Source: Candidatus Gottesmanbacteria bacterium
Lineage (GTDB): Bacteria > Patescibacteriota > Microgenomatia > UBA10105 > UBA927
Reading direction: 5' to 3'
Length of the DNA stretch: 64,000 nt
NCBI GenBank assembly: GCA_963790805.1
Contig: CAWBPL010000002.1
Location: forward strand, 128,696-192,695
Part shown: positions 1 through 64,000 of the stretch, one piece after another
How the letters are laid out: each line of letters opens with the position of its first letter
Position numbering within the stretch: position 1 is the stretch's first letter
Program-made: the position numbers and the translations under genes
Notes under the pieces: generated by a model
Databases searched by the model: none
What the model saw: only the letters and a program-made list of their open reading frames with translations
What the model was told of the DNA's origin: nothing

Positions 1-619
1 TTCGCTGCATGTCGCCGTGAATGACGGATGCATGAAATTGAGAAAAATCCAGATTCCTCGCTTCTTCAACAACCGGAACAATCAAGTCGTTTTCCTCACG
101 CGATAATTGTCCTTTGTTTTTATCATATTCGGCAATGAGATTTTTATTTCCCCAACTGTCATATGCTTCAGTCACGGGAAAGTGAAGTGTATTAAGGTTC
201 GAAAGATACTGTGTCACTTGAAGCATGTCTTCAATTGTCGGAGTGCGGTTTTGAAAATCATCACCCTCAAAAAATTCTGTTATACAATACGGCGTCGAAT
301 CATTTGTTGAAAAACTTAAATTACCTTTTGTTCCAGTTATAAGTTTTGTAACAGGCACGCCGACCGCTTGCGCCTCCATAAGGATTCGAATATAACTTTG
401 TACGTTTTCCTTACTTCGTTCTTTTAGAAACAACTTGACAACATATTTTCCTGTCGTAGTCGTCAGCAAAAAATTAGCGTCTTCATACCCGATCATAATC
501 GGCCGAAATTCCATAATCGTTCCGATTTTAGGATACACAACTTCGACTTCTTTAATAAATTTGCTAAAAGGAATCGCAAGAGTGGTCCGGGAAAGAAGTG
601 TGGCAACATCGCTATCCAT
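1..619 (-). CDS. Phosphotransferase of the aminoglycoside/choline-kinase (APH) type, N-terminal ~206 aa; 3' end runs off the window
   Basis: Not in the ORF track because it is open at the window edge. My reverse-strand translation from the ATG at 619..617 reads MDSDVATLLSRTTLAIPFSKF...TTGKYVVKLFLKE...PYCITEFFEGDDF...FHASVIHGDMQR. It has a Lys in a VVKLF context and an HGD catalytic-loop motif at the edge. The + ORFs 107..310 and 435..623 are antisense shadows. Confidence 0.6.
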   Translation of the reverse strand, partial: MDSDVATLLSRTTLAIPFSKFIKEVEVVYPKIGTIMEFRPIMIGYEDANFLLTTTTGKYVVKLFLKERSKENVQSYIRILMEAQAVGVPVTKLITGTKGNLSFSTNDSTPYCITEFFEGDDFQNRTPTIEDMLQVTQYLSNLNTLHFPVTEAYDSWGNKNLIAEYDKNKGQLSREENDLIVPVVEEARNLDFSQFHASVIHGDMQR

Positions 620-683
620 GTGACTTAAGTATAGCAATGTTTACATATATTCGTACCCTCATAATTTTGGTATCATAGGGCTC

Positions 684-1307
684 ATGAACTACTGGCATGA
701 ATTTCTGACCGTTGCACTTATTCACATTCTGGCGGTCATGAGTCCGGGGCCGGATTTTGCCGTCGTGACAAAAAACAGCCTCGTGTATTCACGAAAAAGC
801 GGTCTATTGTCAGCCCTTGGCGTGGGACTGGGAATCTTAATTCACATTACCTACTCGATAATTGGTGTTGCGCTTATCATTTCCAAAACGCCGCTTCTTC
901 TGACCGTCATCAAATATGCCGGCGCATGCTATATCGCGTATCTCGGATACCTGTCGCTTTCCGATAAATATCACGCAGCCAAAAATGCAAAACATACCGC
1001 TGGTCATGAAATCTCATCAGGCCAAGCTCTCAAAATGGGATTTATCACCAATGTCACCAATCCCAATGCAACACTTTTCTTCTTAAGCATTTTTACGACG
1101 ATCATAAGCCAGCACACGCCGGTATTCATTAAAACGCTTTACGGACTGGAAATGTCGCTCGCAACATTTTTATGGTTTGCCCTCGTGGCACTGATGTTTT
1201 CGCATAGTATATTGAAAACACGCATCGCCGGAGTACAATTTTATATTGAGAAGATCATGGGAATTGTGTTAATCCTTCTTGCACTCAAAATATTTTTAAA
1301 TCGGTAA
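684..1307 (+). CDS. LysE/RhtB-family amino-acid efflux permease
   Basis: The 207-aa product is multi-pass hydrophobic. The N-terminal signature ALIHILAVMSPGPDFAVV is typical of the LysE/RhtB family. A TGgTATCAT -10 element lies 7 nt upstream of the ATG. Confidence 0.85.
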   Translation: MNYWHEFLTVALIHILAVMSPGPDFAVVTKNSLVYSRKSGLLSALGVGLGILIHITYSIIGVALIISKTPLLLTVIKYAGACYIAYLGYLSLSDKYHAAKNAKHTAGHEISSGQALKMGFITNVTNPNATLFFLSIFTTIISQHTPVFIKTLYGLEMSLATFLWFALVALMFSHSILKTRIAGVQFYIEKIMGIVLILLALKIFLNR

Positions 1308-1346
1308 TCAGAAAAAATTAATCAGTAAAAGTCTTGACGCAAAATT

Positions 1347-2177
1347 CTACGTCAGCGACCGTATATGAGCGGCTGCCTCCTCAAGTGTATTAACTGATTT
1401 TCCATGAGGATGACTGTCTATATAGTCTATTTCCCATGGTTGTGTGTCTTTCGATTTTACGAGTACCCCATTTAAACCCATCGATAAAGCTGGTATCAAA
1501 TCCAACTCAGTGACGTCTCCAATAACAACTCCCTCTTTCGTATCTTGCACGAGAGCTCTAAGGATTTCACTATAAAACGGTCTGTCCCAATAAACTGGTC
1601 TTGCAAGTCCTGAAATAGTTATACTCGGTGAATTAGCGGCAATTTTATTTTTTAACGCATCACCAATAACTATAATTCCGTTATCAGGTCCCATGAGTTT
1701 TTCTAATTTACGGGAAACGCTGTCCATTTTTGAATTGGTCACGATGACAAATTTGCCGGTCCTATGTTGTTCCTCTATAAACTCGCGGGCTCCCGCTTTA
1801 AACTTTGCTTGACCAGCCTGATAGCACGTTTGGTACAAATCTTCTGTTAATGTATATATATTTATCGTATCCCACCGTAACGGATGATTCGGCATGTCTC
1901 GAAGTACGCTCATCACTATCGGCACGACACAGTTCATTACTATAAATCGGTCTGTGGCTGGCGCGACTATTTTCCCATCATCTTCCCAACCGTAACTTTC
2001 AGGATGAGCAAGCACCTGCAGTCTTGCAAACTCCACTAAAGGCCACAGGTCCGTGAAAGGCATCCCCAACCGTTGACTGAATATTCGTCCCCACACCTGC
2101 TCATATTCATCACCTATTGCCTCGGTATATACACCATCAAAATCTGAAATCCGACAAAGAGTTTCGTGACTAACCAT
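1347..2177 (-). CDS. HAD-superfamily hydrolase
   Basis: Motif I is DFDGV (ISDFDGVYT), motif II is VTNS and motif IV is GDVTELD. Substrate unknown. Confidence 0.6.
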   Translation of the reverse strand: MVSHETLCRISDFDGVYTEAIGDEYEQVWGRIFSQRLGMPFTDLWPLVEFARLQVLAHPESYGWEDDGKIVAPATDRFIVMNCVVPIVMSVLRDMPNHPLRWDTINIYTLTEDLYQTCYQAGQAKFKAGAREFIEEQHRTGKFVIVTNSKMDSVSRKLEKLMGPDNGIIVIGDALKNKIAANSPSITISGLARPVYWDRPFYSEILRALVQDTKEGVVIGDVTELDLIPALSMGLNGVLVKSKDTQPWEIDYIDSHPHGKSVNTLEEAAAHIRSLT

Positions 2178-2254
2178 AGAAGGGGGGCAAGCTGGACGAT
2201 TGTACCATTATCCGCTCCGAGCGCAAAAAAATTCGTTCCCTCGGGTTTCGAAAA

Positions 2255-2821
2255 TTAAAAATGAAGCGCTCTTTGAAGTTCTTTGAAAACGATGGGAGCA
2301 TTTGAGGAATCGCTAAAATGATCACGACCGTCATAGGTAATGAGCTTTGCTCCCAAATCTTTTGCAATTTCCACTCCCTGCTCGTACGGAATTGAACTGT
2401 CATCCTTGGAATGGATGACGGTCCACTCACCAACAAGAGGTTTAATTTTTCCGATATCAATTTTATGTTCAAAAAAATCCGGATATGCTTCACCTTCATT
2501 ACGCTTTGCATTTTCCGTTCTGTTTGCAAAGGCAGCGATAAGAAATACTGAATCAACGTTTGAATTATATTTTTCCAAATAGAGAAGTATCGCGCGCGTT
2601 CCCAAGCTGTGACCGACAAGAACAATAGGCTTCTTCGTTTTGGATACCTCTTTGTGAATCATATCGACCCACTCATTTGCATGTGGAAGCTCTCCTCCCG
2701 GCATGTCGGGAATCACATAATCAATATCAAGTGCGTCGAGTTTCGGTGAAATGGCAGGATACCAATCGCCTAAGTGCGAAGCCGTATACCCGTGAACAAA
2801 AATGATTTTGAAATCCGTCAT
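2255..2821 (-). CDS. Alpha/beta-fold serine hydrolase (YdeN/RBBP9-like)
   Basis: The sequence MTDFKIIFVHGYTAS...VLVGHSLGT contains a GxSxG nucleophile elbow, with HSKDD and DHF motifs later. I trimmed the start from 2935 to the ATG at 2821, which has a TGcTATAAT element 6 nt upstream. The first 38 codons of the ORF overlap the divergent promoter region. Confidence 0.75.
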   Translation of the reverse strand: MTDFKIIFVHGYTASHLGDWYPAISPKLDALDIDYVIPDMPGGELPHANEWVDMIHKEVSKTKKPIVLVGHSLGTRAILLYLEKYNSNVDSVFLIAAFANRTENAKRNEGEAYPDFFEHKIDIGKIKPLVGEWTVIHSKDDSSIPYEQGVEIAKDLGAKLITYDGRDHFSDSSNAPIVFKELQRALHF

Positions 2822-2938
2822 ACCGCGATTATAGCAAAATCCATCACATCGAAAAGAAATTCTCGTTCCCTCGGATTTCGAAATAACAAAAAAAGCACCT
2901 TTGACTTCTCCCCGCCCAATTCTTATGATGCACATAGT

Positions 2939-3448
2939 ATGAACGATTTATTTGCGGTGGCCCTCAAATCCACAGTCATTTACCTTTTTGTTATTTTTGC
3001 AATCCGGCTGTTCGGAAAAAAAGAACTCGCGCAACTTTCCGTTATTGATCTAGTTTTTATATTATTGATAAGTAATTCCGTCCAAAACGCGATGGTGGGA
3101 AGTAACGTTTCGCTTCTAGCCGGCATTGTCGCGGCAACCACGCTTTTTGCCGTCAACTATATCTTTAAACTTATCCTCTTTCGCTCAAAAAAAATAAGCG
3201 GCTGGATACAGGGCAATCCGCTCATGCTTATATATAAAGGAAGCGTCGTTAAGCCCCATTTGGATCAGGCAAAGATAACTGAGGCGGAACTGGAAGCCGC
3301 CATCCGCGAACACGGAATAGATAAAATCAGCGATGTGGATTTGGCGGTATTGGAAGTCGACGGCAATATCAGTGTCTTATCTGAAAATTTCCGACGGAGA
3401 ACAGTGAAAAAAATAAAGGGCCACAAAATAATCAACAAGACTACGTAA
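2939..3448 (+). CDS. DUF421 (YetF-like) membrane protein
   Basis: MNDLFAVALKSTVIYLFVIFAIRLFGKKELAQLSVIDLVFILLISN is the characteristic DUF421 N-terminus. I moved the start to the ATG at 2939; the 55 upstream codons of the ORF are antisense to the neighbouring gene. Confidence 0.75.
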   Translation: MNDLFAVALKSTVIYLFVIFAIRLFGKKELAQLSVIDLVFILLISNSVQNAMVGSNVSLLAGIVAATTLFAVNYIFKLILFRSKKISGWIQGNPLMLIYKGSVVKPHLDQAKITEAELEAAIREHGIDKISDVDLAVLEVDGNISVLSENFRRRTVKKIKGHKIINKTT

Positions 3449-3451
3449 TAT

Positions 3452-3982
3452 TTATTTCGCCTTTTCAACAAACCCGATGTTTCGTTTCGCGATCTGGATT
3501 GCGGCTGAATGGAGTTTCTCTTCGGATGTAGACCACGTAAGATTTTCTAAAATAACCGGCTTTATACCTTGATCAAATAAATCGTACGCCGTCGCAAGCA
3601 CGCAGCAATCGGTATCAAAACCGCATAAATGAACCTCAGTAATATTGTGTTGTTTTAGTCCTTCCTTAATTCCATGAACCTTGACTGCTGAAAGAATGTT
3701 TTTGTAAAACAGATTCTCTTTATTGGTAAATTCTTTTATTTCGTCAAAAATATCCGTATCAGGTGAATCCGTACAATCCTTCCACTCTCCAACTTGCCAC
3801 AAAGGTGAGCTGGGATTATTTTTAAGAATCGTAAAATAAATGTTCGTATATTCGGATGAATGTCCTACTAAATAATCTCGTATTTTTTTACCGATTCGTT
3901 TTGTTTCATCCGTAAGAAAATATTTTTGAACATCGATAACGATAAGCGCTTTGTTCATAGCAACTAATTGAATTTTTTCCAT
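3452..3982 (-). CDS. Isochorismatase-family cysteine hydrolase (nicotinamidase-like)
   Basis: Contains ALIVIDVQKYF and the catalytic Cys context LCGFDTDCCVLATA. A GGAGG sequence lies just upstream of the ATG at 3982. Confidence 0.85.
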   Translation of the reverse strand: MEKIQLVAMNKALIVIDVQKYFLTDETKRIGKKIRDYLVGHSSEYTNIYFTILKNNPSSPLWQVGEWKDCTDSPDTDIFDEIKEFTNKENLFYKNILSAVKVHGIKEGLKQHNITEVHLCGFDTDCCVLATAYDLFDQGIKPVILENLTWSTSEEKLHSAAIQIAKRNIGFVEKAK

Positions 3983-4620
3983 TTCCCCTCCGATACGACG
4001 GTAACTTTTGTGTCTACCACTTTCACCGCGGTATTGTCATCTATTGTATAGAACGAGTTTTGGGTCTCTTTTGCAAGTTTTTCAAGATAATCGATTCGTA
4101 CTTTCGGAAACCACTCGGAATTAAGGTGCGGCCTGATTTCAAAGTCAACGAAACCCAAACCTTCAACACATTCAAATCTTCCGGTTTTTTCGTAATACAA
4201 AATTTGTTCACTGGACAATGAAACCTGCTTGGCCGTTACCATACTGCCGGCGCTTATTCCCATATAGACTTTTGTTTTCAAAAGTTTAGGTAATAAGGGG
4301 ATTAGTCCGGATTTATGCATCCATGTCAATAAATAATCCGAATTGCCGCCGCCAAAAACAAGAACATCAGCCGCCTCAAAACTCGGAAGCCAGTATTCTT
4401 TACCCACTGCGGAAATATCAATAATGTCAAACGTCTCAAATCCGAGCTTAAGAAGATTGTACATATCATTGACGACGAATTTTTTATCACCGCGCTCTAC
4501 ATTCGCAGCAGTCGGAATAAATGTGACAGCGGATTTCTCAAATGGTTTTCCCAATAACTCCAAAAGTGCGCTTGCAAGTGATTTATTAGTTATGCCAGAA
4601 GACGTCAAAAGGAGTCTCAT
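3964..4620 (-). CDS. Peptidase S51 (dipeptidase E-like) / class I glutamine-amidotransferase-like fold
   Basis: Contains MRLLLTSSG, VLVFGGGNSDYLL and GISAGSMV (nucleophile Ser), which are typical of the S51 family. Confidence 0.8.
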   Translation of the reverse strand: MRLLLTSSGITNKSLASALLELLGKPFEKSAVTFIPTAANVERGDKKFVVNDMYNLLKLGFETFDIIDISAVGKEYWLPSFEAADVLVFGGGNSDYLLTWMHKSGLIPLLPKLLKTKVYMGISAGSMVTAKQVSLSSEQILYYEKTGRFECVEGLGFVDFEIRPHLNSEWFPKVRIDYLEKLAKETQNSFYTIDDNTAVKVVDTKVTVVSEGKWKKFN

Positions 4621-4671
4621 TGGTTTGAAGTATAATACGTTTCCGTGCTCGGGGCAAAAATTTGGATGGCG

Positions 4672-4896
4672 CTACTCAGCTAACGAAAGTTCCGCTCTGG
4701 CATGACGTGCTATAACAACCTTTACACCCATGCATAGGTCGGTTGAAGACACAGAAGTCGCGTTAATATCGCTTTCTAAATCCCCCTCAATACTGGCGCG
4801 AAGTGCATCGCCCTGCTGATAGCCTTCACCATGCCCTAACCGTACAGTCCCAGAGGCTTGCCAATCAATATACGGGGTATATGCTAATATCTCCAT
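4672..4896 (-). CDS. Hypothetical small protein (74 aa)
   Basis: This is the only ORF in a ~420-nt gap. I recognise no motif, so coding status is uncertain. Confidence 0.25.
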   Translation of the reverse strand: MEILAYTPYIDWQASGTVRLGHGEGYQQGDALRASIEGDLESDINATSVSSTDLCMGVKVVIARHARAELSLAE

Positions 4897-5043
4897 ACCT
4901 ATGGTATCTCAATAACTATTGATCTAACTTCGTTATCATTATGGCATCGAGGTTGTCGCATTGCAAATATTATAAACTCTCAATCGGATTCAAAAGGAAT
5001 TAATTTTTTGTTTTTTCATACGGCCATTATACCGCCGGACAAT

Positions 5044-5694
5044 TCAGGGAGAATTTTTGAACGTAAATTTGATATACGATCCTCCATTGTCATACCACGT
5101 GTGACCGGAGAGAATTTCAAATTCGTACGAAACGTTATTTTTTAATCCCGTGATATCCGTCGTATGCGACTGAATGCTTTGCTGATTATCCGAAACATAT
5201 ACCCTCGCGGTTTGATCTTGAAACGGTGCCTCGCCTAATTTCACCACTCCAATCTCTTTGGCATCCGTACGCCATGTAACTCGAACAGAATCAACGGAAA
5301 ATCGCTGTACGGCGACCACGCGGGGTACCTCCTCAGGACCGGCATTCACGGATTGACGCGATCCGTGTTGTACATATGACAGTATCGACGGAATACCGCC
5401 GACTATAATTGCAAGAAATAATACCGATATGATATTACTCACGTTCTTCACTTTGTTTACGACTATAAAACTGAACACAACGAGAAAGAGAATTGCGGAC
5501 AGCACATATGGAACATAGGGTAAATACGGTATGAATGCCGAATCAAATGCTGATGGTTGAGAAATGACCGTTTCTTCATGAGCTTGAGGCGCATTATGCG
5601 CACTTAACTGATCGATAGCGACAAAATAATTTACTGCGGCAAGTGCTTGAGGTTGGGCAGTTGAAGACGGACCGGTTATTGTACCAAATGACAT
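5044..5694 (-). CDS. Membrane-anchored protein with a C-terminal fibronectin-III-like beta domain
   Basis: Two TM stretches (YVLSAILFLVVFSFIVV and ISVLFLAIIVGGIPSIL) are followed by VRVTWRTDAKEIGVVKLGE...ITGLKNNVSYEFEI, which has an FN3 / purple-acid-phosphatase-N-like pattern. Confidence 0.5.
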   Translation of the reverse strand: MSFGTITGPSSTAQPQALAAVNYFVAIDQLSAHNAPQAHEETVISQPSAFDSAFIPYLPYVPYVLSAILFLVVFSFIVVNKVKNVSNIISVLFLAIIVGGIPSILSYVQHGSRQSVNAGPEEVPRVVAVQRFSVDSVRVTWRTDAKEIGVVKLGEAPFQDQTARVYVSDNQQSIQSHTTDITGLKNNVSYEFEILSGHTWYDNGGSYIKFTFKNSP

Positions 5695-5700
5695 ATACGT

Positions 5701-6675
5701 TTAATTCGTAAAATCCTGCGTCACCATAATCCCGAAGCTGTCTGTAGAAATAATTCCTATACCAATTTGGTGAAACTCGGGATCAAGAATATTTTTCTTG
5801 TGCTCTGGGCTGTTCATAAGACCGGTATGTGCCTGTTCAACTGTGGGTGCGTACGCGAGATTTTCTCCTGCGGCCGTAAAGGAAATGCCTGCAGCCGTCA
5901 GCCGGTCTCCCGGTCCCTTGCCCTCAGGAGTAATGTGAGAAAAATACCTTCGGAGAAACATATCACTGCTGTGATCACGGGCTTCTGTAGTAAGTGCGTC
6001 AGTTGCTGTTACCGGCTGCACTCCGGCGGCAATCCGTTCGGCATTGACCATGTTCACCATCGTTCGCTCATCCACAACATCAACTTTTAATTCGGATGCT
6101 TTCGGCGCTACGTCCAATTTGATGGTCTCGGTGGATCCGGGATCAATCGTGATAAACTTGGTTGCCGCCTGACCTGCCTGATCGATGACGGAAGATATCG
6201 GCCCTCCGTACTGACGGGCCGCATCAACAATAATCCTGCCTATGGTTGACTGCTGGATATCCGTTTTCACCGTCCCCCTAAACGGCAGTGCTAAAGCAAC
6301 GAGAAGAAGCAGTGCAGCAATAACGATTCCGTTAAGTATTGATACAATGGCACCCAACCAGTTTGTATATTTGGAATGGACGACGTTATCCGGTAACCGC
6401 GAAATTCCAAGAAGCAGTAATTGAGAAATAAATAAATGCGTCATAAAAGCAACACCGACATAGGCAATAACCGAACTCCAAGTAGAGGCTATACCAAATT
6501 TGTTTACAAGAAATGCCGAAACCATGCCGTTGGATACGATCGCAAGCCATAACGCCAGAGCAAACGCAAAAAAACTGGTCGCCAAATAGATAAGTCCCTC
6601 TTCCCACCCTTGATAGGTTTCGTATAAAAGAAAAATGATTATGACATAGTCAACCCAATTTAAATGTATCGGCAT
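5701..6675 (-). CDS. CvpA-like membrane domain fused to a CAP/SCP (YkwD-like) domain
   Basis: The N-terminal region has 4 TM segments and starts in CvpA style (NWVDYVIIIFLLYETYQGWEEG). The C-terminal region reads NAERIAAGV...ARDHSSDM...GENLAY...GLMNSPEHKKNILDPEFHQIGIGI, which is a CAP domain. The ORF track begins at a GTG at 6699; I prefer the ATG at 6675. Confidence 0.75.
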   Translation of the reverse strand: MPIHLNWVDYVIIIFLLYETYQGWEEGLIYLATSFFAFALALWLAIVSNGMVSAFLVNKFGIASTWSSVIAYVGVAFMTHLFISQLLLLGISRLPDNVVHSKYTNWLGAIVSILNGIVIAALLLLVALALPFRGTVKTDIQQSTIGRIIVDAARQYGGPISSVIDQAGQAATKFITIDPGSTETIKLDVAPKASELKVDVVDERTMVNMVNAERIAAGVQPVTATDALTTEARDHSSDMFLRRYFSHITPEGKGPGDRLTAAGISFTAAGENLAYAPTVEQAHTGLMNSPEHKKNILDPEFHQIGIGIISTDSFGIMVTQDFTN

Positions 6676-6704
6676 AGTACTTTCTCTATTGTAACGCACC
6701 CATA

Positions 6705-7922
6705 TCAGGAAGAGGGCGGTACAATTTTATAAATAACTCCTGCTTTATCATCCGTGACGAACAGATTTCCGGCGTCATCAAAAAGCAAGTCAACAGGCCG
6801 TCCAATTGCTCCCTTTGGAGTAAGCCAGCCGGTAATAAAATCCTTGGGACCGGTGTATCGTCTGTTTTCATCGAACCTAAACTCTACAAGTTTGTAACCA
6901 GTCGGAACACTTCTATTCCATGACCCGTGCATAGCGACTAAGAGATTATTCCTGTACTCCTGCGGCCATGTTTTGGGAATAAATACCAGCCCAAGCGGAG
7001 CCGAATGCGCCTGATAATCGATCATCGACGACGTAGTGGTTGTACAATACACGGCGGCTTTCTCGGAAACGCTAAAATTCATGTCCTGTACCTCATCTCC
7101 GTAACAATATGGCCAGCCGAAATCATTACCCTCTGCCACCACGTCAATCGTATCGGGAGGCAAATCGTCGCCTAAGTAATCTCTTCCCATGTCCGTGGCC
7201 CACATTTTTTTGTCAAGCAGATTCCATATGAAAAATACGCTATTCCTTAGGCCCGACGCAAATACTTTCAGATTACTTCCGTCATCATTGGCAACGAGGA
7301 TTTTCGCTCTTCGCCAATCGCTTTCCACGCACGCATTGCAGCTGGCGCCGACCGAAATATACAATTTTCCGTCGAACCCGAATGCTATCGTTCGGGTAAC
7401 GTGCTCGCCTCCTTGCGGCAGGTCAATAATTTTGTGTTTGTTGGTTGCCGCTTTCGACTGATTATTATAGTCATACACCGCAACCTCATCGGTTTCCGCG
7501 ATATATAATCTCCCGTTATGAAATGCTAGTCCATGCGGCTGATTGAGTCCTGAGACCACCGTCGGCATGCTATCCACTACCCCATCACCATTGGAATCCA
7601 CAAGTGCAATGACTTTCCCCAGCGATGGAATACTGACGAGAAGCGTTTTGGTGGGATCCCATACAATAACCCGCGGATCTACCAGATTTTTGGCGTATAT
7701 GGATATAGTAAACCCGTTTGGAAGCAATAACGGAATATCTGTAGTATTGACTGCTGGTGCGTAAGAATTCGTGGCAGAATTCGATGCAATTTTTGTTGTA
7801 ATATCAAAAGGCGGCGGCTTCACAACCGGTCCGATTCCCCGAAAATTTTGGTAATAAAATACACCCGCCCACGTAACGCTTACACAAACAAGCAATATGA
7901 GTAAAACCAGTATTTTTTTCAT
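6705..7922 (-). CDS. PQQ-dependent (soluble) sugar/sorbosone dehydrogenase-like beta-propeller, secreted
   Basis: A signal anchor (MKKILVLLILLVCVSV) is followed by the propeller motifs HGLAFHNGRLYIAE, HSAPLGLVFIP and GRPVDLLFDDAGNLFVTDDKAGVIYKI. The track start at 7937 is a TTG; the ATG at 7922 is more likely. Confidence 0.8.
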   Translation of the reverse strand: MKKILVLLILLVCVSVTWAGVFYYQNFRGIGPVVKPPPFDITTKIASNSATNSYAPAVNTTDIPLLLPNGFTISIYAKNLVDPRVIVWDPTKTLLVSIPSLGKVIALVDSNGDGVVDSMPTVVSGLNQPHGLAFHNGRLYIAETDEVAVYDYNNQSKAATNKHKIIDLPQGGEHVTRTIAFGFDGKLYISVGASCNACVESDWRRAKILVANDDGSNLKVFASGLRNSVFFIWNLLDKKMWATDMGRDYLGDDLPPDTIDVVAEGNDFGWPYCYGDEVQDMNFSVSEKAAVYCTTTTSSMIDYQAHSAPLGLVFIPKTWPQEYRNNLLVAMHGSWNRSVPTGYKLVEFRFDENRRYTGPKDFITGWLTPKGAIGRPVDLLFDDAGNLFVTDDKAGVIYKIVPPSS

Positions 7923-8048
7923 CGAAAAAGTATTCAAGTAAATTATATACCCATCTTACTCAGATTTGTAACTTTCTTAAGTGAAAAATCTGATTAGATG
8001 GGTCTATACTCAAATAACTCAATTACAATCCTGAGTTTTTGCGGTATA

Positions 8049-8666
8049 TTACACTTCCAGACTTCTCCAAAGAATTCTTGCGGCATACGTGCGATACGGT
8101 GACCATCTAGCACTCATTCGCTCCAATTGTTTAACAGTCGGCTCCTTTTTCAAATGATATATTTTTTGAATAGCTCGTTTGAGCCCTACGTCACCCATCG
8201 AAAACACGTCTTCTCTTCCCAATGAAAACATCAAAAACATCTCAGCTGTCCACGGACCGATTCCTTTCAGCTTCGTCAATTGTGTAATAACTTGGGCGTC
8301 AGGTAATGTCTGGAGGGACGGGAAATCAATCACCTTTTTTTGAAAACTCACCGCGAGTTCTTTAATAAATCGCACTTTTGACCACGACATACCCACACCA
8401 CGAAGTTTTTTCTCGTCTAACCGGCTCACTGCGTACGGAGTAGCTTTCCGTTCGGGACACAAATCCAGAAATCGGTTATAAATAGTCGTCCCTGCTTTTT
8501 CTGATAATTGCTGGTTGATAATCGCTTCACATAAATCAGCAAAATAGTCAGCTGATTTCGTCGGCGTCAGGCGATCGGTCTTTCCTTCAAGCCGCTCAAG
8601 AACAGCATAGAGTTTCGGGTCAACACGGGCAAAATGATCTTTAACACATTTCTCCATGCTTGCCAT
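8049..8666 (-). CDS. alkA: HhH-GPD DNA glycosylase (3-methyladenine DNA glycosylase II, AlkA-like)
   Basis: Contains the helix-hairpin-helix LKGIGPWTAEMFLMFSLGREDVF and a catalytic Asp context (MGDVGLKRAI). Confidence 0.8.
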   Translation of the reverse strand: MASMEKCVKDHFARVDPKLYAVLERLEGKTDRLTPTKSADYFADLCEAIINQQLSEKAGTTIYNRFLDLCPERKATPYAVSRLDEKKLRGVGMSWSKVRFIKELAVSFQKKVIDFPSLQTLPDAQVITQLTKLKGIGPWTAEMFLMFSLGREDVFSMGDVGLKRAIQKIYHLKKEPTVKQLERMSARWSPYRTYAARILWRSLEV

Positions 8667-8753
8667 TGTAACAAATACAATTAAAAGTGAATAATGTCAC
8701 AAATAAATCTCTAGTAAAGGGGTGAAGAATTATCAAAATTAATTACAAAAAAA

Positions 8754-8783
8754 TTGACTGTGTTATAAAGTACTCACTATACT
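8754..8783 (+). promoter_or_regulatory. Sigma70-type promoter of the Fic gene (TTGACT-18 nt-TATACT); the -10 element ends 6 nt before the ATG
   Basis: TTGACT lies at 8754..8759, TATACT at 8778..8783 and the ATG at 8790. There is no SD. Confidence 0.5.
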
Positions 8784-8789
8784 GAATCA

Positions 8790-9857
8790 ATGGCAGAAAT
8801 AAAGTTTGACCCTACAATGAATAGTATTGTAGGTTTTGATATTATTAATTCTTCTCCAGACGCAAAGGTGGCAGGTTATAGACGATTTCAACAGGCTTTA
8901 CCAGAATTATTAGATCAACCTCTTCCCACATCCGCATTATTATTTCGTATTCACGATTTGATTACACCGGATGTTACGTTAGAAAATTTGCCAGAAAATA
9001 TTAAAAACGATATGGCAATTAGTTTAATGACATTAGATCGGCCTGATGCAGATCACGTTGGAGATGTTGCTCATCAAGTATTCAACAGACTTTCCCATCA
9101 AAAGCCCTATGACACAAAAGCTCCGTTATTATTTGGTGAAGCAAAGAAACAAATAGCATCAGAGTTACAACTATCTACAAAAATATCATTAGCTCCCGTC
9201 CTTAAAGGTGGTTTAAGAACTTTTGGTGCAAGAGAAATTAATGGGTATCCGCCTGAGCCAGTAGTATATGCAAGCCACACTTTAGTCATGGGCGGCGAGG
9301 CGCAAATGTTAGCACTGCAATTTGGACAACCAGGTATGATTTACCCGGATTCTTATTATGGTTTATCAACTGGTTTGAACGAAGTATATACAAAACTGTG
9401 CGATAAGTATGATTCAATACAGCCAGCTTCTACGCAATTATCAGATATATTTTTTCGAGAAGCTTATTTTCAAGTTCTTGGAACAAGGCTGCTACATCCG
9501 TTTTGGGATGGTAACGGAAGGGCTTTTACTGGTCAACTATTTGTTTCCTTATCAAAACAAGGAATTACAGGTGTTGACCTTCAAAAACTTCAAGAAACAT
9601 CAATTGCATTAGGATATGTAAGTGATCGCATGGTTAAACAGGTGTTAAAAAGTGCAAATTTAAGTTTAGTAAGTGATTTACATGGCATACCGGGGACGTT
9701 ACTCATGTGGTTAAATCCTCGTGTACGGGCAGATTATATGAAACGTCTTAAGGCTGAATTGGAGCGCGCAATTGATATAAGCAATCTCCCTGATAACGAG
9801 TATTTTGAAATTGTGGAATCGGGGAAAAAAGAATTAGAGGAGAGCTTTAAAAATTGA
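8790..9857 (+). CDS. Fic-domain protein with a non-canonical motif
   Basis: Contains HPFWDGNGRAFT, against the canonical HxFx(D/E)GNGRxxR; the last Arg is replaced by Thr. The gene is visibly more AT-rich than its flanks. Confidence 0.8.
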   Translation: MAEIKFDPTMNSIVGFDIINSSPDAKVAGYRRFQQALPELLDQPLPTSALLFRIHDLITPDVTLENLPENIKNDMAISLMTLDRPDADHVGDVAHQVFNRLSHQKPYDTKAPLLFGEAKKQIASELQLSTKISLAPVLKGGLRTFGAREINGYPPEPVVYASHTLVMGGEAQMLALQFGQPGMIYPDSYYGLSTGLNEVYTKLCDKYDSIQPASTQLSDIFFREAYFQVLGTRLLHPFWDGNGRAFTGQLFVSLSKQGITGVDLQKLQETSIALGYVSDRMVKQVLKSANLSLVSDLHGIPGTLLMWLNPRVRADYMKRLKAELERAIDISNLPDNEYFEIVESGKKELEESFKN

Positions 9858-10043
9858 AGAATAGTTTTAAAAAAATTAATTGCAGGCTGAATATAAAAAC
9901 GAAAATTGCTCACATTTTAATTGAAGTCACTGTACACCCTCAATAAAAATGTTTCGAGCCAAAGCGCAAGCCGCACACCCTTGCTATTGTAATTTATCCC
10001 AGTGTACAATTTCTATAGATATCAATTTTGTAAGGAGGAATAT

Positions 10044-10502
10044 ATGAACGTACTGCTTGTCTATGCAACCAATTCAGGAACGACAATGACCACGGCGCAA
10101 ACGGTAAATGATAAGCTGACTGGTAAGGGCCATCAGGTCACGATGAAAGAAGCGCGTGACACGACGCCTGTTGATTTTGACACTCCGCAAGCTATCGTCA
10201 TCGGATCGCCGAGCTGGGATTTTGAGGGCAATGAAGGTATGCCGCACGAAGATTGGCTGCCGCTTATGGAAAAACTTAAGACGAAAACGCTGGAAAACAA
10301 ACCGTTTGCCGTGTTTGGTCTTGGGGATTCATCGTATAAACATTTTTGCGGAGCAGTCGATCATCTTGAGGAAATGGTAAAAACGATGAAAGGGAAACTT
10401 CTCGTTCCTTCTCTTCGCATCGACAAGTTTTACTCCGACCAGACGGGAAACATGGATAAAATCAACGAATGGGCGGACAGCTTGATCGCGGCACTGGGAT
10501 AA
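10044..10502 (+). CDS. Short-chain flavodoxin
   Basis: The sequence MNVLLVYATNSGTTMTTA carries the FMN phosphate-binding loop T/S-x-T-G-x-T, followed by FAVFGLGDSSY. An AAGGAGG SD lies 5 nt upstream of the ATG at 10044. Confidence 0.85.
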   Translation: MNVLLVYATNSGTTMTTAQTVNDKLTGKGHQVTMKEARDTTPVDFDTPQAIVIGSPSWDFEGNEGMPHEDWLPLMEKLKTKTLENKPFAVFGLGDSSYKHFCGAVDHLEEMVKTMKGKLLVPSLRIDKFYSDQTGNMDKINEWADSLIAALG

Positions 10503-10514
10503 CACATTCAGCGT

Positions 10515-12200
10515 ATGTATTACAAAATTACGTTCGTTAAGCTCGACGTTTCGGCTGATGAATGGCTTCATTGCTTCCGCACGATACTCGAAGTCGATCG
10601 GTCCTTCCGCATCCATATCCTCTACGGCGGCAAAAAAGTTGCCTTTATCATGGAAAGCCAGAAAAAACTCGACGTCCTCAATAGCCGCCTCACGCCTCTC
10701 TATCTTTCAGAAGACCTAACCGATCAGGAAGAAGAGGCATTAAGTAAGCAAAAATCCGGCTCCGGTAACATGCCGACACTTATCAAATATCCGTTATTTG
10801 AATATTTGGAGCGCAATCACGTAAAAAACAATAACATCTACCGCGTATCGTTCACCATACAGAAATATAATCCGCTTTGGCTCTTCCCTGCAATCCAAAT
10901 CGATTATGAACGGAATGGACAACTTAAGCACGCGTCGGGTATAACACCTTTGCACATCAACGTTTTTCTTGCTTTCAATCTTACTGAGTCAATAAGCGCT
11001 GAAATCGAAAAAGTGAAACCCGTTCTGGCCGCTAACAACACGACGTTTGAGTTGTATCCTTGGGGAATTTTGAAAAATAAAAACGGCGAGAAAAATGAGT
11101 TTTCGATTCGGTCGTATGATTTCTGGCGCCACAGCCTGATCCTCGGGCAAAGCGGCAGCGGTAAAAGCTACCTATTGAAACTCCTGATTGAGGATATTAA
11201 ACGGTATAACGCATCGGATTATTGCATCGTCCTCATCGATCCGCATGCAGCATTGGAACAATTGATACAAACCGACATGGTTAAAACAAAAATCGACTTT
11301 AAAAACACAGCCACGAATCTTTTCGTCAATATCGGTCAGCCGACACTTTCGACTGAACTCACTATCGATCTCTTCTCAACGGTCATCAACGTGCACGAAA
11401 ATCAAAATCTTGAGCGCGTCCTAAAATTCTCCCTCAACGCCTTATACAGCATCAATAAAATGAATGTCACAAATCTCAAAGATCTGTTGACAGACAGCAT
11501 AAAGCGGAAAGAACTCCTGCGGGATGTTACCGATCGTTCGATTTTGCAATTTTTCGACACCGAATACCAACAGCTTTTTACCGGCCAATACGCTACCGCA
11601 GTATTGCCCGTCATTAATATTCTTTCTGAACTGCAATTCATCGGCAATGCGCCGGCGACCATCGATCTTATCCATGCTATGAATACCAATTTTCTGGTAT
11701 CAGTGCCCATCAAACAATCGGAGCTCGGCTCTAATATTACGCGAGTTATCGGCGGCGCGATGATTCAACAGATATTCACGATTATGCAGGCCGGACTGGT
11801 TAAGAAAAAAGTAATTCTGATGATTGATGAAGTATCGATTGTCCAGACACCGTCGCTTACACATATTTTATCCGAGGCCAGAAAATTTAATCTGACGCTA
11901 ATCCTTGCACAACAATATCTCATGCAGGTTTCCGCTCCGATTCTTCAAAGTATGTTCGCCAATATGATCAACTATTTCTGCTTCAAACTTTCCCGCGACG
12001 ATGCGGAAATTGTTGCACGGAATCTGAATTTTGAAATCGACGACTTTTTCCTCACCAATAAAAACGATCCGCGCGAAATGCTTGAGCTGGGGGTCCGAAT
12101 ATTAACGGAATTAAATCCACGAGAAGTTATTGCCCGTGTACTTGCAAAAGATCAGTATTATCCGCCCTTTAAATCAAAAACGGTGAGTGGTACAGTGTAA
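10515..12200 (+). CDS. FtsK/HerA/TraD-superfamily P-loop NTPase (DUF87 / coupling-protein-like), soluble
   Basis: Walker A is ILGQSGSGKSYLL and Walker B is VILMIDEVSIV. An LILAQQYLMQV segment resembles the TraD/VirD4 C-terminal module. The ~200-aa N-terminal domain is unrecognised and I see no TM segments. Confidence 0.7.
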   Translation: MYYKITFVKLDVSADEWLHCFRTILEVDRSFRIHILYGGKKVAFIMESQKKLDVLNSRLTPLYLSEDLTDQEEEALSKQKSGSGNMPTLIKYPLFEYLERNHVKNNNIYRVSFTIQKYNPLWLFPAIQIDYERNGQLKHASGITPLHINVFLAFNLTESISAEIEKVKPVLAANNTTFELYPWGILKNKNGEKNEFSIRSYDFWRHSLILGQSGSGKSYLLKLLIEDIKRYNASDYCIVLIDPHAALEQLIQTDMVKTKIDFKNTATNLFVNIGQPTLSTELTIDLFSTVINVHENQNLERVLKFSLNALYSINKMNVTNLKDLLTDSIKRKELLRDVTDRSILQFFDTEYQQLFTGQYATAVLPVINILSELQFIGNAPATIDLIHAMNTNFLVSVPIKQSELGSNITRVIGGAMIQQIFTIMQAGLVKKKVILMIDEVSIVQTPSLTHILSEARKFNLTLILAQQYLMQVSAPILQSMFANMINYFCFKLSRDDAEIVARNLNFEIDDFFLTNKNDPREMLELGVRILTELNPREVIARVLAKDQYYPPFKSKTVSGTV

Positions 12201-12210
12201 GGAGGAAAAT

Positions 12211-12948
12211 ATGAACAAAGTTTTCGAACAAATTTATACAAAAGTCTGGGAAGAAATTTTTCCGGGAATCAATCCCATAGATCAAGCCGCGTTTAAAAAA
12301 CTCTATTGTAACGATATTCCGCTGCCGCAGGCCTATCCGGCGATTTCCGGAAATATTTCAGTGTATAGCAGTCCGGAATACGGATATAAAAAATTCATCA
12401 CAAAGGAAGAATCCGAAAAACGAATGAATACTGATAATTTTATGGAACCTAAAACCGACATCGCCTCATTTGCGGATGTTCTGAAGCTCATGGAAAAACG
12501 CGCAACGTTCAGAGGCAACAGAGCTCTTAATTCGGATGTAACGGAAGAATCCGACGATATCTATTCATCAAGTTACATTTATAACAGCGCGCACGTCTAC
12601 AGCAGCCAGAAACTCATGTACTGCTTTAACATGAAAACGTCAGAATATTTACTTGCATCCAAAGGAAGCGGCGATTGCTCATTCGGCATACGCGTGATCG
12701 ATTCCGGAAGTATTTCCAATTCTTTCGATGTCGGATGGTCTAGTAAAAGTGCGAACAGCTACTTCAGCTATAGCGTCGTTGATGTACGTGACTGCATGTT
12801 CTGCTTTCACATCATGTCTAAACAGTATTGCATTGCCAATATGCAGTTTTCGCAGGAGGAGTATAAAAAATTGAAGGAAAAAATTCTGAAAGAGTACTTC
12901 GACCAACTGACAAAACCGGACGCTTTCGTGTCAATAAATCAGCTGTAA
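12211..12948 (+). CDS. Hypothetical protein with a Ser/Cys-rich region of ~6-residue periodicity (beta-helix-like)
   Basis: The AAGGAGG SD overlaps the ATPase stop codon (gtgTAAGGAGGaaaatATG). Hexad phasing is visible: IYSSSY/IYNSAH/VYSSQK/LMYCFN/MKTSEY/.../VVDVRD/CMFCFH/IMSKQY. Confidence 0.6.
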   Translation: MNKVFEQIYTKVWEEIFPGINPIDQAAFKKLYCNDIPLPQAYPAISGNISVYSSPEYGYKKFITKEESEKRMNTDNFMEPKTDIASFADVLKLMEKRATFRGNRALNSDVTEESDDIYSSSYIYNSAHVYSSQKLMYCFNMKTSEYLLASKGSGDCSFGIRVIDSGSISNSFDVGWSSKSANSYFSYSVVDVRDCMFCFHIMSKQYCIANMQFSQEEYKKLKEKILKEYFDQLTKPDAFVSINQL

Positions 12949-12954
12949 CGAAAT

Positions 12955-13431
12955 TTACCACTTAAAATGCGCGAAGGCTCTGTTGGCTTCGGCCATACGG
13001 TGAACAGTATCACGTCGTTTAATCGCTTCGCCCTGACCTTTGGCGGCTTCCATAAGTTCGACCGCTAATTTTTCTCCGAATGATTTAAATTCTTTATTGC
13101 TTCGTTTGCTGGCAAACTGGATGATCCATCGCATGGCAAGGGCTACCCTTCGGTCACCGCGTACTTCAGTGGGCACCTGATACGAAGCGCCGCCAACTCT
13201 GCGGGCTTTTACTTCCATTTTGGGGCCCACGGTGTTAATGGCGGTTTCAAATACTTTAATCGGATCCTCGCCTTTGGCCTTAATTGCATCAAGTGCGCCG
13301 TAGACCTGCCGTTCAGCCACCCGTTTTTTGCCGCTTTTCATGACGCGGTTAATAAATCGCGTCAAAAGCCGGTTTCCGTATATAGGATCGGCTGGCAACA
13401 TTGGTTTAAAAACTCGTTTTGATCTGCTCAT
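12955..13431 (-). CDS. rpsG: 30S ribosomal protein S7
   Basis: Full-length match to S7 (PDPIYGN, VKARRVGGASYQVP, NRAFAHFKW). Confidence 0.97.
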   Translation of the reverse strand: MSRSKRVFKPMLPADPIYGNRLLTRFINRVMKSGKKRVAERQVYGALDAIKAKGEDPIKVFETAINTVGPKMEVKARRVGGASYQVPTEVRGDRRVALAMRWIIQFASKRSNKEFKSFGEKLAVELMEAAKGQGEAIKRRDTVHRMAEANRAFAHFKW

Positions 13432-13434
13432 AGA

Positions 13435-13872
13435 TTAATTTGCCGATGCGGCGGCGGGCCCCGGACCTCCGGCTTTCGTTCCATAGCGGCTTCGGCCCTT
13501 TTTCCTGTTGGCGACCCCTGTCATATCATATTTTCCGCGAACAATGTGATATTTTACACCGGGTAAATCCGGTACTCGACCGCCACGAACGAGCACGATA
13601 GCATGCTCTGTAAGTTCATGTCCAATACCCGGAATATAGGCTGTCACTTCCTGTTTGTTAGAAAGCCGCACACGGGCAACTTTTCGAAGCGCCGAGTTCG
13701 GCTTTTTCGGCGTCATGGTCTTCACAAGCGTCACGACTCCCCGTTTAAACGGAGATGGCAACTGCTTTGTCAGTCTGTCTTTGGCATTAAAAAACTTGCG
13801 AAGCGCCGTCGCTTTAATTTTTTTCGACTTACCGTGTCTTCCGTGTCTGATGAGTTGATTGACTGTTGGCAT
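13435..13872 (-). CDS. rpsL: 30S ribosomal protein S12
   Basis: Contains [28 protein letters not shown] and [21 protein letters not shown]. It has a short Gly/Pro/Ala C-terminal tail. Confidence 0.97.
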
Positions 13873-13876
13873 AGGT

Positions 13877-16800
13877 TTAAACTTCTATCTTTGCCCGTTC
13901 CGAAGATACCGGAATGAGTCTGCCGATTATAACGTTTTCCTTAAGTCCCAGCAACTTGTCTTCTTTACCGGATAACGCGGCGTCTGTTAAGACGTTGGTC
14001 GTTTCCTGGAATGATGCAGCTGAAAGCCATGACTCGGTGAATAGCGATGCTCGCGTAATTCCAAGCATGATAATCTGCGCGGTCGCCGGCTCTCCGCCTG
14101 AGGCCAAAACACGGGCATTTTCCTCCTGGAATCTGATCCGGTCAACAAGCTCACCCGGAAGAAGAGTCGTATCTCCCGATGAGTCAATACGAACCTTGTC
14201 GCTCATCTTTCGCACAATCACTTCAAAATGCTTGTCAGAAATCTGAATTCCCTGTGATTCATAAACCCGTTGAATCTCGGTAATAAGATACTTTTGCGCG
14301 CCCCGAAGACCCCTGACCTGAAGGACTTCCTTAAGATCAAGATATCCGCTGGAAAGCTGGTCACCGGCTGCGACTGAATCGCCGTCTTTGACTTTCAGTT
14401 CGCTCGTCAAGGGAATCACGTATTCACGCTCTTCCGGCGGCTTCATGGCCGTATTGCGAACCCGAACAGTATATCCTGATTCTGTCTCAACAATCTCAAC
14501 TTTTCCGGCAATTTCGCTGATAGGCGATAAAATTCTCGGAGTCCTCGATTCGAACAATTCTTCCACCCGAGGCAAACCCTGCGTCACGTCAAGTCCGACA
14601 ATTCCACCTGCATGACGAACACGCATAGTAAGCTGCGTTCCCGGCTCTCCGATGGACTGGGCGGCGATAACGCCAACAGGAGTACCTACTTCCACATGAG
14701 CATTCGTTGAAAAATCTCTGCCATAGCATTTGGCACACATGCCAACCGGTGCCTGACAACTGATAGGAGATCGAACAAGTACCGTCTCTACGCCGTGTTC
14801 GTCCAACAATTTAGCATTTTGTTCTGTAATTTCTTCTCCTGCCGCAATAAGAACTTTTTTGCTGTTTGGTGCCACGATATCAACGGCGGCAAATCGGCCG
14901 ATGACGCGAAGAATAAACGATGCCTGCCTGTCTTCTTTACGATGGACTTCCCAACCCTCGCTGGTACCACAATCTTCGATTCGTACAATCATGTCATGCG
15001 ATACGTCAACCAGCCGTCGGGTCAAATATCCTGCATCGGCGGTCTTAAGCGCTGAATCAGTAAGACCCTTTCGTGAGCCTCTCGTACTTGTTACGTATTC
15101 AAAAATCGAAAGTCCTTCACGATAATTGCTTTTCGTCGGCAATTCCACAATCTTCCCGAGCGGATCGACGACTAATCCTTTGATGGCTGACAATTGCTTC
15201 AGCTGATCTTTGGACGCACGAGCGCCACCGGAATCGATAATCATTTTAACCGGATTATCCGCTTTCATCCCCTGCCATGTAAGATCTGCAAGCCGTTCAG
15301 TGACTTCGATCCAGATTTCATTGGACAGTCGTTTCTTTTCCTCGAGTGTAATAAGACCTTGCTGGAAATTTTGATCAACCTCTTTTACTTTCTTTTCCGC
15401 ATCTTTGACGATTGATTGTTTTTCATCAACCATTACACAATCAAATACGGAAACGGAAAGTCCGCCGCAGATGGTCGCCCCCATGAATCCGATATTTTTA
15501 ATAGAATCGATAATTGTTACGACTTCCTCTTTGGGATACAGGGTAAGCGCTTTGGTAATAATCGATTTAATTGTTGCTGCCCTCACCGGATCATTGATAA
15601 ATCGAAGTTCAGAGGGAAGAATCTCGTTAAAGAGTACCCGCCCGACGGTTGTCACCTGCCAAACGCCATTTATTTGAAGCCGGATCGATGATCTAAGTCC
15701 CACTTTGCCGGATTGATAGGCAAAAATAAGATCCTGTTCGTCGCTATACATCGTCATGTTCTTTTCATCTATTTTTGTTTCCGGTATTTCAACGGTCGTT
15801 AAGTAGTAACAACCCAATACCATTTCTTTGTTTGGAACTGTGATCGGTGATCCATCAGCTGGCTTTAACAAATTATGCGTCGGCAACATCAAATGAATTG
15901 CTTCATACTGACTTTCACCGGAAAGCGGTATGTGAACAGCCATTTGATCTCCATCAAAATCAGCGTTGTATCCTGCACAGACACATGGATGAATCCGGAT
16001 TGCTGATCCCTCGATGAGGATAGGATAAAATGCCTGAATACCCAGCTTATGAAGTGTCGGCGCGCGATTAAGAAGCACCGGATGATTCTTGGTAATTTCC
16101 TCAAGAATATCAAAAACTTCCGGCGTCCGTCGTTCCAGAACGTTTTTGGCATTTTTGACGTTCGGAGCAATACCGCGAACAATAAGTTCGCGAAGCACAA
16201 ACGGCTTAAACATTTCAAGCGCCATTTCTTTCGGAAGTCCGCATTGCGTAAGATTAAGTTCGGGTCCCACGACAATAACGGAGCGGCCTGAATAGTCTAC
16301 GCGTTTTCCAAGAAGGTTCTGCCGGAACCGGCCCTGTTTACCGCGCAACATATCGGATAACGATCGAAGAGGAGCAATAACTGCCCGTGAACTCGGACGC
16401 TGCGTCACATCAATCAAGCTGTCAACCGCTTCCTGAAGCATGCGCTTTTCATTTCGAAGAATAATTTCAGGCGCTCCCAAATCCATAAGGTGCTTCAATC
16501 TGTTGTTGCGGTTAATGACGCGCCGATACAAATCGTTCAAATCAGATGTGGCGAATCGTCCGCCGGTGAGCTGTACCATCGGGCGCAAATCCGGAGGAAT
16601 CACCGGAAGATTGGACAATATAACCCACGACGGGCTGATTGAGGCTTTTCGCATGCCATCAACGACGCGAAGCCGTTTGGTCGCTTTTATATGGCGCTGT
16701 CCGCTCGTATTTTGAATCTCTTCGCGAAGTTCCGCTGCCAATTTATCCAAATCCAGATGTTTGATGACCTGAGAAACTGCTTCGGCTCCCATGCCGACCT

Positions 16801-17599
16801 CAAAACATTCGACCGCTTCATACTCCAAAAGCCGCAGGTATTCATCTTCTGTCAACGTGTGAAGCGGCTTAATCGCTTTTACGATGGTGATAAGGGAATC
16901 AACAATTTCTTTAATTTTTCCTTTTTCTTTCTCTCCCTGTTCGTCTAATGCAGCAAGTTCCTGCCGTTCCTTAAGCGTCAACTCCGACACAGCCAAATCT
17001 TTTGCCTCAGCGCCGTTCACTTTATCCTTGACGCTTTCCTTTTCTTTTACAAATTGTTCTTTCTTTGTATTTTTTTCTTCTTTCACACGTGCTTCAACTT
17101 CATCTACGCGGGTTTTTCCTGCCTGCGCAAGTTTTTCCAGAACTTTCTTTTTCTTATCATCATCGACATTGGTCACCAGATACTGTGCAAAATAAATAAC
17201 TTCCTCAAGCGCCCTCGGGCTTATGTCTAAAAGAAGCGATAATTTGGATGGCGCTCCTTTGAAAAACCATACATGAGCAACAGGCGCAACGAGAGCAATG
17301 TGTCCCATGCGCTCCCGTCGGACTTTACTTTGCGTGACCTCTACGCCACACTTGTCACAGACAATACCGCGATAGCGAATGCGTTTGTATTTGCCACAAT
17401 AACATTCCCAATCTTTGGTAGGACCGAATATCCGCTCGTCAAAAAGACCGTCTTTTTCCGGCTTCAGCGTCCGGTAGTTAATAGTTTCCGGTTTGGTAAC
17501 TTCACCATGTGACCATGACTTAATGTCATCCGGCGACGCCAAGATAATTTTTAATCCTGAAAAATCTACGATATTGGCAAATGTTGCTTTTTTATCCAT
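13877..17599 (-). CDS. rpoC: DNA-directed RNA polymerase subunit beta'
   Basis: Contains the zinc-binding motif [20 protein letters not shown] and the catalytic motif NADFDGDQM. 1240 aa. Confidence 0.98.
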
Positions 17600-17600
17600 A

Positions 17601-20600
17601 TTACTCCTTTGTCGTAACCGCTTCGTCCTCCGGTTTCACTTCTGCAACCGTTGTTGCAGGAGCTTCCTCAGCGACGGTTTCCTCACCACTTGCTTTAGCA
17701 ATCTCTTCTGCTTCTTTTTTCACAATGTCATCAGCAACTGTCTGCGATGTCGTTGCAGAAGTAGGTGTCGCGGGTAACGGTTTTGCAGTCACGACTCCGG
17801 TCGGGGAAACGCTTAAGCCTAACGCCTGCAGTTCTTTTACCAACACTTTAAATGATTCAGGGATTGTTGATTCAGGAATATCTGAGCCTTTGACAATTGC
17901 TTCAAAAGCCTTCGCGCGACCTACGACATCGTCTGATTTAATTGTCAACATTTCCTGAAGAACGTGGGCGGCCCGATGTGCTTCAAGTGCCCAGACTTCC
18001 ATTTCTCCCAATCGTTGACCACCCATTTGAGCTTTTCCACCGAGAGGTTGTTGCGTAACGAGTGAGTATGGTCCTGTTGAGCGTGCATGAGTCTTATCTT
18101 CCACCATGTGAATAAGTTTCAAGATGTATCCGACACCGACAACAACTTCTTCTTTAAACGGTTCGCCTGTTCTTCCGTCAAACAATACGCTCTTGCCGGA
18201 AACGGGTACTCCCGCCTCTTTCAGCTTTTCAACAATTCTGTCTTCTTTCACGGGTTCAAAGACGGGGAGCGCAACTTTTATGTTCAGTTTTGATGCGGCG
18301 AGTCCCAAATGAGCCTCAAGAAGCTGGCCCAAATTCATACGGGAAAGGACGGAAAGCGGGCTTATAATGACATCAACGACAGTTCCGTCTGCTAAATACG
18401 GCATATCGCCCTGCGGAACGACTTTGGAAATAACGCCCTTGTTGCCGTGTCGGCCTGCAAGCTTGTCACCTACCACAACTTTGCGCATCTGAGCGACTTT
18501 TACAACAATCTTCCGGTTGGTCCCCGGTTCAAGTTCATCGCCTTTTTCTTTATCAAGAATCTTAACATCTATGACGGTCCCCCGTTCTCCATGCGGTACA
18601 CGAAGACTTGTATCACGGACTTCACGGGCTTTTTCACCGAAAATCGCGCGAAGCAACCGTTCTTCTGCTGTCAATTCTGTTTCACCTTTCGGTGCGATTT
18701 TACCAACCAGAATATCATTCGGACTTACTTCGGCGCCGACGACAACAATGCCGTTTTCATCCAAATTGCGAAGCGCTTCTTCTCCGACGTTGGGAATATC
18801 ACGCGTTGTTTCCTCGGGCCCCAATTTCGTATCAACGACACTGGCTTCATATTCTTCAATGTGGACTGAGGTAAGCACATCTTCTTTCACCAATCGATCG
18901 GAAATAACGATAGCATCCTCATATCCCAGACCATCAAAACTCATGTAAGCAATCGTAACGTTCGCGCCGAGGGCTAATTCGCCTTCGTCGCTTGCCGGTG
19001 CATCAACAAGCACATGGCCTTTCTTCACTTTATCGCCGGTTTTGGCAGAAACGCGTTGGTTATAGGCGGTTGACTGTGCGGAACGGGAATATTTCATGAC
19101 GGCATATGTTTCCGTCTGCCCGTCTTTCGTTTCAAAAATTACTTTGGATCCGTCTGCATATGTCACGACGCCGTCATCTTTTGCGCGAATCACGCGACCC
19201 ATGGTTTCAGAAATAGCTGCTTCCATACCGGTGCCAACTATCGGCGACTGCGGGTTAAGAAGCGGTACGGCCTGACACTGCATGTGCGTACCCATAAGCG
19301 CACGGTTTGCTTCATCGTGAGCGATAAATGGAATAAGCGATGCCGGAGCGCCGACTACCTGTCGCGGCACAACGTCAATATATTCAACGAGCGTTGCATC
19401 TGCTTCAAGGAACTCTCCTTTGTACCGGACCGGTACGCGCTCATCAACGATATTGCCCTCAGTGTCGATTGCAATTCCTGCGTGCGTAATATATTTGTAT
19501 TGTTCATCGCTGGCATCCAAATAGACGACTTCATTGGTGAGGTGCATGACCTGTTTGCTGCCGCGAGTGATTTTTTCAACTTTTCTGTACGGAGTTTCCA
19601 GAAATCCGTATTCGTTGACACGCGCATAGAGGGACATGTAGGTGACAAGTCCGATATTCGGTCCTTCAGGAGATCGGACCGGACAAATGCGGCCGTATTG
19701 CGATGCATTAATGTCACGGATGGAAAATGAAGCACGTTCCCTAGAAATTCCGCCTGTGCCCATGACAGTCAGACGACGAAGATTATCTACTTCGGCCAGA
19801 GGATTCGTCTGATCCAGAATAGTTGACAACTGGCTGGTCCGGAAAAAATCGTTGATTGACGCGATGATCGGGCGGGCGTTGACAAGCTGCATCGGAGTCA
19901 AATCTTCAGCAGAAGGGCCAGCTAAGCTCATTTTTTCACGAACTGATCGCTCAAGTCTCAAAAGTCCGACACGGAATGCGTTGGTCGCCACAAGCTCTCC
20001 CACTCTTCTGACTCTACGGTTGCCAAGATGATCGATATCATCCGCATCATCCTTGCCGTTGGCTAAATCAATAAGCTTTTTGATACTGCCGATAATATCC
20101 TCTTTTGTTAATACCCAGTGTTCACGGTCATTAGCAACGGAAATACCGAGCTTTTTGTTCATCTTATACCGGCCGACCCGCTCAAGAGAGTATCGGCGAT
20201 AATCAAAGAACATGGTGCGAAGGAGTTCCTGTGCGTTATCCAACACAATGGGTTCTCCCGGTCGAAGTTTGCGGTACAGTTCCAAAACCGCTTCCGTATG
20301 GTTTTTCGTCGGATCTTTGACAAGAGTGGCCTCGATGTAGTGGTGATCCGGATTGACGTCTGCTGATTTAAACGCTTCAATAATTTCTTCATTCGTACCC
20401 AAACCGATTGCCCGAAGGAATGTTGATGCCACGAATTTACGCCGTCGGTCAATTCTGACCATCAAAACATCGTTTCTGGTCATAATAAACTCAAGCCAGC
20501 TTCCGTGCATCGGACGGATTTCAGCGCTATGGAGCGTTTTACCGGTTGTTGAATCCATGGTTCCGGTAAAATAAATTCCCGGAGAGCGCACCAGCTGATT

Positions 20601-20996
20601 GACGACGCATCGTTCAATACCATTAATAATGAATGTTCCGTTTTCCGTCATGGCCGGTATATCGCCCAAAAATACTTCCTGCGTCACGTGATGGCCTGTT
20701 TGTTTGTTGGCAAGTGTCGCTGTTACTTTGAGGGGCATGTCAAACGTCAATCCTTTTTCAAGTGCAATCTGAGGGGTCAAGCGCGGGCGGCCGAAGTAAT
20801 AATCACCAAATGCGAGTTCCCAGTTTTTTCCGGTAAAATCAGTAATCGGCGTTACTTCAACAATGAGGTCTTTAATTCCCTGTTCCAAAAACCACTGATA
20901 CGATTCGCGTTGAACCAAGGTAAGGTCCAGCGTCGGAATATCGGTAAAATTTTTTCCCCAATACAATCGTGGTGATGTGGTTGTATCTTTGCCCAT
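17601..20996 (-). CDS. rpoB: DNA-directed RNA polymerase subunit beta
   Basis: Conserved blocks run throughout the sequence (GRHGNKGVISKV, GGQRLGEMEVWALEA). It has a ~70-aa acidic/Thr-rich C-terminal tail. Confidence 0.98.
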   Translation of the reverse strand: MGKDTTTSPRLYWGKNFTDIPTLDLTLVQRESYQWFLEQGIKDLIVEVTPITDFTGKNWELAFGDYYFGRPRLTPQIALEKGLTFDMPLKVTATLANKQTGHHVTQEVFLGDIPAMTENGTFIINGIERCVVNQLVRSPGIYFTGTMDSTTGKTLHSAEIRPMHGSWLEFIMTRNDVLMVRIDRRRKFVASTFLRAIGLGTNEEIIEAFKSADVNPDHHYIEATLVKDPTKNHTEAVLELYRKLRPGEPIVLDNAQELLRTMFFDYRRYSLERVGRYKMNKKLGISVANDREHWVLTKEDIIGSIKKLIDLANGKDDADDIDHLGNRRVRRVGELVATNAFRVGLLRLERSVREKMSLAGPSAEDLTPMQLVNARPIIASINDFFRTSQLSTILDQTNPLAEVDNLRRLTVMGTGGISRERASFSIRDINASQYGRICPVRSPEGPNIGLVTYMSLYARVNEYGFLETPYRKVEKITRGSKQVMHLTNEVVYLDASDEQYKYITHAGIAIDTEGNIVDERVPVRYKGEFLEADATLVEYIDVVPRQVVGAPASLIPFIAHDEANRALMGTHMQCQAVPLLNPQSPIVGTGMEAAISETMGRVIRAKDDGVVTYADGSKVIFETKDGQTETYAVMKYSRSAQSTAYNQRVSAKTGDKVKKGHVLVDAPASDEGELALGANVTIAYMSFDGLGYEDAIVISDRLVKEDVLTSVHIEEYEASVVDTKLGPEETTRDIPNVGEEALRNLDENGIVVVGAEVSPNDILVGKIAPKGETELTAEERLLRAIFGEKAREVRDTSLRVPHGERGTVIDVKILDKEKGDELEPGTNRKIVVKVAQMRKVVVGDKLAGRHGNKGVISKVVPQGDMPYLADGTVVDVIISPLSVLSRMNLGQLLEAHLGLAASKLNIKVALPVFEPVKEDRIVEKLKEAGVPVSGKSVLFDGRTGEPFKEEVVVGVGYILKLIHMVEDKTHARSTGPYSLVTQQPLGGKAQMGGQRLGEMEVWALEAHRAAHVLQEMLTIKSDDVVGRAKAFEAIVKGSDIPESTIPESFKVLVKELQALGLSVSPTGVVTAKPLPATPTSATTSQTVADDIVKKEAEEIAKASGEETVAEEAPATTVAEVKPEDEAVTTKE

Positions 20997-21089
20997 TTGA
21001 ATAATTTCTTGCGAAAAAACTACTTCTATGAACGACGAAAAGAAGCGAACAATGAACGTTCGCCTCTAAACTTATTGACTTAACTTCGT

Positions 21090-21117
21090 ATTATACTCAC
21101 TTTCTTTGGCTTGTCAA
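21090..21117 (-). promoter_or_regulatory. Consensus sigma70 promoter upstream of rpoB (TTGACA-16 nt-TATAAT)
   Basis: The reverse strand reads TTGACAagccaaagaaagtgagTATAAT. The -35 element is at 21117..21112 and the -10 at 21095..21090, about 90 nt upstream of the rpoB ATG. Confidence 0.6.
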
Positions 21118-21137
21118 TATGCGACTGGTTTGTCCTT

Positions 21138-21980
21138 TTATGAACGGGAATTTTTCAAAATATACGTATCCTGTGAATAGCCGCCGACGCCCACAAACGT
21201 CGCGCGGCCTGCAACAATCGCTTCATATGGTCGACATACGCGGCACCCTTCTTTTGAGGCACAAACGAAATGGTCTAGCTTCCGTGCCAGCGCTATCTTT
21301 TTGGCAATTTCCAAAATCCGCGCGTTAGCCTCTGCAATATCCGGCAATGGTACCTCATTTGGCGTATTATCGCGGTCCAGATACCAGTAGCTTGCCTTCG
21401 ACACGGGGAATTTCTGACAATTTTTTACCAACAATAAATATATAGGAAGCTGCAATGAATCCGGATCTTCATCAAACTTGCCGGTTTTAAAGTCAATTAT
21501 GTGTACGGACTCGGATGCTTCAAGATATTCAATCCAGTCGATTTTTCCGCAAAGAATGATGTTATCTTCTTCCGACAACCAGAAATACGGCAAATCCTGA
21601 CGTATTTTTATGGCTTTCCTGCCTAAGGGACCCCGATTGACCATAATCCGTTTAATCATGGCCGCTCCCCGCGCTTTAAATTTTGCTTCCTCGTCACTGT
21701 TGGAAAATCCTCCCAAATCACCCGAAATGGTTTTCCATGACTCATCAAATTGATCCAAAAGTGATTTTTTAAACCGGTCCTCAACGGGAAGAGACGATAA
21801 CGATTCAACCACTCCGTGCACCGCCTGACCCAATGCCAACGGCGGTTGCATCAGCATAATTTTATGATTCGTCTTGGGGTCGCGGTATACGTTTTTGAGG
21901 TAATACGCGCGCGGGCACTTGAGATAGTCGCTTATGGATGAATGGGATACCCAAACCGCTGAATATTTATCTTTTATCAT
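21138..21980 (-). CDS. PD-(D/E)XK nuclease with a Cas4/AddB-type four-Cys (Fe-S) arrangement
   Basis: An N-terminal Cys sits in DYLKCPRAYYL, with a C-terminal cluster CASKEGCRVCRPY. Core motifs are GKIDWIEY...HIIDFKTGK. The track start at 22016 is a TTG; I prefer the ATG at 21980. Confidence 0.7.
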   Translation of the reverse strand: MIKDKYSAVWVSHSSISDYLKCPRAYYLKNVYRDPKTNHKIMLMQPPLALGQAVHGVVESLSSLPVEDRFKKSLLDQFDESWKTISGDLGGFSNSDEEAKFKARGAAMIKRIMVNRGPLGRKAIKIRQDLPYFWLSEEDNIILCGKIDWIEYLEASESVHIIDFKTGKFDEDPDSLQLPIYLLLVKNCQKFPVSKASYWYLDRDNTPNEVPLPDIAEANARILEIAKKIALARKLDHFVCASKEGCRVCRPYEAIVAGRATFVGVGGYSQDTYILKNSRS

Positions 21981-22023
21981 AGACCGTGTGCACCAATGTG
22001 CTTTCGTATAGTACAATATTGCA

Positions 22024-22947
22024 ATGATTAATCAAGTTGATTTGGCAGAGGCGAAAGTTGTGTGGGATCGGGCATATAAAAAAAACCCGCTTCATGTGCC
22101 GTTTTTTACGCATCTGTGGCACACCAACTGGAAAGAAATTCTGGGCGCACCGTTTCAACCAATGTATTTGATTATTGATGATGAAATAATGGCACCGTTT
22201 GTTACAGATGGTGAAAAAGCGTTTTTCTCAGGCGGCGAGGAAATCGGCGATTATCTTGATATTATCGGCCCCGAAGAGAAAAAGCAGCACGCGTGGCAGG
22301 AAATTATTGCGTATCTGAAAAACCGGCACATACCATCAGTATCGCTTCGCAATGTTCCGGAAAATTCCCCTACCGTTTCTTTTTTCCGGAACCAGCCGTC
22401 AGCGAAGGTTGAAAAAGAGGATACGACGCCGAAACTTGCCGTTCCCGATTCGTGGGAAAAATTCATAGAGTCCTTAGACCGGAAGTCGCGGCATGAGCTT
22501 GAACGAAAAATCCGTAAATTTGAGCGGGAACACGTGGATACCCAAGTGATAGAAAGCGACAATGTACCAAACGACATCGACAAGCTTTTGACATTAATGG
22601 AGAAAGATCCCGACAAAAAGGCATTTCTCACTCCCGACATGAAAACATTCTTCAAAAAAACGGCCGTAACATTTGCAGAGCATATTTCCCTTTTATTTGT
22701 CACAATGGGCGACAAAACGGCGGCATCAACGTTTTCTTTTGTTGAGGATAACAACATATATTTATATAATTCCGGATTTGATAAGGAATGCTGCGCAAAT
22801 GCGGGATTTTATCTTAAGGCCATAAACGTTAAACGGGCAATTGAAAACCGGCGGGTCGAATATAATTTTTTACAGGGCGACGAACGGTATAAATACGAAT
22901 TAGGCGGAAAAGATTTCCTCGTGTACTCAATACAGTTTCAATTATAA
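22024..22947 (+). CDS. GNAT-fold acetyltransferase of the CelD/BcsL/FemAB-like type
   Basis: The C-terminal pattern YLYNSGFD...NAGFYLKAINVKRAIENRRVEYNFLQGDERYKYELGG resembles the CelD-like Acetyltransf_6 family. A TACAAT hexamer lies 6 nt upstream of the ATG. Confidence 0.65.
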   Translation: MINQVDLAEAKVVWDRAYKKNPLHVPFFTHLWHTNWKEILGAPFQPMYLIIDDEIMAPFVTDGEKAFFSGGEEIGDYLDIIGPEEKKQHAWQEIIAYLKNRHIPSVSLRNVPENSPTVSFFRNQPSAKVEKEDTTPKLAVPDSWEKFIESLDRKSRHELERKIRKFEREHVDTQVIESDNVPNDIDKLLTLMEKDPDKKAFLTPDMKTFFKKTAVTFAEHISLLFVTMGDKTAASTFSFVEDNNIYLYNSGFDKECCANAGFYLKAINVKRAIENRRVEYNFLQGDERYKYELGGKDFLVYSIQFQL

Positions 22948-23026
22948 TTGCGCGCTCACGGCAACGACATTCGTCGAACCTGATCAGATTTGGCAAAAAA
23001 TACTGTATGATGGTAATGAGCCTCCT

Positions 23027-23986
23027 ATGGATATTATTTATCATCCCGTCGTTTTGGAACATCTGACTGTGAATCACCCTGAAAATAACCAGAGGATTCT
23101 CTGCCTCGGGGATTTGCCGGTCACCGAACTTCCGTATTCTACCGATCCGCTTACTCTTGTCCATCCGCAACAGTATATTAATGAAGTGAAACGGGCGTGT
23201 GAAACAAGTACGCCGCTTGATGCCGATACACAAACGTCACCGAAATCATGGGATGCGGCGCTCTACGCAGTGGCGGCAACTATCAGGGCGTCGGAAACGA
23301 ACGGATTCGCCCTTGTGCGACCTCCGGGCCATCATGCACACGCATCCTATGGCCACGGATTTTGTTTATTTAATAACATAGCGATAGCAACGCAAAAATT
23401 CGTTCGCGACGGCAAACGCGTTTTTATTTTTGATTTCGACGGACATCTGGGAGACGGTACGGAAGAAATTTTTTACAATACCGACAAGGTTCTCTACTTT
23501 TCGCTTCACCAGTTTCCCGCATTCCCCCAGAAGGGATCGGTTGATGAAATTGGAGCCGGCGCAGGAACCGGATTCACCATCAATGTGCCGCTTCCGCCCA
23601 AATCCGCGGATGACATATATCTTCAGGCCATCCAAACACTCCTTCCGGTAGCAAAACAATTCAAACCGGATGTCGTTGCCGTATCGGCGGGATTCGACGG
23701 ACACAAACTTGATCCCCTTCTCGATCTGGAACTCAGCGTTAATACGTATTATGAAATAGGAACATTGCTTCGGAATAATTTTCCCGAGGTATTTGCGACG
23801 CTGGAAGGCGGATATAATACAGACATACTGCCCAGATGTTTTTATAATTTTCTTGACGGGATAAACGGCAACCCGAAACGCTTTTTGGAAGATACAACGG
23901 AGTCAACGATACTGACGATGGAAGCATTTGAACTGGATTTGGAAAAACTCGTTCACAATCTTTCGCCGTACTGGAAGTTATCGTAA
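23027..23986 (+). CDS. Zn-dependent histone-deacetylase-family protein (AcuC / acetylpolyamine amidohydrolase-like)
   Basis: Contains RPPGHHA, GFCLFNN, DFDGHLGDGT and the EGGYN motif. Confidence 0.9.
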   Translation: MDIIYHPVVLEHLTVNHPENNQRILCLGDLPVTELPYSTDPLTLVHPQQYINEVKRACETSTPLDADTQTSPKSWDAALYAVAATIRASETNGFALVRPPGHHAHASYGHGFCLFNNIAIATQKFVRDGKRVFIFDFDGHLGDGTEEIFYNTDKVLYFSLHQFPAFPQKGSVDEIGAGAGTGFTINVPLPPKSADDIYLQAIQTLLPVAKQFKPDVVAVSAGFDGHKLDPLLDLELSVNTYYEIGTLLRNNFPEVFATLEGGYNTDILPRCFYNFLDGINGNPKRFLEDTTESTILTMEAFELDLEKLVHNLSPYWKLS

Positions 23987-23993
23987 ACAATCT

Positions 23994-26672
23994 ATGATTA
24001 AAAACGGTCTGAAAACGCTCTTTAATCCGAAAACGATCGCAGTCATCGGTGCGTCAAACAAAAAAGAACACACCGGCTATGCGATCATGAAAAATCTTAT
24101 CTACGACGGGTTCAGCGGCCGCGTGTATCCGGTTAACCCGAATGCGGAAAGTGTTTTCGGAAGCAAATCATACAAAGCGGTCGGAGATATTCCGGAACCG
24201 GTCGATCTGGCCATTATCGCCATCCCCGCCGCCCAAGTTCCTGAGCTTCTGGAAGCATGCGGAAAAGCGAAAATACCAAGCGCCATAATTATTTCGTCCG
24301 GCTTCATGGAATCGGGTGCCGGCGGCGAATCGCTCTTTCATAAAATTTCTGAAATAGCTGCAGCCTACGATATAACGATATTGGGCCCGAACTGTCTCGG
24401 ATTTATCCGCCCCTCAAAATCATTAAATGCGAGCTTTGCCGATAAAATGGCCCGTCCCGGCGGAATTGCATTCATATCCCAAAGCGGCGCGCTGGGCAGT
24501 GCGGTCCTCGACTGGTCCATCAAACAGCACGTGGGATTCAGCTATTTCGTTTCCATCGGAGAAACACTGAATGTCGGATTCCATGACCTTATCGATTACT
24601 TCGGAAACGATCCGGAAACGACGAGCATACTTTTGTACATGGAATCGCTGGATTCCGCAAGAAAATTTTTAAGCGCTGCTCGGGCATATGCGCGGACCAA
24701 ACCGATCGTGGTACTTAAAGCCGGCAAAAGCCGAGAGGGGGCACGCGCAGCGCATTCCCATACAGGAAGCTTAGCCGGAAACGATCAGGTGTTTGATGCC
24801 GCGTTTGCCAGAGCCGGCATGCTTCGCGTCAATACGATTGGCGAACTGTTTGATTGCGCAGAGGTTCTTGCCACCCAGCGGCATCCATCAGGAAACAGGC
24901 TTGCGATCGTCACTAATGCGGGCGGCCCCGGTGTCATTGCCACGGATTATCTTATGGGTAAAGGCGGCGAATTGTCTTCGCTTTCAGCGGATACCATGAG
25001 TGCTCTTGATTCGTTCCTGCCCTCAGCATGGAGCAAAGGAAATCCCGTTGACGTGCTGGGTGATGCTGACGCGCTCCGGTATAAAAAAGCCGTTGAGACG
25101 GTGCTTCTGGACCCGTCTGTCGACGCGGTATTAACGCTTCTGACCCCGCAGGCAATGACCCATCCGTTATCAGTTGCCGAAGAACTCATAGCCATTTCCC
25201 AGAAAAATCAAAAAACCATTCTTACGTCTTTCTTGGGAGAAGACGACGTTGCCGACGCGCGGAACCTTTTGATGAAAGCGCACATCCCGACCTATGAAAC
25301 GCCTGAGGAAGCGATAAAAAGTTTTATCAATCTATACACGTATGCCAAAAATCTGGAACTTCTCTACGAAACGCCGGCAACAACCCCCCACGCCTTTACG
25401 CCGAAAACTGAGGAAAATAAAAAGATCATCGAGGGCGCGGTGAAAAAGGAGCGGTTCGTACTTACGGAACAGGAAGCCAAACAGATGCTTGCAAATTACG
25501 ATATGCCCATCCCGCAATCATTCGTTTCCATTTCCCCCGATGACGCCGCACAAAAAGCAAAATCAGCAGGGTTTCCGGTTGCCATGAAAATCGTCTCGCC
25601 GGATATTCTTCACAAAATCGACGTCGGCGGCGTAAAGCTCAACATCAAATCTGAAGAGGAAGCAAAAGCCGCCTATACGGACATTGTCAATTCAAGTAAA
25701 ACCCACGTACCGGATGCGGAAATCATCGGCGTACTTGTGGAGACTATGTATTCGAAAAAATACGAGCTTTTTATCGGTTGCAAAAAAGATCCGATTTTCG
25801 GCCCCGCTATAGTCTTTGGTCTGGGAGGCATAGCCGTTGAATTATTTAATGACATTGCCGTAGGCCTTCCGCCACTTAACATGGCGCTTGCGATGCGGAT
25901 GATCATGAGCACTAAAGTATATAAACTCCTTTCCGGCTTTCGCGGAACGACGAGCGTTGATATCAGCTCAATTCAGTTTTTACTCTATAAATTTTCCTAT
26001 CTCGTTATGGATTTTCCGGAAATTAAGGAAATTGACATCAATCCGTTCGGCGTTGATGAAAAGGGAGGCGTGGTCCTTGACGCAAAAATAATTCTCGATG
26101 AATCAATTATCCAGACTCCCGTCAAACCGTATAGTCATCTGGTTATCTCTCCGTATCCTTCGAAATATGTGAAAGAGGTGAAACTCGCATCCGGTAAAGA
26201 GGTAACGCTCCGGCCGATCCGCCCCGAGGACGAACCGGAGGAAGCCGAGATGTTTACGCACTTTTCGGAAGAGACAGAGCGGCTCCGTTTTTTCACACGG
26301 ATTAAAGATATTACCCATCAGCTTCTGATCCGCTATACGCAGATAGATTACGACCGCGAAATCGCAATCATTGCAGAGGAAAATGAAAATGGGAAAAAAC
26401 ATATGATGGGTGTTGTGCGGCTCATTGCGGATCCCTATGGCGATACTGCTGAATTTGCCATTGTTATTGCCGACCCGTGGCAGCATATGGGCTTGGGAAA
26501 AATTCTTATGGATTATATTCTGGATATCGCAAAAGAGCGGGCCATTAAAAAAATTTACGCATATGTTCTTCCGGATAATAAACAAATGCTGACCATGATG
26601 CAGAAACGGCAATTCACCGTACGCCGGCAGGAAGACAATATGCTTGCAGAATTGGAATTACATTCCGGCTGA
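23994..26672 (+). CDS. Pat/PatZ-like protein: NDP-forming acyl-CoA synthetase-like domains fused to a C-terminal GNAT
   Basis: The N-terminal region has a CoA-binding domain (IAVIGASNK, PVNP) and an ATP-grasp region. The C-terminal GNAT region covers LRPIRPEDE...GVVRLIADP...QHMGLGKILMDYIL. The start was moved to the ATG at 23994; the track begins at 23928 inside the HDAC gene. Confidence 0.85.
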   Translation: MIKNGLKTLFNPKTIAVIGASNKKEHTGYAIMKNLIYDGFSGRVYPVNPNAESVFGSKSYKAVGDIPEPVDLAIIAIPAAQVPELLEACGKAKIPSAIIISSGFMESGAGGESLFHKISEIAAAYDITILGPNCLGFIRPSKSLNASFADKMARPGGIAFISQSGALGSAVLDWSIKQHVGFSYFVSIGETLNVGFHDLIDYFGNDPETTSILLYMESLDSARKFLSAARAYARTKPIVVLKAGKSREGARAAHSHTGSLAGNDQVFDAAFARAGMLRVNTIGELFDCAEVLATQRHPSGNRLAIVTNAGGPGVIATDYLMGKGGELSSLSADTMSALDSFLPSAWSKGNPVDVLGDADALRYKKAVETVLLDPSVDAVLTLLTPQAMTHPLSVAEELIAISQKNQKTILTSFLGEDDVADARNLLMKAHIPTYETPEEAIKSFINLYTYAKNLELLYETPATTPHAFTPKTEENKKIIEGAVKKERFVLTEQEAKQMLANYDMPIPQSFVSISPDDAAQKAKSAGFPVAMKIVSPDILHKIDVGGVKLNIKSEEEAKAAYTDIVNSSKTHVPDAEIIGVLVETMYSKKYELFIGCKKDPIFGPAIVFGLGGIAVELFNDIAVGLPPLNMALAMRMIMSTKVYKLLSGFRGTTSVDISSIQFLLYKFSYLVMDFPEIKEIDINPFGVDEKGGVVLDAKIILDESIIQTPVKPYSHLVISPYPSKYVKEVKLASGKEVTLRPIRPEDEPEEAEMFTHFSEETERLRFFTRIKDITHQLLIRYTQIDYDREIAIIAEENENGKKHMMGVVRLIADPYGDTAEFAIVIADPWQHMGLGKILMDYILDIAKERAIKKIYAYVLPDNKQMLTMMQKRQFTVRRQEDNMLAELELHSG

Positions 26673-26674
26673 AT

Positions 26675-27559
26675 ATGAAACGGTTTTTCACAACCTACGT
26701 CATTTTAGCAATCACAACTCTCTGTATTTCGTTTTTCGGAATCCGCCTGCTTTACCCCACACCTGTGACGCTTCACCCGCTTGCCAGATTAACCATCCCT
26801 TCGCGCCTCGTAACCGTGTATTTACCCGGTCCCTATGAAGCGGCGTATATCGAATCCCCTGTCTTGGGAGCAGAAACTATAGATCCCGATGACATCATCA
26901 CGTATATCAATAATGAACGGATGAAACGCGGGGCGCCGCCGCTTGTGAAAAACGCATTGCTTACCAAGGCCGCCCAGATGCGGGCGAACGTCATATTGAA
27001 ATATCAGAATTTTTCCCATCAGGACCCCCATGAACACATACAACTTGATACCGTTCTTCCAATGGTCAATTATCCGTTTATTTATGCGTCCGAAAATATC
27101 GGCATGGGAAATAATTCCGCCGAAGATTTCGTCAACGGATTTATGAGCAGCGCGAGTCACAGGGCAAATTTGTTGAATCCCGAACTGCAGGAAACAGGAG
27201 TCGCTCTTGTCAGCGGCCAGTACAAACAATATTGGGTGAATATCGTCGTCCAGATATTTGCGATTCCCACAACCGAAGACAATTATTTAGGATATACAAC
27301 CAATGATGTGAACCAGTATAAAAATTTATTGGCGGATGTGAACCAGCAGCTTGCGCTTACCCGCGACCGGCTCAGCAATCATATCGGCAATATGGAGTAT
27401 TACGAAGGATGGCAAAAAATTCTTATCCGCCAGCAGGAAATACTGACAGAGCTCTATGACACGACGCTCAACCGCCAGCCGTTTGTAAAAAATATTATTT
27501 CGCTTATGAGCGAATATAACCAGAACTGGAATCTCGTCCCCAAACAATCCAATATCTAA
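26675..27559 (+). CDS. Membrane-anchored CAP/SCP (YkwD-like) domain protein
   Basis: An N-terminal TM segment is followed by NNERMKRGAPPL...AAQMRANV...ENIGMG...FMSSASHRANLLNPELQETGVAL. Confidence 0.8.
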   Translation: MKRFFTTYVILAITTLCISFFGIRLLYPTPVTLHPLARLTIPSRLVTVYLPGPYEAAYIESPVLGAETIDPDDIITYINNERMKRGAPPLVKNALLTKAAQMRANVILKYQNFSHQDPHEHIQLDTVLPMVNYPFIYASENIGMGNNSAEDFVNGFMSSASHRANLLNPELQETGVALVSGQYKQYWVNIVVQIFAIPTTEDNYLGYTTNDVNQYKNLLADVNQQLALTRDRLSNHIGNMEYYEGWQKILIRQQEILTELYDTTLNRQPFVKNIISLMSEYNQNWNLVPKQSNI

Positions 27560-27569
27560 GTATTATTTC

Positions 27570-27598
27570 TTGACAAAAATATCCTCAGGACCTACGAT
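27570..27598 (+). promoter_or_regulatory. Putative promoter of the metK leader (TTGACA-17 nt-TACGAT)
   Basis: TTGACA is at 27570..27575 and TACGAT at 27593..27598. The predicted TSS falls at the 5' edge of the riboswitch. Confidence 0.5.
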
Positions 27599-27600
27599 AA

Positions 27601-27730
27601 TCGTACAAATATCAGGAGAGTGGCGAGGGATCTAGCCCGATGACCCACCAGCAACCGGTTTCGATTAATCGTGAATACGGTGCTACAGCTAGACCCCGAC
27701 TGAAACGTCGGGATCGATATGATCACACGA
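27601..27730 (+). promoter_or_regulatory. SAM-I (S-box) riboswitch
   Basis: AUAUCAGGAGAGUGGCGAGGGAUCUAGCCCGAUGACCCACCAGCAACC...CGGUGCUACAGCUAGA aligns almost base-for-base with the S-box core (CUUAUCAAGAGAGGUGGAGGGACUGGCCCGAUGAAACCCGGCAACC...GGUGCCAAUUCC). P4 is CCCGAC-UGAAAC-GUCGGG. It sits directly upstream of metK. Confidence 0.85.
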
Positions 27731-28891
27731 GTGATAAAAACGCTCCAACTCCACGCATCTGAATCCGTCACCGCGGGGCACCCCGATAAAATTTGCGATC
27801 AGATAGCCGCTGAAATACTGGATCAGGCTATTATTGCCTGCCGCCCTTCTCACACCCGTCCGCGCGTGGCAATCGAGGTATCGGCAAAAGGAAATATAAA
27901 CGGCGGGACGCTTCTTGTATTCGGAGAAGTAACGCTTCCGAAGGGCGTAAAACTTCAGTATGAAAATATTGCACGGCGGACGATCGCGGAAATCGGCTAT
28001 ACGGATCCCAATGCGGGATTTCACTCGAAGTTAAAGGAATTAATTATCAGGATCACCGAACAATCCGCGGATATAAATAATGGTGTAACCAAAAAGCGAA
28101 CTGGCGCCGGCGATCAGGGGCTCATGTTCGGCGCGGCAGTTGATGAAAACCCGCAGCTTATGCCGATGCCGATCGTCATTGCTCATGATCTGACGCTTAC
28201 CTATACAAAAATGCAGAAAACAAAAATGCCGTATTTGCGTCCCGACGGGAAAGCGCAGGCGGTGCTTGTTTATAAAAACGGAAAACCTGCCGGCATCCAT
28301 AAAATAATCATCGCCGCTTCGCATGACAAAGGCATCACGTTAAAACAATTAAGAAATGATGTTATACGCAACATTATTACGCCGGTACTGAAGTCTCACG
28401 GGTTTACTATTTCAAATCCCGAAGAACAAATAGTCGTTAACGGTGCGGGCCCGTGGACCACCTACGGTCCGCTTGCCGATGCCGGTACGACGAACCGGAA
28501 AATAATCGTTGATTCCTACGGCGGCAGGTTTTCCCACGGCGGCGGCGGATTTAACGGCAAGGATCCCACGAAAGTCGATCTGGCCGGAGCCGTCGGCGCG
28601 AGATATGTCGCCAAACGGCTGGTCGCGGAAGGGTTTGCGAAAAAAGTGCAGATAGAGGTGAGCTACGTCATCGGACTTCCCGATCCGCTTTCCATAAATA
28701 TCGAAACGTTTGATACGGAGAAAAAATCCGGAAAAATTATTGAAGGGCGCGCCCGCGAATTACTGGATCTTTCGGTTGACGGCATTATCGAAGGATTACA
28801 ACTATTTCAACCGATATATAGATCTGCATCCGTCGGAGGATTCTTTGGACGGGACATATTTCCGTGGGAACAAATCGAAAAAACCGGCTGA
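27719..28891 (+). CDS. metK: S-adenosylmethionine synthetase
   Basis: Contains SESVTAGHPDKICDQI, GAGDQGLMFGAA and GGGGFNGKDPTKVD. Confidence 0.97.
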   Translation: MITRVIKTLQLHASESVTAGHPDKICDQIAAEILDQAIIACRPSHTRPRVAIEVSAKGNINGGTLLVFGEVTLPKGVKLQYENIARRTIAEIGYTDPNAGFHSKLKELIIRITEQSADINNGVTKKRTGAGDQGLMFGAAVDENPQLMPMPIVIAHDLTLTYTKMQKTKMPYLRPDGKAQAVLVYKNGKPAGIHKIIIAASHDKGITLKQLRNDVIRNIITPVLKSHGFTISNPEEQIVVNGAGPWTTYGPLADAGTTNRKIIVDSYGGRFSHGGGGFNGKDPTKVDLAGAVGARYVAKRLVAEGFAKKVQIEVSYVIGLPDPLSINIETFDTEKKSGKIIEGRARELLDLSVDGIIEGLQLFQPIYRSASVGGFFGRDIFPWEQIEKTG

Positions 28892-28920
28892 CAAACCGCG
28901 CGGGACCAATCATTAAGGAA

Positions 28921-29077
28921 TGTCGTGGGATAAGGGCTCCCGACAGCACGCAGCTTATCCACGAATGCCAGACATTACTTGAGAAACACCATGCGATAGT
29001 TATGTGATCAGAAGACAAGAATATTTATGAAAAAGTCGGGTGGTAAGCGAGTACTGACGGGAATGTATCCCACGACA
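28921..29077. other. 157-nt element closed by a perfect 12-bp inverted repeat (candidate structured RNA or MITE-like remnant)
   Basis: TGTCGTGGGATA (28921..28932) pairs with TATCCCACGACA (29066..29077). An inner pair is CCCGAC (28939..28944) with GTCGGG (29035..29040). Two competing local hairpins are GGATAAG/CTTATCC and GGTGGT/ACCACC. Confidence 0.3.
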
Positions 29078-29087
29078 CGACCACCAA

Positions 29088-30152
29088 TTATTCTTGAGTA
29101 TTTCCGTCAGTAAGCTCGAGGTTTTTAATCGTGGGAAGCGCGGGCCCCGCGATCCCCTGCATGCTGCCGTAAATACCGGCAACACCCGACTGGAGCCGCC
29201 GCACCTGCGCTTCGCGCTGCTTCCATGATTTTTCAAATGCGGTCCGCTCGCGTACAATCTGGTCTTCCATTTCCTGATACGTCTCCATCATCCCCTCCAC
29301 CTGCTGGGCAAATTCGTGGCTGGTCACGTACCCGTATAATTCCTCCGCTTTTGTCTGCTGATTTTGCGCAATCATTTTCTGTCGCGCGGCATCAAGGAGC
29401 CTGCCTCTCAAAAGCTGAGCCAAGGGAAGTGCGAGTTTGGGACTCGTGACCCACACGCCGTCATACAAACCCAATCCGTTTTTAATCCCCTCGGGAAGCG
29501 TATCGGAAACAATGGCCGGAATATTCGCTTTGTCATTTCTCATATCTTCTTTCAACTTTGCAGTCCATCCGTCGCTCCACGCTTTGGTCCGTTTGCTCTC
29601 CCAGAGAATGCGGCCGCAATCCATGCCGCGCGGACTCCGGACAATCTGGCGGATGTCAGCGCCTAACACGCCTTTGCCGATGGGTTCGATCGTATCGCCG
29701 GCGAATTCTTTCCGGAATAATTCCTCCAAATCCAACTCCTGTACTTCTCCCTGTAATTGCTGTGACCCCTGCGTGGCTTTCCTTTGCGCATCCTCAAGAG
29801 ATTTCTTGAGATCATCAATAACCTTGTCTTTATCTTTATCTTTCAGCCGTTGGGACTCTGCCGCTTCCTCCAATGTTTTCTGCCGGATTTTTTCGCGCTC
29901 AACATCCAGTTGCCGTTGCTTCTCCAGTTCAAACGTCCGCTTCTCTTCATCCAGTTCATTTTTTTGTTTACGCAAAGTAAGTTCTGTTTTTTCCGCCTCT
30001 TCGAGTTTCTGTTTCATCTCCCGCAATTCCTCTTCATGTTTTTTCTGTTCCTTACTTAACAGTTCCTCCTGAATCTGATGCGTGAGCGCCTGCGTGAGCT
30101 CAATGGTTTTTTTACAATGAGGACAGATAATGGTGTTTTGCATATGGGCCAT
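29088..30152 (-). CDS. DUF2130-like coiled-coil protein with an N-terminal zinc-ribbon
   Basis: An N-terminal IICPHCKKTIELTQAL is followed by a long charged coiled coil and a conserved C-terminal globular part. The assignment is from memory of the DUF2130 architecture. Confidence 0.6.
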   Translation of the reverse strand: MAHMQNTIICPHCKKTIELTQALTHQIQEELLSKEQKKHEEELREMKQKLEEAEKTELTLRKQKNELDEEKRTFELEKQRQLDVEREKIRQKTLEEAAESQRLKDKDKDKVIDDLKKSLEDAQRKATQGSQQLQGEVQELDLEELFRKEFAGDTIEPIGKGVLGADIRQIVRSPRGMDCGRILWESKRTKAWSDGWTAKLKEDMRNDKANIPAIVSDTLPEGIKNGLGLYDGVWVTSPKLALPLAQLLRGRLLDAARQKMIAQNQQTKAEELYGYVTSHEFAQQVEGMMETYQEMEDQIVRERTAFEKSWKQREAQVRRLQSGVAGIYGSMQGIAGPALPTIKNLELTDGNTQE

Positions 30153-30161
30153 TATAACACC

Positions 30162-30731
30162 TCACCCTTCCTGCATCACGTACTTATGCAGGGATTTACG
30201 TATCGCTTTGTGATCCGGAACCATCTGGGTCACCAGCCGCCAGAACCGTTCGGAGTGATTGTGTTCTTTAAGGTGGCAAAGCTCATGCACGACAACGTAA
30301 TCAAACGACCGGTTAGGTAAATACATAAGTTTGTAATTAAACTGCAAGTTCCCCCGCATCGTGCAACTTCCCCACAACGATGTCTGGTTTCTGATGCTGA
30401 TTCTTCGAAAGGAAAATTTATAAAACGCGTTAAAAAATTTGATGCGCTCTTTCACAAGATTCAATACTTTATGTTTATTCTGTTCGTATTCTTTTTTGGA
30501 ATATTTTATTATGGTTTTGCCTTCCATGCTTTTCATCTTTTTAAGATGCTTCAAAATCCACGAGGATTTCTGTTTTAAAAATCCCTCAACAAAGTGTTCC
30601 TGCCACCGGTGCGCAACGGTAACGGTAAGCGAACCTGTGGGTTCGATCGTCATTCGCATATACCGCGCCCTACTGCTTATGCGAATCGTATAGGAAACTT
30701 TTTCCCCGCCCAACAGAATATCCCGTTTCAT
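30162..30731 (-). CDS. DUF45/YgjP-type (M48/SprT-like) zinc metallopeptidase
   Basis: Contains WGSCTMRGNLQFNYKL...VVVHELCHLKEHNHSERFW, with an HExxH motif. The track start at 30749 is a TTG; the ATG at 30731 has a TATCAT hexamer 6 nt upstream. Confidence 0.8.
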   Translation of the reverse strand: MKRDILLGGEKVSYTIRISSRARYMRMTIEPTGSLTVTVAHRWQEHFVEGFLKQKSSWILKHLKKMKSMEGKTIIKYSKKEYEQNKHKVLNLVKERIKFFNAFYKFSFRRISIRNQTSLWGSCTMRGNLQFNYKLMYLPNRSFDYVVVHELCHLKEHNHSERFWRLVTQMVPDHKAIRKSLHKYVMQEG

Positions 30732-30749
30732 CAGGCTATGATACAACAA
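30721..30749 (-). repeat. Copy A of a repeated promoter/leader module (TTGTTGTAyyATAGCC..ATGAAACGGGA)
   Basis: The + strand reads tcccgtttcatcaggctatgatacaacaa, matching copy B at 25 of 29 positions. Confidence 0.6.
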
Positions 30750-30790
30750 GGAACGAGTGAGACGAAATCGGAACGTTTTTTTGAGGAATC

Positions 30791-31105
30791 TTATGCCACA
30801 CCTAAAAGCGCTAAAACCAATGCAATAATGAGGACTATAACTACTATATGAGGTAATACCGCGATGACAACAATGCCAAGAGCGGAAAGCACCCAGATGA
30901 ATAAAAGAACACCGGCGACTACCCTTAAGGGACCGGGTAGGGCTTCAATTGCCCAAAGAATAACAAGAAATATAAGGAGTTGCCATAAACCAATTGAATG
31001 TCCGTTGAGTGTAAATAGAGGGTAATTTGGTATTGATATACCTTGGATATGAATGTATCCAAAAAACCATAAAACTATAAGGACCAGTAAAATTGCACCC
31101 AACAT
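30791..31105 (-). CDS. Small integral membrane protein (104 aa, 3-4 TM)
   Basis: Almost entirely hydrophobic; no motif recognised. Confidence 0.55.
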   Translation of the reverse strand: MLGAILLVLIVLWFFGYIHIQGISIPNYPLFTLNGHSIGLWQLLIFLVILWAIEALPGPLRVVAGVLLFIWVLSALGIVVIAVLPHIVVIVLIIALVLALLGVA

Positions 31106-31144
31106 GTTTACTAATAATTATATTACACCCTTTAAGGAACTTGA

Positions 31145-31162
31145 TACAACCTCCCGTTTCAT
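31145..31162 (-). repeat. Copy C of the ATGAAACGGGAGGTT leader module
   Basis: The reverse strand reads ATGAAACGGGAGGTTGTA, against copy B ATGAAACGGGAGGTTATA. Confidence 0.55.
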
Positions 31163-31168
31163 CGTGAT

Positions 31169-31642
31169 TTACACAAAAACGTATTTTAAAAAATCATGTT
31201 CGGCATGTTCTATGCGTGTACGCGTTACCATGGTAAATCCCATTTTTTCATAAAAGACACGCGCTCTCCCTGAATACACCCACAACTCTCGCGCGCGTTT
31301 TTCGGATACCTCGTACAGTAATTTTTTCATGAGTAAGCTGCCAATTCCTTTACCGCGATGTTCCTCGGTAACGGCAAAATAACTAACCCAATAAATATCT
31401 TTTCCGTAGGGAAACAGAGTTCCCAACGACTTACCCGCCCAACTTCCATCGTCTTTATACCAACCAATAATGCCAATAATGCGACCGTCTTGTATCGCTA
31501 CAAATACGTTATTATCATGTTGGCGAAGAGACTTGTTATAAAACTCTATGACCCGATGCGATGGCCCAACATCCGTTTTTACCGCCAAATCCCGAGCCTC
31601 ATACTTGTTCGCATCTGTAAGTGACTCTATCTGAATATCCAT
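31169..31642 (-). CDS. GNAT-family N-acetyltransferase
   Basis: Contains the acetyl-CoA-binding pattern YFAVTEEHRGKGIGSLLMKKLL and has the typical ~160-aa size. Confidence 0.85.
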   Translation of the reverse strand: MDIQIESLTDANKYEARDLAVKTDVGPSHRVIEFYNKSLRQHDNNVFVAIQDGRIIGIIGWYKDDGSWAGKSLGTLFPYGKDIYWVSYFAVTEEHRGKGIGSLLMKKLLYEVSEKRARELWVYSGRARVFYEKMGFTMVTRTRIEHAEHDFLKYVFV

Positions 31643-31647
31643 ATAAC

Positions 31648-31676
31648 CTCCCGTTTCATTTGGCTATAGTACAACA
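31648..31676 (-). repeat. Copy B of the repeated promoter/leader module
   Basis: The + strand reads ctcccgtttcatttggctatagtacaacaa. It supplies the GGGAGG SD of the GNAT gene. Confidence 0.6.
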
Positions 31677-31764
31677 ACAAAAAGAGAAAGAAAAATCGCT
31701 CCGCTTGAGTACTCACAACCTGACCAAAGAGGGAATATCCTTCGATCACGACCTAAAAACATTT

Positions 31765-34041
31765 TTATTGCACCATTAGAGCTTTCGCTAATGAGTCAAA
31801 AATGATTTTGTGTTCATCTCGATATTTATCAATATCACCAATTTTCGAACCTTTGACTTCTTTGGGTTTTTCTAACTCATTACGAATATAACCAGTCAAG
31901 TTGTTATCGTCGGTTATATACAAATATCCACTATCGTATTTATTACCACTTGAATAATCTGATTCGTCCAAAACAAGACTTTGAATTTCTAAACAATTAC
32001 CATCAAATATGCCATTTATTTTAATTTTTGAATCTCCTCCTTGTTTAATATTTAATATATCATTTTCTTTAATAATTTGAATAACATATCGACCTCCTAT
32101 CATTAATTCCCAATATCCAGACCAATCGAATATATGACCGGTAGAAAGTTGCTCAACATAACCTATTTTATATTGACTTAACAAAGAACCTTGGCTACTT
32201 AATTGTTTTTCGCTTTTTTCTTCATCATCTACGGAGGTTTGTACAGATCCTAAAGTTTTATCTACTCGTGTATCATAACCTGATTTATTATCTCTTATAA
32301 TATTTCTTAGCATATCTAATGCCTTATCTTTCAAACCAATTTGAAGATATTGTGATGCTATATTGCTTCCCGCTAAAGTATTGCCTAGAGAAAATGATTT
32401 CTTGTACATCTCCATGCACTTAATGGGCATATTTTCCCGTTCATAAAGCACACCAAGATTGTTAGTTATATTTGAAATATCTTTGCTATTTTCTAATGCA
32501 ATTAAATAATGGTATAAGGATGAGGGCCTATCGTTTATTTCTGAATATTCATAGGCACAAGTAAATCTAACATCACTATCAAATGGATTAATGTTCAAGT
32601 ATGCCTCTAAAAATAATAAACCTTTGTTTTTGCTACCTGTCTCTAAATAGTGATTTCCAAGTATTCTAAAAAGATTTGTTTTTTTCTCAATATCTGTAGT
32701 AATTCGGATGAGCGCCTTAATTCTTTCATCAAAATCATGTTTTAGATTACATTTACAATGTGCGCAAACATCAGAGAAATGTAACAGATAAGACAAAATG
32801 ATTTCCGGATCGTCTTCTAAGGATAGCGCTTTCTCTATATATTCATGGGAAATCCTATGCGATTTATTGTTATAAAAATATTTGGATAAGTAATATGCCG
32901 CAAAAGAATATTTAGTATTTTTTGTCTCTATCGATTTAAGATCTTTTGGGTCATTAACATATTTATCAACACAGTCTACAGAGTTTTGTACCTTTTCTTC
33001 AGTATATTTGGCCTTAATTTCTTCGATAATAGTACGACCTGCTTTTTCCTTCTTTTCCCTATTTAGATCAATCAATCCCCACTCTAAAATTTTTAAACTA
33101 ACCATAAGATCTTCTTTAAACCTGTTGATAAAATTCGCCTTATCCTCACCAATTAACAGGTTATAAATTCTTGGACCCGGACTCCTTTTCGTAAGATATC
33201 TTTTTGAATTATCACTTATCTTATCTAAGATTAAATTTGTTTCTTCAATAATATCATCAACGTTCGAAAAACGGAGTTTCGCGTCATCTACTATCATTTT
33301 GCTAAGTAAACTTTCTTGTATTAGTGGTAAATATGGATTCGAACCCTCGTACAATGATGCTAGATCACCTATTTCCTCACGAAAAATTTTTACTTTACCA
33401 GTGAGGATAAAGAGCAATACTTTTCCTAGCGAATATATATCCGATTTTTCATTTGCCTGAGATGGGTTTTTATATTGTTCGGGAGCTATAAAATGCAAAG
33501 GGCCAACAATTTCATCCTCTTCTGTAATTTCACCATCACCCGCTTGTTCTTTTAGCAAACCTATACCAAAATCTGTAATTAAGATACTTTTTTGTGTGGG
33601 GTAAAGGAGAATATTGTCGGGTTTCAAATCTCTATGTATAACGCCAGCCTTATGAGCAGAATTTACGCCTATTAATATCTCTTTAAATAATCGAAGTGCG
33701 GCTTCAACATCGTTAAAATAAAAATCATTATCCCTTAAACTCCCATGAGGGGAATAATCCATAACATAAAATACGCTTGTGTCTTTATTATCTAATACTT
33801 CTTGTAAGTTATCGTCATATATCCTTACTACATTCCTATTGCCGTTGAGTTTTTTAATTATGCTTATTTCTGTTTGAATTCTCTTTAGTTTCTTCTTTTG
33901 AAACTTTTTAAGCGAAAATCGTTTTAAAGCGTATATTTGATCATCTTCAGAATTTCTAACTTTTAATACGGTTGCTTGACCTCCTGATTTAATTTTTTCT
34001 AAAACTATCCATTTTTTATGATAACTTTTCTTTTGATTCAT
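31765..34041 (-). CDS. Ser/Thr protein kinase with a TPR-like middle region and an unassigned beta-rich C-terminal domain
   Basis: Contains the complete Hanks motif set: SGGQATV loop, YALKRF Lys, HRDLKPDNILL, DFGIG and FIAPEQ. The middle region is helical-repeat (TPR-like). The last ~130 aa are unrecognised. The gene is strongly AT-rich relative to its neighbours. Confidence 0.85.
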   Translation of the reverse strand: MNQKKSYHKKWIVLEKIKSGGQATVLKVRNSEDDQIYALKRFSLKKFQKKKLKRIQTEISIIKKLNGNRNVVRIYDDNLQEVLDNKDTSVFYVMDYSPHGSLRDNDFYFNDVEAALRLFKEILIGVNSAHKAGVIHRDLKPDNILLYPTQKSILITDFGIGLLKEQAGDGEITEEDEIVGPLHFIAPEQYKNPSQANEKSDIYSLGKVLLFILTGKVKIFREEIGDLASLYEGSNPYLPLIQESLLSKMIVDDAKLRFSNVDDIIEETNLILDKISDNSKRYLTKRSPGPRIYNLLIGEDKANFINRFKEDLMVSLKILEWGLIDLNREKKEKAGRTIIEEIKAKYTEEKVQNSVDCVDKYVNDPKDLKSIETKNTKYSFAAYYLSKYFYNNKSHRISHEYIEKALSLEDDPEIILSYLLHFSDVCAHCKCNLKHDFDERIKALIRITTDIEKKTNLFRILGNHYLETGSKNKGLLFLEAYLNINPFDSDVRFTCAYEYSEINDRPSSLYHYLIALENSKDISNITNNLGVLYERENMPIKCMEMYKKSFSLGNTLAGSNIASQYLQIGLKDKALDMLRNIIRDNKSGYDTRVDKTLGSVQTSVDDEEKSEKQLSSQGSLLSQYKIGYVEQLSTGHIFDWSGYWELMIGGRYVIQIIKENDILNIKQGGDSKIKINGIFDGNCLEIQSLVLDESDYSSGNKYDSGYLYITDDNNLTGYIRNELEKPKEVKGSKIGDIDKYRDEHKIIFDSLAKALMVQ

Positions 34042-34070
34042 ATTTTCACTTTTGGCTATATATACCGCGC

Positions 34071-34079
34071 ATTATACCA
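34071..34079 (-). promoter_or_regulatory. Extended -10 element (TGGTATAAT) upstream of the kinase gene
   Basis: The reverse strand reads aaaTGGTATAATgcgcgg, about 30 nt upstream of the ATG at 34041. Confidence 0.4.
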
Positions 34080-34169
34080 TTTAGAATCAATCTTATATTC
34101 CAGATATTTAAATATGTTTATATGAAGCACTCGAGATCATCACAAAATCTCAACTATGAGAGAAATGGG

Positions 34170-35138
34170 TTAGAATTTTTCCAACAAATCTACCAGCGTT
34201 TTTTTGAGGACGTCGATCGACGTGGGGTCGTAGATCGAGCAGACAAGCACGTTTTTGCCAAGTCTGGTAAATAATTTCGTTGTCTTGGCGATGACGTCGG
34301 GGGTAACGAGGTCGGTTTTGGTAAGGAGGATGTATTCCGGTTTCGTTAACAACATTGGGTCAAATTTGTTAAATTCGTCCCGCACCGTATCGTATGTTTT
34401 TTTCGGGGCCGAGTTCGTGAGGTCGATGCAGTGGACGAGGATTTTGGTTTTCTGAATATGGCGAAGGAAATCCACCCCCAGCCCTTTTCCTTTCGACGCT
34501 CCCTCAATAAGTCCGGGGATATCCGCAATGGCAGAGGTGCCAAGCATGCCGATATTTGGCTCAAGCGTGGTAAAAGGATACGCGCCGATTTTTGGAGTTG
34601 CCATAGTAAGCCGGCTCAGGATGCTGCTTTTCCCTGCATTCGGAAGACCGATAAGCCCGATTTCCGCAATGAGGCGAAGCTCGAGAAGTAATTCCTTTTT
34701 TTCGCCGGCCGTCCCCTTTTCGAAATATTTCGGCGCCTGATTGGTCGAAGTCTTAAATTCCGTATTCCCGCGCCCGCCATGTCCTCCTCGTGCAAAAAGT
34801 ACCGGCGTCGCGCTGTCCGTCATTTCATAGACCGCGCCGGTTGCTAAATCGGTAATTCGTGTACCTAAGGGAAGGAGGATCGTGAGGTCGGAAGCGTTTT
34901 TACCGGACTTTTTTTGGCCGAGTCCGTCGGTGCCGCTTCCGGCTTTAATCTCTTTTTTGTACCGGAATTCGCGAAGATCCGTGATGTTGTGGGAGCCCAA
35001 AAATGAGATGTCTCCGCCGTTGCCGCCATTGCCGCCGTCGGGCCCTCCGCGCGGAACTTTGGCGTCATGACGGAAATGGGCAGACCCGTTACCGCCGTTA
35101 CCCGCCTGAATCGTGAGTTTGATGTTATCAACCAGCAT
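34170..35138 (-). CDS. obg: GTPase Obg/CgtA
   Basis: The N-terminus is MLVDNIKLTIQAGNGGNGSAHFR. It has the Gly-rich Obg fold and the G motifs GLPNAGKSS and DIPGLIEGA. The start was trimmed to the ATG at 35138. Confidence 0.95.
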   Translation of the reverse strand: MLVDNIKLTIQAGNGGNGSAHFRHDAKVPRGGPDGGNGGNGGDISFLGSHNITDLREFRYKKEIKAGSGTDGLGQKKSGKNASDLTILLPLGTRITDLATGAVYEMTDSATPVLFARGGHGGRGNTEFKTSTNQAPKYFEKGTAGEKKELLLELRLIAEIGLIGLPNAGKSSILSRLTMATPKIGAYPFTTLEPNIGMLGTSAIADIPGLIEGASKGKGLGVDFLRHIQKTKILVHCIDLTNSAPKKTYDTVRDEFNKFDPMLLTKPEYILLTKTDLVTPDVIAKTTKLFTRLGKNVLVCSIYDPTSIDVLKKTLVDLLEKF

Positions 35139-35205
35139 ACCCGCATTGTAACAGGTCCGGAGCTTCAAATGTGGATAAACGGTGTTACTTGAGGGTATTT
35201 CGCCA

Positions 35206-35421
35206 TCAGCTGCGCGCTGTCACTTGGAATGAAACAGGGTCGTATTTGAGTTGTGTTTTGCAATTCGTACAGGAAAAATTCACCACGTCTGAGTCCAAAT
35301 TTTCGGTGAGTGTCTGGATTTCCCCCTGAGTATATCCCGTCGCCGTCATGCTCAGGCAGGAAGGGCATTGAACGTCAAATGATTCACCTTGTTCTAAGTT
35401 TTCAACAGCCTGCCCTACCAT
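35206..35421 (-). CDS. Small zinc-ribbon protein (71 aa)
   Basis: Contains CPSC...CTNC pairs. This is the C-terminal 71 codons of the 171-aa ORF; the upstream Arg-rich part overlaps mltG out of frame and was discarded. Confidence 0.45.
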   Translation of the reverse strand: MVGQAVENLEQGESFDVQCPSCLSMTATGYTQGEIQTLTENLDSDVVNFSCTNCKTQLKYDPVSFQVTARS

Positions 35422-35428
35422 AAAGTAA

Positions 35429-36454
35429 TTATTGTAGATATTTCGCGATATTGGCGTTATGCTCCTGAAGGGTTTTCGCGTAATGGACAGCGCCCGTTGT
35501 GTCATGTATGTAATACCAGTAATCCGAAGCTTTCGAATAAATGACGGCATTGATGGACTCAAGACCGGGATTGCAAATCGGCGTCGGCGGCAAACCGGTA
35601 TTGAGATAGGTATTGTACGGCGAATCAATTTTTTTATCCGCGTCGGTAAGCGACTTTTTCCACCACGTTTTATCCGACGCCTGATACCCCAGCGCATACT
35701 GGAGAGTCGCGTCAACTTCAAGCGGCCAGTTCGCTTTTAAGCGTTTGAGGATGATTCCTGCAATTACCGGCCTGTCGTCAACGGTTCTGCCCTCACGCTC
35801 GACAATCGATGCCAGGATAATCACCTGATCGAGAGTCAATCCCTCTTTTTTGGCATCAGCGATCATCTGCGGAGTAATTTTTTTATTGAAATTCGTTAAG
35901 AATATTTGCGCCACAGCCGCCGCTGATGCGTCCTGCGGAACCCTGTATGTGTCAGGAAACATGTACCCTTCTTTTGTATATTTCAGAAATTCGTCTTCAG
36001 GAATATCCAGATCTTTCGAAAGCGTACTTGCTATCTCCTCGTCACGCCAGCCTTCTAGGGTTGTCACCCACTGATCCGAGGTGCCGTGCGTAAGCTCCAG
36101 AGCAACTTCTTTTGCATCCATCGCGCGGGTTAAACGAAACTCTCCCGCCTGCACCTGCCGTTCGATCCCCAATAATTTAACAAGGAGATAAAATCCCGTC
36201 GAACTGCGGATAATATTCTGCGTTGCGAGATTGGAAGCAATGGTCTTAACCCCGTCGCCTTCCCGAACCATAAATACAATGGGGGTCGTATCCTTGGTAT
36301 CGACAGGCGATATGCTATCTCTCCACCAGATCCACCCGAACCACGCCACAAGTACGACGACGAAAAACAAAACCACCAATCGGGAAACAAATGAATAGGT
36401 TTTATTTGATTTCATTGAGCGTTGCCCTTCTGTATCTTCCTGACTGCGAATCAT
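35429..36454 (-). CDS. mltG: Endolytic murein transglycosylase MltG (YceG-like)
   Basis: A TM anchor is followed by ASIVEREG and YNTYLNTGLPPTPICNPG, which are diagnostic YceG motifs. The start could also be the ATG at 36415. Confidence 0.9.
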   Translation of the reverse strand: MIRSQEDTEGQRSMKSNKTYSFVSRLVVLFFVVVLVAWFGWIWWRDSISPVDTKDTTPIVFMVREGDGVKTIASNLATQNIIRSSTGFYLLVKLLGIERQVQAGEFRLTRAMDAKEVALELTHGTSDQWVTTLEGWRDEEIASTLSKDLDIPEDEFLKYTKEGYMFPDTYRVPQDASAAAVAQIFLTNFNKKITPQMIADAKKEGLTLDQVIILASIVEREGRTVDDRPVIAGIILKRLKANWPLEVDATLQYALGYQASDKTWWKKSLTDADKKIDSPYNTYLNTGLPPTPICNPGLESINAVIYSKASDYWYYIHDTTGAVHYAKTLQEHNANIAKYLQ

Positions 36455-36593
36455 ACACGTAGATTCGCCCGCAATTACAGGTAACCTGCGTCCCTTTTAC
36501 TTCCTCTTCTTTCGGAAGTTTCTTGCCGCATCCCACGCACTTCCCCTGTGATAAGAGCCATGCCTGCATCGGTGCGATGATATCTTTAAACAT
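36402..36593 (-). CDS. Small zinc-ribbon protein (63 aa)
   Basis: Contains CVGC...CNC pairs. It overlaps the mltG start. Confidence 0.45.
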   Translation of the reverse strand: MFKDIIAPMQAWLLSQGKCVGCGKKLPKEEEVKGTQVTCNCGRIYVYDSQSGRYRRATLNEIK

Positions 36594-36598
36594 AATAA

Positions 36599-37861
36599 TT
36601 ATTCTATCGTATACATGGAGATATTTTTAAGCGTTTCTACCGCTTCGCTTAATCTCCATTTATCCGAACTATAGAGTGTACATAGTATATCATTCTTGTC
36701 TACCTCTTCATCAAGTTTCATATTAAGATAAATGCCGGCGGTTTTGTCATTCGGACATCCCAAAATCCGGCCGATCACCGTAATCTGCTGGTTGTTCATG
36801 GCATGAATTCTTCCTTTCTTCCAAGCGTGTACTTCGTACCGGTGGCTGGCGAGTTTGAGATCGTGTGAACAGACGTCAGGATTGCCGCCCTGACTGGAAA
36901 CAATTTCCCGCATTTTCTCAAGCGCCTTACCGGATAAGAGAATCTGGCGCGCAACATCCTCGCCGATTAAACGATTTTTATCAAGCGTATCCGCGTAGCA
37001 AAGATCAAGGAGTTTTCCGGCTAAACGAAGCGCTTTTTCCTCAAGTGCAAGCGGCCTGTCTTTATGCTGTTCCAGTACCTGCAGTACGTCGCGCGCCTCA
37101 AGAAGCGGACCGATGCCCCTTCCGGCATTCTGACGGATTTCCGTACTGTCGACGATAACTTTTATCCCGAAGCGTTTCGCCAGAAAAATAAATTTTTTCG
37201 CAATCACTTCCGAATCTTTAAAGTGCTGAATTTTCATCGTGGGACCTACGGGAATGTCCAGTACCAGATGCGTGGCGCCGGATGCCACCTTTTTTGCCAT
37301 AATGGAAACGATAATTTTATCGAACGACTCAAACGCCAGCGGTTGTTCCACCTGTATAAGAACGTCGTCAGCCGGAGCCAGTCCCAAATGTCCTCCCCAG
37401 ACAATACAGCCGCCGGTTTTGGCAACGAGCGATTCGATTTCTTTGGGGGTAAATGTGACGGGCGCGAGTACTTCCATGGTATCTGCTGTACCTGACGGCG
37501 AGGTAATCGCGCGCGATGACGTTTTTGGAATCTGAAATCCGGCTGCAGCAACAATCGGCACGAGGATCATGGTCGTTCTCGTTCCGGCGACGCCGCCTGT
37601 GGAATGTTTGTCGGCAACGATTCCTTTAAAATGCAGCTTGGGACCCGTTGCGACCATGGCTTTAGTCAGATGATACAGCTCCTCATCGCTGAACCCTTCG
37701 GTAAATCCGGCAGCGGCGAAATACGCCGTCAAGACCGGCCCTAACTTCTGATTTGCAATTTCATCCATGATGGAAAATATCTCATGGTATGAAAGAGATT
37801 TGCCGGTCAGCTTTTTTTTAATCGCATCGATGGCGATTTGTTTTTTTTCTTCGGATTTCAT
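36599..37861 (-). CDS. Thymidine/pyrimidine-nucleoside phosphorylase-family protein (possibly AMP phosphorylase-like)
   Basis: Contains DKHSTGGVAGTRTTMILVPIVAAAG and TSSRAITSPSGTADTMEVL. The start was set at the ATG at 37861, which forms an ATGA overlap with the sortase stop. Confidence 0.85.
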   Translation of the reverse strand: MKSEEKKQIAIDAIKKKLTGKSLSYHEIFSIMDEIANQKLGPVLTAYFAAAGFTEGFSDEELYHLTKAMVATGPKLHFKGIVADKHSTGGVAGTRTTMILVPIVAAAGFQIPKTSSRAITSPSGTADTMEVLAPVTFTPKEIESLVAKTGGCIVWGGHLGLAPADDVLIQVEQPLAFESFDKIIVSIMAKKVASGATHLVLDIPVGPTMKIQHFKDSEVIAKKFIFLAKRFGIKVIVDSTEIRQNAGRGIGPLLEARDVLQVLEQHKDRPLALEEKALRLAGKLLDLCYADTLDKNRLIGEDVARQILLSGKALEKMREIVSSQGGNPDVCSHDLKLASHRYEVHAWKKGRIHAMNNQQITVIGRILGCPNDKTAGIYLNMKLDEEVDKNDILCTLYSSDKWRLSEAVETLKNISMYTIE

Positions 37862-38604
37862 TGTGAATTTAGTCGCGCCTTTACATTTAACCGTTTCCAG
37901 AGCGTCCCCGGCGGGACACACGTTACCAGAGTCAAATACGAATCATCGTACCGCTGTTCCAGCGCAGTCAAATCGGTAGGATCAAGTACTACCATATCAT
38001 AAATAGTGTAAACGTAGTTCACCCCGTCATACGTGACATCTATATCATCACCGGCTTTTAAGGTCGGCAGGAGCGAAAAAATCGTTTTGTAGTTCGTCGG
38101 CGAATAAAATTGTGGGAGTGTTGAATGGCCGAAAACAACTGCCACGCCGTATTGACCGGGCAATCCCGTGCCGCCATAGTGCACGAGACTGTCATTGAGG
38201 TCATCGCCGCCGATCGTAACCATGGCATTTGCAATTTTCAGTTTCGGTATGGAAAGCGTATAGGTGTTAACGGGCGTTACAACGTGTTTTTGCGGCGAAG
38301 TCGGATACCAGATATTTGCATTGGTATCATCAACAGATTGCTGGGAAATAAGTCCGGTAGTCGCGCCTGCGGCATATGCGACCGGCGAGAATGAAGATGG
38401 TTTTAACACGCTCTGGGAATCAGCAACAGGAGTAATGATTTTTGAAAAAATAGCGTCGCTTGATATGGTAAATGATAAAATCGGCCAGAGCACCCAGAGA
38501 AGTATCGCAAGTCCCGATCCCATAAAAAGAAATGAAATCCCGACGGGCTTTCTTCGTATTGTCGTCGTTACTGGTGGCGCTTTTACGTACCGGTATAAAG
38601 CCAT
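37858..38604 (-). CDS. Sortase-family transpeptidase
   Basis: An N-terminal TM anchor is followed by the catalytic His (VVFGHST), the Cys in TLVTCVPPG and an Arg (KRLNVKAR). Confidence 0.85.
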   Translation of the reverse strand: MALYRYVKAPPVTTTIRRKPVGISFLFMGSGLAILLWVLWPILSFTISSDAIFSKIITPVADSQSVLKPSSFSPVAYAAGATTGLISQQSVDDTNANIWYPTSPQKHVVTPVNTYTLSIPKLKIANAMVTIGGDDLNDSLVHYGGTGLPGQYGVAVVFGHSTLPQFYSPTNYKTIFSLLPTLKAGDDIDVTYDGVNYVYTIYDMVVLDPTDLTALEQRYDDSYLTLVTCVPPGTLWKRLNVKARLNSQ

Positions 38605-38608
38605 AGCG

Positions 38609-41029
38609 TTATTGAGAAACTGCAGTTGTCACGGATATGTTGTTTTTATTTATCGGCAAACGGGCATGCGAGGGACTCAGGCGGAATGTCACGGTAACAC
38701 CCGCAATGCCCGTAACGGTTCGCAGGTACGTTTCCACATCTTTAATACTTTTTCCGGCAATATTGTTTCGGATCGACGCCGTATCGATAGTCGGCAGTGC
38801 AACGGCACTCATATTCGCAGTCGCCGTAATTTTGCCGTTTTTCAACACCCGAACATTTGAAAGCGTTATTGTCGTTTTACTCTCATTGATGACGTATCCC
38901 GCCGGCACCTTGTCAGCCGCTAAGGTCGAAAGAAGTGCCTGAATATCACTGTCGCTATATCCCACGCCCGTAATGGAAATCGTTAACTTTCCCTGAAGTT
39001 GTGTCGCTTCCTGATCGATTTCCTGACCGAAAACTTTTTCCGTCACCGTGGTTTTTATCGTGTCGTCAATGAGTTTTATGTTGCCGCCGACTGATCCTGA
39101 TAAATCCTGTTTCGCATTTCCGACTAATTCCTGCGACTCGTTGGTAACAAACGAATCATAATCCGCCCGCGTCACGACAGTCACTTGCTTACTCGTTCCG
39201 CCGGCAAACGGCTGCGCATTTCTTCCGACCGCCGTGTCAGAGCTGACATTTTTTATCGTGAATTCACTGCTTGCGGGAATATTGCTTTGCGGGCCGATGG
39301 CTACAGCCGTAGCTGCGACGTCCGCCGTCGTAAATGTGGTATTGATACCGGTCGGACTTTCGACCGACGTTGCCGACGCGACGCTAACGTCATTATCTAA
39401 TGTATATTGCAAACCGCCGGTTGAAAGAACAGTCCCTTTGCTTAACGTGAGCGGCGAATCCGACGATTTGTTATAAATCGTTATGGTTCCTTTTGCCGGA
39501 TCGCCTATGTCTTTTTTACCATTCACCGGCACTGTTTTTTCACCGGTAACCAATTTTTGCTGAGTTCTCCCCGGAATTATATTATTCTGGGCGTCAACCG
39601 TCGTCGCTGACGGATCGATGGTAATCGCCTGAGACAGATCAACCGGTCTGGGTATTTCCAGTATCGTGAGGACAGCATGGGGAAGCGTCCAGTAAAAAAT
39701 ACCAGCGATGACACACAATACAACTACGCCAAGAATAATTGGCACCATCGGCGATCGCCCTGCCATGAATCGGGATGAAAACATGCGAAAAATTCTCAAC
39801 ATTCTTCCGAAGTCTATCCGAGGTAGTGCGACAGGTGTTTTTCGGGGTTCTCCCGTTTCTTTTTCGCGCTCTTCTTCTCCCTGTTCCTGTCTCACTTGTT
39901 CCATCTGGTTTTCTTCTTCCAAAACGTCAACGTCTTTTTTAAACCCAAGCGATTCCGCATCCACCATCACGACGTTAGCATCCTGTGTTGCCTCAGACTC
40001 TGTCGACAAATCTTCCCGAACAGCTTCCTGCGCTTCAATGACTTCTTCTGCCATATCCTTTTCTTCATCAAGCGGTGATTCCTCTTTCGCATCTTCTGTA
40101 ATGGCGTCTTCTATCGCTTCATCGTTTTCCTCCTCCGGCGCAATTTCTTCTTCCACCGGCAGCTCAACGACTGGATTGTGATCCGGCGTCACAAAGGGCT
40201 CAGACGCTTCTGTTTGAACCGGCGCCTGCGCGGCGGCTTCGGCGGGAGCTTCCTCTATAGATTCGACCGCAGCCCCCAGTTCGCTTGCTCCGGCGAGCGA
40301 TATCGCATCAATGACGAATGTATTTGACATGACTTCAATTTTCGGAAAATGCAGAAAATTTACTTTGTTGGTCCATGAATGGCGAAGTAAATCGCTTTTT
40401 ATTCCTTCGAGACTTGAGACATCCGACCCGTACAGAAGAACGCGGGCCGGCAACACTTCAAGATCCGTAAAACTTTTGAGTCCTGATTCAACGCTTGCGG
40501 CGATATCCTCGTTTTTCTCAATCTCCCGAAAACCAGCAAGCGTACCGATTTTATATATGGATATGGCAATCGAGGAATTATTCATCCCCAGCAATATGAC
40601 GCTCGGAGGAACACCCTCTTCTCTTTTCAGCTTAAAAATAATCGCCTGATTGAGAGGAACAAAGCCGATGGGATTTAATTCCAATATTTTTGTAAGTTCT
40701 CTGATCTCCTTTTGAATTTCCTTTTGTATCTCTCCGGTCGGAGTCAGATAGATAGAAGGAAGGCCGAGAATCACTTTTGTTTCATCCGTAATTTTGGTTC
40801 GTTCTTCGAGTAACCCGATGAGGCGGTCGATGGCATCACTTTTACTCTGCCATGAATCCTCCACGTTCCCTGATGATTCCGAAGCGAGCAATTGAAGCCG
40901 GCCGCCCTCGCCGCCCATAGACCAGAATGAAACTGCGATACTATGAATATCAATATAGAGCGAAATGTAGACCTCGGGACGTTCTTTGCGCTTGTTAAAG
41001 AATGTATCGATGAAATCAGGCATCTTCAT
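38609..41029 (-). CDS. 806-aa fusion: N-terminal actin/FtsA/PilM-like domain, acidic linker, one TM segment, extracytoplasmic baseplate-J-like beta-rich domain (tentative)
   Basis: The N-terminal ~260 aa has an ASKHA-like pattern (ISLYIDIHSIAVSFW, VILGLPS, GFVPLNQA). An E/A-rich linker spans aa ~265-400. The TM segment is MVPIILGVVVLCVIAGIFYW. The C-terminal segment AKGTITIYNKSSDSPLTLSKGTVLSTGGLQYTL...AIGPQSNIPA resembles baseplate J/gp47-family proteins. There is no LPXTG motif. Confidence 0.55.
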   Translation of the reverse strand: MKMPDFIDTFFNKRKERPEVYISLYIDIHSIAVSFWSMGGEGGRLQLLASESSGNVEDSWQSKSDAIDRLIGLLEERTKITDETKVILGLPSIYLTPTGEIQKEIQKEIRELTKILELNPIGFVPLNQAIIFKLKREEGVPPSVILLGMNNSSIAISIYKIGTLAGFREIEKNEDIAASVESGLKSFTDLEVLPARVLLYGSDVSSLEGIKSDLLRHSWTNKVNFLHFPKIEVMSNTFVIDAISLAGASELGAAVESIEEAPAEAAAQAPVQTEASEPFVTPDHNPVVELPVEEEIAPEEENDEAIEDAITEDAKEESPLDEEKDMAEEVIEAQEAVREDLSTESEATQDANVVMVDAESLGFKKDVDVLEEENQMEQVRQEQGEEEREKETGEPRKTPVALPRIDFGRMLRIFRMFSSRFMAGRSPMVPIILGVVVLCVIAGIFYWTLPHAVLTILEIPRPVDLSQAITIDPSATTVDAQNNIIPGRTQQKLVTGEKTVPVNGKKDIGDPAKGTITIYNKSSDSPLTLSKGTVLSTGGLQYTLDNDVSVASATSVESPTGINTTFTTADVAATAVAIGPQSNIPASSEFTIKNVSSDTAVGRNAQPFAGGTSKQVTVVTRADYDSFVTNESQELVGNAKQDLSGSVGGNIKLIDDTIKTTVTEKVFGQEIDQEATQLQGKLTISITGVGYSDSDIQALLSTLAADKVPAGYVINESKTTITLSNVRVLKNGKITATANMSAVALPTIDTASIRNNIAGKSIKDVETYLRTVTGIAGVTVTFRLSPSHARLPINKNNISVTTAVSQ

Positions 41030-41080
41030 ACGGTAAATACGGGAGAATCCTTCCGTACTTCCATACTAACAATCGAGGCG

Positions 41081-41255
41081 CTTCAAAGCAAACCGAAGAA
41101 ACGGTAGCGCTGTCGGTCGTCTTGCCGTGATTCTCGCATCGTCAAAGTCCAGATCGTTTTTCTCTCCATATGTTTTTCATTGCCAAGGCCGTGACGATAG
41201 CTCGAAACGGCAAGCCTCCCCGCGCTACCTGAATCAACATTAAAGGCTATTGAAG
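41081..41255. ncRNA. Candidate rod-shaped structured RNA (175 nt, four nested perfect helices); identity and strand unknown
   Basis: H0 pairs 41081..41089 with 41246..41255 (9 bp plus 1 bulge). H1 is GGTAGCGC 41103..41110 with GCGCTACC 41222..41229. H2 is CTTGCCGT 41121..41128 with ACGGCAAG 41207..41214. H3 is ATCGTCA 41138..41144 with TGACGAT 41192..41198. The apical 47 nt are A/U-rich. It lies in a 372-nt gap with no ORF of 60 aa or more over 41030..41265. Confidence 0.35.
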
Positions 41256-41401
41256 GGATCCCGATTTACGTTTTTTCGTCGCTCACGAATGCTACCCAAG
41301 GTATTGGAGATTTCAGAAAAGGTAATAATGGGAAAAGAAGATGAGATAAGTCAGAAGGATAGATGCGGTGAGGACGAAAAAATGCAAAACGGGAGCCTGA
41401 A

Positions 41402-43234
41402 TTATTTTCCCACCACCGCGTAAATTCTGCGGATGCCGCTTCCTGAGGATTCTTCCTTAAGGATTTTAAAGGTACCGAGTGCACCGGTATGCGTCACGTG
41501 CGGCCCGCCGCAAAATTCAGCGGAATAGAATTTTTTCGGATCGCCGACAAAATATACGCTCACTTTTTCCGGATACTTCTGCCCGAATTCCATCTGGGCG
41601 CCTATTTTTTCCGCCTTTTCCCGATCCATAACGACACGGGTAACAGGAATGTCTTCGGAAATTTTTTTATTCACCAGTTCTTCAACATTTTTCATCTCCT
41701 GCGGCGTCAGCTTCCGCGCAAAATTAAAATCCATACGGAGACGCTCGGCGGTAATGTTACTCCCCCTTTGCTTAACGGACGGATCCACGATTTGCTGCAA
41801 TGCCGCTAAGAGAAGATGATGTGCCGTATGGAGTTTTGTCGTATCTTCGCTGTGATCCGCAAGCCCGCCTTTAAACATGCCTTTTGCTGCAGTCCGAGAT
41901 AATTCCTGATGTTTTTTAAATTCCTCTTCGAATTGTTTCCGGTCTATTTTTTGGCCCCTGCCGGTCGCAATTTCTTCGGATAACTCCCACGGAAATCCGT
42001 AGGTTTCATATAAAACAAACGCCTGTTTTCCGTCAATCGAAGATAGTTTCTCAATTTCTTTAGAACCTTTTTCTATCGTTTTTGCAAACCGCTGGGCCTC
42101 CTCCGTCAACGTCATAAGAGTTGTCTGTTGTTTTTGTGCGACCTCCGGATAGGCTAATTTGTAAATTGCGGCAACCGGCTCCACGAGCGGACCGATAAAC
42201 CCCCAATCATTCATCATGCCTAAATTTTTTGCGTGAAGCATCGAGCGGCGAATGAGTCTTCGCAACACATATCCTTGCTGTTTATTACTCGGCAACACCC
42301 CCTCAGTAATCATCATGACCGCCGCTTTGATATGGTCAGCAATGATGCGCATTGATCTGGTTTCTTTATCGTTTTGACCATACGTCTTCTTTGACATTTT
42401 TTCGAGTTTCGAAATAATCGGATTAAATAAATCGGTTGTAAAAATATCAGGGTTTGATATTGTCGCGGCTGTCATACGTTCCAGTCCTCCGCCGAAATCC
42501 ACGTTTTTCTGCGCCAATTCTTTAATTGAACCGTCTTTTTGTTTTTGATACTGCATGAAAACGGAATTTGCAATTTCCAAAAACCTTCCGCAGTCGCAGT
42601 TGGGGTGACATTTCTGGTTTTTAAACGGTGAATGCTCGTGTAACTTGAGTTCGGTGCCGAAATCGTAAAACACTTCGCTATCCGGTCCGCCCGGTTCTCC
42701 GGGAGGCATATTCGCAGGCTCGCCGGATCTACTCCACCAGTTTTTTTTGGCAGGATAAGCAAATATCCGCTCGTTTTCGCGGGCATCAATGCCGGCGCCG
42801 GAAAATATTTCTTTCCAGATATTTATCGATACCGTATCTTTTGGTACCGATTCGTTTCCTTCAAAAACTGAAACATATAACCGTTTCGGATCCAAACCTA
42901 ATTCTTTCGTGAGAAATTCAAAATTCCACGGCAACTGTTCTTTTTTGAAATAATCTCCGAGCGACCAGTTCCCGAGCATCTCAAAAAACGTTGTGTGCCT
43001 GTTGTCTCCTACTTCGTCAATATCCTGCGCCCGAAACGACTTTTGACTGTCAACCAAACGCTTTCCTAAAGGATGCGGCGCTCCCAACAGATATGAAATA
43101 AGTGGTTGCATTCCGCTTGAAGTAAATAGTGTGGTCGGATCGTTTTCCGGCACCAGACTTGCTGAGGGGATTTCTTTATGTCCCCGTTTCATAAAGAACG
43201 CCAGATACTTACTTCGTACTTCATTGGATTTCAT
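41402..43234 (-). CDS. alaS: Alanine--tRNA ligase, short form (catalytic + editing domains, no C-Ala domain)
   Basis: The N-terminus is MKSNEVRSKYLAFFMKRGHKEIPSASLVP. Editing-domain motifs are TAHHLLLAAL and FCGGPHV. The protein ends at ...GIRRIYAVVGK, the normal end of the editing domain. Confidence 0.95.
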   Translation of the reverse strand: MKSNEVRSKYLAFFMKRGHKEIPSASLVPENDPTTLFTSSGMQPLISYLLGAPHPLGKRLVDSQKSFRAQDIDEVGDNRHTTFFEMLGNWSLGDYFKKEQLPWNFEFLTKELGLDPKRLYVSVFEGNESVPKDTVSINIWKEIFSGAGIDARENERIFAYPAKKNWWSRSGEPANMPPGEPGGPDSEVFYDFGTELKLHEHSPFKNQKCHPNCDCGRFLEIANSVFMQYQKQKDGSIKELAQKNVDFGGGLERMTAATISNPDIFTTDLFNPIISKLEKMSKKTYGQNDKETRSMRIIADHIKAAVMMITEGVLPSNKQQGYVLRRLIRRSMLHAKNLGMMNDWGFIGPLVEPVAAIYKLAYPEVAQKQQTTLMTLTEEAQRFAKTIEKGSKEIEKLSSIDGKQAFVLYETYGFPWELSEEIATGRGQKIDRKQFEEEFKKHQELSRTAAKGMFKGGLADHSEDTTKLHTAHHLLLAALQQIVDPSVKQRGSNITAERLRMDFNFARKLTPQEMKNVEELVNKKISEDIPVTRVVMDREKAEKIGAQMEFGQKYPEKVSVYFVGDPKKFYSAEFCGGPHVTHTGALGTFKILKEESSGSGIRRIYAVVGK

Positions 43235-43303
43235 AGTTTGAATTATACATGATATAGGCGAAATTCATAAAAGGGAATATAATAAAGCTGCCAGATACAG
43301 TGT

Positions 43304-43768
43304 ATGACAGATTACGAATCAAAAAACCAACTTACGTCCCGCGGAAAATTTCTTCAGTACGACGTGTTTGAAGCGCCAAGCGGTACGGTCGCAAAGCTCG
43401 TCCATCCGGCGGATAAAGAAGTAAAACCCGGCGAAATAGTTTTTGTGGATCCGAAAATAAATACTTTTTCTTTGGGAACGAGGGAAAGTGCTGTTTTTAT
43501 AACATTAACAAACGGTAAATTATTTATGGGCCACACCATCGATATCAATTTGCCGCTTGAACAAAAAGTAATTATTCGGCAATCGATCGGCGTATTGGTC
43601 GGCGGAACGAGGACGCCCGTTGATTACGTTGCCGGAATTACGGACGCCGGCGTCATTACGTTTTATCACCCTGCGACCGCACAGGACGAAGAGACAGTAT
43701 TCAGTTTATGTTTCACGGAGGGATCAAAAATTATTTTTGACTGGACGATAAAACGTAAAATTCTTTAA
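43304..43768 (+). CDS. Hypothetical protein (154 aa)
   Basis: An intact ORF on the opposite strand to its neighbours. No motif recognised. Confidence 0.45.
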   Translation: MTDYESKNQLTSRGKFLQYDVFEAPSGTVAKLVHPADKEVKPGEIVFVDPKINTFSLGTRESAVFITLTNGKLFMGHTIDINLPLEQKVIIRQSIGVLVGGTRTPVDYVAGITDAGVITFYHPATAQDEETVFSLCFTEGSKIIFDWTIKRKIL

Positions 43769-43774
43769 AGAGAT

Positions 43775-44167
43775 CTACCGTTTTTTGGTGGGGATATTTT
43801 TAAAACGTTTCCGAAGTTCCGCCGTTGTCTGTTGACCCTGAGCCTGAAGTTCTTCTATGTGGGCAAGCGCCGAATCGAGTTTTTCCGTCGCTGTCTCCGT
43901 GAGTTGTTCCTTTTTTTCTTCGACTGTTTCGATAACCTGTTCTTTAATTTCTTCACCCTTCTCTACCAGATCTTCACCCTTTTTTTCTAAATCGGCAATC
44001 TGATCACCCAAGTTATCAATGAGGTCATCACTTTTTTCTTTCAGCTCTTTTCCTACCTTTTTGCCTTCTTTTGTACCTAGAACAAAGATAATAAAAGCTC
44101 CGATGAGTCCTCCTAAAAATAACCCGATAAAAAATTTAAAATCTCCGTGGCCGCGATCGTCACTCAT
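43775..44167 (-). CDS. YtxH-like protein (Gly-zipper TM plus charged coiled coil)
   Basis: FFIGLFLGGLIGAFIIFVLGTKEGKKVGKELKEKSDDL is a typical YtxH domain. Confidence 0.75.
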   Translation of the reverse strand: MSDDRGHGDFKFFIGLFLGGLIGAFIIFVLGTKEGKKVGKELKEKSDDLIDNLGDQIADLEKKGEDLVEKGEEIKEQVIETVEEKKEQLTETATEKLDSALAHIEELQAQGQQTTAELRKRFKNIPTKKR

Positions 44168-44423
44168 GATGATGTTCTCCCTTTGATTTAAGAGACGTAA
44201 TAAATGAAATGCCGGTGCGGATTCCGTTCATGAATCCGGACACATGTTCGACACCTTCACTGAATCTGCCCGTTACTTTACCGGCATCATCAAGCATTTT
44301 ATTGGTCTTTTGTACGGATAATCGAAATTCGTTAAGAATACGGGAGACTTGAATACCGATAACCACGAGAAGAATGGTCAGAACAATACTTATGCCAATA
44401 ATGGTAAGTGCAATTGGGTCCAT
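44160..44423 (-). CDS. DUF948-like membrane protein
   Basis: An N-terminal TM segment is followed by ILNEFRLSVQKTNKMLDDAGKVT. It has the usual DUF948-YtxH pairing with an 8-nt overlap. Confidence 0.7.
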   Translation of the reverse strand: MDPIALTIIGISIVLTILLVVIGIQVSRILNEFRLSVQKTNKMLDDAGKVTGRFSEGVEHVSGFMNGIRTGISFITSLKSKGEHHHE

Positions 44424-44491
44424 GGGCAGTCCCGCTTATGCGGGATTAATGTTGGTTTAGTATCGCGCAAAATCAAACCCCTGTCAATGCG

Positions 44492-45130
44492 TTACTGTTT
44501 TAATCCAACTTCCCGCGTCACACTCGTCGACTTCCCCAAACGGCTCGTTGCCGTTATGACAATTTTATTGACTCCACTATCCAATCCCAACTGATCAAAA
44601 AACTTACCATCCCCCCGCACTAATACGCTCACCCCGTTTATAGTAACGGTTGCATCAGGATCGGTTTGTCCGAATACGTCTATATGTTTTTCGGTAACTA
44701 CCGCCTGATTCACCGGCGAATCAACAGAAAGAGCCGGCGGCTGTTGGAGAGACCGGTATTGAAATCCCAGATATGCCAGAAATAATACTATCAAGCTGAA
44801 AATAATAAGGGTGACAAACTTTCCGGGTGTTAATTGAAAAACCGAACGATTGAGCGGCTCTTCTATTCCTTTCGGAAGCAAACTGGATTTTGGGACATCG
44901 GCAATTTGGCGACGGAAAAACGCAAGTACGACGCGGCTGTCCATTCCCAAAAATTCGCTGTAGTTTTTTACGAAACCTTTCGCATACGATAGAGAAGGCA
45001 TTTTATTAAAATCGTCCGCTTCTATGGCCTCCAGAAATTTTAATCTGATTTTCGTTTCCTGTTCTACATCTGTTAATTTCAGCTGTTTTAACTGTCGGAC
45101 ATCACGAAGCATTTCTCCAACCGTTTTCAT
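44492..45130 (-). CDS. rodZ: RodZ-like cytoskeleton protein (HTH, TM and C-terminal beta domain)
   Basis: Contains VGEMLRDVRQLKQLKLTDVEQETKIRLKFLEAIEADDF...YAKGFVKNYSEFLG and a single TM segment. Confidence 0.7.
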   Translation of the reverse strand: MKTVGEMLRDVRQLKQLKLTDVEQETKIRLKFLEAIEADDFNKMPSLSYAKGFVKNYSEFLGMDSRVVLAFFRRQIADVPKSSLLPKGIEEPLNRSVFQLTPGKFVTLIIFSLIVLFLAYLGFQYRSLQQPPALSVDSPVNQAVVTEKHIDVFGQTDPDATVTINGVSVLVRGDGKFFDQLGLDSGVNKIVITATSRLGKSTSVTREVGLKQ

Positions 45131-45153
45131 AGTTTAAGAAGTAAACGGAACAA

Positions 45154-47346
45154 CTATTGAGAACTCGCTTGTTGTTCCTGTTGTTGCGCTAAATATTCAT
45201 CCGGATTTTTTACCAACACATCGCGCGGCTTGGAACCTTCAGCCGGTCCGATAATGCCTGCTTCTTCAAGCTGATCCAATATTCGTGCAGCCCTTGCGTA
45301 TCCTACAGATAATCGTCGCTGAAGAAGGGACGCAGACGCTTTGTCGTGCTGGCAAATAAGCCGCAGCGCATCTTCAAACATAGCATCCCTGCCATCAGCA
45401 GTGCCACCACCCCCACCGCCTTTTCTCATACTCGTCACCGGTTGGTTTGTCACTTCTTCCGTATAAGCGACGGGTGTATTTTTGCTCCGTAAGAATTCTA
45501 CCAACTTTTCTACCTCGCGTTCTGAAACATATGTGCCCTGAATGCGGCTGGGCTTTGCCTGATCTGCCGGAATATACAACATATCCCCGCGCCCCAACAA
45601 CTTTTCCGCTCCCGGCATGTCCAAAATGACGCGCGAATCAATCATGGAGGAAACGTTAAACGCTATGCGGGTCGGAACGTTTGCTTTAATAAGACCGGTT
45701 ATAACGTCTACGCTTGGCCGTTGTGTTGCGAGTACCAAATGGATGCCCGTCGCACGGGCCATCTGTGCGATCCGGCAAATCGTATCCTCAACTTCGACCG
45801 GCGCATACGCCATAAGATCCGCAAGCTCATCGATAAGGATAACAATATAGGGCATTGCCTGAAACCCCGATAATTCATTGAACCCGTCAATGTTCCGAAC
45901 TCCTACTTCCGCGAATTGTTTATACCGGCGCTCCATTTCGCTTGTCGCCCACCGCAGAGCGGATAATATTTTATCCGGCTCAACGATAACCGGCGTCAAC
46001 AAATGCGGTATGCCGTTATACCCTGTTAGTTCGACGCGTTTGGGATCCACAAGAATAAGTCTCACCTCTGAAGGATTGGTTCTGTACAAAAGTGATGCGA
46101 TCCAAGAATTAATAAGTACGGATTTTCCGGATCCGGTCGTACCTGCAATAAGCGAATGCGGCATTTTCCCGATGTCGGCAATAACCGGATTTCCCGACAC
46201 ATCAAGTCCGAGTGCCACGGCAAGTTTGCTTTTGGCTTTGCGCATTACGTCAGATTGAATCATGCGCTTCAGCGTAACAAACTCCAATCCGCGATTCGGA
46301 ATTTCTATGCCGACCAAATTTCTTCCCGGAATCGGCGCTTCGATACGGACCTGTCCTGTTGGAGCCGCAAGAGCCAGCGCCAAGTCGCTTGAAAGAGAAG
46401 TGATTTTGGATACTTTGGTTCCAAGCGCAATTTCGATGGCATATTGCGTCACCGCCGGTCCGGAATTAACTTCTGCAACTTTTGCCGTAATTCCAAAGCT
46501 CTCGAGCGTCTTTTCTATGACAGCCGCGTTATGCCGGACGTCGCCCCGATCTGCTTTCTGTCCGGGTCCGTCAGATAAAAGCGACACGGGAGGCGCTTCC
46601 CACATGGCCATATCAGGCGGAGTCGCAAGAGTCATGTCTTTAATTTTCACTTCGGATTTATTTTCCGTTCCCCCCGCATGCGGACCTTTCGAAGGAACCG
46701 GCGGCGCTACAACAGGTGCTTTGATAAGCGCGGGTTTATCATCCATCATTCCTTTAATTTTTAACTGCGTTTTTTCTTCTCCAAACCCTGCTCCGTCTTT
46801 TTTTGCAAACAGGGAACCTATGCCATTGCCGATCATCTGTCCGACCGTTTGGCCGCCCATAATAATAAAGTTAATGACTGCATCAAGTGATGAATTAAAC
46901 AAAAGAATAAGTCCGATGATAAAAAGTGCCAGATACGTCAAAAGCGCACCCTCGGTAGACAGGCGAACAACAATAGCATTCCAAATCGCCTCTCCTGCTA
47001 TACCCGACTGGGTTAAGCCCATAAGTGATAGAAGAATGACGCCAATCCCCATCGGAACATTGGGTTTTCCGATATCCGATTTGATCTTGAAAAAAAGAAG
47101 GCTCAGGGTTACCAAAAATGGCGGCAAACCATACATGATCCAACCGACATGCAGCATGAGCGCCTCACGAAGACTCGTAAGAAGCGTGCCTTCTCCAAAA
47201 AACGATATGGTTATAATCGCCGCAAATAACCACAGCCAGATAGCAGCAACTGTATAGACCGTCTGCTGTTTGAGCTTTAATTGAAACGGGCTGCGTTTAT
47301 GGTATTTTCGTTTTCCACTAAATAACCTGTGCCTTCGTCTGGCCAT
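45154..47346 (-). CDS. ftsK: DNA translocase FtsK/SpoIIIE
   Basis: It has 4-5 N-terminal TM segments, Walker A (GTTGSGKSV), LILVDPKRVEL, ATQRPSVDVITG and a C-terminal gamma (winged-helix) domain. Confidence 0.95.
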   Translation of the reverse strand: MARRRHRLFSGKRKYHKRSPFQLKLKQQTVYTVAAIWLWLFAAIITISFFGEGTLLTSLREALMLHVGWIMYGLPPFLVTLSLLFFKIKSDIGKPNVPMGIGVILLSLMGLTQSGIAGEAIWNAIVVRLSTEGALLTYLALFIIGLILLFNSSLDAVINFIIMGGQTVGQMIGNGIGSLFAKKDGAGFGEEKTQLKIKGMMDDKPALIKAPVVAPPVPSKGPHAGGTENKSEVKIKDMTLATPPDMAMWEAPPVSLLSDGPGQKADRGDVRHNAAVIEKTLESFGITAKVAEVNSGPAVTQYAIEIALGTKVSKITSLSSDLALALAAPTGQVRIEAPIPGRNLVGIEIPNRGLEFVTLKRMIQSDVMRKAKSKLAVALGLDVSGNPVIADIGKMPHSLIAGTTGSGKSVLINSWIASLLYRTNPSEVRLILVDPKRVELTGYNGIPHLLTPVIVEPDKILSALRWATSEMERRYKQFAEVGVRNIDGFNELSGFQAMPYIVILIDELADLMAYAPVEVEDTICRIAQMARATGIHLVLATQRPSVDVITGLIKANVPTRIAFNVSSMIDSRVILDMPGAEKLLGRGDMLYIPADQAKPSRIQGTYVSEREVEKLVEFLRSKNTPVAYTEEVTNQPVTSMRKGGGGGGTADGRDAMFEDALRLICQHDKASASLLQRRLSVGYARAARILDQLEEAGIIGPAEGSKPRDVLVKNPDEYLAQQQEQQASSQ

Positions 47347-47389
47347 GCACCTAGTATAGGGCTAAAATTCGACGGGAGCAACCCGTTTT

Positions 47390-47398
47390 TGGTATAAT
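47390..47398 (+). promoter_or_regulatory. Extended -10 element TGGTATAAT; putative start of a ~200-nt typA leader
   Basis: TG is at 47390..47391 and TATAAT at 47393..47398. Confidence 0.4.
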
Positions 47399-47472
47399 GA
47401 CCTTACATTCCCCCTCCGGACGCTATTCACGCCAAGGCTGATGGGGGTTCTTTGTTTTAATACACATTATAA

Positions 47473-47586
47473 GGACGCGAGGAGGTGTGCTTTTTGCAGT
47501 ACCGTCACGCAGGGTATGGAAGCAATGAGTGACAGGAATGATGTTGCTTGACGGCACGCACAAAAAGTATACCGACTACAGCGTCC
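47473..47586 (+). promoter_or_regulatory. Structured element in the typA 5' leader (three nested helices)
   Basis: GGACGC 47473..47478 pairs with GCGTCC 47581..47586. GTGTGC 47485..47490 pairs with GCACGC 47555..47560 (one G-U). CCGTCA 47502..47507 pairs with TGACGG 47549..47554. Confidence 0.3.
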
Positions 47587-47601
47587 TCTCAATTAACTAC
47601 T

Positions 47602-49425
47602 ATGGACATACGAAATATCGCAATTATCGCCCATGTTGATCATGGCAAAACTACGCTCGTTGACGGGATGCTCAAGCAGACCCATACGTTTCGGGAAAAT
47701 GAGGCGGAAATGACCCAGACGACCATCCTTGATAGTAACGATCTGGAGCGCGAAAAAGGCATTACGATCCTTGCTAAAAATACCGCCGTCATGTACAAAA
47801 ATACGAAAATTAATATTATAGACACTCCCGGACACGCTGATTTCAGCGGCGAAGTGGAGCGCACGATCAATATGGCCGACGGAGCACTTCTTATCGTTGA
47901 CGCCGCAGAAGGTCCTCTTCCTCAAACCCAATTTGTCCTCGAAAAAGCACTGGAGCGGAATTTAAAAATTATCGTCGTTATCAATAAAATAGACAGAAAA
48001 GATGCGCGCCCGCAGGAAGTACTTCGGGAAACCGAAGAATTGTTTTTACACCTTGCACAACACGAAGATCATCTGTCATTTCCGGTTCTCTACGCGATAG
48101 GACGGGAAGGCAAAGCGTGGAACAAATTTCCGAGCGATATGAACGCCGATGGCGATCTTTCGCCATTATTTGAAGCGCTTCTTACCTATATGCCTCCGCC
48201 GAAAATTGATGAAACCAAACCGTTTAAAATGCTTGTTTCAACGCTCGACTTCGATTCCTATAAAGGAACCTATGCTATCGGAAAAATTTCCGAGGGATCG
48301 GTCAAACCGGGCCAATCCATCGTCCAGTTGCTGGAAAATACAAAACTGGGCAACGCAAAAATCGAAAAAGTATATACAAGCGTCGGGCTCAAGCGCGTCG
48401 GAGTCGTCGCCGGTACAACCGGTGACATTGTCGCGTTAACCGGGCTCACCAATGTAACCATCGGCCAAACGCTTGCGGACCCAAGCGTTACCGAAGGATT
48501 CCCTGCGATTAAAGTAGAAGATCCGACACTCAAAATTCTTCTTTCCGCAAACACGTCGCCTTTAGCCGGCCGCGACGGAAAATTTTGTACAGCACGCCAG
48601 ATTCATGAACGACTGGTAAAAGAGCAAAAAACCAACATCGGATTGAAAATTGAATCAAACTCCGGTGGAAGCGGATTTGTGGTTTCCGGACGGGGCGAAC
48701 TCCACTTGGCGATACTCATTGAAACGCTTCGACGCGAAGGGTACGAAATGCAGGTCGGAAAACCGGAGGTAATCCTCAAAGAAGTAAACGGAAAAATGTG
48801 TGAACCATTTGAGGAAATGACTATTGAAATTGACAACGCATACGTCGGCACGATTTCCGAAGAGATGGGCAAACGGCGCGCGCAGCTTCTGGACACCCAT
48901 ACCAACGAACGGGGCATGACAAAATCCGTGTATAAAATTTCAAGCCGCAATCTTTTGGGTTTCCGAAGTGATATTTTAACGAAAACACGCGGCAACGGAA
49001 TATTTGCGACGCGGTTTATCGGATACCTCCCCTTAACTTCACACATTCCGAAGCTTCGAAACGGCGTCTTGGTTTCTATGGAAACCGGCAAATCATCGGC
49101 ATACGCACTTACCACAGTGCAGGAACGCGGCAAGGCGTTTATCGGCCCTAGCGTTGATGTGTATGAAGGCATGATCATCGGTCTTAACACGCGCCAAAGC
49201 GATATCGATATCAATGTCTGTAAAACGAAAAAACTGACGAATATTCATTCGGCGAATGCCGATATCGCGATTCAACTCGATCCCCCGACCGTCATGTCAC
49301 TGGAACAGTGTTTGGATTTCGTTGAGGAAGACGAACTGCTTGAGGTCACTCCGCACAACTTGCGTCTTAGAAAAAAATATCTTTCCCAGATCGACCGCGT
49401 CCGCGCCAAACGGGCGGAAAATTAA
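47602..49425 (+). CDS. typA: Translational GTPase TypA/BipA
   Basis: The N-terminus is MDIRNIAIIAHVDHGKTTLVD, followed by DTPGHADFSGEVER and NKIDR. The track start at 47548 is a TTG extension. Confidence 0.95.
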   Translation: MDIRNIAIIAHVDHGKTTLVDGMLKQTHTFRENEAEMTQTTILDSNDLEREKGITILAKNTAVMYKNTKINIIDTPGHADFSGEVERTINMADGALLIVDAAEGPLPQTQFVLEKALERNLKIIVVINKIDRKDARPQEVLRETEELFLHLAQHEDHLSFPVLYAIGREGKAWNKFPSDMNADGDLSPLFEALLTYMPPPKIDETKPFKMLVSTLDFDSYKGTYAIGKISEGSVKPGQSIVQLLENTKLGNAKIEKVYTSVGLKRVGVVAGTTGDIVALTGLTNVTIGQTLADPSVTEGFPAIKVEDPTLKILLSANTSPLAGRDGKFCTARQIHERLVKEQKTNIGLKIESNSGGSGFVVSGRGELHLAILIETLRREGYEMQVGKPEVILKEVNGKMCEPFEEMTIEIDNAYVGTISEEMGKRRAQLLDTHTNERGMTKSVYKISSRNLLGFRSDILTKTRGNGIFATRFIGYLPLTSHIPKLRNGVLVSMETGKSSAYALTTVQERGKAFIGPSVDVYEGMIIGLNTRQSDIDINVCKTKKLTNIHSANADIAIQLDPPTVMSLEQCLDFVEEDELLEVTPHNLRLRKKYLSQIDRVRAKRAEN

Positions 49426-51188
49426 ACCTCCACAATAACCGGTACAATAAGCGGCGAGCGGCCGGTTTCCTTAAGCAGGAATCGACCAAGGTTTTCCTCG
49501 ACGTTTTTCCTAACAAAATGCCAGTCGATCATCCGGCCTTTTTTAAGCCGCAGAGAATTGTTAACCACGCCTTTGGCTTTATCAAGAAGTGCCCCTGACC
49601 CGCGGATGTAGACAAACCCGCGCGAGATGATGTCGGGTTCAGCGACAACTCGACCGGTCTGGCGCTCCATCGGGACGACGACAACGACGATGCCATCTGT
49701 TGCGATCGTTTGCCGGTCACGAAGTACGACGTCGCCGACATCGCCAACGCCCAGTCCGTCAATCATCACGTTTTCAAGATTCAGGGTTTCAACGACTCTC
49801 GGCGGAACTCCGGGCTTAAACTCCAAAACTTCCCCCTCGGCTGGAATAAGGATTTCTTTTTTATCGTACCCAAGCTCCATCGCAAGCCGCCGGTATTGCA
49901 TAATGTGCCGGTACGTGCCGCCGATCGGAAAAATATATTTAGGACCTACGGCGGAAAGCATGAGCATGAGATCTCCCTGACTGCCGTGCCCTGATACGTG
50001 AAGATCTTCCATAATGTCAGAATACGCGACGCGCGCACCCTTCCGATACAATTGCTCGATAAGTGCGTTGATGCTGTTTTCGCTCCCCGGAATCGGATCT
50101 GCGGAAAACACCACTGTATCCCCCTCATCAATAGTTACGAACTTATGATCATCATTGGCGGCGCGGGATAATGCCGATCCCTCCTGACCTTGAGCGCCCG
50201 CCATGATCAGACACTGTTTGGTAGGCGGCACGCGCCGGAGGTCGCGATCACGGATAACGACATCCTGCGGAAACCGCATATATCCAAGCTTTAGCGCTTC
50301 TTCGGTATTCTGATCCATGCTTCGGCCGAAAAATGCAATTTTTCTGCCATGCCGAAGAGCGATTTCTATGGCGAGTTGGATGCGTGAGATGTTACTCGAT
50401 TGCGTGGTAAAAATGAATTTTCCGCTGCAAAGGGATATTTCTTTCTCGAGCGTTTCGCCGACAATTTGTTCCGACGGCGTAAATCCCGGTCGTTCGCTTC
50501 CTAACGAATCCGTTAACATACAAAGCACTCCCCGTTTCCCGACCGCGTTTATTTTTTCTATTTCCGATTTTTTGCCATCCAGCGGGTCGAAATCAAATTT
50601 AAAATCGCTTCCGTGATAAAAAATGCCGATCGGCGTTTCGATAATGAGGTTTGCCGCATCCGGCACTGAATGGGTCATCCGGACAAACGAAACGGTGAAC
50701 GGACCGATTTTAAGCGTCTGGGAAAAATCGACCGGCGTCACCCTCGTTTTTATACCCCTCTCGGTAAGTTTAATGTTGGTAAATGCCGCAGTCAGCGTCG
50801 TCCCCCACATCGGAAATTTTCCGAACTTTCCGTACAAATGGGAAATCCCGCCGATATGATCATCGTGGCCGTGCGTAAACACCAGTCCGCGGATTTTGTC
50901 TTTTTTATCCTCAAGATACCGCACGTCAGGAAGCACCAGATCAACGCCGAACATCTCGGCATCCGGAAATCCTATGCCGCAATCAACGATAAGAATGTCG
51001 CGGAGATTTCCGTCATAGCGGTACTCATAGACGAACATGTTTTTCGTCACGTTGCCGGTGCCGCCAAGCGGGATGAGCCGGATTGATTCTTTCCCTGACT
51101 GCGCAGGCGGGCCGCTTTGGGATGAACCGGTATACACCTGTTGCTGGTGCTGCTGTTTTATTTTTTTTAAAAATGGATTAAATCTCAT
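49422..51188 (-). CDS. rnj: Ribonuclease J (metallo-beta-lactamase/beta-CASP)
   Basis: Contains FTHGHDDHIGG, beta-CASP motifs and VSGHGSQGD. Confidence 0.92.
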   Translation of the reverse strand: MRFNPFLKKIKQQHQQQVYTGSSQSGPPAQSGKESIRLIPLGGTGNVTKNMFVYEYRYDGNLRDILIVDCGIGFPDAEMFGVDLVLPDVRYLEDKKDKIRGLVFTHGHDDHIGGISHLYGKFGKFPMWGTTLTAAFTNIKLTERGIKTRVTPVDFSQTLKIGPFTVSFVRMTHSVPDAANLIIETPIGIFYHGSDFKFDFDPLDGKKSEIEKINAVGKRGVLCMLTDSLGSERPGFTPSEQIVGETLEKEISLCSGKFIFTTQSSNISRIQLAIEIALRHGRKIAFFGRSMDQNTEEALKLGYMRFPQDVVIRDRDLRRVPPTKQCLIMAGAQGQEGSALSRAANDDHKFVTIDEGDTVVFSADPIPGSENSINALIEQLYRKGARVAYSDIMEDLHVSGHGSQGDLMLMLSAVGPKYIFPIGGTYRHIMQYRRLAMELGYDKKEILIPAEGEVLEFKPGVPPRVVETLNLENVMIDGLGVGDVGDVVLRDRQTIATDGIVVVVVPMERQTGRVVAEPDIISRGFVYIRGSGALLDKAKGVVNNSLRLKKGRMIDWHFVRKNVEENLGRFLLKETGRSPLIVPVIVEV

Positions 51189-51200
51189 CAGAAATTATGA

Positions 51201-52307
51201 TTAATAGCTCTCTACGAATTCTTTGATATTTCCTTCATTCACTGTTACTTTGGTAGTTTTTCCTTCTACAATCATTCGCGCAACTTTCCTGCAGACACTA
51301 TTGATCGTGCGCTCCAAACTCCGGATACCCGAATCGAATCCCAACGGTCTCACCAGTTTGGGCCAAATTGCATCATCAATAACAAGATTATCGGAAGTCA
51401 ATCCGGATTCCCTCATAAGCGCAGGCAAAACATAGTTTCGCGCAATCGTCGTTTTTTCCTGATCAGTGTAGGAGGGCATCTGAATCGGCTCCAACCGGTC
51501 AAGAACTGCGGTAGCAATATGCGTCGTATTATTTGCCGTTGCGATAAACAATACTTCCGATAAATCAAACGGGTAATCGATGTAATGATCGGTAAACGCC
51601 GCATTTTGCTCAGGGTCCAAAAGTTCGACAAGAACACCCATAATATCGCCCCGCGCTTCTTCCGCGACGCGGTCTATTTCATCAAGAAGTATGACGGGAT
51701 TTTTTACGCCCGCAAACCGCAAACCCTTAAGGACCAGTCCGATTTCGGCATCCGGCCGTACGCGGGATTGCCCGCGAAGTTCCAGCGCATCGCTCATGCC
51801 TCCAAACGGAATGCGGACAAACCGCCGTCCCATGGATTGAGCGATTGATTTGGCAAGCGTCGTTTTACCGGTTCCGACCAGTCCAACAAGACACAAAATC
51901 GGCGCGCGCCGAGCAAGCATTGCGTGGGAAAGTTTCGCATCTTTGCTGACATCGCTGATATCTGCCGATGCCGATTCTTTCTCCCACCGGTCGCGATTAA
52001 GCTTCAATACTGCCAGATATTCCAGAATGCGTTCCTTCACGGGTTCCAGTCCGAAATGATTTTTTTCCAAAATTTCATGCGCTTTTGCCAGATCCAAAAC
52101 ATCCTTCGTCCGCTGGTTCCATGGAAGATTGACAACCCAGTCAATATACCGGAGCATCTGCTCAATGTGCACGCGTGCCGCAATATCGTTTTCCAGACGC
52201 GTGATTTCCTCCAAATCGCTTAAGACTCTCGATTCCAGATCAGGGGGAATACCCGCTTCTGTAATTTTTTTGCGAAGCGCACTTATATCGTCGGACAGTT
52301 TAGACAT
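51201..52307 (-). CDS. Lon-derived stand-alone AAA+ ATPase (no LON N-domain, no S16 protease domain)
   Basis: It aligns by eye to E. coli Lon from roughly residue 250 to 590: YIDWVVNLPWNQRT, HFGLEPVKERILEYLAV, ILCLVGLVGTGKTT, ILLDEIDRV, LLDPEQNAAFTDHY and DRLEPIQMPSYT. It stops where the protease domain would begin. Confidence 0.8.
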   Translation of the reverse strand: MSKLSDDISALRKKITEAGIPPDLESRVLSDLEEITRLENDIAARVHIEQMLRYIDWVVNLPWNQRTKDVLDLAKAHEILEKNHFGLEPVKERILEYLAVLKLNRDRWEKESASADISDVSKDAKLSHAMLARRAPILCLVGLVGTGKTTLAKSIAQSMGRRFVRIPFGGMSDALELRGQSRVRPDAEIGLVLKGLRFAGVKNPVILLDEIDRVAEEARGDIMGVLVELLDPEQNAAFTDHYIDYPFDLSEVLFIATANNTTHIATAVLDRLEPIQMPSYTDQEKTTIARNYVLPALMRESGLTSDNLVIDDAIWPKLVRPLGFDSGIRSLERTINSVCRKVARMIVEGKTTKVTVNEGNIKEFVESY

Positions 52308-52388
52308 ACATTACCATAATACTCTAACTTATATGTTGATGAAAATACCGGCATCTTTTTCCGCGCGGCGAGGAACAAAATTATTGAG

Positions 52389-52407
52389 AGCTCGGGCTTC
52401 CCGAGCT
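52389..52407 (-). terminator. GC-rich hairpin between pnp and the Lon-like gene (AGCTCGGG/CCCGAGCT)
   Basis: An 8-bp perfect stem. There is no clean U-tract, so it may be a processing or stability hairpin rather than a terminator. Confidence 0.35.
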
Positions 52408-52486
52408 TAAAATAATAAAGATGAATAGAAAATCGACTGTTGCGAGCAGCGGAGCAAAATAATTTTGTTACGAGCTGTAGCGCAAT

Positions 52487-54664
52487 TTAAAATCTTCGTC
52501 TCCCGAATCCGTGATGAGGCCTGTCGCCCCTATTCTCACGATGTTCCCGAGGAGGCACTTTTTTGGCGTCTTCGCCGAAAAGCATCGAAAGATTTATACG
52601 ATGTTGATCGTCTATTTCCATTACACGGACTTTCACTTTTTGACCCAATTTCACCACATCTTCCGGACTATTCACGTACCCCGTCGACATTTGCGATACG
52701 TGGACCATTCCTTCTTTGCCCGGTAATATTTCAACGAACGCACCAAACGGTAAAATCCGCTTAACCTCGCCTTCAAATTCTTCATTCACATTGACTTCAC
52801 GCGTAAGTCCTTTCACCCATTCAACTGCCTTTGCAACGTTCTCTTCACTCGTGCCGGTAATCACAACTGATCCGTCATCATCCACATCAACAGTCGTTGT
52901 TGTAGAAGCCATAATCATACGGATAACTTTTCCACCCGGACCAATGACTTCACCGATTTTCTCTGTCGGAATTTTTACAACAGATACCTTCGGTGCATAT
53001 TGTGAAAGTGACTTTCGGTATACTGGAATGACAGAGAGCATTTTATCCAGAATCTTAAGCCGAGCCGCCCGCGCCAAAGCTAACGTCTCTTTAATCATTT
53101 CATTGGTCAATCCTTCAATTTTGACATCAAGCTGGATGGCAGTGATACCATCTTTACTTCCGGCAACTTTAAAGTCCATGTCACCTGCAAAATCTTCAAT
53201 TCCCATAATATCCGTCAAAAGAACGTATTTTTTCGGACTCGTCATAAGACCGATCGAAATACCAGCAATCGGTGTTTTAATAGGAACACCTGCATCCATA
53301 AGAGCAAGCGTCGATCCACACGTTGATGCCATCGATGTCGAACCATTACTCGACATGACTTCGCTCACTAAGCGGATAGTATATGGAAAATCTTCTTCAT
53401 TTGGAACGACAGCCAAAAGCGCCCGCTCCGCAAGTGCTCCGTGACCGATTTCTCGACGATTAGGAGTACCAATACGTCCCGTTTCTCCCACTGAGTATGG
53501 AGGCATACTGTAATGATGAATATATCGCTTTGATTCTTCACCGGCCGGACTTTCAATCAATTGTTCCATTGAAGGCGCACCCAAGGTTGCAACCGTCAAT
53601 ACTTGCGTTTGACCTCGTTTGAACATGGCACTTCCATGTGTTCGAGGAAGCAAACCGACCTCAACATCAAGAGGACGGATTTCATCTATTTTTCGTCCGT
53701 CAAATCGTTTGGCTTTTTCCAAAATGTCTTCACGAACTTTTTTCTTAAATAACGCGTCAAGCGCTTCTTCAACCGCTTTCGCTGTGTAGACATTTTCATA
53801 TTTCTCAACGATAACTTTAGCGAGTTCTGCAACTTCTGTACCACCAAATTCTTTTTCCGCTTTTTTGGCGAATGCTGCTTCCATTTCTTTTTTGTAATCT
53901 TTCATGATTTTTGCCTTCAATTCATCCGCCTCTGTTACCTCAGGTACAGCCACTTTCTTTTTACCAACTTCTTCGGTAAGTTCATTAATAAGTTTGATAA
54001 TTTTTCCATTAGCTTCTTTCGCTTTCAACACCGCTTCATAAACAATCTCATCCGGCGTCTCGCAAAATCCACCTTCAAGCATCGGAACTTTGTCTTTTGT
54101 CGAGGTGACCACAAAATCAAATTCGCTATTTTCTTGCTCAGTAATGGTTGGGTTTACGAGTAAACTTCCTTCTCCTGATTCATTTTTTACATATCCCATG
54201 CGGACAGCACTCACTGGACCCTTCCATGGTATGGAAGAAATGGATAATGCAGCTGATACAGCAACAAGACCCAAGACATCAGGATCATTGACACCGTCAA
54301 CGGACAAAACAGTAACGATGACTTGCACATCATGTTTGTATGCTTTTGGAAAAAGAGGTCGGATCGATCGATCAATAACACGACCTGCGAGTACTGCATC
54401 GTCTGTCGGTCTGCCTTCGCGTTTGACCCAGCGGGACCCTTTGATGCGACCGCCTGCGTATAACCGTTCGACATATTCAACACTCAATGGAAAATAATCA
54501 AGAGTAGTTTCCTTAGATGATGCAACAACAGTTGCAAGTACCATGGTATCGCCATATTGCGCGATAACCGCTGCATTTGCCTGTTCGGCAAAACGACCGA
54601 CTTCGAGAGATAGCGTTCGACCGCTTAATTCGATCGACTTTTTAACAATGGAATGTTTTGACAT
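52487..54664 (-). CDS. pnp: Polyribonucleotide nucleotidyltransferase (PNPase)
   Basis: It has two RNase PH domains followed by KH and S1 domains (GEVKRILPFGAFVEILPGKEGMVHVSQM). Confidence 0.97.
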   Translation of the reverse strand: MSKHSIVKKSIELSGRTLSLEVGRFAEQANAAVIAQYGDTMVLATVVASSKETTLDYFPLSVEYVERLYAGGRIKGSRWVKREGRPTDDAVLAGRVIDRSIRPLFPKAYKHDVQVIVTVLSVDGVNDPDVLGLVAVSAALSISSIPWKGPVSAVRMGYVKNESGEGSLLVNPTITEQENSEFDFVVTSTKDKVPMLEGGFCETPDEIVYEAVLKAKEANGKIIKLINELTEEVGKKKVAVPEVTEADELKAKIMKDYKKEMEAAFAKKAEKEFGGTEVAELAKVIVEKYENVYTAKAVEEALDALFKKKVREDILEKAKRFDGRKIDEIRPLDVEVGLLPRTHGSAMFKRGQTQVLTVATLGAPSMEQLIESPAGEESKRYIHHYSMPPYSVGETGRIGTPNRREIGHGALAERALLAVVPNEEDFPYTIRLVSEVMSSNGSTSMASTCGSTLALMDAGVPIKTPIAGISIGLMTSPKKYVLLTDIMGIEDFAGDMDFKVAGSKDGITAIQLDVKIEGLTNEMIKETLALARAARLKILDKMLSVIPVYRKSLSQYAPKVSVVKIPTEKIGEVIGPGGKVIRMIMASTTTTVDVDDDGSVVITGTSEENVAKAVEWVKGLTREVNVNEEFEGEVKRILPFGAFVEILPGKEGMVHVSQMSTGYVNSPEDVVKLGQKVKVRVMEIDDQHRINLSMLFGEDAKKVPPREHRENRGDRPHHGFGRRRF

Positions 54665-54692
54665 AAAAATACATGAGGATTCGCGAGGATTG

Positions 54693-54745
54693 AAGTGGGA
54701 TCATACTTGTTTTTTTAAAATAAAAAAATAAGTACCATTCCACTT
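54693..54745 (-). promoter_or_regulatory. Long imperfect hairpin in the rpsO-pnp intergenic region (pnp leader)
   Basis: AAGTGGGATCATACTT (54693..54708) pairs with AAGTACCATTCCACTT (54730..54745) at 14 of 16 positions, with an A/T-only loop. Confidence 0.4.
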
Positions 54746-54805
54746 CCCCTTACGTCTCCTCTCCTTTCAAAAAAATAACTCTATATAAACGAGCCAATAA
54801 CCAAT

Positions 54806-55219
54806 TTACTTCCCCAGTCCGAGTTTCTGTGCAATTGCCTTGTATCGTTTGGCATCTTTCTTTTCCAGATAGCTTAACAATCTTCGGCGCTTGCTGACAA
54901 TTCCAAGTAATCCCCGTCGCGAATGGTTGTCCGCCGGATTACTTTTAAGATGCAAAACGAGTTTTTCAATGCGTTTGGTTAACAATGCCACCTGTACTTC
55001 AGGGCTCCCCGTATCCCCTTCTTTTACCTGATACTGGGAAATCACTTCTTTTTTTTCTTCGCTGGGCACCGGAACTGCAACTTCCTCTTTTTTCGGAGCT
55101 TTTTTCGCTTTTACCGGTTTGTCCGCCGCGGCTTTAGCGAAGGTGGATTTTTCTTTCGAAGCGACTTTTTTCGGAGCCTTTTTTTCTGTGGCTTTCTTCG
55201 TTGTTTTTGCTTTCGGCAT
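54806..55219 (-). CDS. rpsO: 30S ribosomal protein S15 with a ~48-aa Lys/Ala/Pro-rich N-terminal extension
   Basis: The C-terminal ~88 aa is canonical S15 ([13 protein letters not shown]...[18 protein letters not shown]). The extension is [23 protein letters not shown]... Confidence 0.9.
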
Positions 55220-55248
55220 ACGCTGTTCTTAAATTATTCTTTCTATCG

Positions 55249-55271
55249 AAAAAGGAGCGTTTCTTTGCTCC
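55249..55271 (-). terminator. Rho-independent terminator after nrnA
   Basis: The reverse strand reads GGAGCaaagaaacGCTCC followed by TTTTT. Confidence 0.55.
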
Positions 55272-55345
55272 AGTAATAGTGTATTTTACATCATTCAAAG
55301 AATTTTTACAAGAAGAGTATTGCGGTTGAAAATTGACGAGTCAGC

Positions 55346-56320
55346 TTACGCAATATTGGTGCTTTTAAAAATTTTCGGCTTGAGCCAATCGGGCGGCGCC
55401 TGCTTTGTTGCCGGAGGTGGCGTTGACGTAGCCGGTTGTGCAGTTTTGGGCTCGGTTGCAGCGGCAGGTGCTGTCGGACTGACCTGCTGTGGAGAAACCG
55501 AGACAACTGGTGCTACTTCTGTTTTTTGCGGTTCGCTCGCTACTGATTCGCCGCCGCTTACCGGAACTTCTTCCCCACTCACCGGCTTCGTAAATCGTTT
55601 TCCGCCCGCCCGAAGAAGGGCTGCAGCAAGCTCATGCGCTTCCGCAGTTACTCCGGCGTTTTGAAAATTGTTCGTCGCTCCAACTAATGCGTTCAAAAGG
55701 TTTGTCGCAATATCCTCAGTCATGGCAACCCCAAGTCCGTTTAAAAGCTGGGCGGCTACTTCTGCAGTCGAAGAAGCCTGCGGGTTAACCATATTTGTGT
55801 GACCATAATGCGCATTATTCGGATGATGATCGACATTCACGATGGGTTTGGTCGCGTACAGATCTTTATCTTCATCAAACAGTTTCTTGAGACCGCCTAA
55901 ATGGATTGTGTCGACGGTGACGATGACATTGGCTGCGCTTCCGGCGTAGGAATAATGGACTTTTTCCTCACTAAACGTGTCAAAACCGGCTCTAGGCTCC
56001 ACAACGAGATTAAATTTGTTACCCTCGATATTGTAGCTGACTTTTTCGATGGATCCGTCAACGTAATCCAGAGAAATAACGAAATTTTTCTTGCCCAAGT
56101 TGTTTACAACTTTGTTTGCACCGATGAAACTCGAGAGCTCTACCGTCATCGGATCAGGACAGGCAACGATTACTTTTTTGCCCAAACCCGTGATCCCTAA
56201 ATACAAAGCGAGCGTACTTCCCATGCTGTCAAATGTTGGATGTTCGTGGGTAACAAGAAGCACCTCGTGTGCTTTATCAAGAAGATCTTTAATCTTTGTA
56301 ATATCGTTTGTAAAATCCAT
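55346..56320 (-). CDS. nrnA: DHH/DHHA1 phosphoesterase (NrnA-like nanoRNase/pAp phosphatase) with a Pro/Thr/Ala-rich tail
   Basis: Contains THEHPTFDSMGS, NVDHHPNN and a GGGH-like DHHA1 region (LRAGGKRF is only weakly similar). It has a ~75-aa low-complexity tail. Confidence 0.8.
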   Translation of the reverse strand: MDFTNDITKIKDLLDKAHEVLLVTHEHPTFDSMGSTLALYLGITGLGKKVIVACPDPMTVELSSFIGANKVVNNLGKKNFVISLDYVDGSIEKVSYNIEGNKFNLVVEPRAGFDTFSEEKVHYSYAGSAANVIVTVDTIHLGGLKKLFDEDKDLYATKPIVNVDHHPNNAHYGHTNMVNPQASSTAEVAAQLLNGLGVAMTEDIATNLLNALVGATNNFQNAGVTAEAHELAAALLRAGGKRFTKPVSGEEVPVSGGESVASEPQKTEVAPVVSVSPQQVSPTAPAAATEPKTAQPATSTPPPATKQAPPDWLKPKIFKSTNIA

Positions 56321-56468
56321 ATTTGTTATCTCTTACGTGCGGCGCGCGAAAAATTTTGTGAGCCTTCACGTGCGAGTGGGTAGGATCTCTATCGTTGATG
56401 CGGCAGAATCCACGAGAGATTTGAAGGCGATATCAAAATTTTTACGAGCTACAGCACGCAATACAATA

Positions 56469-57953
56469 CTATCCTGTAGTAACGGCAATTATACCATCAT
56501 TTAACTGAAACGCAACTGTACGGTCCAAAAGGATACCACATTCAATGCCTTTTTCAACTTTTGTCGTTTCTTCTTTTCCCTTACGAATCGTCTTAATTCT
56601 CGCGCGTCCGATTTCCTCATCTTTACGCATTATTTTAACCGTATCCCCCTTGGCGAGCCTTCCCGCGCTCACCCTTGTGCCGGCAATCCTTGTTTTTTCA
56701 TACGGGAACTCTGCAATAACCACACCTGTACCTAATTCACGCTCCTGTGTAAGAACTTCTTTCATGCCGGAAACCACTTCAGCTATTTCATCTATAAGCT
56801 CATAAATGATGTTATAGGTCCGGTATATTACTTTCTCAGTTTGGGCAAGTTTCACAACCGCAGGAGGACATTTCACATTAAACCCTACGATAAACGCCTT
56901 AGTGCTGCGGGCTAAAAGCACGTCCGCCTCGGAAATTTCCCCGATCCCGCTTCCTACCAGCTCCACCCGTTCGCCCAATGAGGCGGTAATAGCCTCGAGA
57001 GATCCTGCCGTATCAGCCTTAAGAATAATATTCAGTTTCTGCTTTTCCTGCTCAGAAACCGGCTTTAGCCAATCAGGAAGATTCTGACTATTTAATGGTT
57101 TATTTTCTGGAACTTGAGGGACAACTGGCTTTGCTATCCCCATGTATGGCTGCCCGCGGAGTACAGCACCGACCTGAGGAAGCTTGGTAAATCCGAGCAC
57201 TTCAACCGGTTTGGATGGACCGGCTGAGGTAACGCTTTTACCGTACTCATCAAACATCGCGCGCACTTTCGCGACCTGAAATGTCTCTTCATAGAGTGGA
57301 AGTCCAAATTTCATCGTCCCTTTTTTCACGATTACCGTTGCAATCATTCCTTTTCCTTTATCCAGTCGGGTTTCTATAACAACCGCCTCAAGCGGCGCCG
57401 ACTGTTCATTCGCAAGTCCTTTCATTTGAGCAACAAGGACAATCAAATCAAGAAGTTCTTTGATACCGGTTCCGGCTTTTGCGGATACGGGGGAAAGCGG
57501 AACATCACCGCCAAATCCTTCCACCTGCACCCCGTTTTTTGCCAAATCCTGCTTCAGTTTATCGAGATTTGCGGTGGGAAGATCAATTTTATTGGCAGCA
57601 ACGATCATGGGAATTCCGGCGGCTTTAATCTGTTTGATTGATTCTATAGTCTGCGGCATGACACTGTCATCGGCGGCAACGACAAGGATGGCAATATCGG
57701 CAACATTCGCTCCTCGGGAGCGCATTTTTGCAAACGCCTCATGTCCGGGGGTATCGACAAACGTGATGGTTTTTCCTTCAATCGTCACCTGATATGCTCC
57801 AATATGCTGGGTGATACCGCCAAATTCACGCCCCGCAACATTGGCTTTCCGTATCGCATCCAAAAGAGAGGTTTTACCGTGATCAACGTGACCAAGTACC
57901 GCAACAATCGGCGGCCGCATCGAAGAAGATTCTTGTGATTCCTGTTTTGTCAT
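56469..57953 (-). CDS. infB: Translation initiation factor IF-2, minimal form (494 aa)
   Basis: The G domain starts at residue ~13 (PPIVAVLGHVDHGKTSLLD). It also contains DTPGHEAF and NKID, and the C1/C2 domains are present. Confidence 0.95.
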   Translation of the reverse strand: MTKQESQESSSMRPPIVAVLGHVDHGKTSLLDAIRKANVAGREFGGITQHIGAYQVTIEGKTITFVDTPGHEAFAKMRSRGANVADIAILVVAADDSVMPQTIESIKQIKAAGIPMIVAANKIDLPTANLDKLKQDLAKNGVQVEGFGGDVPLSPVSAKAGTGIKELLDLIVLVAQMKGLANEQSAPLEAVVIETRLDKGKGMIATVIVKKGTMKFGLPLYEETFQVAKVRAMFDEYGKSVTSAGPSKPVEVLGFTKLPQVGAVLRGQPYMGIAKPVVPQVPENKPLNSQNLPDWLKPVSEQEKQKLNIILKADTAGSLEAITASLGERVELVGSGIGEISEADVLLARSTKAFIVGFNVKCPPAVVKLAQTEKVIYRTYNIIYELIDEIAEVVSGMKEVLTQERELGTGVVIAEFPYEKTRIAGTRVSAGRLAKGDTVKIMRKDEEIGRARIKTIRKGKEETTKVEKGIECGILLDRTVAFQLNDGIIAVTTG

Positions 57954-57984
57954 GATAATAAACGAATTCCCAACGTTTCATACT

Positions 57985-59169
57985 CTATTCCTGTTTTTGA
58001 TCCGCTTTATCCACCGTAGCACCCGACGTAGTCGGTGCGGAGGCGGATGGTTGAGTATTCGCTGGTGCATCTGATGTCGAAGAATTTTCCACAACTGCTT
58101 TTGTTTCATCCTTTGTAGCCTTTGCAGAAGAGGGTTCTTTCTTTTCGCTGGTTCCCGCTTCCTTAGCTTCTTCGGCTTCGGCTTTTTCAGCCGGCACGAC
58201 TTGCCCTGAGCTTGCCGAAGGGCCTTTACCCTTAATATCAATTTTCCAACCTGTTAATTTTGCCGCTAAACGGACATTTTGCCCGTCCCTGCCGATAGCC
58301 AGCGAAAGCTGATCATCGGGAATGGTTACGAGTGCCGTTTTATTTTTTTCATCGAGCGCTACTTCAATATCTTTAGCCGGAGCGAGAGCTGAAGTGATAA
58401 ACACTTTTGCATCTTCACTCCATTGAATAATGTCAACTTTTTCGCTGCCGCCGAGCTCACCGATGACCCCTTGCACGCGGACGCCTTTTTGTCCGACACA
58501 TGATCCCACGGGATCAACACCTGATTGCGTAGAATAAACTGCCACCTTGGTGCGTCCACCGGCCTCACGGGCTATAACACGAAGCTCTACCGACCCTTGG
58601 GCAACTTCCGGTACCTCACGGCGAAACAATCCCTCTACCAGACCTTTGTGCGCGCGGGAGACGATAATTTCGTTGCCGCGTGTAGTTTCGCGGATTCCTT
58701 CGATATAAAAGGTTAATCGTTGATTGAGATGATACCGTTCACCCTGACTTTGCTCCTGCGGAGGCATAACAGCCTGTGTGCGGCCGATATCAACAATGAC
58801 GCTCGGACCGTCAAAGCGAAGCACCATGCCGGGCGCAATGGAGCCGACTTTCGTCTGGTAATCAGCCAAAACTGCCTGTTTTTCCGCTTCACGGATCCGC
58901 TGGAGGATAACCTGTTTTGCCGTTTGAGCGGCGATGCGTCCGAACCCCGGAGGAGTAATGTCTTTTCCGTCTTTGGAAATTTTCGCTTCGCCTGTGTCGG
59001 CATTAAGTTCAACCTCCAATTGTTCAAGCTCATCTGCACCGTAATCTTTGCGGTATGCCGCCAAAATTGCCGCTTTGATCGTATCAATAACCACAGCAGG
59101 ATCAATACCCCGCTCGGTGGCGACCTGATTTAATGCTAAACTAAACTCGCTTCGTATTGTTGCTGGCAT
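57985..59169 (-). CDS. nusA: Transcription termination/antitermination factor NusA with a low-complexity tail
   Basis: It has the N-terminal domain, S1 and two KH domains (GVDPVGSCVGQKGVRVQ, AIGRDGQNVRLAAKLTGWKIDI), followed by a ~85-aa Ala/Glu/Ser/Thr tail. Confidence 0.95.
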   Translation of the reverse strand: MPATIRSEFSLALNQVATERGIDPAVVIDTIKAAILAAYRKDYGADELEQLEVELNADTGEAKISKDGKDITPPGFGRIAAQTAKQVILQRIREAEKQAVLADYQTKVGSIAPGMVLRFDGPSVIVDIGRTQAVMPPQEQSQGERYHLNQRLTFYIEGIRETTRGNEIIVSRAHKGLVEGLFRREVPEVAQGSVELRVIAREAGGRTKVAVYSTQSGVDPVGSCVGQKGVRVQGVIGELGGSEKVDIIQWSEDAKVFITSALAPAKDIEVALDEKNKTALVTIPDDQLSLAIGRDGQNVRLAAKLTGWKIDIKGKGPSASSGQVVPAEKAEAEEAKEAGTSEKKEPSSAKATKDETKAVVENSSTSDAPANTQPSASAPTTSGATVDKADQKQE

Positions 59170-59251
59170 ATGTTAGTACCACAGGTGATCCGCGTCTTCG
59201 CGGGAGCCTAGTGGCCTCTTCACCCCGTTTTTAACGGGGCAATCTCTTTAA

Positions 59252-59277
59252 TAAAAAAGGTGGGTTATCTTCCCACC
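59252..59277 (-). terminator. Rho-independent terminator after the HAD gene, upstream of nusA
   Basis: The reverse strand reads GGTGGGaagataaCCCACC followed by TTTTTTAT. Confidence 0.7.
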
Positions 59278-59435
59278 TCAACAACACACTATTCTTAAGA
59301 GGTATTATAGCCTGTAAGTTGCGAAGCGTCAACCTCACCTCACCCCAATGATCGCCAACGCGAATTAACTGGATAAATTGAAGATGGGGTATAAATCAGC
59401 TAGTTTATTAATTTTGAGATTCAGCTTGAGACTTA

Positions 59436-60074
59436 CTACAACGCAAAACCCTCACGGAGCGATGCAACTGAGGCGTCTGGGTCATTTGAATTAAATGCGT
59501 AAGTCGCCCAACCTCGGCTGACTGCCGGAGTGATACATTTCATATTATCATCGATAAGCAAAATTGTTGACGCTGGTACCCCACTTTTTTGTTCCGCGAG
59601 TTCATACATGGCTGAATCCGGTTTGACTACACCGGTCTCACACGACTGCAATACAAAGGCATATGGTAATTTTGGAATACTCCCATTCTCTATAGCCATT
59701 TCATACACATTAGAATAGATATTGGTCATTAAACCAATTGCATAATTCTTCGAGAGATCTGACATAATTTTATGTACAGAACGATTTGGCTGAAAGTGAC
59801 CTACCCAAAAACGGATAAAATCAATATCGTCTCCTTTATATCCCGATGCTTGCTTTATCCGTTTCCATATCTCATCTGGTTGAGCAGCTCCCCGACAAAC
59901 CGCGTCATCTAACTCCGACCAAATATTTCTGCACTGCTCGTACGGATAGTTTGTTAATTCAGAAAGCGCTTCTAACCCACCCGTAAAACGAAAAAGCACT
60001 CCGCCGACATCAAACACTGCAATCCGTGCGGTTGTAAATTCCCCGGGCTCAACATGTTGGAACTCTTCTTTCAT
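59436..60074 (-). CDS. HAD-superfamily hydrolase
   Basis: Motif I is IAVFDVGGVL, motif II is LMTN and motif IV is IDDN. The start was set to the ATG at 60074. Confidence 0.7.
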   Translation of the reverse strand: MKEEFQHVEPGEFTTARIAVFDVGGVLFRFTGGLEALSELTNYPYEQCRNIWSELDDAVCRGAAQPDEIWKRIKQASGYKGDDIDFIRFWVGHFQPNRSVHKIMSDLSKNYAIGLMTNIYSNVYEMAIENGSIPKLPYAFVLQSCETGVVKPDSAMYELAEQKSGVPASTILLIDDNMKCITPAVSRGWATYAFNSNDPDASVASLREGFAL

Positions 60075-60076
60075 AA

Positions 60077-60910
60077 TCAATTTTCTCCACCATCTGTAAC
60101 GATTGTTTGCAACGATAAATGATCCGACGACGGCGACCGATCGAGGGAAAATTCCAAAACTCGAAGGTCCCTGCCTATCCACTGTTGGTCAATTCTATGC
60201 ATACCAACATCCTGTTCTTTAAAGTGCATTGGGTATTTTTCTTTATGCGCCAATGCGCCCTCCGGCAACATGGGCCATGTAGGAAGTTGTTTTGTGTCTG
60301 TATTAGTAAAACCGGCCCGTTCAATTTTCCTCATAACAAAGCTGTCGCTATCAACATTAAAATCACCCATCAAAATCGTTCGATCTGGATGACAAAATTG
60401 CTCTAAATTAATTAACAATGTGTTTACTTGGGATTCTGTATATTTCGTCGCCTGAAAATTTTCAGAAACAGCCAGATGTGTATTAACCACCCAAACAGGT
60501 TTTCCATCAACGTTTATCATTGCCACAACGGCGTTGCGGGGCTCAACATTTCTTGGTACCTCTGTCTGCTTCCGTTCCCAATATTCTTCCAAGGTACTCA
60601 ATGGAAAACTCCGATTCTTAACAATCGGATATTTACTGAAAATTGCGTTTCCAATTTTATGATGCGTAGGGTGCCGGTCGCTTTGGAATGCGGGCACATA
60701 ATAAGATTCGTAAACTCTACCCATCTCATCCAATAAATGTTTAATTAATAATGATTTATTGGCAAAAGGCACCACTTCCGAATCCCATGCAATTACTTCC
60801 TGAAGTCCGATAACATCCGGATTAAGCTTGTGAAGATGGCTTACTACTCCCTCAATTTGTTCAAGCGTTTGGGCAGAAAAGATATTCCACGATACAACGT
60901 TTAATTGCAT
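60077..60910 (-). CDS. Endonuclease/exonuclease/phosphatase (EEP) family protein
   Basis: Contains VVSWNI, IGLQEV, GDFN and a C-terminal SDH. Confidence 0.85.
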   Translation of the reverse strand: MQLNVVSWNIFSAQTLEQIEGVVSHLHKLNPDVIGLQEVIAWDSEVVPFANKSLLIKHLLDEMGRVYESYYVPAFQSDRHPTHHKIGNAIFSKYPIVKNRSFPLSTLEEYWERKQTEVPRNVEPRNAVVAMINVDGKPVWVVNTHLAVSENFQATKYTESQVNTLLINLEQFCHPDRTILMGDFNVDSDSFVMRKIERAGFTNTDTKQLPTWPMLPEGALAHKEKYPMHFKEQDVGMHRIDQQWIGRDLRVLEFSLDRSPSSDHLSLQTIVTDGGEN

Positions 60911-60928
60911 ACGTTAGGCATCCAGGAA

Positions 60929-61846
60929 TCAGGAATTATGTTCCAACTCTTCCAAAAGTTCTTTTTGACGGTGGTTAAGGCGTGTCGGGATACTGAGTGT
61001 GATCCTGACATATTCATCGCCGCGGCCGCCGTTTCGCACGTGCGGAACACCTTTACCATGAAGTCTAATTAATGTACCTGGCTGAGTACCCGGTTGAATT
61101 CGAATCTTCACCGGCCCGTCGATGGTCGGCACGTCAACAACGGCGCCAAGCGCCGCCTGCGTATAGCTAATTTCCTGATCAACAACGAGATCGTCGCCTT
61201 CGCGGCGGTATTTTTTATCCGGCCTCACTTCAACAACGATGTCAAAATCGTCAAACCGGATACGCGAACCTGTATCCACGCCTGCCGGAATTTTGATCGT
61301 TTTTCTGACCGATCCGCCACCTGCTTCACCGCGCGGTAAATGAATATCTTTGGAAACGCCCTGCACGGCATCCATAAAATCGATGGTTATTTCATATGCA
61401 GGATGCGGCCGGCGCGAAGTGGCCCTCCCGAATCCTCCGCCAAAAAACTGTTCAAATATGTCAAACGGATCGGAAAAATCCCAGCCCGAGGCTGGTCCGC
61501 CTTGGGCGGAAAATGGGTTGTCGCCGCCGGATGAATAATAATAGGTAAACGGCCCCTGTCGGAATCCACCGGCTCCGCCAAACGGACTTTGACCTGCCGC
61601 GCCTTGGAAACCCGCGCCATGTTCAAATGCCGCATGGCCGAACTGATCATAAGTCTCACGTTTTTTCGCATCGGATAACACTTCATACGCCTCATTGATC
61701 TCTTTGAATTTTTCGTGCGCGTTCGGAGACTTATTGCGATCGGGATGCCACTGCAGCGCCAGCTTCCGGTATGCTTTTTTTACCTCCTCAACGGATGCTG
61801 ATTTATTGACTCCTAAAACTTCGTAAAAATCACGTTTTGCCGCCAT
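60929..61846 (-). CDS. dnaJ: J-domain co-chaperone, class B (DnaJ/CbpA-like, no zinc-finger)
   Basis: The J domain has the HPD motif ([13 protein letters not shown]), followed by a G/F-rich region and the C-terminal beta domains. The protein contains no Cys at all. Confidence 0.9.
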
Positions 61847-61869
61847 AAAACCTATTTATTATACATCAA

Positions 61870-61895
61870 ATAGGGCGCACGAACGCGCGCCCTAT
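61870..61895 (-). promoter_or_regulatory. GC-rich hairpin between dnaK and dnaJ
   Basis: ATAGGGCGC (61870..61878) pairs with GCGCCCTAT (61887..61895) in a 9-bp perfect stem. Confidence 0.45.
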
Positions 61896-61916
61896 GTATG
61901 TATTCAATTATCGTTA

Positions 61917-63848
61917 TTAACTGACAACTTCTCCCTCTTCCACCTTTTTGTCATCTTTTCCGCCAGAGGCGGATCCGCCTTGGGCGGATTTATCATCCTT
62001 TGACTCTTCTCCACCGGAAGCTGCACCTGCTGAAGGATCCACCGGCTGGCCTTGACTTTGCTGATATGCAGCGGCTCCGACTTTTTGTACGGCATCAGAC
62101 AGGTCGCTGGTTTTACTCTCGATGTCCTCTTTTGTCCCTGTTTCAAGAATATCTTTGAGGGCTTTTGTTTTTTCTTCAACCGCGCTTTTATCCTCCGGTT
62201 TCACCTTATCGCCCATGTCCTTCAGCGTCTTTTCGCCAACATATATCATGTTCTCCGCCTTGTTTTTCGCCTCTATTTTATCTTTCTTGGCGGTATCCTC
62301 TGCAGCATTGGCTTCCGCTTCTTTCTTCATTTTCTCAATCTCGTCCTTTGAAAGACCGGTCGAACTGGTGATTTTAATATTTGCCGCTTTGCCCGTCGCT
62401 TTGTCTTTGGCGGAAACATTCAAAATTCCCGACGCGTCAATATCAAACATCACTTCAATCTGCGGCACGCCGCGCGGCGCCGGCGGAATTCCTGACAAAA
62501 CAAACCGTCCGAGCGATTTATTATCCGCAGCCATCGGCCGCTCTCCCTGAAGAATGTTGATTTCGACCGATGTCTGACTATCCGCAGCCGTCGAGTAAAT
62601 TTCTGTTTTACTCGTCGGGACTGTTGTATTTCGCGTGATCATGGGCGTTGATACGCCACCCAGCGTCTCAACGCTTAAGGTTAACGGCGTAACGTCCAAT
62701 AAAACCACGTCTTTCACTTCTCCCGAAAGCACGCCTGCCTGAACGGCGGCTCCAACGGCTACGACTTCATCAGGATTGACCGACTGGTTCGGATCTTTAC
62801 CGAAAAATTCCTTGACTGTCGAAACGACCTTCGGCATGCGGGTCATTCCACCAACCATGACAACTTCATCAATGTCTTTAACAGTAACCTTGGCGTCAGC
62901 GAGACACTTTTTCACCGGTTCAGTCGTTTTGGTAATCAAATCTCCGACCAACGATTCAAGTTTTGCACGCGTCAGTTTGGTCACTAAGTGTAATGGTCCT
63001 TCTTTGCCCTGTGTGATAAAGGGAAGGTTAATGTCCGCTTCCATTGAGCTACTTAACTCAATCTTCGCTTTTTCGGCCGCATCACGAATTCGTTGCAGGG
63101 CCTGCGGATCGCGTCTAAGATCAACGCCGTGTTCTTTTTTGAATTCATCGGCAAGATAATCCAAAATCCGCTTATCAAAATCGTCACCGCCCAAATGCGT
63201 ATCCCCGTTCGTTGCTTTAACTTCATATACACCGTCTCCAAGCTCCAAAACGGAAATATCAAACGTACCTCCGCCCAAATCATATACGGCAATCGTATGG
63301 GCATTTTTCTTATCCAGCCCGTATGCAAGCGCCGAGGCTGTCGGCTCGTTGATAATACGAAGCACTTCAAGTCCGGCTATTTCACCGGCCTGTTTCGTTG
63401 CCTGTCTCTGGCTGTCATCAAAATACGCAGGAACGGTTATAACCGCCTGCTTTACCGGTTCACCCAGATAATGCTCCGCATCAGATTTAATTTTTGCAAG
63501 CACTTTGGCGGAAATCTCCTGCGGGGTAAACTGACGGCCCTCAACTTCCACTACCGCCATGTCATTTTTACCGGATTTTATCGTGTAGGGTAAAAGCTTC
63601 ATATCCAGCTGAACCGACGGATCGCTGAATTTTCTTCCCATCAGACGCTTGACCGAATAAATAGTCGATTTGGGGTTAATAACGATTTGCCGCTTCGCAA
63701 CGTCGCCGACAATATTTTTAATGGGATCCACAACAGACGGAAAGACGTTTCTGCCTTCAAGCGAATAAATCACTTTCGGTGCTCCGCCCTCCATGACGGC
63801 AACACATGAATTTGTCGTTCCAAGATCAATTCCTATAATTTTTGCCAT
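61917..63848 (-). CDS. dnaK: Chaperone DnaK (Hsp70)
   Basis: Contains [14 protein letters not shown] and DLGGGTFD. The C-terminal tail is Gly/Ser/Asp-rich. An AAGGAGG SD is present. Confidence 0.98.
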
Positions 63849-63858
63849 ATATACCTCC

Positions 63859-64000
63859 TTATAAACTTTGTTTTTTACTTACTTTTACTAATGCTGGCCT
63901 CAATATTTTTTCTCCTACCGCGTATCCGGGTCGTACTTCTTCCATCACTTCATCATCTTTTTCTCCTCCCACGACCTCAAGACACTCCATAACGTTGGGA
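63859..64000 (-). CDS. grpE: GrpE nucleotide-exchange factor, C-terminal 47 codons (5' part outside the window)
   Basis: My reverse-strand translation reads [46 protein letters not shown]. The GY..G.K.LRPA.V.V ending is typical of GrpE. Its last codons overlap the dnaK SD. Confidence 0.8.

Follow-up and report, generated by a model that had tools for sequence, protein, structure and literature searches.

A divergent soluble ATPase of the HerA/FtsK/VirD4 superfamily is translationally coupled to a hexad-repeat partner protein in CPR bacteria and DPANN archaea

The closest described systems to the gene pair reported here are built around ATPases of the HerA/FtsK/VirD4 superfamily. In HerA complexes, among them HerA-NurA, Sir2-HerA/Nezha and DUF4297-HerA, a soluble ATPase is encoded beside a single dedicated partner gene; T4CPs canonically carry an N-terminal membrane anchor, and the Cagβ-CagZ case demonstrates regulation of such a ring by a small soluble partner. 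A phylum-wide survey reported VirD4-like "orphan T4CP homologues", mostly far from virB4, in ~96% of Patescibacteria genomes (2,918 of 3,035) and left their role open (PMC12102498). The ATPase family described below probably contributes to these published VirD4-type HMM matches. We analysed a stretch of 64,000 nucleotides from a Candidatus Gottesmanbacteria genome (the window) together with related loci and found that a soluble branch of such ATPases never stands alone: it is locked, by translational coupling and correlated divergence, to a partner protein family that matches no library model.

The locus begins with a short-chain flavodoxin gene (10044..10502; ATG at 10044, TAA ending at 10502), which is followed after a 12-nt spacer by the gene of the 561-aa ATPase (10515..12200; ATG at 10515, TAA ending at 12200) and after a further 10 nt (12201-12210) by that of the 245-aa hexad-repeat partner (12211..12948; ATG at 12211, TAA ending at 12948), all on the + strand. 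The AGGAGG Shine-Dalgarno sequence of the partner gene (12200..12205) includes the final base of the ATPase stop codon, and 6 nt separate the partner stop from the stop of the convergent boundary gene rpsG (12955..13431, − strand, assigned from its translation), the end of an rpoB-rpoC-rpsL-rpsG block. This geometry had been described by an earlier, sequence-only reading and was confirmed throughout; fusA and tuf, which that reading missed after rpsG, are indeed not found in the adjoining sequence, which is irrelevant to the module. The flavodoxin matches PF00258 (1.7e-22, above the cutoff) and TIGR01753 (1.1e-26, with 94 bits under the equivalog cutoff of 123). Among 174 fetched loci, only that of the closest relative, L011, whose rpsG is 86% identical, has a flavodoxin gene beside the pair, and none was seen in the annotated metagenomic contexts of other loci. 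The flavodoxin gene is probably co-transcribed with the pair here, but it is an incidental, lineage-specific neighbour outside the conserved module, and the three-gene cassette proposed earlier thus shrinks to the ATPase and its partner.

Analysis of the ATPase indicated that the catalytic motifs recognised from sequence are both present and conserved. In the Walker A motif GQSGSGKS (aa 211-218; 11145..11168), Gly211, Gly214, Gly216 and Lys217 are invariant among 114 homologues (the family comprises at least 196), as are Asp438 and Glu439 at the end of the Walker B strand (11814..11831; AF2 strand aa 432-438) and Arg456, which could be an arginine finger. The protein passes PF01935 (DUF87/HerA; 38.8 bits, cutoff 23.2) and PF10412 (TrwB_AAD_bind; 22.4 bits, cutoff 20.5, covering aa 205-480), and PF01580 matches around the P-loop only (E = 0.015). 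The C-terminal TraD-like module that had been proposed is weak in the window (PF12696, E = 0.084) and clearer in relatives. The AF2 monomer model (pLDDT 90.5) contains a predicted N-terminal alpha/beta domain (aa 1-200; 10515..11114; block-mean pLDDT 74–96) with 8 strands and 5 helices, and the core carries a TrwB-AAD-like all-alpha insertion (aa ~276-391; 11340..11687), delineated by AF2 helices and PF10412.

Comparison of this model with known structures by Foldseek, a check that had been suggested at the outset, revealed matches with a probability of 1.00 to HerA (4d2i), DndH-C (7es4), VirB4 (4ag5), TrwB (1gl6/1gl7) and Cagβ, with the best TM-scores for TrwB (TMt 0.61–0.66). Full-length alignments with HerA structures span 517–543 columns, with rmsd values of 12–15 Å and TM-scores of 0.37–0.46. 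The N-terminal domain had been called unrecognised, and a Pfam search, HAS-barrel included, gave no match; it is nevertheless covered by these long, high-rmsd HerA alignments, and by them only, with a poor fit there. As previously noted, the ATPase has no TM segment: the Kyte-Doolittle mean over 19 residues peaks at 1.47, within a buried helix at aa 411, and the most hydrophobic 19-mers of the ATPase and its homologues are buried helices containing Asp or Glu. These features place the ATPase in the HerA/FtsK/VirD4 superfamily as a divergent and soluble protein. It is not the chromosomal FtsK, which is encoded complete, with alpha, motor and gamma domains, at 45154-47346 of the window.

The partner consists of a predicted N-terminal alpha/beta domain (aa 1-100; 12211..12510), about 17 hexads of the form [S/C]-x-x-hydrophobic-x-x (aa 107-212; 12529..12846) and a C-terminal helix (aa 215-232; 12853..12906). 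The N-terminal domain (AF2 pLDDT 83–94) is modelled with helices at aa 3-16, 25-32, 65-74 and 87-95 and strands at aa 40-44 and 50-53, and the C-terminal helix (pLDDT ~88–90) carries the almost invariant Tyr218. In the family alignment, Ser or Cys occupies every sixth column of the ~17 hexads at a frequency of 0.81–1.0, with a hydrophobic residue at +3, and the spectral peak lies at 6.0–6.25 residues, so that the strict periodicity first seen in the window is real and conserved family-wide. The repeat region ends in the family signature DCMFCFH..SKQYCIANMQF. Because AF2 confidence in the repeat region is low (pLDDT ~58, with strands every ~12 residues), we infer the fold from the periodicity, and of the beta-helix proposed earlier the period stands, whereas the presumed narrow, Ser/Cys-laddered beta-solenoid is still a prediction. 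The partner carries neither a signal nor a TM segment; it would be cytoplasmic, and structural disulfides are therefore unlikely.

A deep search recovered 1,964 partner-family representatives at 50% identity (E <= 1e-3). The earlier view that the partner fits no known family held: no match was obtained in Pfam, NCBIfam, PADLOC, PHROGs, the PDB or BFVD, no Hexapep or other beta-helix Pfam model matched any of 68 family members even at E <= 10, and the literature searched yielded no description of the family. Library searches recognised no nuclease, NADase or pore-forming domain, catalytic motif or known binding domain in the partner.

Analysis of related loci showed that the ATPase and partner genes form one conserved, translationally coupled two-gene operon. 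In 80 GTDB species genomes, the ATPase gene lies directly upstream of the partner gene on the same strand in all 76 loci with upstream sequence, and the same order was found in every metagenomic context examined. Across 83 loci, the median distance from ATPase stop to partner start is 2 nt; the two genes overlap in 27 of them, and in 80 the distance falls between −8 and +15 nt. The coupling and constant adjacency that the sequence-only reading had put forward are thus borne out, as is its suggestion of a stand-alone, undescribed module. The two proteins co-evolve: their pairwise identities are correlated (r = 0.92; Mantel 0/999), the sequences of both separate the window clade from the Micrarchaeota clade, and each major taxon forms its own deep ATPase clade, a pattern expected from old inheritance and not from frequent transfer. 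Neighbour clustering of 95 loci gave no third gene common across clades. The partner gene is present in two tandem copies in two Nomurabacteria loci (L045 and L078), and two-domain partner fusions of ~525 aa occur in archaea; these fusions and tandem duplications suggest that the partner acts as a dimer. In some archaea, the partner has expanded into arrays with as many as 12 diverged domains; of 80 loci of this kind, 19 had an ATPase gene alongside.

The pair is present in CPR bacteria, DPANN archaea (Micrarchaeota) and gut MAGs labelled Bacilli. Its flanks are mostly housekeeping genes, partly syntenic between CPR phyla: dnaG, rpoD and a polyprenyl synthase surround it both in L004 and in a Saccharibacteria locus (L009), and fibrillarin and deoxyhypusine synthase in an archaeal locus (L059). 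The annotated flanks contain no relaxase, pilin or nuclease, as the sequence-only reading had stated, and no VirB4, and neither the window nor the loci with precomputed Pfam matches contain a relaxase, VirB4 or other T4SS gene; a second DUF87 paralogue lies within 5 kb only in L004 and L016. NurA and Mre11/Rad50 were not found beside the pair in annotated loci, and the partner has no NurA match. No partner relative was detected in phage, plasmid or IMG/VR collections. The pair is a chromosomal module that looks vertically inherited within CPR. The annotation tables of one Saccharibacterium with Tn-seq data list longer ATPase paralogues only and not the pair, so the module does not occur throughout CPR. 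An AraC/GyrI-like regulator adjoins the pair in the MAGs labelled Bacilli and an HTH_10 regulator adjoins the archaeal partner arrays; such dedicated regulators in two lineages suggest conditional rather than housekeeping use. The parallel to conjugation and anti-phage systems drawn earlier is thus not borne out, given these housekeeping, partly syntenic contexts, the missing plasmid, phage and IMG/VR relatives of the partner and PADLOC, in which no model matches the partner, and on the reading that we favour below the pair is neither a conjugation cassette nor a typical mobile defence cassette.

The explanation that we favour, with a probability of about one half, is a two-gene operon of a ring ATPase and a dedicated solenoid partner that act in one cytoplasmic complex as a chromosomal module. 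Judging from its structural relatives, the ATPase would function as a hexameric ring, and the partner would combine its N-terminal domain, ~17-hexad beta-solenoid and C-terminal helix. The two proteins would be made together via translational coupling and would most likely work as one complex in the cytoplasm, where the solenoid may serve the ATP-driven ring as adaptor or regulator, or else be the substrate on which the ring acts. The archaeal arrays fit better with many substrates or a polymer than with a 1:1 regulator. An extension to which we give little credence is that the pair forms an unrecognised cellular machine common, across the boundary between the domains, to the ultra-small symbiotic CPR and DPANN lineages and to some MAGs labelled Bacilli, a ring motor acting on stackable solenoids or using them as adaptors, which builds or drives a cytoplasmic rod or handles nucleic acid acquired from a host.

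The fold matches also admit a rather unlikely reading, in which the ATPase is the missing VirD4-like coupling ATPase of a Patescibacteria T4SS encoded elsewhere and the solenoid is a recruitment factor, chaperone or secreted substrate. The PF10412 match above cutoff, the TrwB TM-scores and the wide occurrence of VirD4-type homologues away from virB4 (PMC12102498) point in this direction, as does the essential T4SS cluster of S. epibionticum, in which no coupling protein is recognisable (PMC10633639); Cagβ-CagZ (8dol) would be a precedent for a small T4CP partner, and the archaeal paralogue arrays could be multiple substrates. However, the ATPase lacks the membrane anchor of canonical T4CPs, the partner shows neither a signal nor a TM segment, and VirB4, relaxase and other T4SS genes are absent from all annotated flanks. 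In S. epibionticum, the T4SS is essential but the T4CP-like genes are dispensable; these genes belong, in any case, to another, longer type of paralogue. For Micrarchaeota and the MAGs labelled Bacilli, in which the pair is likewise found, a T4SS to partner with is hypothetical.

We regard as quite improbable a HerA-type anti-phage or anti-invader pair, in which foreign DNA would be sensed or translocated by the ring and the solenoid would serve as a novel type of effector. Sir2-HerA and DUF4297-HerA pairs are among the top structural matches of the ATPase, and both mad8 (6.6e-11) and HerA models of PADLOC match it, but the mad8 match covers the core (aa 205-495) and the HerA matches the Walker A neighbourhood (aa ~203-265) only, and the partner is unmatched. 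AbiEii and a transposase lie near L008 and an integrase adjoins L071, and the dedicated regulators and diversified archaeal paralogues are reminiscent of conflict systems; the mostly housekeeping, partly syntenic flanks, the deep taxon-specific ATPase clades with congruent window and Micrarchaeota clades in both proteins, the absence of partner relatives on plasmids, phages and viral contigs and a partner with no recognisable nuclease, NADase or pore-forming domain argue against this reading. Still less probable is that the solenoids stack end to end into a bactofilin-like cytoplasmic rod or filament, which the ring would assemble, disassemble or move along. Pilin and archaellin arrays adjoin an assembly ATPase, and the archaeal partner arrays, with the ATPase beside 19 of 80 loci, resemble such a layout; the tandem-domain fusions and duplicated genes are in line with stacking, and the narrow, small-residue core implied by the Ser/Cys ladder would be compatible with it. 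This reading is inferential throughout, however: structure searches with the partner recovered neither bactofilin nor any other polymer, AF2 confidence in its repeat region is low, and the known cargo of HerA/FtsK-family rings is nucleic acid rather than a protein rod.

On the favoured reading of a ring ATPase with a dedicated solenoid partner, the pair offers a concrete, testable two-protein system, and the partner a new repeat-protein family for structural study. A large part of microbial diversity belongs to CPR and DPANN, whose lineage-specific genes are for the most part of no known function; the pair is also carried by bona fide archaeal chromosomes and by gut MAGs labelled Bacilli. Its confinement to the lineages reported here may point to a role linked to a dependent way of life, and the nucleic-acid-handling version, if true, would bear on how CPR and DPANN acquire DNA or RNA from their hosts and process it.

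Hexapeptide-repeat left-handed beta-helix (LbH) proteins and 12-residue-per-coil solenoids such as insect antifreeze proteins share with the partner a period of 6, small and hydrophobic residues at fixed positions, Ser/Cys richness and strands that recur every ~12 residues. The partner differs from LbH proteins in its spacing from Ser/Cys to the hydrophobic residue (i, i+3, against i, i+4), in a fold predicted from periodicity only and in the lack of any match to the Hexapep model PF00132 ([LIV]-[GAED]-x2-[STAV]-x) in 68 members. Like FtsK/SpoIIIE and EccC/EssC of T7SS, with which it shares a superfamily and weak Pfam/NCBIfam P-loop matches, the ATPase is a P-loop protein, but it has a single ATPase domain, no alpha or gamma domains and no TM region; the T7SS ATPase lies beside arrays of small substrate genes, which resemble the archaeal partner arrays, although the partner is not a WXG100-type helical hairpin. 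The ATPase resembles TrwB/VirD4/TraD in its core with an all-alpha domain, in passing PF10412 and in a TrwB TMt of up to 0.66. It departs from T4CPs in lacking the N-terminal TM anchor and in having an extra ~200-aa N-terminal alpha/beta domain, predicted to be soluble; relaxase, VirB4 and T4SS genes are not near the pair, and the partner is absent from plasmids and unrelated to CagZ, TraM or TrwA.

Compared with HerA systems, identity is only 10–15%, with sequence-level matches limited to the Walker A region, and the helical insertion is TrwB-AAD-like; the solenoid partner, from no library family, lacks nuclease, Sir2 and DUF4297 domains, and Mre11/Rad50 neighbours as in HerA-NurA are missing. 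Moreover, the pair sits in a chromosomal, housekeeping setting, and its carriers are CPR, DPANN and MAGs labelled Bacilli. As in HerA-NurA, Sir2-HerA/Nezha and DUF4297-HerA, the ATPase passes PF01935, with full-length Foldseek alignments to 4d2i, 8ziq, 8wld and 9x1m; it is soluble and encoded beside a single dedicated partner gene, whose product is probably dimeric or oligomeric. Known parallels to the proposed ring-partner complex are HerA-NurA, HerA-Sir2 and Cagβ-CagZ.

The two plus-strand genes of interest encode a 561-aa ATPase (10515–12200; ATG 10515, TAA 12200) and a 245-aa Ser/Cys hexad-repeat protein, hereafter the partner (12211–12948; ATG 12211, TAA 12948). The closest named relatives of both proteins are from Candidatus Gottesmanbacteria (CPR/Patescibacteria). 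A flavodoxin gene on the same strand (10044–10502; ATG 10044, TAA 10502) precedes the ATPase gene after a 12-nt spacer, a plus-strand AGGAGG at 12200–12205 shares the final base of the ATPase stop codon, and the partner gene ends 6 nt short of the stop of the convergent rpsG (12955–13431, minus strand), which closes an rpoB-rpoC-rpsL-rpsG block. Examination of the start, stop and spacer positions showed that the geometry of the three plus-strand genes at 10044–12948 is exactly as the sequence-only reading had described. That reading was wrong to count the flavodoxin, an ordinary short-chain type (PF00258, 1.7e-22), as part of the cassette: the gene is kept only in L011, the locus most closely related to that of the window, which rules it out as a member of the module. 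A 355-aa ORF without a Pfam family lies just 5' of the flavodoxin gene (8790–9857, plus strand). Scanning of 9700–13100 for promoters and terminators yielded sites no more numerous than in shuffled sequence. In L011, about 1.6 kb of extra sequence (4540–6170) separates the partner gene from rpsG, holding two overlapping opposite-strand ORFs and a 187-aa ORF, with a 20-aa remnant duplicating the rpsG C-terminus at 4600–4659. These extra ORFs and the remnant suggest an insertion into the junction of the two genes in L011, which the window keeps intact.

The ATPase and the partner form a strictly conserved, translationally coupled and co-evolving pair. In metagenomic contexts of near and far homologues, the ATPase gene is followed by the partner gene throughout, while the flanks differ and the flavodoxin is absent. 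A genome scan covering one genome per GTDB species, performed with a single strict peptide pattern, gave 390 confirmed relatives, and 80 loci were fetched. The co-occurrence of the two genes, which had been put forward as a check, was borne out in every testable locus: the ATPase gene lies directly upstream of the partner gene on the same strand in 76 of the 76 loci with upstream sequence, the remaining four starting at a contig end. In 80 of 83 loci, the partner start falls between -8 and +15 nt from the ATPase stop; the median is 2 nt, and 27 loci overlap. The pairwise identities of the two proteins are correlated (r = 0.92, Mantel 0/999). Five clades were resolved among the ATPase sequences (window/Microgenomates, Levyi-/Daviesbacteria, Saccharibacteria/Nomurabacteria, Micrarchaeota, and MAGs labelled Bacilli). 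The partner sequences separate, at the threshold used, into three groups, namely the window clade, Micrarchaeota, and the other three joined. Neighbour clustering across 95 loci revealed no third gene common to the clades.

The ATPase is a soluble, catalytically intact member of the HerA/FtsK/VirD4 superfamily. It passes the Pfam cutoffs of both DUF87/HerA and TrwB_AAD_bind, and its Walker A (GQSGSGKS, aa 211–218) and Walker B (D438-E439) motifs are invariant among 114 ATPase homologues. In the AlphaFold2 model built from the alignment of these homologues (pLDDT 90.5), an N-terminal alpha/beta domain (aa 1–200) is followed by a RecA-like core that contains an all-alpha insertion (aa ~276–391). 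Comparison of the model with the PDB by Foldseek identified HerA (4d2i, 8ziq, 8wld, 9x1m), DndH-C (7es4), VirB4 (4ag5), TrwB (1gl6/1gl7, best TMt 0.66) and Cagbeta (8dol), all with a probability of 1.00 at 10–16% identity; sequence-level PDB matches, profile searches included, cover the P-loop neighbourhood only. No membrane anchor was found in the ATPase, the hydrophobic maxima being buried helices with acidic residues. A role as the chromosomal translocase is ruled out because the window encodes a complete FtsK elsewhere (45154–47346). In two loci, a second, longer DUF87 ATPase paralogue lies 3 kb 3' of the pair (L004 11675–13782, L016 7978–10685); this protein has 777 aa, with the ATPase domain starting from ~aa 376, and a small ORF of 114–125 aa precedes it.

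Several other features of the window were recorded. The G+C content falls sharply to 0.30–0.38 at 31000–34100, compared with 0.39–0.52 in the other 1-kb windows, and this stretch, which may be foreign or fast-evolving, coincides with a 758-aa ORF (31765–34041, minus strand) combining an N-terminal Ser/Thr protein kinase domain (PF00069, 3.7e-35) with a long unannotated tail. An 806-aa ORF without a Pfam family occupies 38609–41029 (minus strand). At 23928–26672 (plus strand), a 914-aa fusion joins an ADP-forming acyl-CoA synthetase (CoA-binding, Succ_CoA_lig and ATP-grasp_5 domains) to a C-terminal GNAT domain, an architecture that we read as a Pat-like protein acetyltransferase.

The partner belongs to a family absent from every library searched. 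Searches of Pfam, NCBIfam, PADLOC and PHROGs gave no match for it, nor did sequence and profile searches of the PDB or a Foldseek comparison of its fold with the PDB and BFVD; among 68 diverse family members, no consistent Pfam match appeared even at E ≤ 10. A third word-indexed homologue search, based on a broad alignment, contributed only ~13 further sequences. Analysis of the family alignment revealed a conserved ladder at aa 107–212, in which Ser or Cys occupies every sixth column at frequencies of 0.81–1.0, with a hydrophobic residue three positions after each such column across ~17 hexads, and the repeat spectrum peaks at 6.0–6.25 residues. Judged by these column frequencies and the spectrum, the hexad periodicity noted in the sequence-only reading is real and conserved in the family. 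The last turns carry the family signature, DCMFCFH..SKQYCIANMQF...EY. Archaeal members have other residues in place of the conserved cysteines C195 and C207; a metal site was therefore rejected, the cysteines behaving as small core residues. In the AlphaFold2 model (pTM 0.78), the N-terminal ~100 residues and the C-terminal helix are confident, and the repeat region, with a pLDDT of only ~58, shows short strands every ~12 residues. A narrow beta-solenoid would be the most economical reading of the partner. The sole hits in these library searches, weak matches to the phage family phrog_15341, which has no known function (E ~1.4e-3 to 1.8e-3), fall inside the repeat region of two divergent family members (P0192, aa 393–482; the L019 partner, aa 108–208) and may reflect a related phage repeat or chance.

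The distribution of the pair is chromosomal and extends across both prokaryotic domains. When 1.84 billion representatives were searched in full with the HMM, 1,964 partner clusters reached E ≤ 1e-3. The bacterial members come from many CPR classes and from gut MAGs labelled Bacilli or Tenericutes, including Ca. Onthousia, Coprovivens and Onthocola; the closed 1.49-Mb metagenome-assembled chromosome OW818670.1 groups with the MAGs labelled Bacilli. DPANN archaea also hold members, as in a 1.03-Mb Micrarchaeia contig where the locus (L059) is bordered by fibrillarin on one side and deoxyhypusine synthase on the other. No partner relatives were found by tblastn in 50,697 phage records and 72,556 plasmids, or by a scan of IMG/VR contigs. 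The flanks of the pair are for the most part housekeeping genes. The order dnaG/rpoD/pair/polyprenyl synthase recurs from Microgenomates-type loci (L004, L016) to Saccharibacteria (L009), which speaks for an ancient vertical inheritance among the CPR. Several pair-bearing MAG records (L011, L013, L015, L018, L069, L070 and others) bear titles such as Gammaproteobacteria, Dehalococcoidales, Binatia and Muribaculaceae. These titles look unreliable, since the two proteins of the pair group there with CPR or with clades labelled Bacilli, and the flavodoxin, ATPase and rpsG of L011 are 81–87% identical to those of the window.

In two loci from Nomurabacteria, a single ATPase gene is followed by two partner genes in tandem (L045 4992–6402, L078 4983–6387), an intermediate between the single gene and archaeal fusions, in which many proteins of ~525 aa contain two partner domains in tandem. 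A metagenome scan with these two-domain proteins uncovered operon-like archaeal arrays mixing single- and double-domain partner genes, with up to 11–12 domains per locus. In 19 of 80 array loci, many of the 80 being short contigs, a full-length homologue of the ATPase (E ~1e-85 to 1e-92) lies at or near the array end, often in convergent orientation. The median identity of partner domains within one array is only 28–34%, indicating that the expansion is old or fast-evolving. The fusions and duplications point to a partner that functions in dimeric or higher oligomeric form. Array-bearing contigs also carry an intein-containing RtcB, Lrp/AsnC, HTH_10 genes and a PcrB-family gene, the last read as a GGGP synthase. 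HTH_10 (bat-type, archaeal) DNA-binding proteins are encoded inside, beside or directly upstream of three examined arrays (L118 2437–3336, L121 4007–4723, L134 8901–9635). In the MAGs labelled Bacilli (30 loci), an AraC-type HTH_18 plus GyrI-like/Cass2 regulator (L091 5224–6018, L093 5278–6093) always immediately precedes the pair in the same orientation, which hints at ligand-controlled expression. The array-associated ATPase of L118 (6564–9251, minus strand) has 895 aa, with a C-terminal extension of ~330 aa that matches no Pfam family, and a GNAT acetyltransferase gene adjoins it.

We favor a cytoplasmic complex of a ring ATPase and a solenoid protein with a cellular, non-conjugative role. 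Next in rank comes an orphan T4SS coupling function for the ATPase. Patescibacteria hold 5,713 VirD4-type T4CP homologues in 2,918 of 3,035 genomes, only 148 of them near virB4 (PMC12102498), and the essential T4SS cluster of S. epibionticum has no recognisable coupling protein (PMC10633639). The T4CP-like genes of this organism are SEML1_0142 and SEML1_0293, the latter scored non-essential (PMC10633639, supplementary tables). Both belong to the longer type of paralogue, their ATPase domain beginning at ~aa 360–380, about where that of the long paralogue near the pair begins; no partner-like gene lies 3' of either in the Tn-seq tables (PMC10633639), and SEML1_0293 is followed by a GNAT gene, such as also adjoins the L118 ATPase gene. 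Against a coupling function, the ATPase of the pair has no TM anchor and no T4SS genes neighbour it in the annotated flanks. The sequence-only reading was wrong to lean on parallels with conjugation or defence. An anti-phage system ranks third; the housekeeping synteny of the flanks, the deep taxon-specific clades and the lack of a PADLOC defence model matching the partner speak against it. A motor-filament system ranks last. What stood of the earlier interpretation is the stand-alone pair itself. Literature linking HerA, DUF87 or ATPase proteins to Patescibacteria, CPR or DPANN gave no description of the pair or of the partner family. A 2026 preprint describes a Patescibacterium that feeds on host RNA, leaving the uptake mechanism unresolved, and serves as context rather than as evidence for the pair.

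Within the favored ring-ATPase/solenoid complex, the ATPase would form a hexameric ring that binds the partner. The partner could be an adaptor or regulator of the kind seen in Cagbeta-CagZ or HerA-NurA, although the archaeal arrays speak against a simple 1:1 regulator; alternatively, it may be an effector, as in HerA-Sir2, or the substrate or track of the ATPase. A HerA/FtsK-family ring ATPase with a dedicated partner is a known arrangement; here the partner family is new and the phyletic pattern unusual.

Follow-up and report, generated by a model that had tools for sequence, protein, structure and literature searches.

A horizontally acquired single-gene island beside obg encodes a kinase-TPR-barrel protein, a tentative candidate for Stk2-like defence

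Described kinase systems and the architecture of the window protein

It has been shown for Stk2 that a phage protein activates the kinase, with broad phosphorylation, cell death and phage resistance as the result (PMC6532042), and a functional selection from E. coli has yielded PD-T4-6, a single-gene defence that is also a Ser/Thr kinase (PMC9519451). In PknG a kinase domain is followed by TPRs, which couple signal detection to substrate phosphorylation (PMC8546545), and of 42 bacterial STK families, 5 carry TPRs C-terminal to the kinase (bioRxiv 10.1101/2025.01.12.632604). Within the 64,000 nucleotides of DNA analysed here (the window), a minus-strand ORF that opens with ATG (31765..34041, stop codon included) encodes a predicted soluble protein of 758 aa in which a kinase domain, a helical region with TPR repeats and an orphan beta-barrel follow one another; the end coordinate of 34079 given in the preliminary description took in a promoter-like motif as well as the ORF.

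The kinase domain (residues 8-279; 33205..34020, minus strand) is of the Hanks Ser/Thr type and belongs to the RD kinases, an assignment made with PF00069, AlphaFold2 and Foldseek. The Pfam Pkinase match (PF00069) spans residues 13-221 (E 3.7e-35; its 122 bits clear a cut-off of 31.7), and the model of the domain (pLDDT mostly 75-92) finds its best Foldseek matches in PknB, MELK and Stk1, with TM to target of 0.6-0.8. The HRDLKPDN catalytic loop, the DFG and APE motifs and the activation-loop Thr173 are present. Residues K40, E58, H136-R137-D138, K140, N143 and D157-F158-G159 are invariant in 22/22 family members, as are P187-E188, D201 and R257, and position 173 of the activation loop is Thr or Ser in all 22. 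The domain is therefore complete and, as far as its intact catalytic residues allow a judgement, apparently active, in agreement with the preliminary description, and the invariance of the active site across the family implies that catalysis is under selection. There is no PASTA domain in Pfam searches and no transmembrane segment (maximum 19-residue hydropathy 1.44), the score against NCBIfam NF033483 (Stk1/PknB PASTA kinases) is 111 bits with a cut-off of 450, and NCBIfam actinobacterial kinase models are far under cut-off. The C-terminus is thus not the PASTA-type housekeeping module that the preliminary description had named as speaking against a specialised role.

Like Stk2, the window protein is designed as a cytoplasmic Hanks kinase that stands alone and has putatively sensory regions outside the kinase domain, and its single gene is strain-variable and horizontally acquired. 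The two differ in that the PADLOC Stk2 model aligns with the kinase core only (E 3.9e-23, positions 128-325 of 500), the Stk2-specific regions being unmatched in the window protein, and to our knowledge Stk2 has no TPR-plus-barrel C-terminus. PD-T4-6 is likewise a single-gene kinase, but nothing past the kinase domain aligns, and the match reflects the generic fold. The top PADLOC match is MAD6 of the MADS system, whose NCBIfam model antiphage_MADS6 (NF047741) gives 109 bits against a cut-off of 460; other NCBIfam equivalogs including BREX PglW likewise score far below their cut-offs, and no MADS components were found among the four downstream window neighbours tested. PADLOC, which had been proposed as a check for defence, returned matches (mad6 1e-40, PD-T4-6 6e-40) that cover the kinase domain only (residues 1-220 in the case of PD-T4-6). 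These matches are non-specific, because housekeeping PASTA kinases run as a control match the same models far better (1e-153 to 1e-156 for the PD-T4-6 models and 1e-72 to 1e-79 for mad6). We therefore rejected the PD-T4-6, mad6 and Stk2 matches as evidence of defence; being generic, they provide no sequence tie to defence kinases in particular. More generally, the PADLOC PD-T4-6 and MAD6 kinase models match any Hanks kinase, and are as such unusable alone for calling defence.

The AlphaFold2 model of the full-length protein (mean pLDDT 81.5) places helices across residues 292-632. The helical and TPR-like character of this region had been recognised from the start and is borne out, but its length is about 340 aa rather than the 450 aa first estimated. 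Its N-terminal part (residues 291-450; 32692..33171, minus strand; helices 292-447, pLDDT 86-96) has no sequence relatives outside the family, and TPR matches do not begin before about residue 432. In the model, helices 412-428 and 437-447 are separated by a loop at residues 429-436 that belongs to the motif C426-x2-C429-x-C431-x3-H435-D436 (32734..32766, minus strand), in which C429, C431 and H435 are kept in 21 of the 22 family members; from its residues, C426-H435 is a possible metal or redox site. About four TPR repeats occupy residues 451-580 (32302..32691, minus strand). They were assigned by profile: the family profile of the helical region matches TPR structures over approximately residues 432-590 at E 9e-18, with consensus TPR, SPINDLY and OGT TPR matches ranging from E 9e-18 to 1e-8. 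Single-sequence TPR matches were sub-threshold (Pfam TPR_1, TPR_2 and TPR_20; NCBIfam PEP_TPR_lipo at 1.9e-8 and MamA at 5e-6), and word-indexed searches, whose sensitivity is too low to recover most of the family, gave nothing or no more than three family members for the helical region and the non-kinase part. An acidic loop modelled with low confidence (about 582-598, pLDDT <50) and a connecting helix (593-632) complete the region in the AlphaFold2 model (32146..32301, minus strand). A soluble kinase leading directly into TPR repeats is also the layout of PknG. This resemblance is architectural only: the window kinase begins at residue 8 and has no N-terminal rubredoxin-like region, and the orphan barrel is an addition. 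The CxC-x3-HD loop of the family may be comparable to the redox- or metal-sensitive module of PknG.

The C-terminal domain, which the preliminary description could not assign, is predicted to be an eight-stranded up-and-down beta-barrel (residues 636-735; 31837..32136, minus strand). Modelled alone it reaches pLDDT 85.7 and pTM 0.76, with strands at 642-734, and its invariant residues are W640, G642, W644, G705 and G717. An amphipathic helix (residues 736-758, modelled as helical at 737-757; 31768..31836, minus strand) ends the protein and is its least conserved part. Foldseek of the barrel against the PDB gave no match below E 1e-3 (best E 8.6e-3, TM 0.4-0.58), and the best match in BFVD had E 2.8e-3. 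The weak PDB matches are all calycin-type barrels and are small-ligand binders, namely CRABP/FABP, lipocalins and designed ligand-binding barrels. With calycin-type barrels (lipocalins, FABP/CRABP, TbpB/LbpB) the domain has in common a predicted antiparallel up-and-down barrel of eight strands with a helix after it, and a W-x-G-x-W conserved in the first strand; it differs from them in the lack of a significant structural match and of any sequence-level relation, and ligand binding is hypothetical. PDB-sequence and Pfam searches left the barrel unmatched (Lipocalin_4 appeared on one member at E 0.082). We searched for other architectures carrying the barrel with an exhaustive profile search of 1.84 billion representatives, in which, apart from two fragments and a repeat-protein artefact, every match was a family member. 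The domain accordingly remains unassigned and exclusive to the family, and regardless of function it defines a new domain family restricted to one architecture. Mean pairwise identity falls from 55% in the kinase to 46% in the TPRs, 40% in the N-terminal helical region, 29% in the barrel and 27% in the C-terminal helix, the pattern expected if the C-terminus were a fast-evolving recognition module.

The insert beside obg and its family

The kinase gene lies directly downstream of obg as an AT-rich single-gene insert of about 2.4 kb. Its GC is 0.309 and its GC3 0.235, against 0.454 (sd 0.040) and 0.454 (sd 0.071) for the 50 window ORFs with at least 200 aa, a set that includes the kinase gene itself. 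The higher AT content relative to the surroundings that had first drawn attention to the gene takes the form, in windowed composition, of a sharp low-GC tract at 31765-34169, which runs from the kinase stop codon to the obg stop, is limited to the gene and its spacer, and has an abrupt edge at obg. The gene had also been placed at the end of a run of accessory-type genes. This holds by annotation, with DUF2130, YgjP-like/DUF45 and GNAT identified by Pfam and a small membrane ORF without a Pfam match, but the composition of those genes is near-normal. A second assembly, built from a different sequencing run, agrees over 11.5 kb at 99.97% identity, the kinase gene differing by 1 nucleotide, and as this assembly is independent the junctions are real and no assembly artefact. 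The exact protein sits on a contig of 1.22 Mb.

A search of 80 Obg-anchored metagenome loci, in a lineage that is sparsely sampled, yielded one syntenic relative (Obg 79% identical), and in this relative obg is followed by a GreA-like gene and no kinase. Members of the family occur in nine unrelated genomic contexts which have no flanking genes in common with the window. Orthologues at the same locus with normal composition, which would have pointed to an old resident gene, were thus not what we found. Measurements on six other distinct family sequences place the gene 4-10 GC points under its own flanks in 6/6. Atypical composition, sharp borders, absence from the syntenic relative and differing contexts establish the gene as a horizontally acquired single-gene island with a kinase-TPR-barrel architecture, as the preliminary description had suspected, and regardless of function it is a clean single-gene horizontal insertion beside obg. 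No integrase, tRNA or target-site duplication was found at the window locus, and no mobile-element marker lies near this copy, whose neighbours are housekeeping genes.

The family comprises about two dozen full-length relatives at 38-49% identity; among 5.8 billion proteins it amounts to about 24 clusters when grouped at 90% identity, and it occurs in three species among 185,579 genome representatives. Homologues outside the family have <=43% identity and match over the kinase domain only. Several members come from Collierbacteria and Saccharimonadia and one from a Pseudomonadales genome bin, and further family contigs carry Firmicutes-like and actinobacterial-like neighbours; a contig labelled 'Saccharibacteria' was discarded as an extra host, being 100% identical to a Collierbacteria contig. 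Mobile-element genes are present in 5/9 contexts. One copy (L001) lies between two tyrosine integrases, one (L007) adjoins a serine recombinase and Rep_1, one (on the P0017 contig) is accompanied by a T4SS coupling protein, a relaxase, a methyltransferase and a Hypoth_Ymh protein, one (L169) by an IS1595 transposase, a weak relaxase match and a topoisomerase, and one (L171) has a DDE transposase immediately downstream. An apparent small circular element carrying recombinase, Rep_1 and kinase was rejected, as it has no terminal overlap and lies wholly within L007. The family is thus rare, moves between unrelated bacteria and is often on mobile elements, and such rarity and patchiness are typical of accessory immunity genes.

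Candidate functions of the kinase

As leading hypothesis we tentatively propose that the gene is Stk2-like sensor-kinase defence cargo. The horizontally acquired kinase, soluble and by its sequence catalytically competent, would be kept inactive by a sensor at its own C-terminus. A trigger, which may be a protein of a phage or mobile element or else a small ligand in the barrel, would bind to the TPR superhelix and orphan barrel, and binding would lift autoinhibition or promote oligomerisation. The kinase could then autophosphorylate its activation loop at Thr173 and go on to phosphorylate host and/or invader proteins, leading to growth arrest or a block of the invader in the manner of Stk2-like abortive infection. 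Every functional step of this scheme is inferred, from the trigger and the autoinhibition to the substrates and the protection. In an all-against-all comparison of flanking ORFs from eight loci the only recurrent neighbours were small XRE-type HTH proteins, at three to four loci, and no phosphatase, antitoxin or FHA-domain gene is conserved near family members at these eight loci. The lack of a conserved partner gene fits a self-contained sensor-effector. Of the nine contexts, a small sample, one has known defence genes close to the family member: L001 is a defence island in which AbiLi (3.5e-70), AbiLii and a Schlafen/AlbA_2-HATPase protein all occur within 9 kb. The neighbours tested in L002, L006, L007, L169, L170, L171 and the window include no known defence genes. 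No family members were found in IMG/VR viral contigs, and the non-kinase part was unmatched in INPHARED phages and PLSDB plasmids, so these collections do not directly connect the family with hotspots of phages or satellites.

Ultra-small bacteria carry few recognised defence systems. If the defence hypothesis is true, the window gene would be a single-gene immunity candidate from such bacteria, and TPRs with an orphan beta-barrel would be a new sensor architecture among the few kinase-based anti-phage systems. A bolder form of the hypothesis, which we consider improbable as it stands, is that the whole family is an unrecognised single-protein immune sensor of CPR/Patescibacteria and other bacteria, in which the calycin-like barrel would read an infection ligand or phage protein and the TPR arm would switch on the kinase, with shutdown of the cell as the outcome; the barrel would then be a new sensor module of kinase-based immunity, and the gene among the few defence genes native to ultra-small bacteria.

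The kinase may instead be a horizontally acquired signalling kinase of the PknG type, in which the TPRs would scaffold a substrate or sensor partner, the barrel would bind a metabolite, and host physiology would be tuned; we regard this as a serious alternative, possible but rather doubtful. The order of kinase and TPRs is that of PknG and a recurrent signalling architecture, the folds that the barrel weakly matches belong to small-ligand binders, and the CxC-x3-HD loop is nearly invariant. The Collierbacteria copy has housekeeping neighbours, with no mobile-element gene among the genes called around it, and is indexed in 63 blocks of the collection, from many samples, which suggests stable retention. 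A physiological regulator would however be expected to be lineage-conserved, as PknG is, and compositionally ameliorated. The family is in contrast extremely patchy, with only three species in the genome representatives, its composition is foreign in every host measured, mobile-element genes surround it in more than half of the contexts, the kinase is missing from the locus in the nearest relative, and neither a conserved partner nor an FHA-domain or phosphatase gene is found nearby.

These same mobile contexts raise the likewise serious alternative that the kinase is cargo serving the mobile element itself, as an addiction-type toxin, a KKP-like element regulator, a means of excluding competing elements, or an anti-defence factor that acts by mass phosphorylation like the T7 kinase. 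There are precedents for such roles, since the Ser/Thr kinases of the kinase-kinase-phosphatase (KKP) system of Pf prophages combine prophage control with host defence (PMC11341870), and the kinase of phage T7 disarms defences (PMC13645617). The copy that adjoins Rep_1 and a serine recombinase, the integrase-, relaxase- and transposase-bearing regions elsewhere, and the small XRE-type regulators within 2 kb in three loci are consistent with this explanation. It is nevertheless unlikely, given that no mobile-element gene was found near the window copy or among the genes called around the Collierbacteria copy, that no cognate phosphatase or antitoxin is conserved, and that the phage, viral-contig and plasmid collections searched hold no copy; it also overlaps the defence reading wherever exclusion means phage exclusion. 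The effector alternative of the preliminary description was unsupported, and it is very improbable that the protein is a secreted or contact-delivered effector by which an episymbiotic reduced-genome bacterium acts on its host cell: the window belongs to a 1.22-Mb contig, members occur in Collierbacteria and Saccharimonadia, and the kinase domain has weak NCBIfam similarity to LegK1 and XopAU, but those scores are far under cut-offs and amount to generic kinase similarity, the protein has no signal peptide-like or transmembrane segment, secretion genes are not adjacent, and the family extends to the Pseudomonadales bin and to the contigs with Firmicutes-like and actinobacterial-like neighbours.

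Upstream spacer and inverted repeat

The AT-rich spacer upstream of the gene (34042..34169, minus strand) has a GC of 0.305 and is compositionally part of the island. It contains the extended -10 motif TGGTATAAT at 34071-34079 (minus strand), a consensus match only, which lies 30 nt 5' of the ATG. The gene had been credited with its own promoter on the strength of this motif. The motif is indeed present, but it is not statistically special, as it occurs 5 times in the window with 2.5 expected and 17/100 shuffles reach 5, and no -35 element was found for the kinase gene. There is no Shine-Dalgarno-like sequence before the kinase ATG. With no -35 element, and with no terminator found between obg and the kinase gene, read-through from obg is possible.

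A 19-nt inverted repeat has its left arm at 31804..31822, inside the ORF, and its right arm at 34131..34149, 21 nt downstream of the obg stop codon. We rejected the arms as terminal inverted repeats marking an insertion, as one of them is intra-ORF and nothing comparable is seen at seven other family loci, where no clear equivalent was found and the 17/19 pairing at L007 is of low complexity. The significance of the repeat around the island is uncertain. Its arms, complementary at 17/19 positions, enclose nearly the whole island, and 0/300 flank shuffles attain 17/19.

Architecture of the kinase protein

The kinase gene runs on the minus strand from an ATG at 34041 to 31765 and encodes 758 amino acids; the outer coordinate of 34079 in the preliminary description takes in a promoter-like motif beyond the ORF. 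Residues 13-221 match the Pfam protein kinase domain (E 3.7e-35, far over the gathering score), and across 22 aligned full-length relatives no variation is seen at Lys40 (the ATP anchor), Glu58 of helix alpha-C, the catalytic loop H136-R137-D138-x-K140-x2-N143, D157-F158-G159, P187-E188, D201 or R257; activation-loop position 173 is Thr or Ser in all 22. As first described, then, the Hanks kinase domain has every catalytic residue in place and is apparently active; it is a complete RD-type kinase with no sign of being a pseudokinase. The protein has no hydrophobic segment (19-residue hydropathy maximum 1.44), and Pfam detected neither a PASTA module at the C-terminus, named beforehand as a feature that would speak against the proposal of a defence or effector island, nor any other extracellular module, which argues for a cytoplasmic, soluble protein.

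An AlphaFold2 model built from the family alignment (mean pLDDT 81.5) places the kinase at residues 1-279, followed by a disordered linker (279-290), stacked helices (292-580), an acidic loop of low confidence (582-598), a long helix (593-632), eight beta strands (642-734) and a terminal helix (737-757). The label 'TPR-like' given to the helical region is right for its second half, since over residues ~432-590 a profile built from the region finds consensus TPR proteins along with the TPR domains of SPINDLY and OGT (E 9e-18 to 1e-8); it does not extend to the first half (291-430), for which no relatives were found. Between two non-TPR helices lies a nearly invariant loop, C429-x-C431-x3-H435-D436 (residues 426-436, window 32734-32766), kept in 21 of 22 family members and lost in one, P0012; this loop could be a metal or redox site.

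The beta-rich C-terminal domain, its eight strands included, proved as unassignable as had been claimed: Pfam recognises it in none of the 22 members, and there is no sequence match in the PDB and no significant structural match in the PDB or BFVD. Modelled alone (pLDDT 85.7, pTM 0.76), it gave weak PDB matches that are calycin-type up-and-down barrels throughout (TM 0.4-0.58), namely designed ligand-binding barrels, CRABP2, TbpB/LbpB and lipocalins. An exhaustive HMMER search of 1.84 billion cluster representatives with the barrel profile returned ten proteins: seven family members (~750 aa), two fragments and one repeat-protein artefact. Judged from these sequence searches, the barrel is an orphan domain confined to the kinase-TPR-barrel architecture.

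Composition of the island and the obg locus

The kinase gene has a GC content of 0.309 and a GC3 of 0.235, against 0.454 (sd 0.040) and 0.454 (sd 0.071) for window ORFs of at least 200 aa (n=50, the kinase gene counted in), and the deficit is greatest at third codon positions, so amino-acid composition does not account for it. In a 150-bp profile the low-GC tract (31765-34169) starts at the kinase stop codon and breaks off sharply at that of obg; it includes the 128-bp upstream spacer, its three coding domains are AT-rich to an equal degree, and obg (GC 0.516) and the GNAT gene (0.422) lie outside it, so that the island consists of one gene and its upstream spacer. The windowed plot thus agrees with the initial impression of a gene AT-richer than these two neighbours. 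A chimeric junction is excluded by a second assembly, made from a separate sequencing run, which agrees at 99.97% identity across 11.5 kb and in gene order. The locus has neither a tRNA nor an integrase, and no direct repeats flank it. A 19-nt inverted repeat (17/19 complementary; 31804-31822 and 34131-34149) brackets the island almost exactly, with one arm within the 3' end of the kinase ORF and the other 21 nt past the obg stop codon; it beats 300 of 300 shuffles of both flanks, and has a clear counterpart in none of seven other family loci.

The gene had also been credited with its own extended -10 promoter. The motif, TGGTATAAT, does lie 30 nt before the ATG; it occurs five times in the window versus 2.5 expected, so its presence by itself proves little, and neither a -35 element nor an obg terminator was detected upstream of the kinase gene. 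The small membrane-protein and GNAT genes have near-identical 19-nt translation-start regions (31144-31162 and 31641-31659; ATGAAACGGGAGGTT-N-TAT on the minus strand) with a strong Shine-Dalgarno sequence, and the kinase gene has no such sequence.

Among 80 metagenome loci recovered through Obg (59-81% identity), upstream synteny is kept in one, L089, in the order sortase, thymidine-phosphorylase-like gene, small ORF, MltG and Obg. The genes after obg there are a GreA-like one and two unrelated ORFs; kinase and GNAT genes are both missing. A further L089 gene (2905-4590), encoding a 561-aa membrane protein with a glycine-rich tail, stands between MltG and obg and is absent from the window, so that rearrangement points lie on both sides of obg; no homologues of these L089 genes were found in the 64-kb window. 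Orthologues at the same locus throughout the lineage, which had been named as evidence against the proposal, were therefore not seen, and on gene order in this single informative relative the kinase is probably not a conserved feature of the obg locus.

Distribution and genomic contexts of the family

A search of 5.8 billion proteins yielded relatives in 23 more clusters, full-length or close to it, most of them 38-49% identical over 93-100% of the query, and beyond these generic kinase-domain matches only. The only members that carry a name come from Candidatus Collierbacteria, where they are annotated as 'hypothetical protein' or 'PpkA'. Close relatives lie on four contigs among 185,579 species-representative genomes, and three host species are left after removal of a duplicate: a Pseudomonadales bin, Collierbacteria and a Saccharimonadia bin, whose copy is a contig-end fragment 57% identical over the kinase domain. 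The 4.5-kb contig L011 ('uncultured Candidatus Saccharibacteria') was rejected as a separate host, being 100% identical to the Candidatus Collierbacteria contig L010, one sequence filed under two taxa. No family members were found in IMG/VR viral contigs, and the non-kinase part matched nothing among INPHARED phages or PLSDB plasmids.

Nine independent contexts have nothing in common except the kinase gene. Housekeeping genes surround it in the window and in Collierbacteria (L002); elsewhere it is accompanied by two tyrosine integrases, HTH genes, a Schlafen/AlbA_2-HATPase protein and an AbiLi/AbiLii pair (AbiLi 3.5e-70; L001), by a serine recombinase and Rep_1 (L007), by a T4SS coupling protein, relaxase, DNA methyltransferase and Hypoth_Ymh protein (contig of family member P0017), by an IS1595 transposase, a weak relaxase match and a topoisomerase (L169), by many small ORFs with a DDE transposase directly downstream (L171), by UmuDC-like genes (L170) and by small hypothetical genes (L006). 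In all six other distinct measurable sequences the kinase gene lies 4-10 GC points under its flanks. L001 is the island of the closest homologue; its Schlafen/AlbA_2-HATPase protein (12953-14437), which matches Argonaute-associated PADLOC models (7.6e-23), and its Abi pair (19478-21185) lie between the two integrases. Small XRE-type HTH proteins (73-76 aa, ~45% mutual identity) are encoded less than 2 kb from the kinase gene at three loci (L001 8158-8388, L006 5647-5868, L169 4563-4787), and none in the window.

Possible functions and relation to known systems

The safest statement is that the window gene appears to be a mobile, self-contained cargo gene, coding for an active kinase with a C-terminal recognition module that evolves fast. 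Averaged over pairs, identity is 55% for the kinase, 46% for the TPR, 40% for the N-terminal helical part, 29% for the barrel and 27% for the terminal helix. From distribution, context and architecture we tentatively favour a sensor kinase acting against invaders. The trigger bound by the TPR region and barrel would be a protein from a phage or mobile element, or a ligand, upon which the kinase would autophosphorylate Thr173 and phosphorylate many targets. This mode is modelled on Stk2, which is switched on by a phage protein and kills the cell by broad phosphorylation (PMC6532042), and also fits the single-gene Ser/Thr kinase that came from an E. coli functional selection (PMC9519451). Defence-specific evidence is thin, with known defence genes beside the family in only one of the nine contexts. 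The PADLOC check proposed in the preliminary description did return matches, to mad6 (PDLC04138; 1e-40) and PD-T4-6 (PDLC04039-04064; 6e-40), but these were rejected as generic: the housekeeping Stk1/PrkC-type PASTA kinases P0065 and P0078 score far better (1e-72 to 1e-79 and 1e-153 to 1e-156, respectively), and other unrelated kinases likewise match. These PADLOC-DB models are unspecific, and a match by itself is not to be read as defence. The window kinase also falls far under the cut-off of every NCBIfam equivalog.

A PknG-like signalling kinase is a serious, somewhat less likely alternative. The kinase-TPR architecture recurs in bacteria (PMC8546545; bioRxiv 10.1101/2025.01.12.632604), the barrel has the flavour of a ligand binder and two hosts carry the gene among housekeeping genes, but extreme patchiness, foreign composition and mobile-element contexts fit such a role poorly. 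Adjacency to Rep and recombinase genes would suit a function for the mobile element itself, whether addiction, control of the element in the manner of the Pf KKP module (PMC11341870) or anti-defence phosphorylation like that of the T7 kinase (PMC13645617); this is unlikely, as there is no partner phosphatase or antitoxin and the element-free copies are left unexplained. A secreted effector, for which there are no supporting features, is highly improbable.

That the window protein is a Hanks kinase carrying TPR repeats is beyond doubt, and both parts and their order are already known. It belongs to none of PD-T4-6, Stk2, MAD6, the PASTA kinases or PknG, because it shares with them only a generic kinase core or a generic layout. 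The novelty lies in the combination of three parts, one of them an orphan barrel, and in a family that behaves as a mobile unit of one gene in CPR-type bacteria and others. The kinase is a clean, testable candidate built from familiar basic parts.

Elsewhere in the window, a second ORF of odd composition (8790-9857, plus strand; 355 aa, GC 0.375, GC3 0.25), which matches nothing in Pfam, may likewise be foreign. A SAM riboswitch (RF00162; 27606-27723, plus strand; 50.5 bits, over the gathering score) lies directly upstream of metK (27719-28891).
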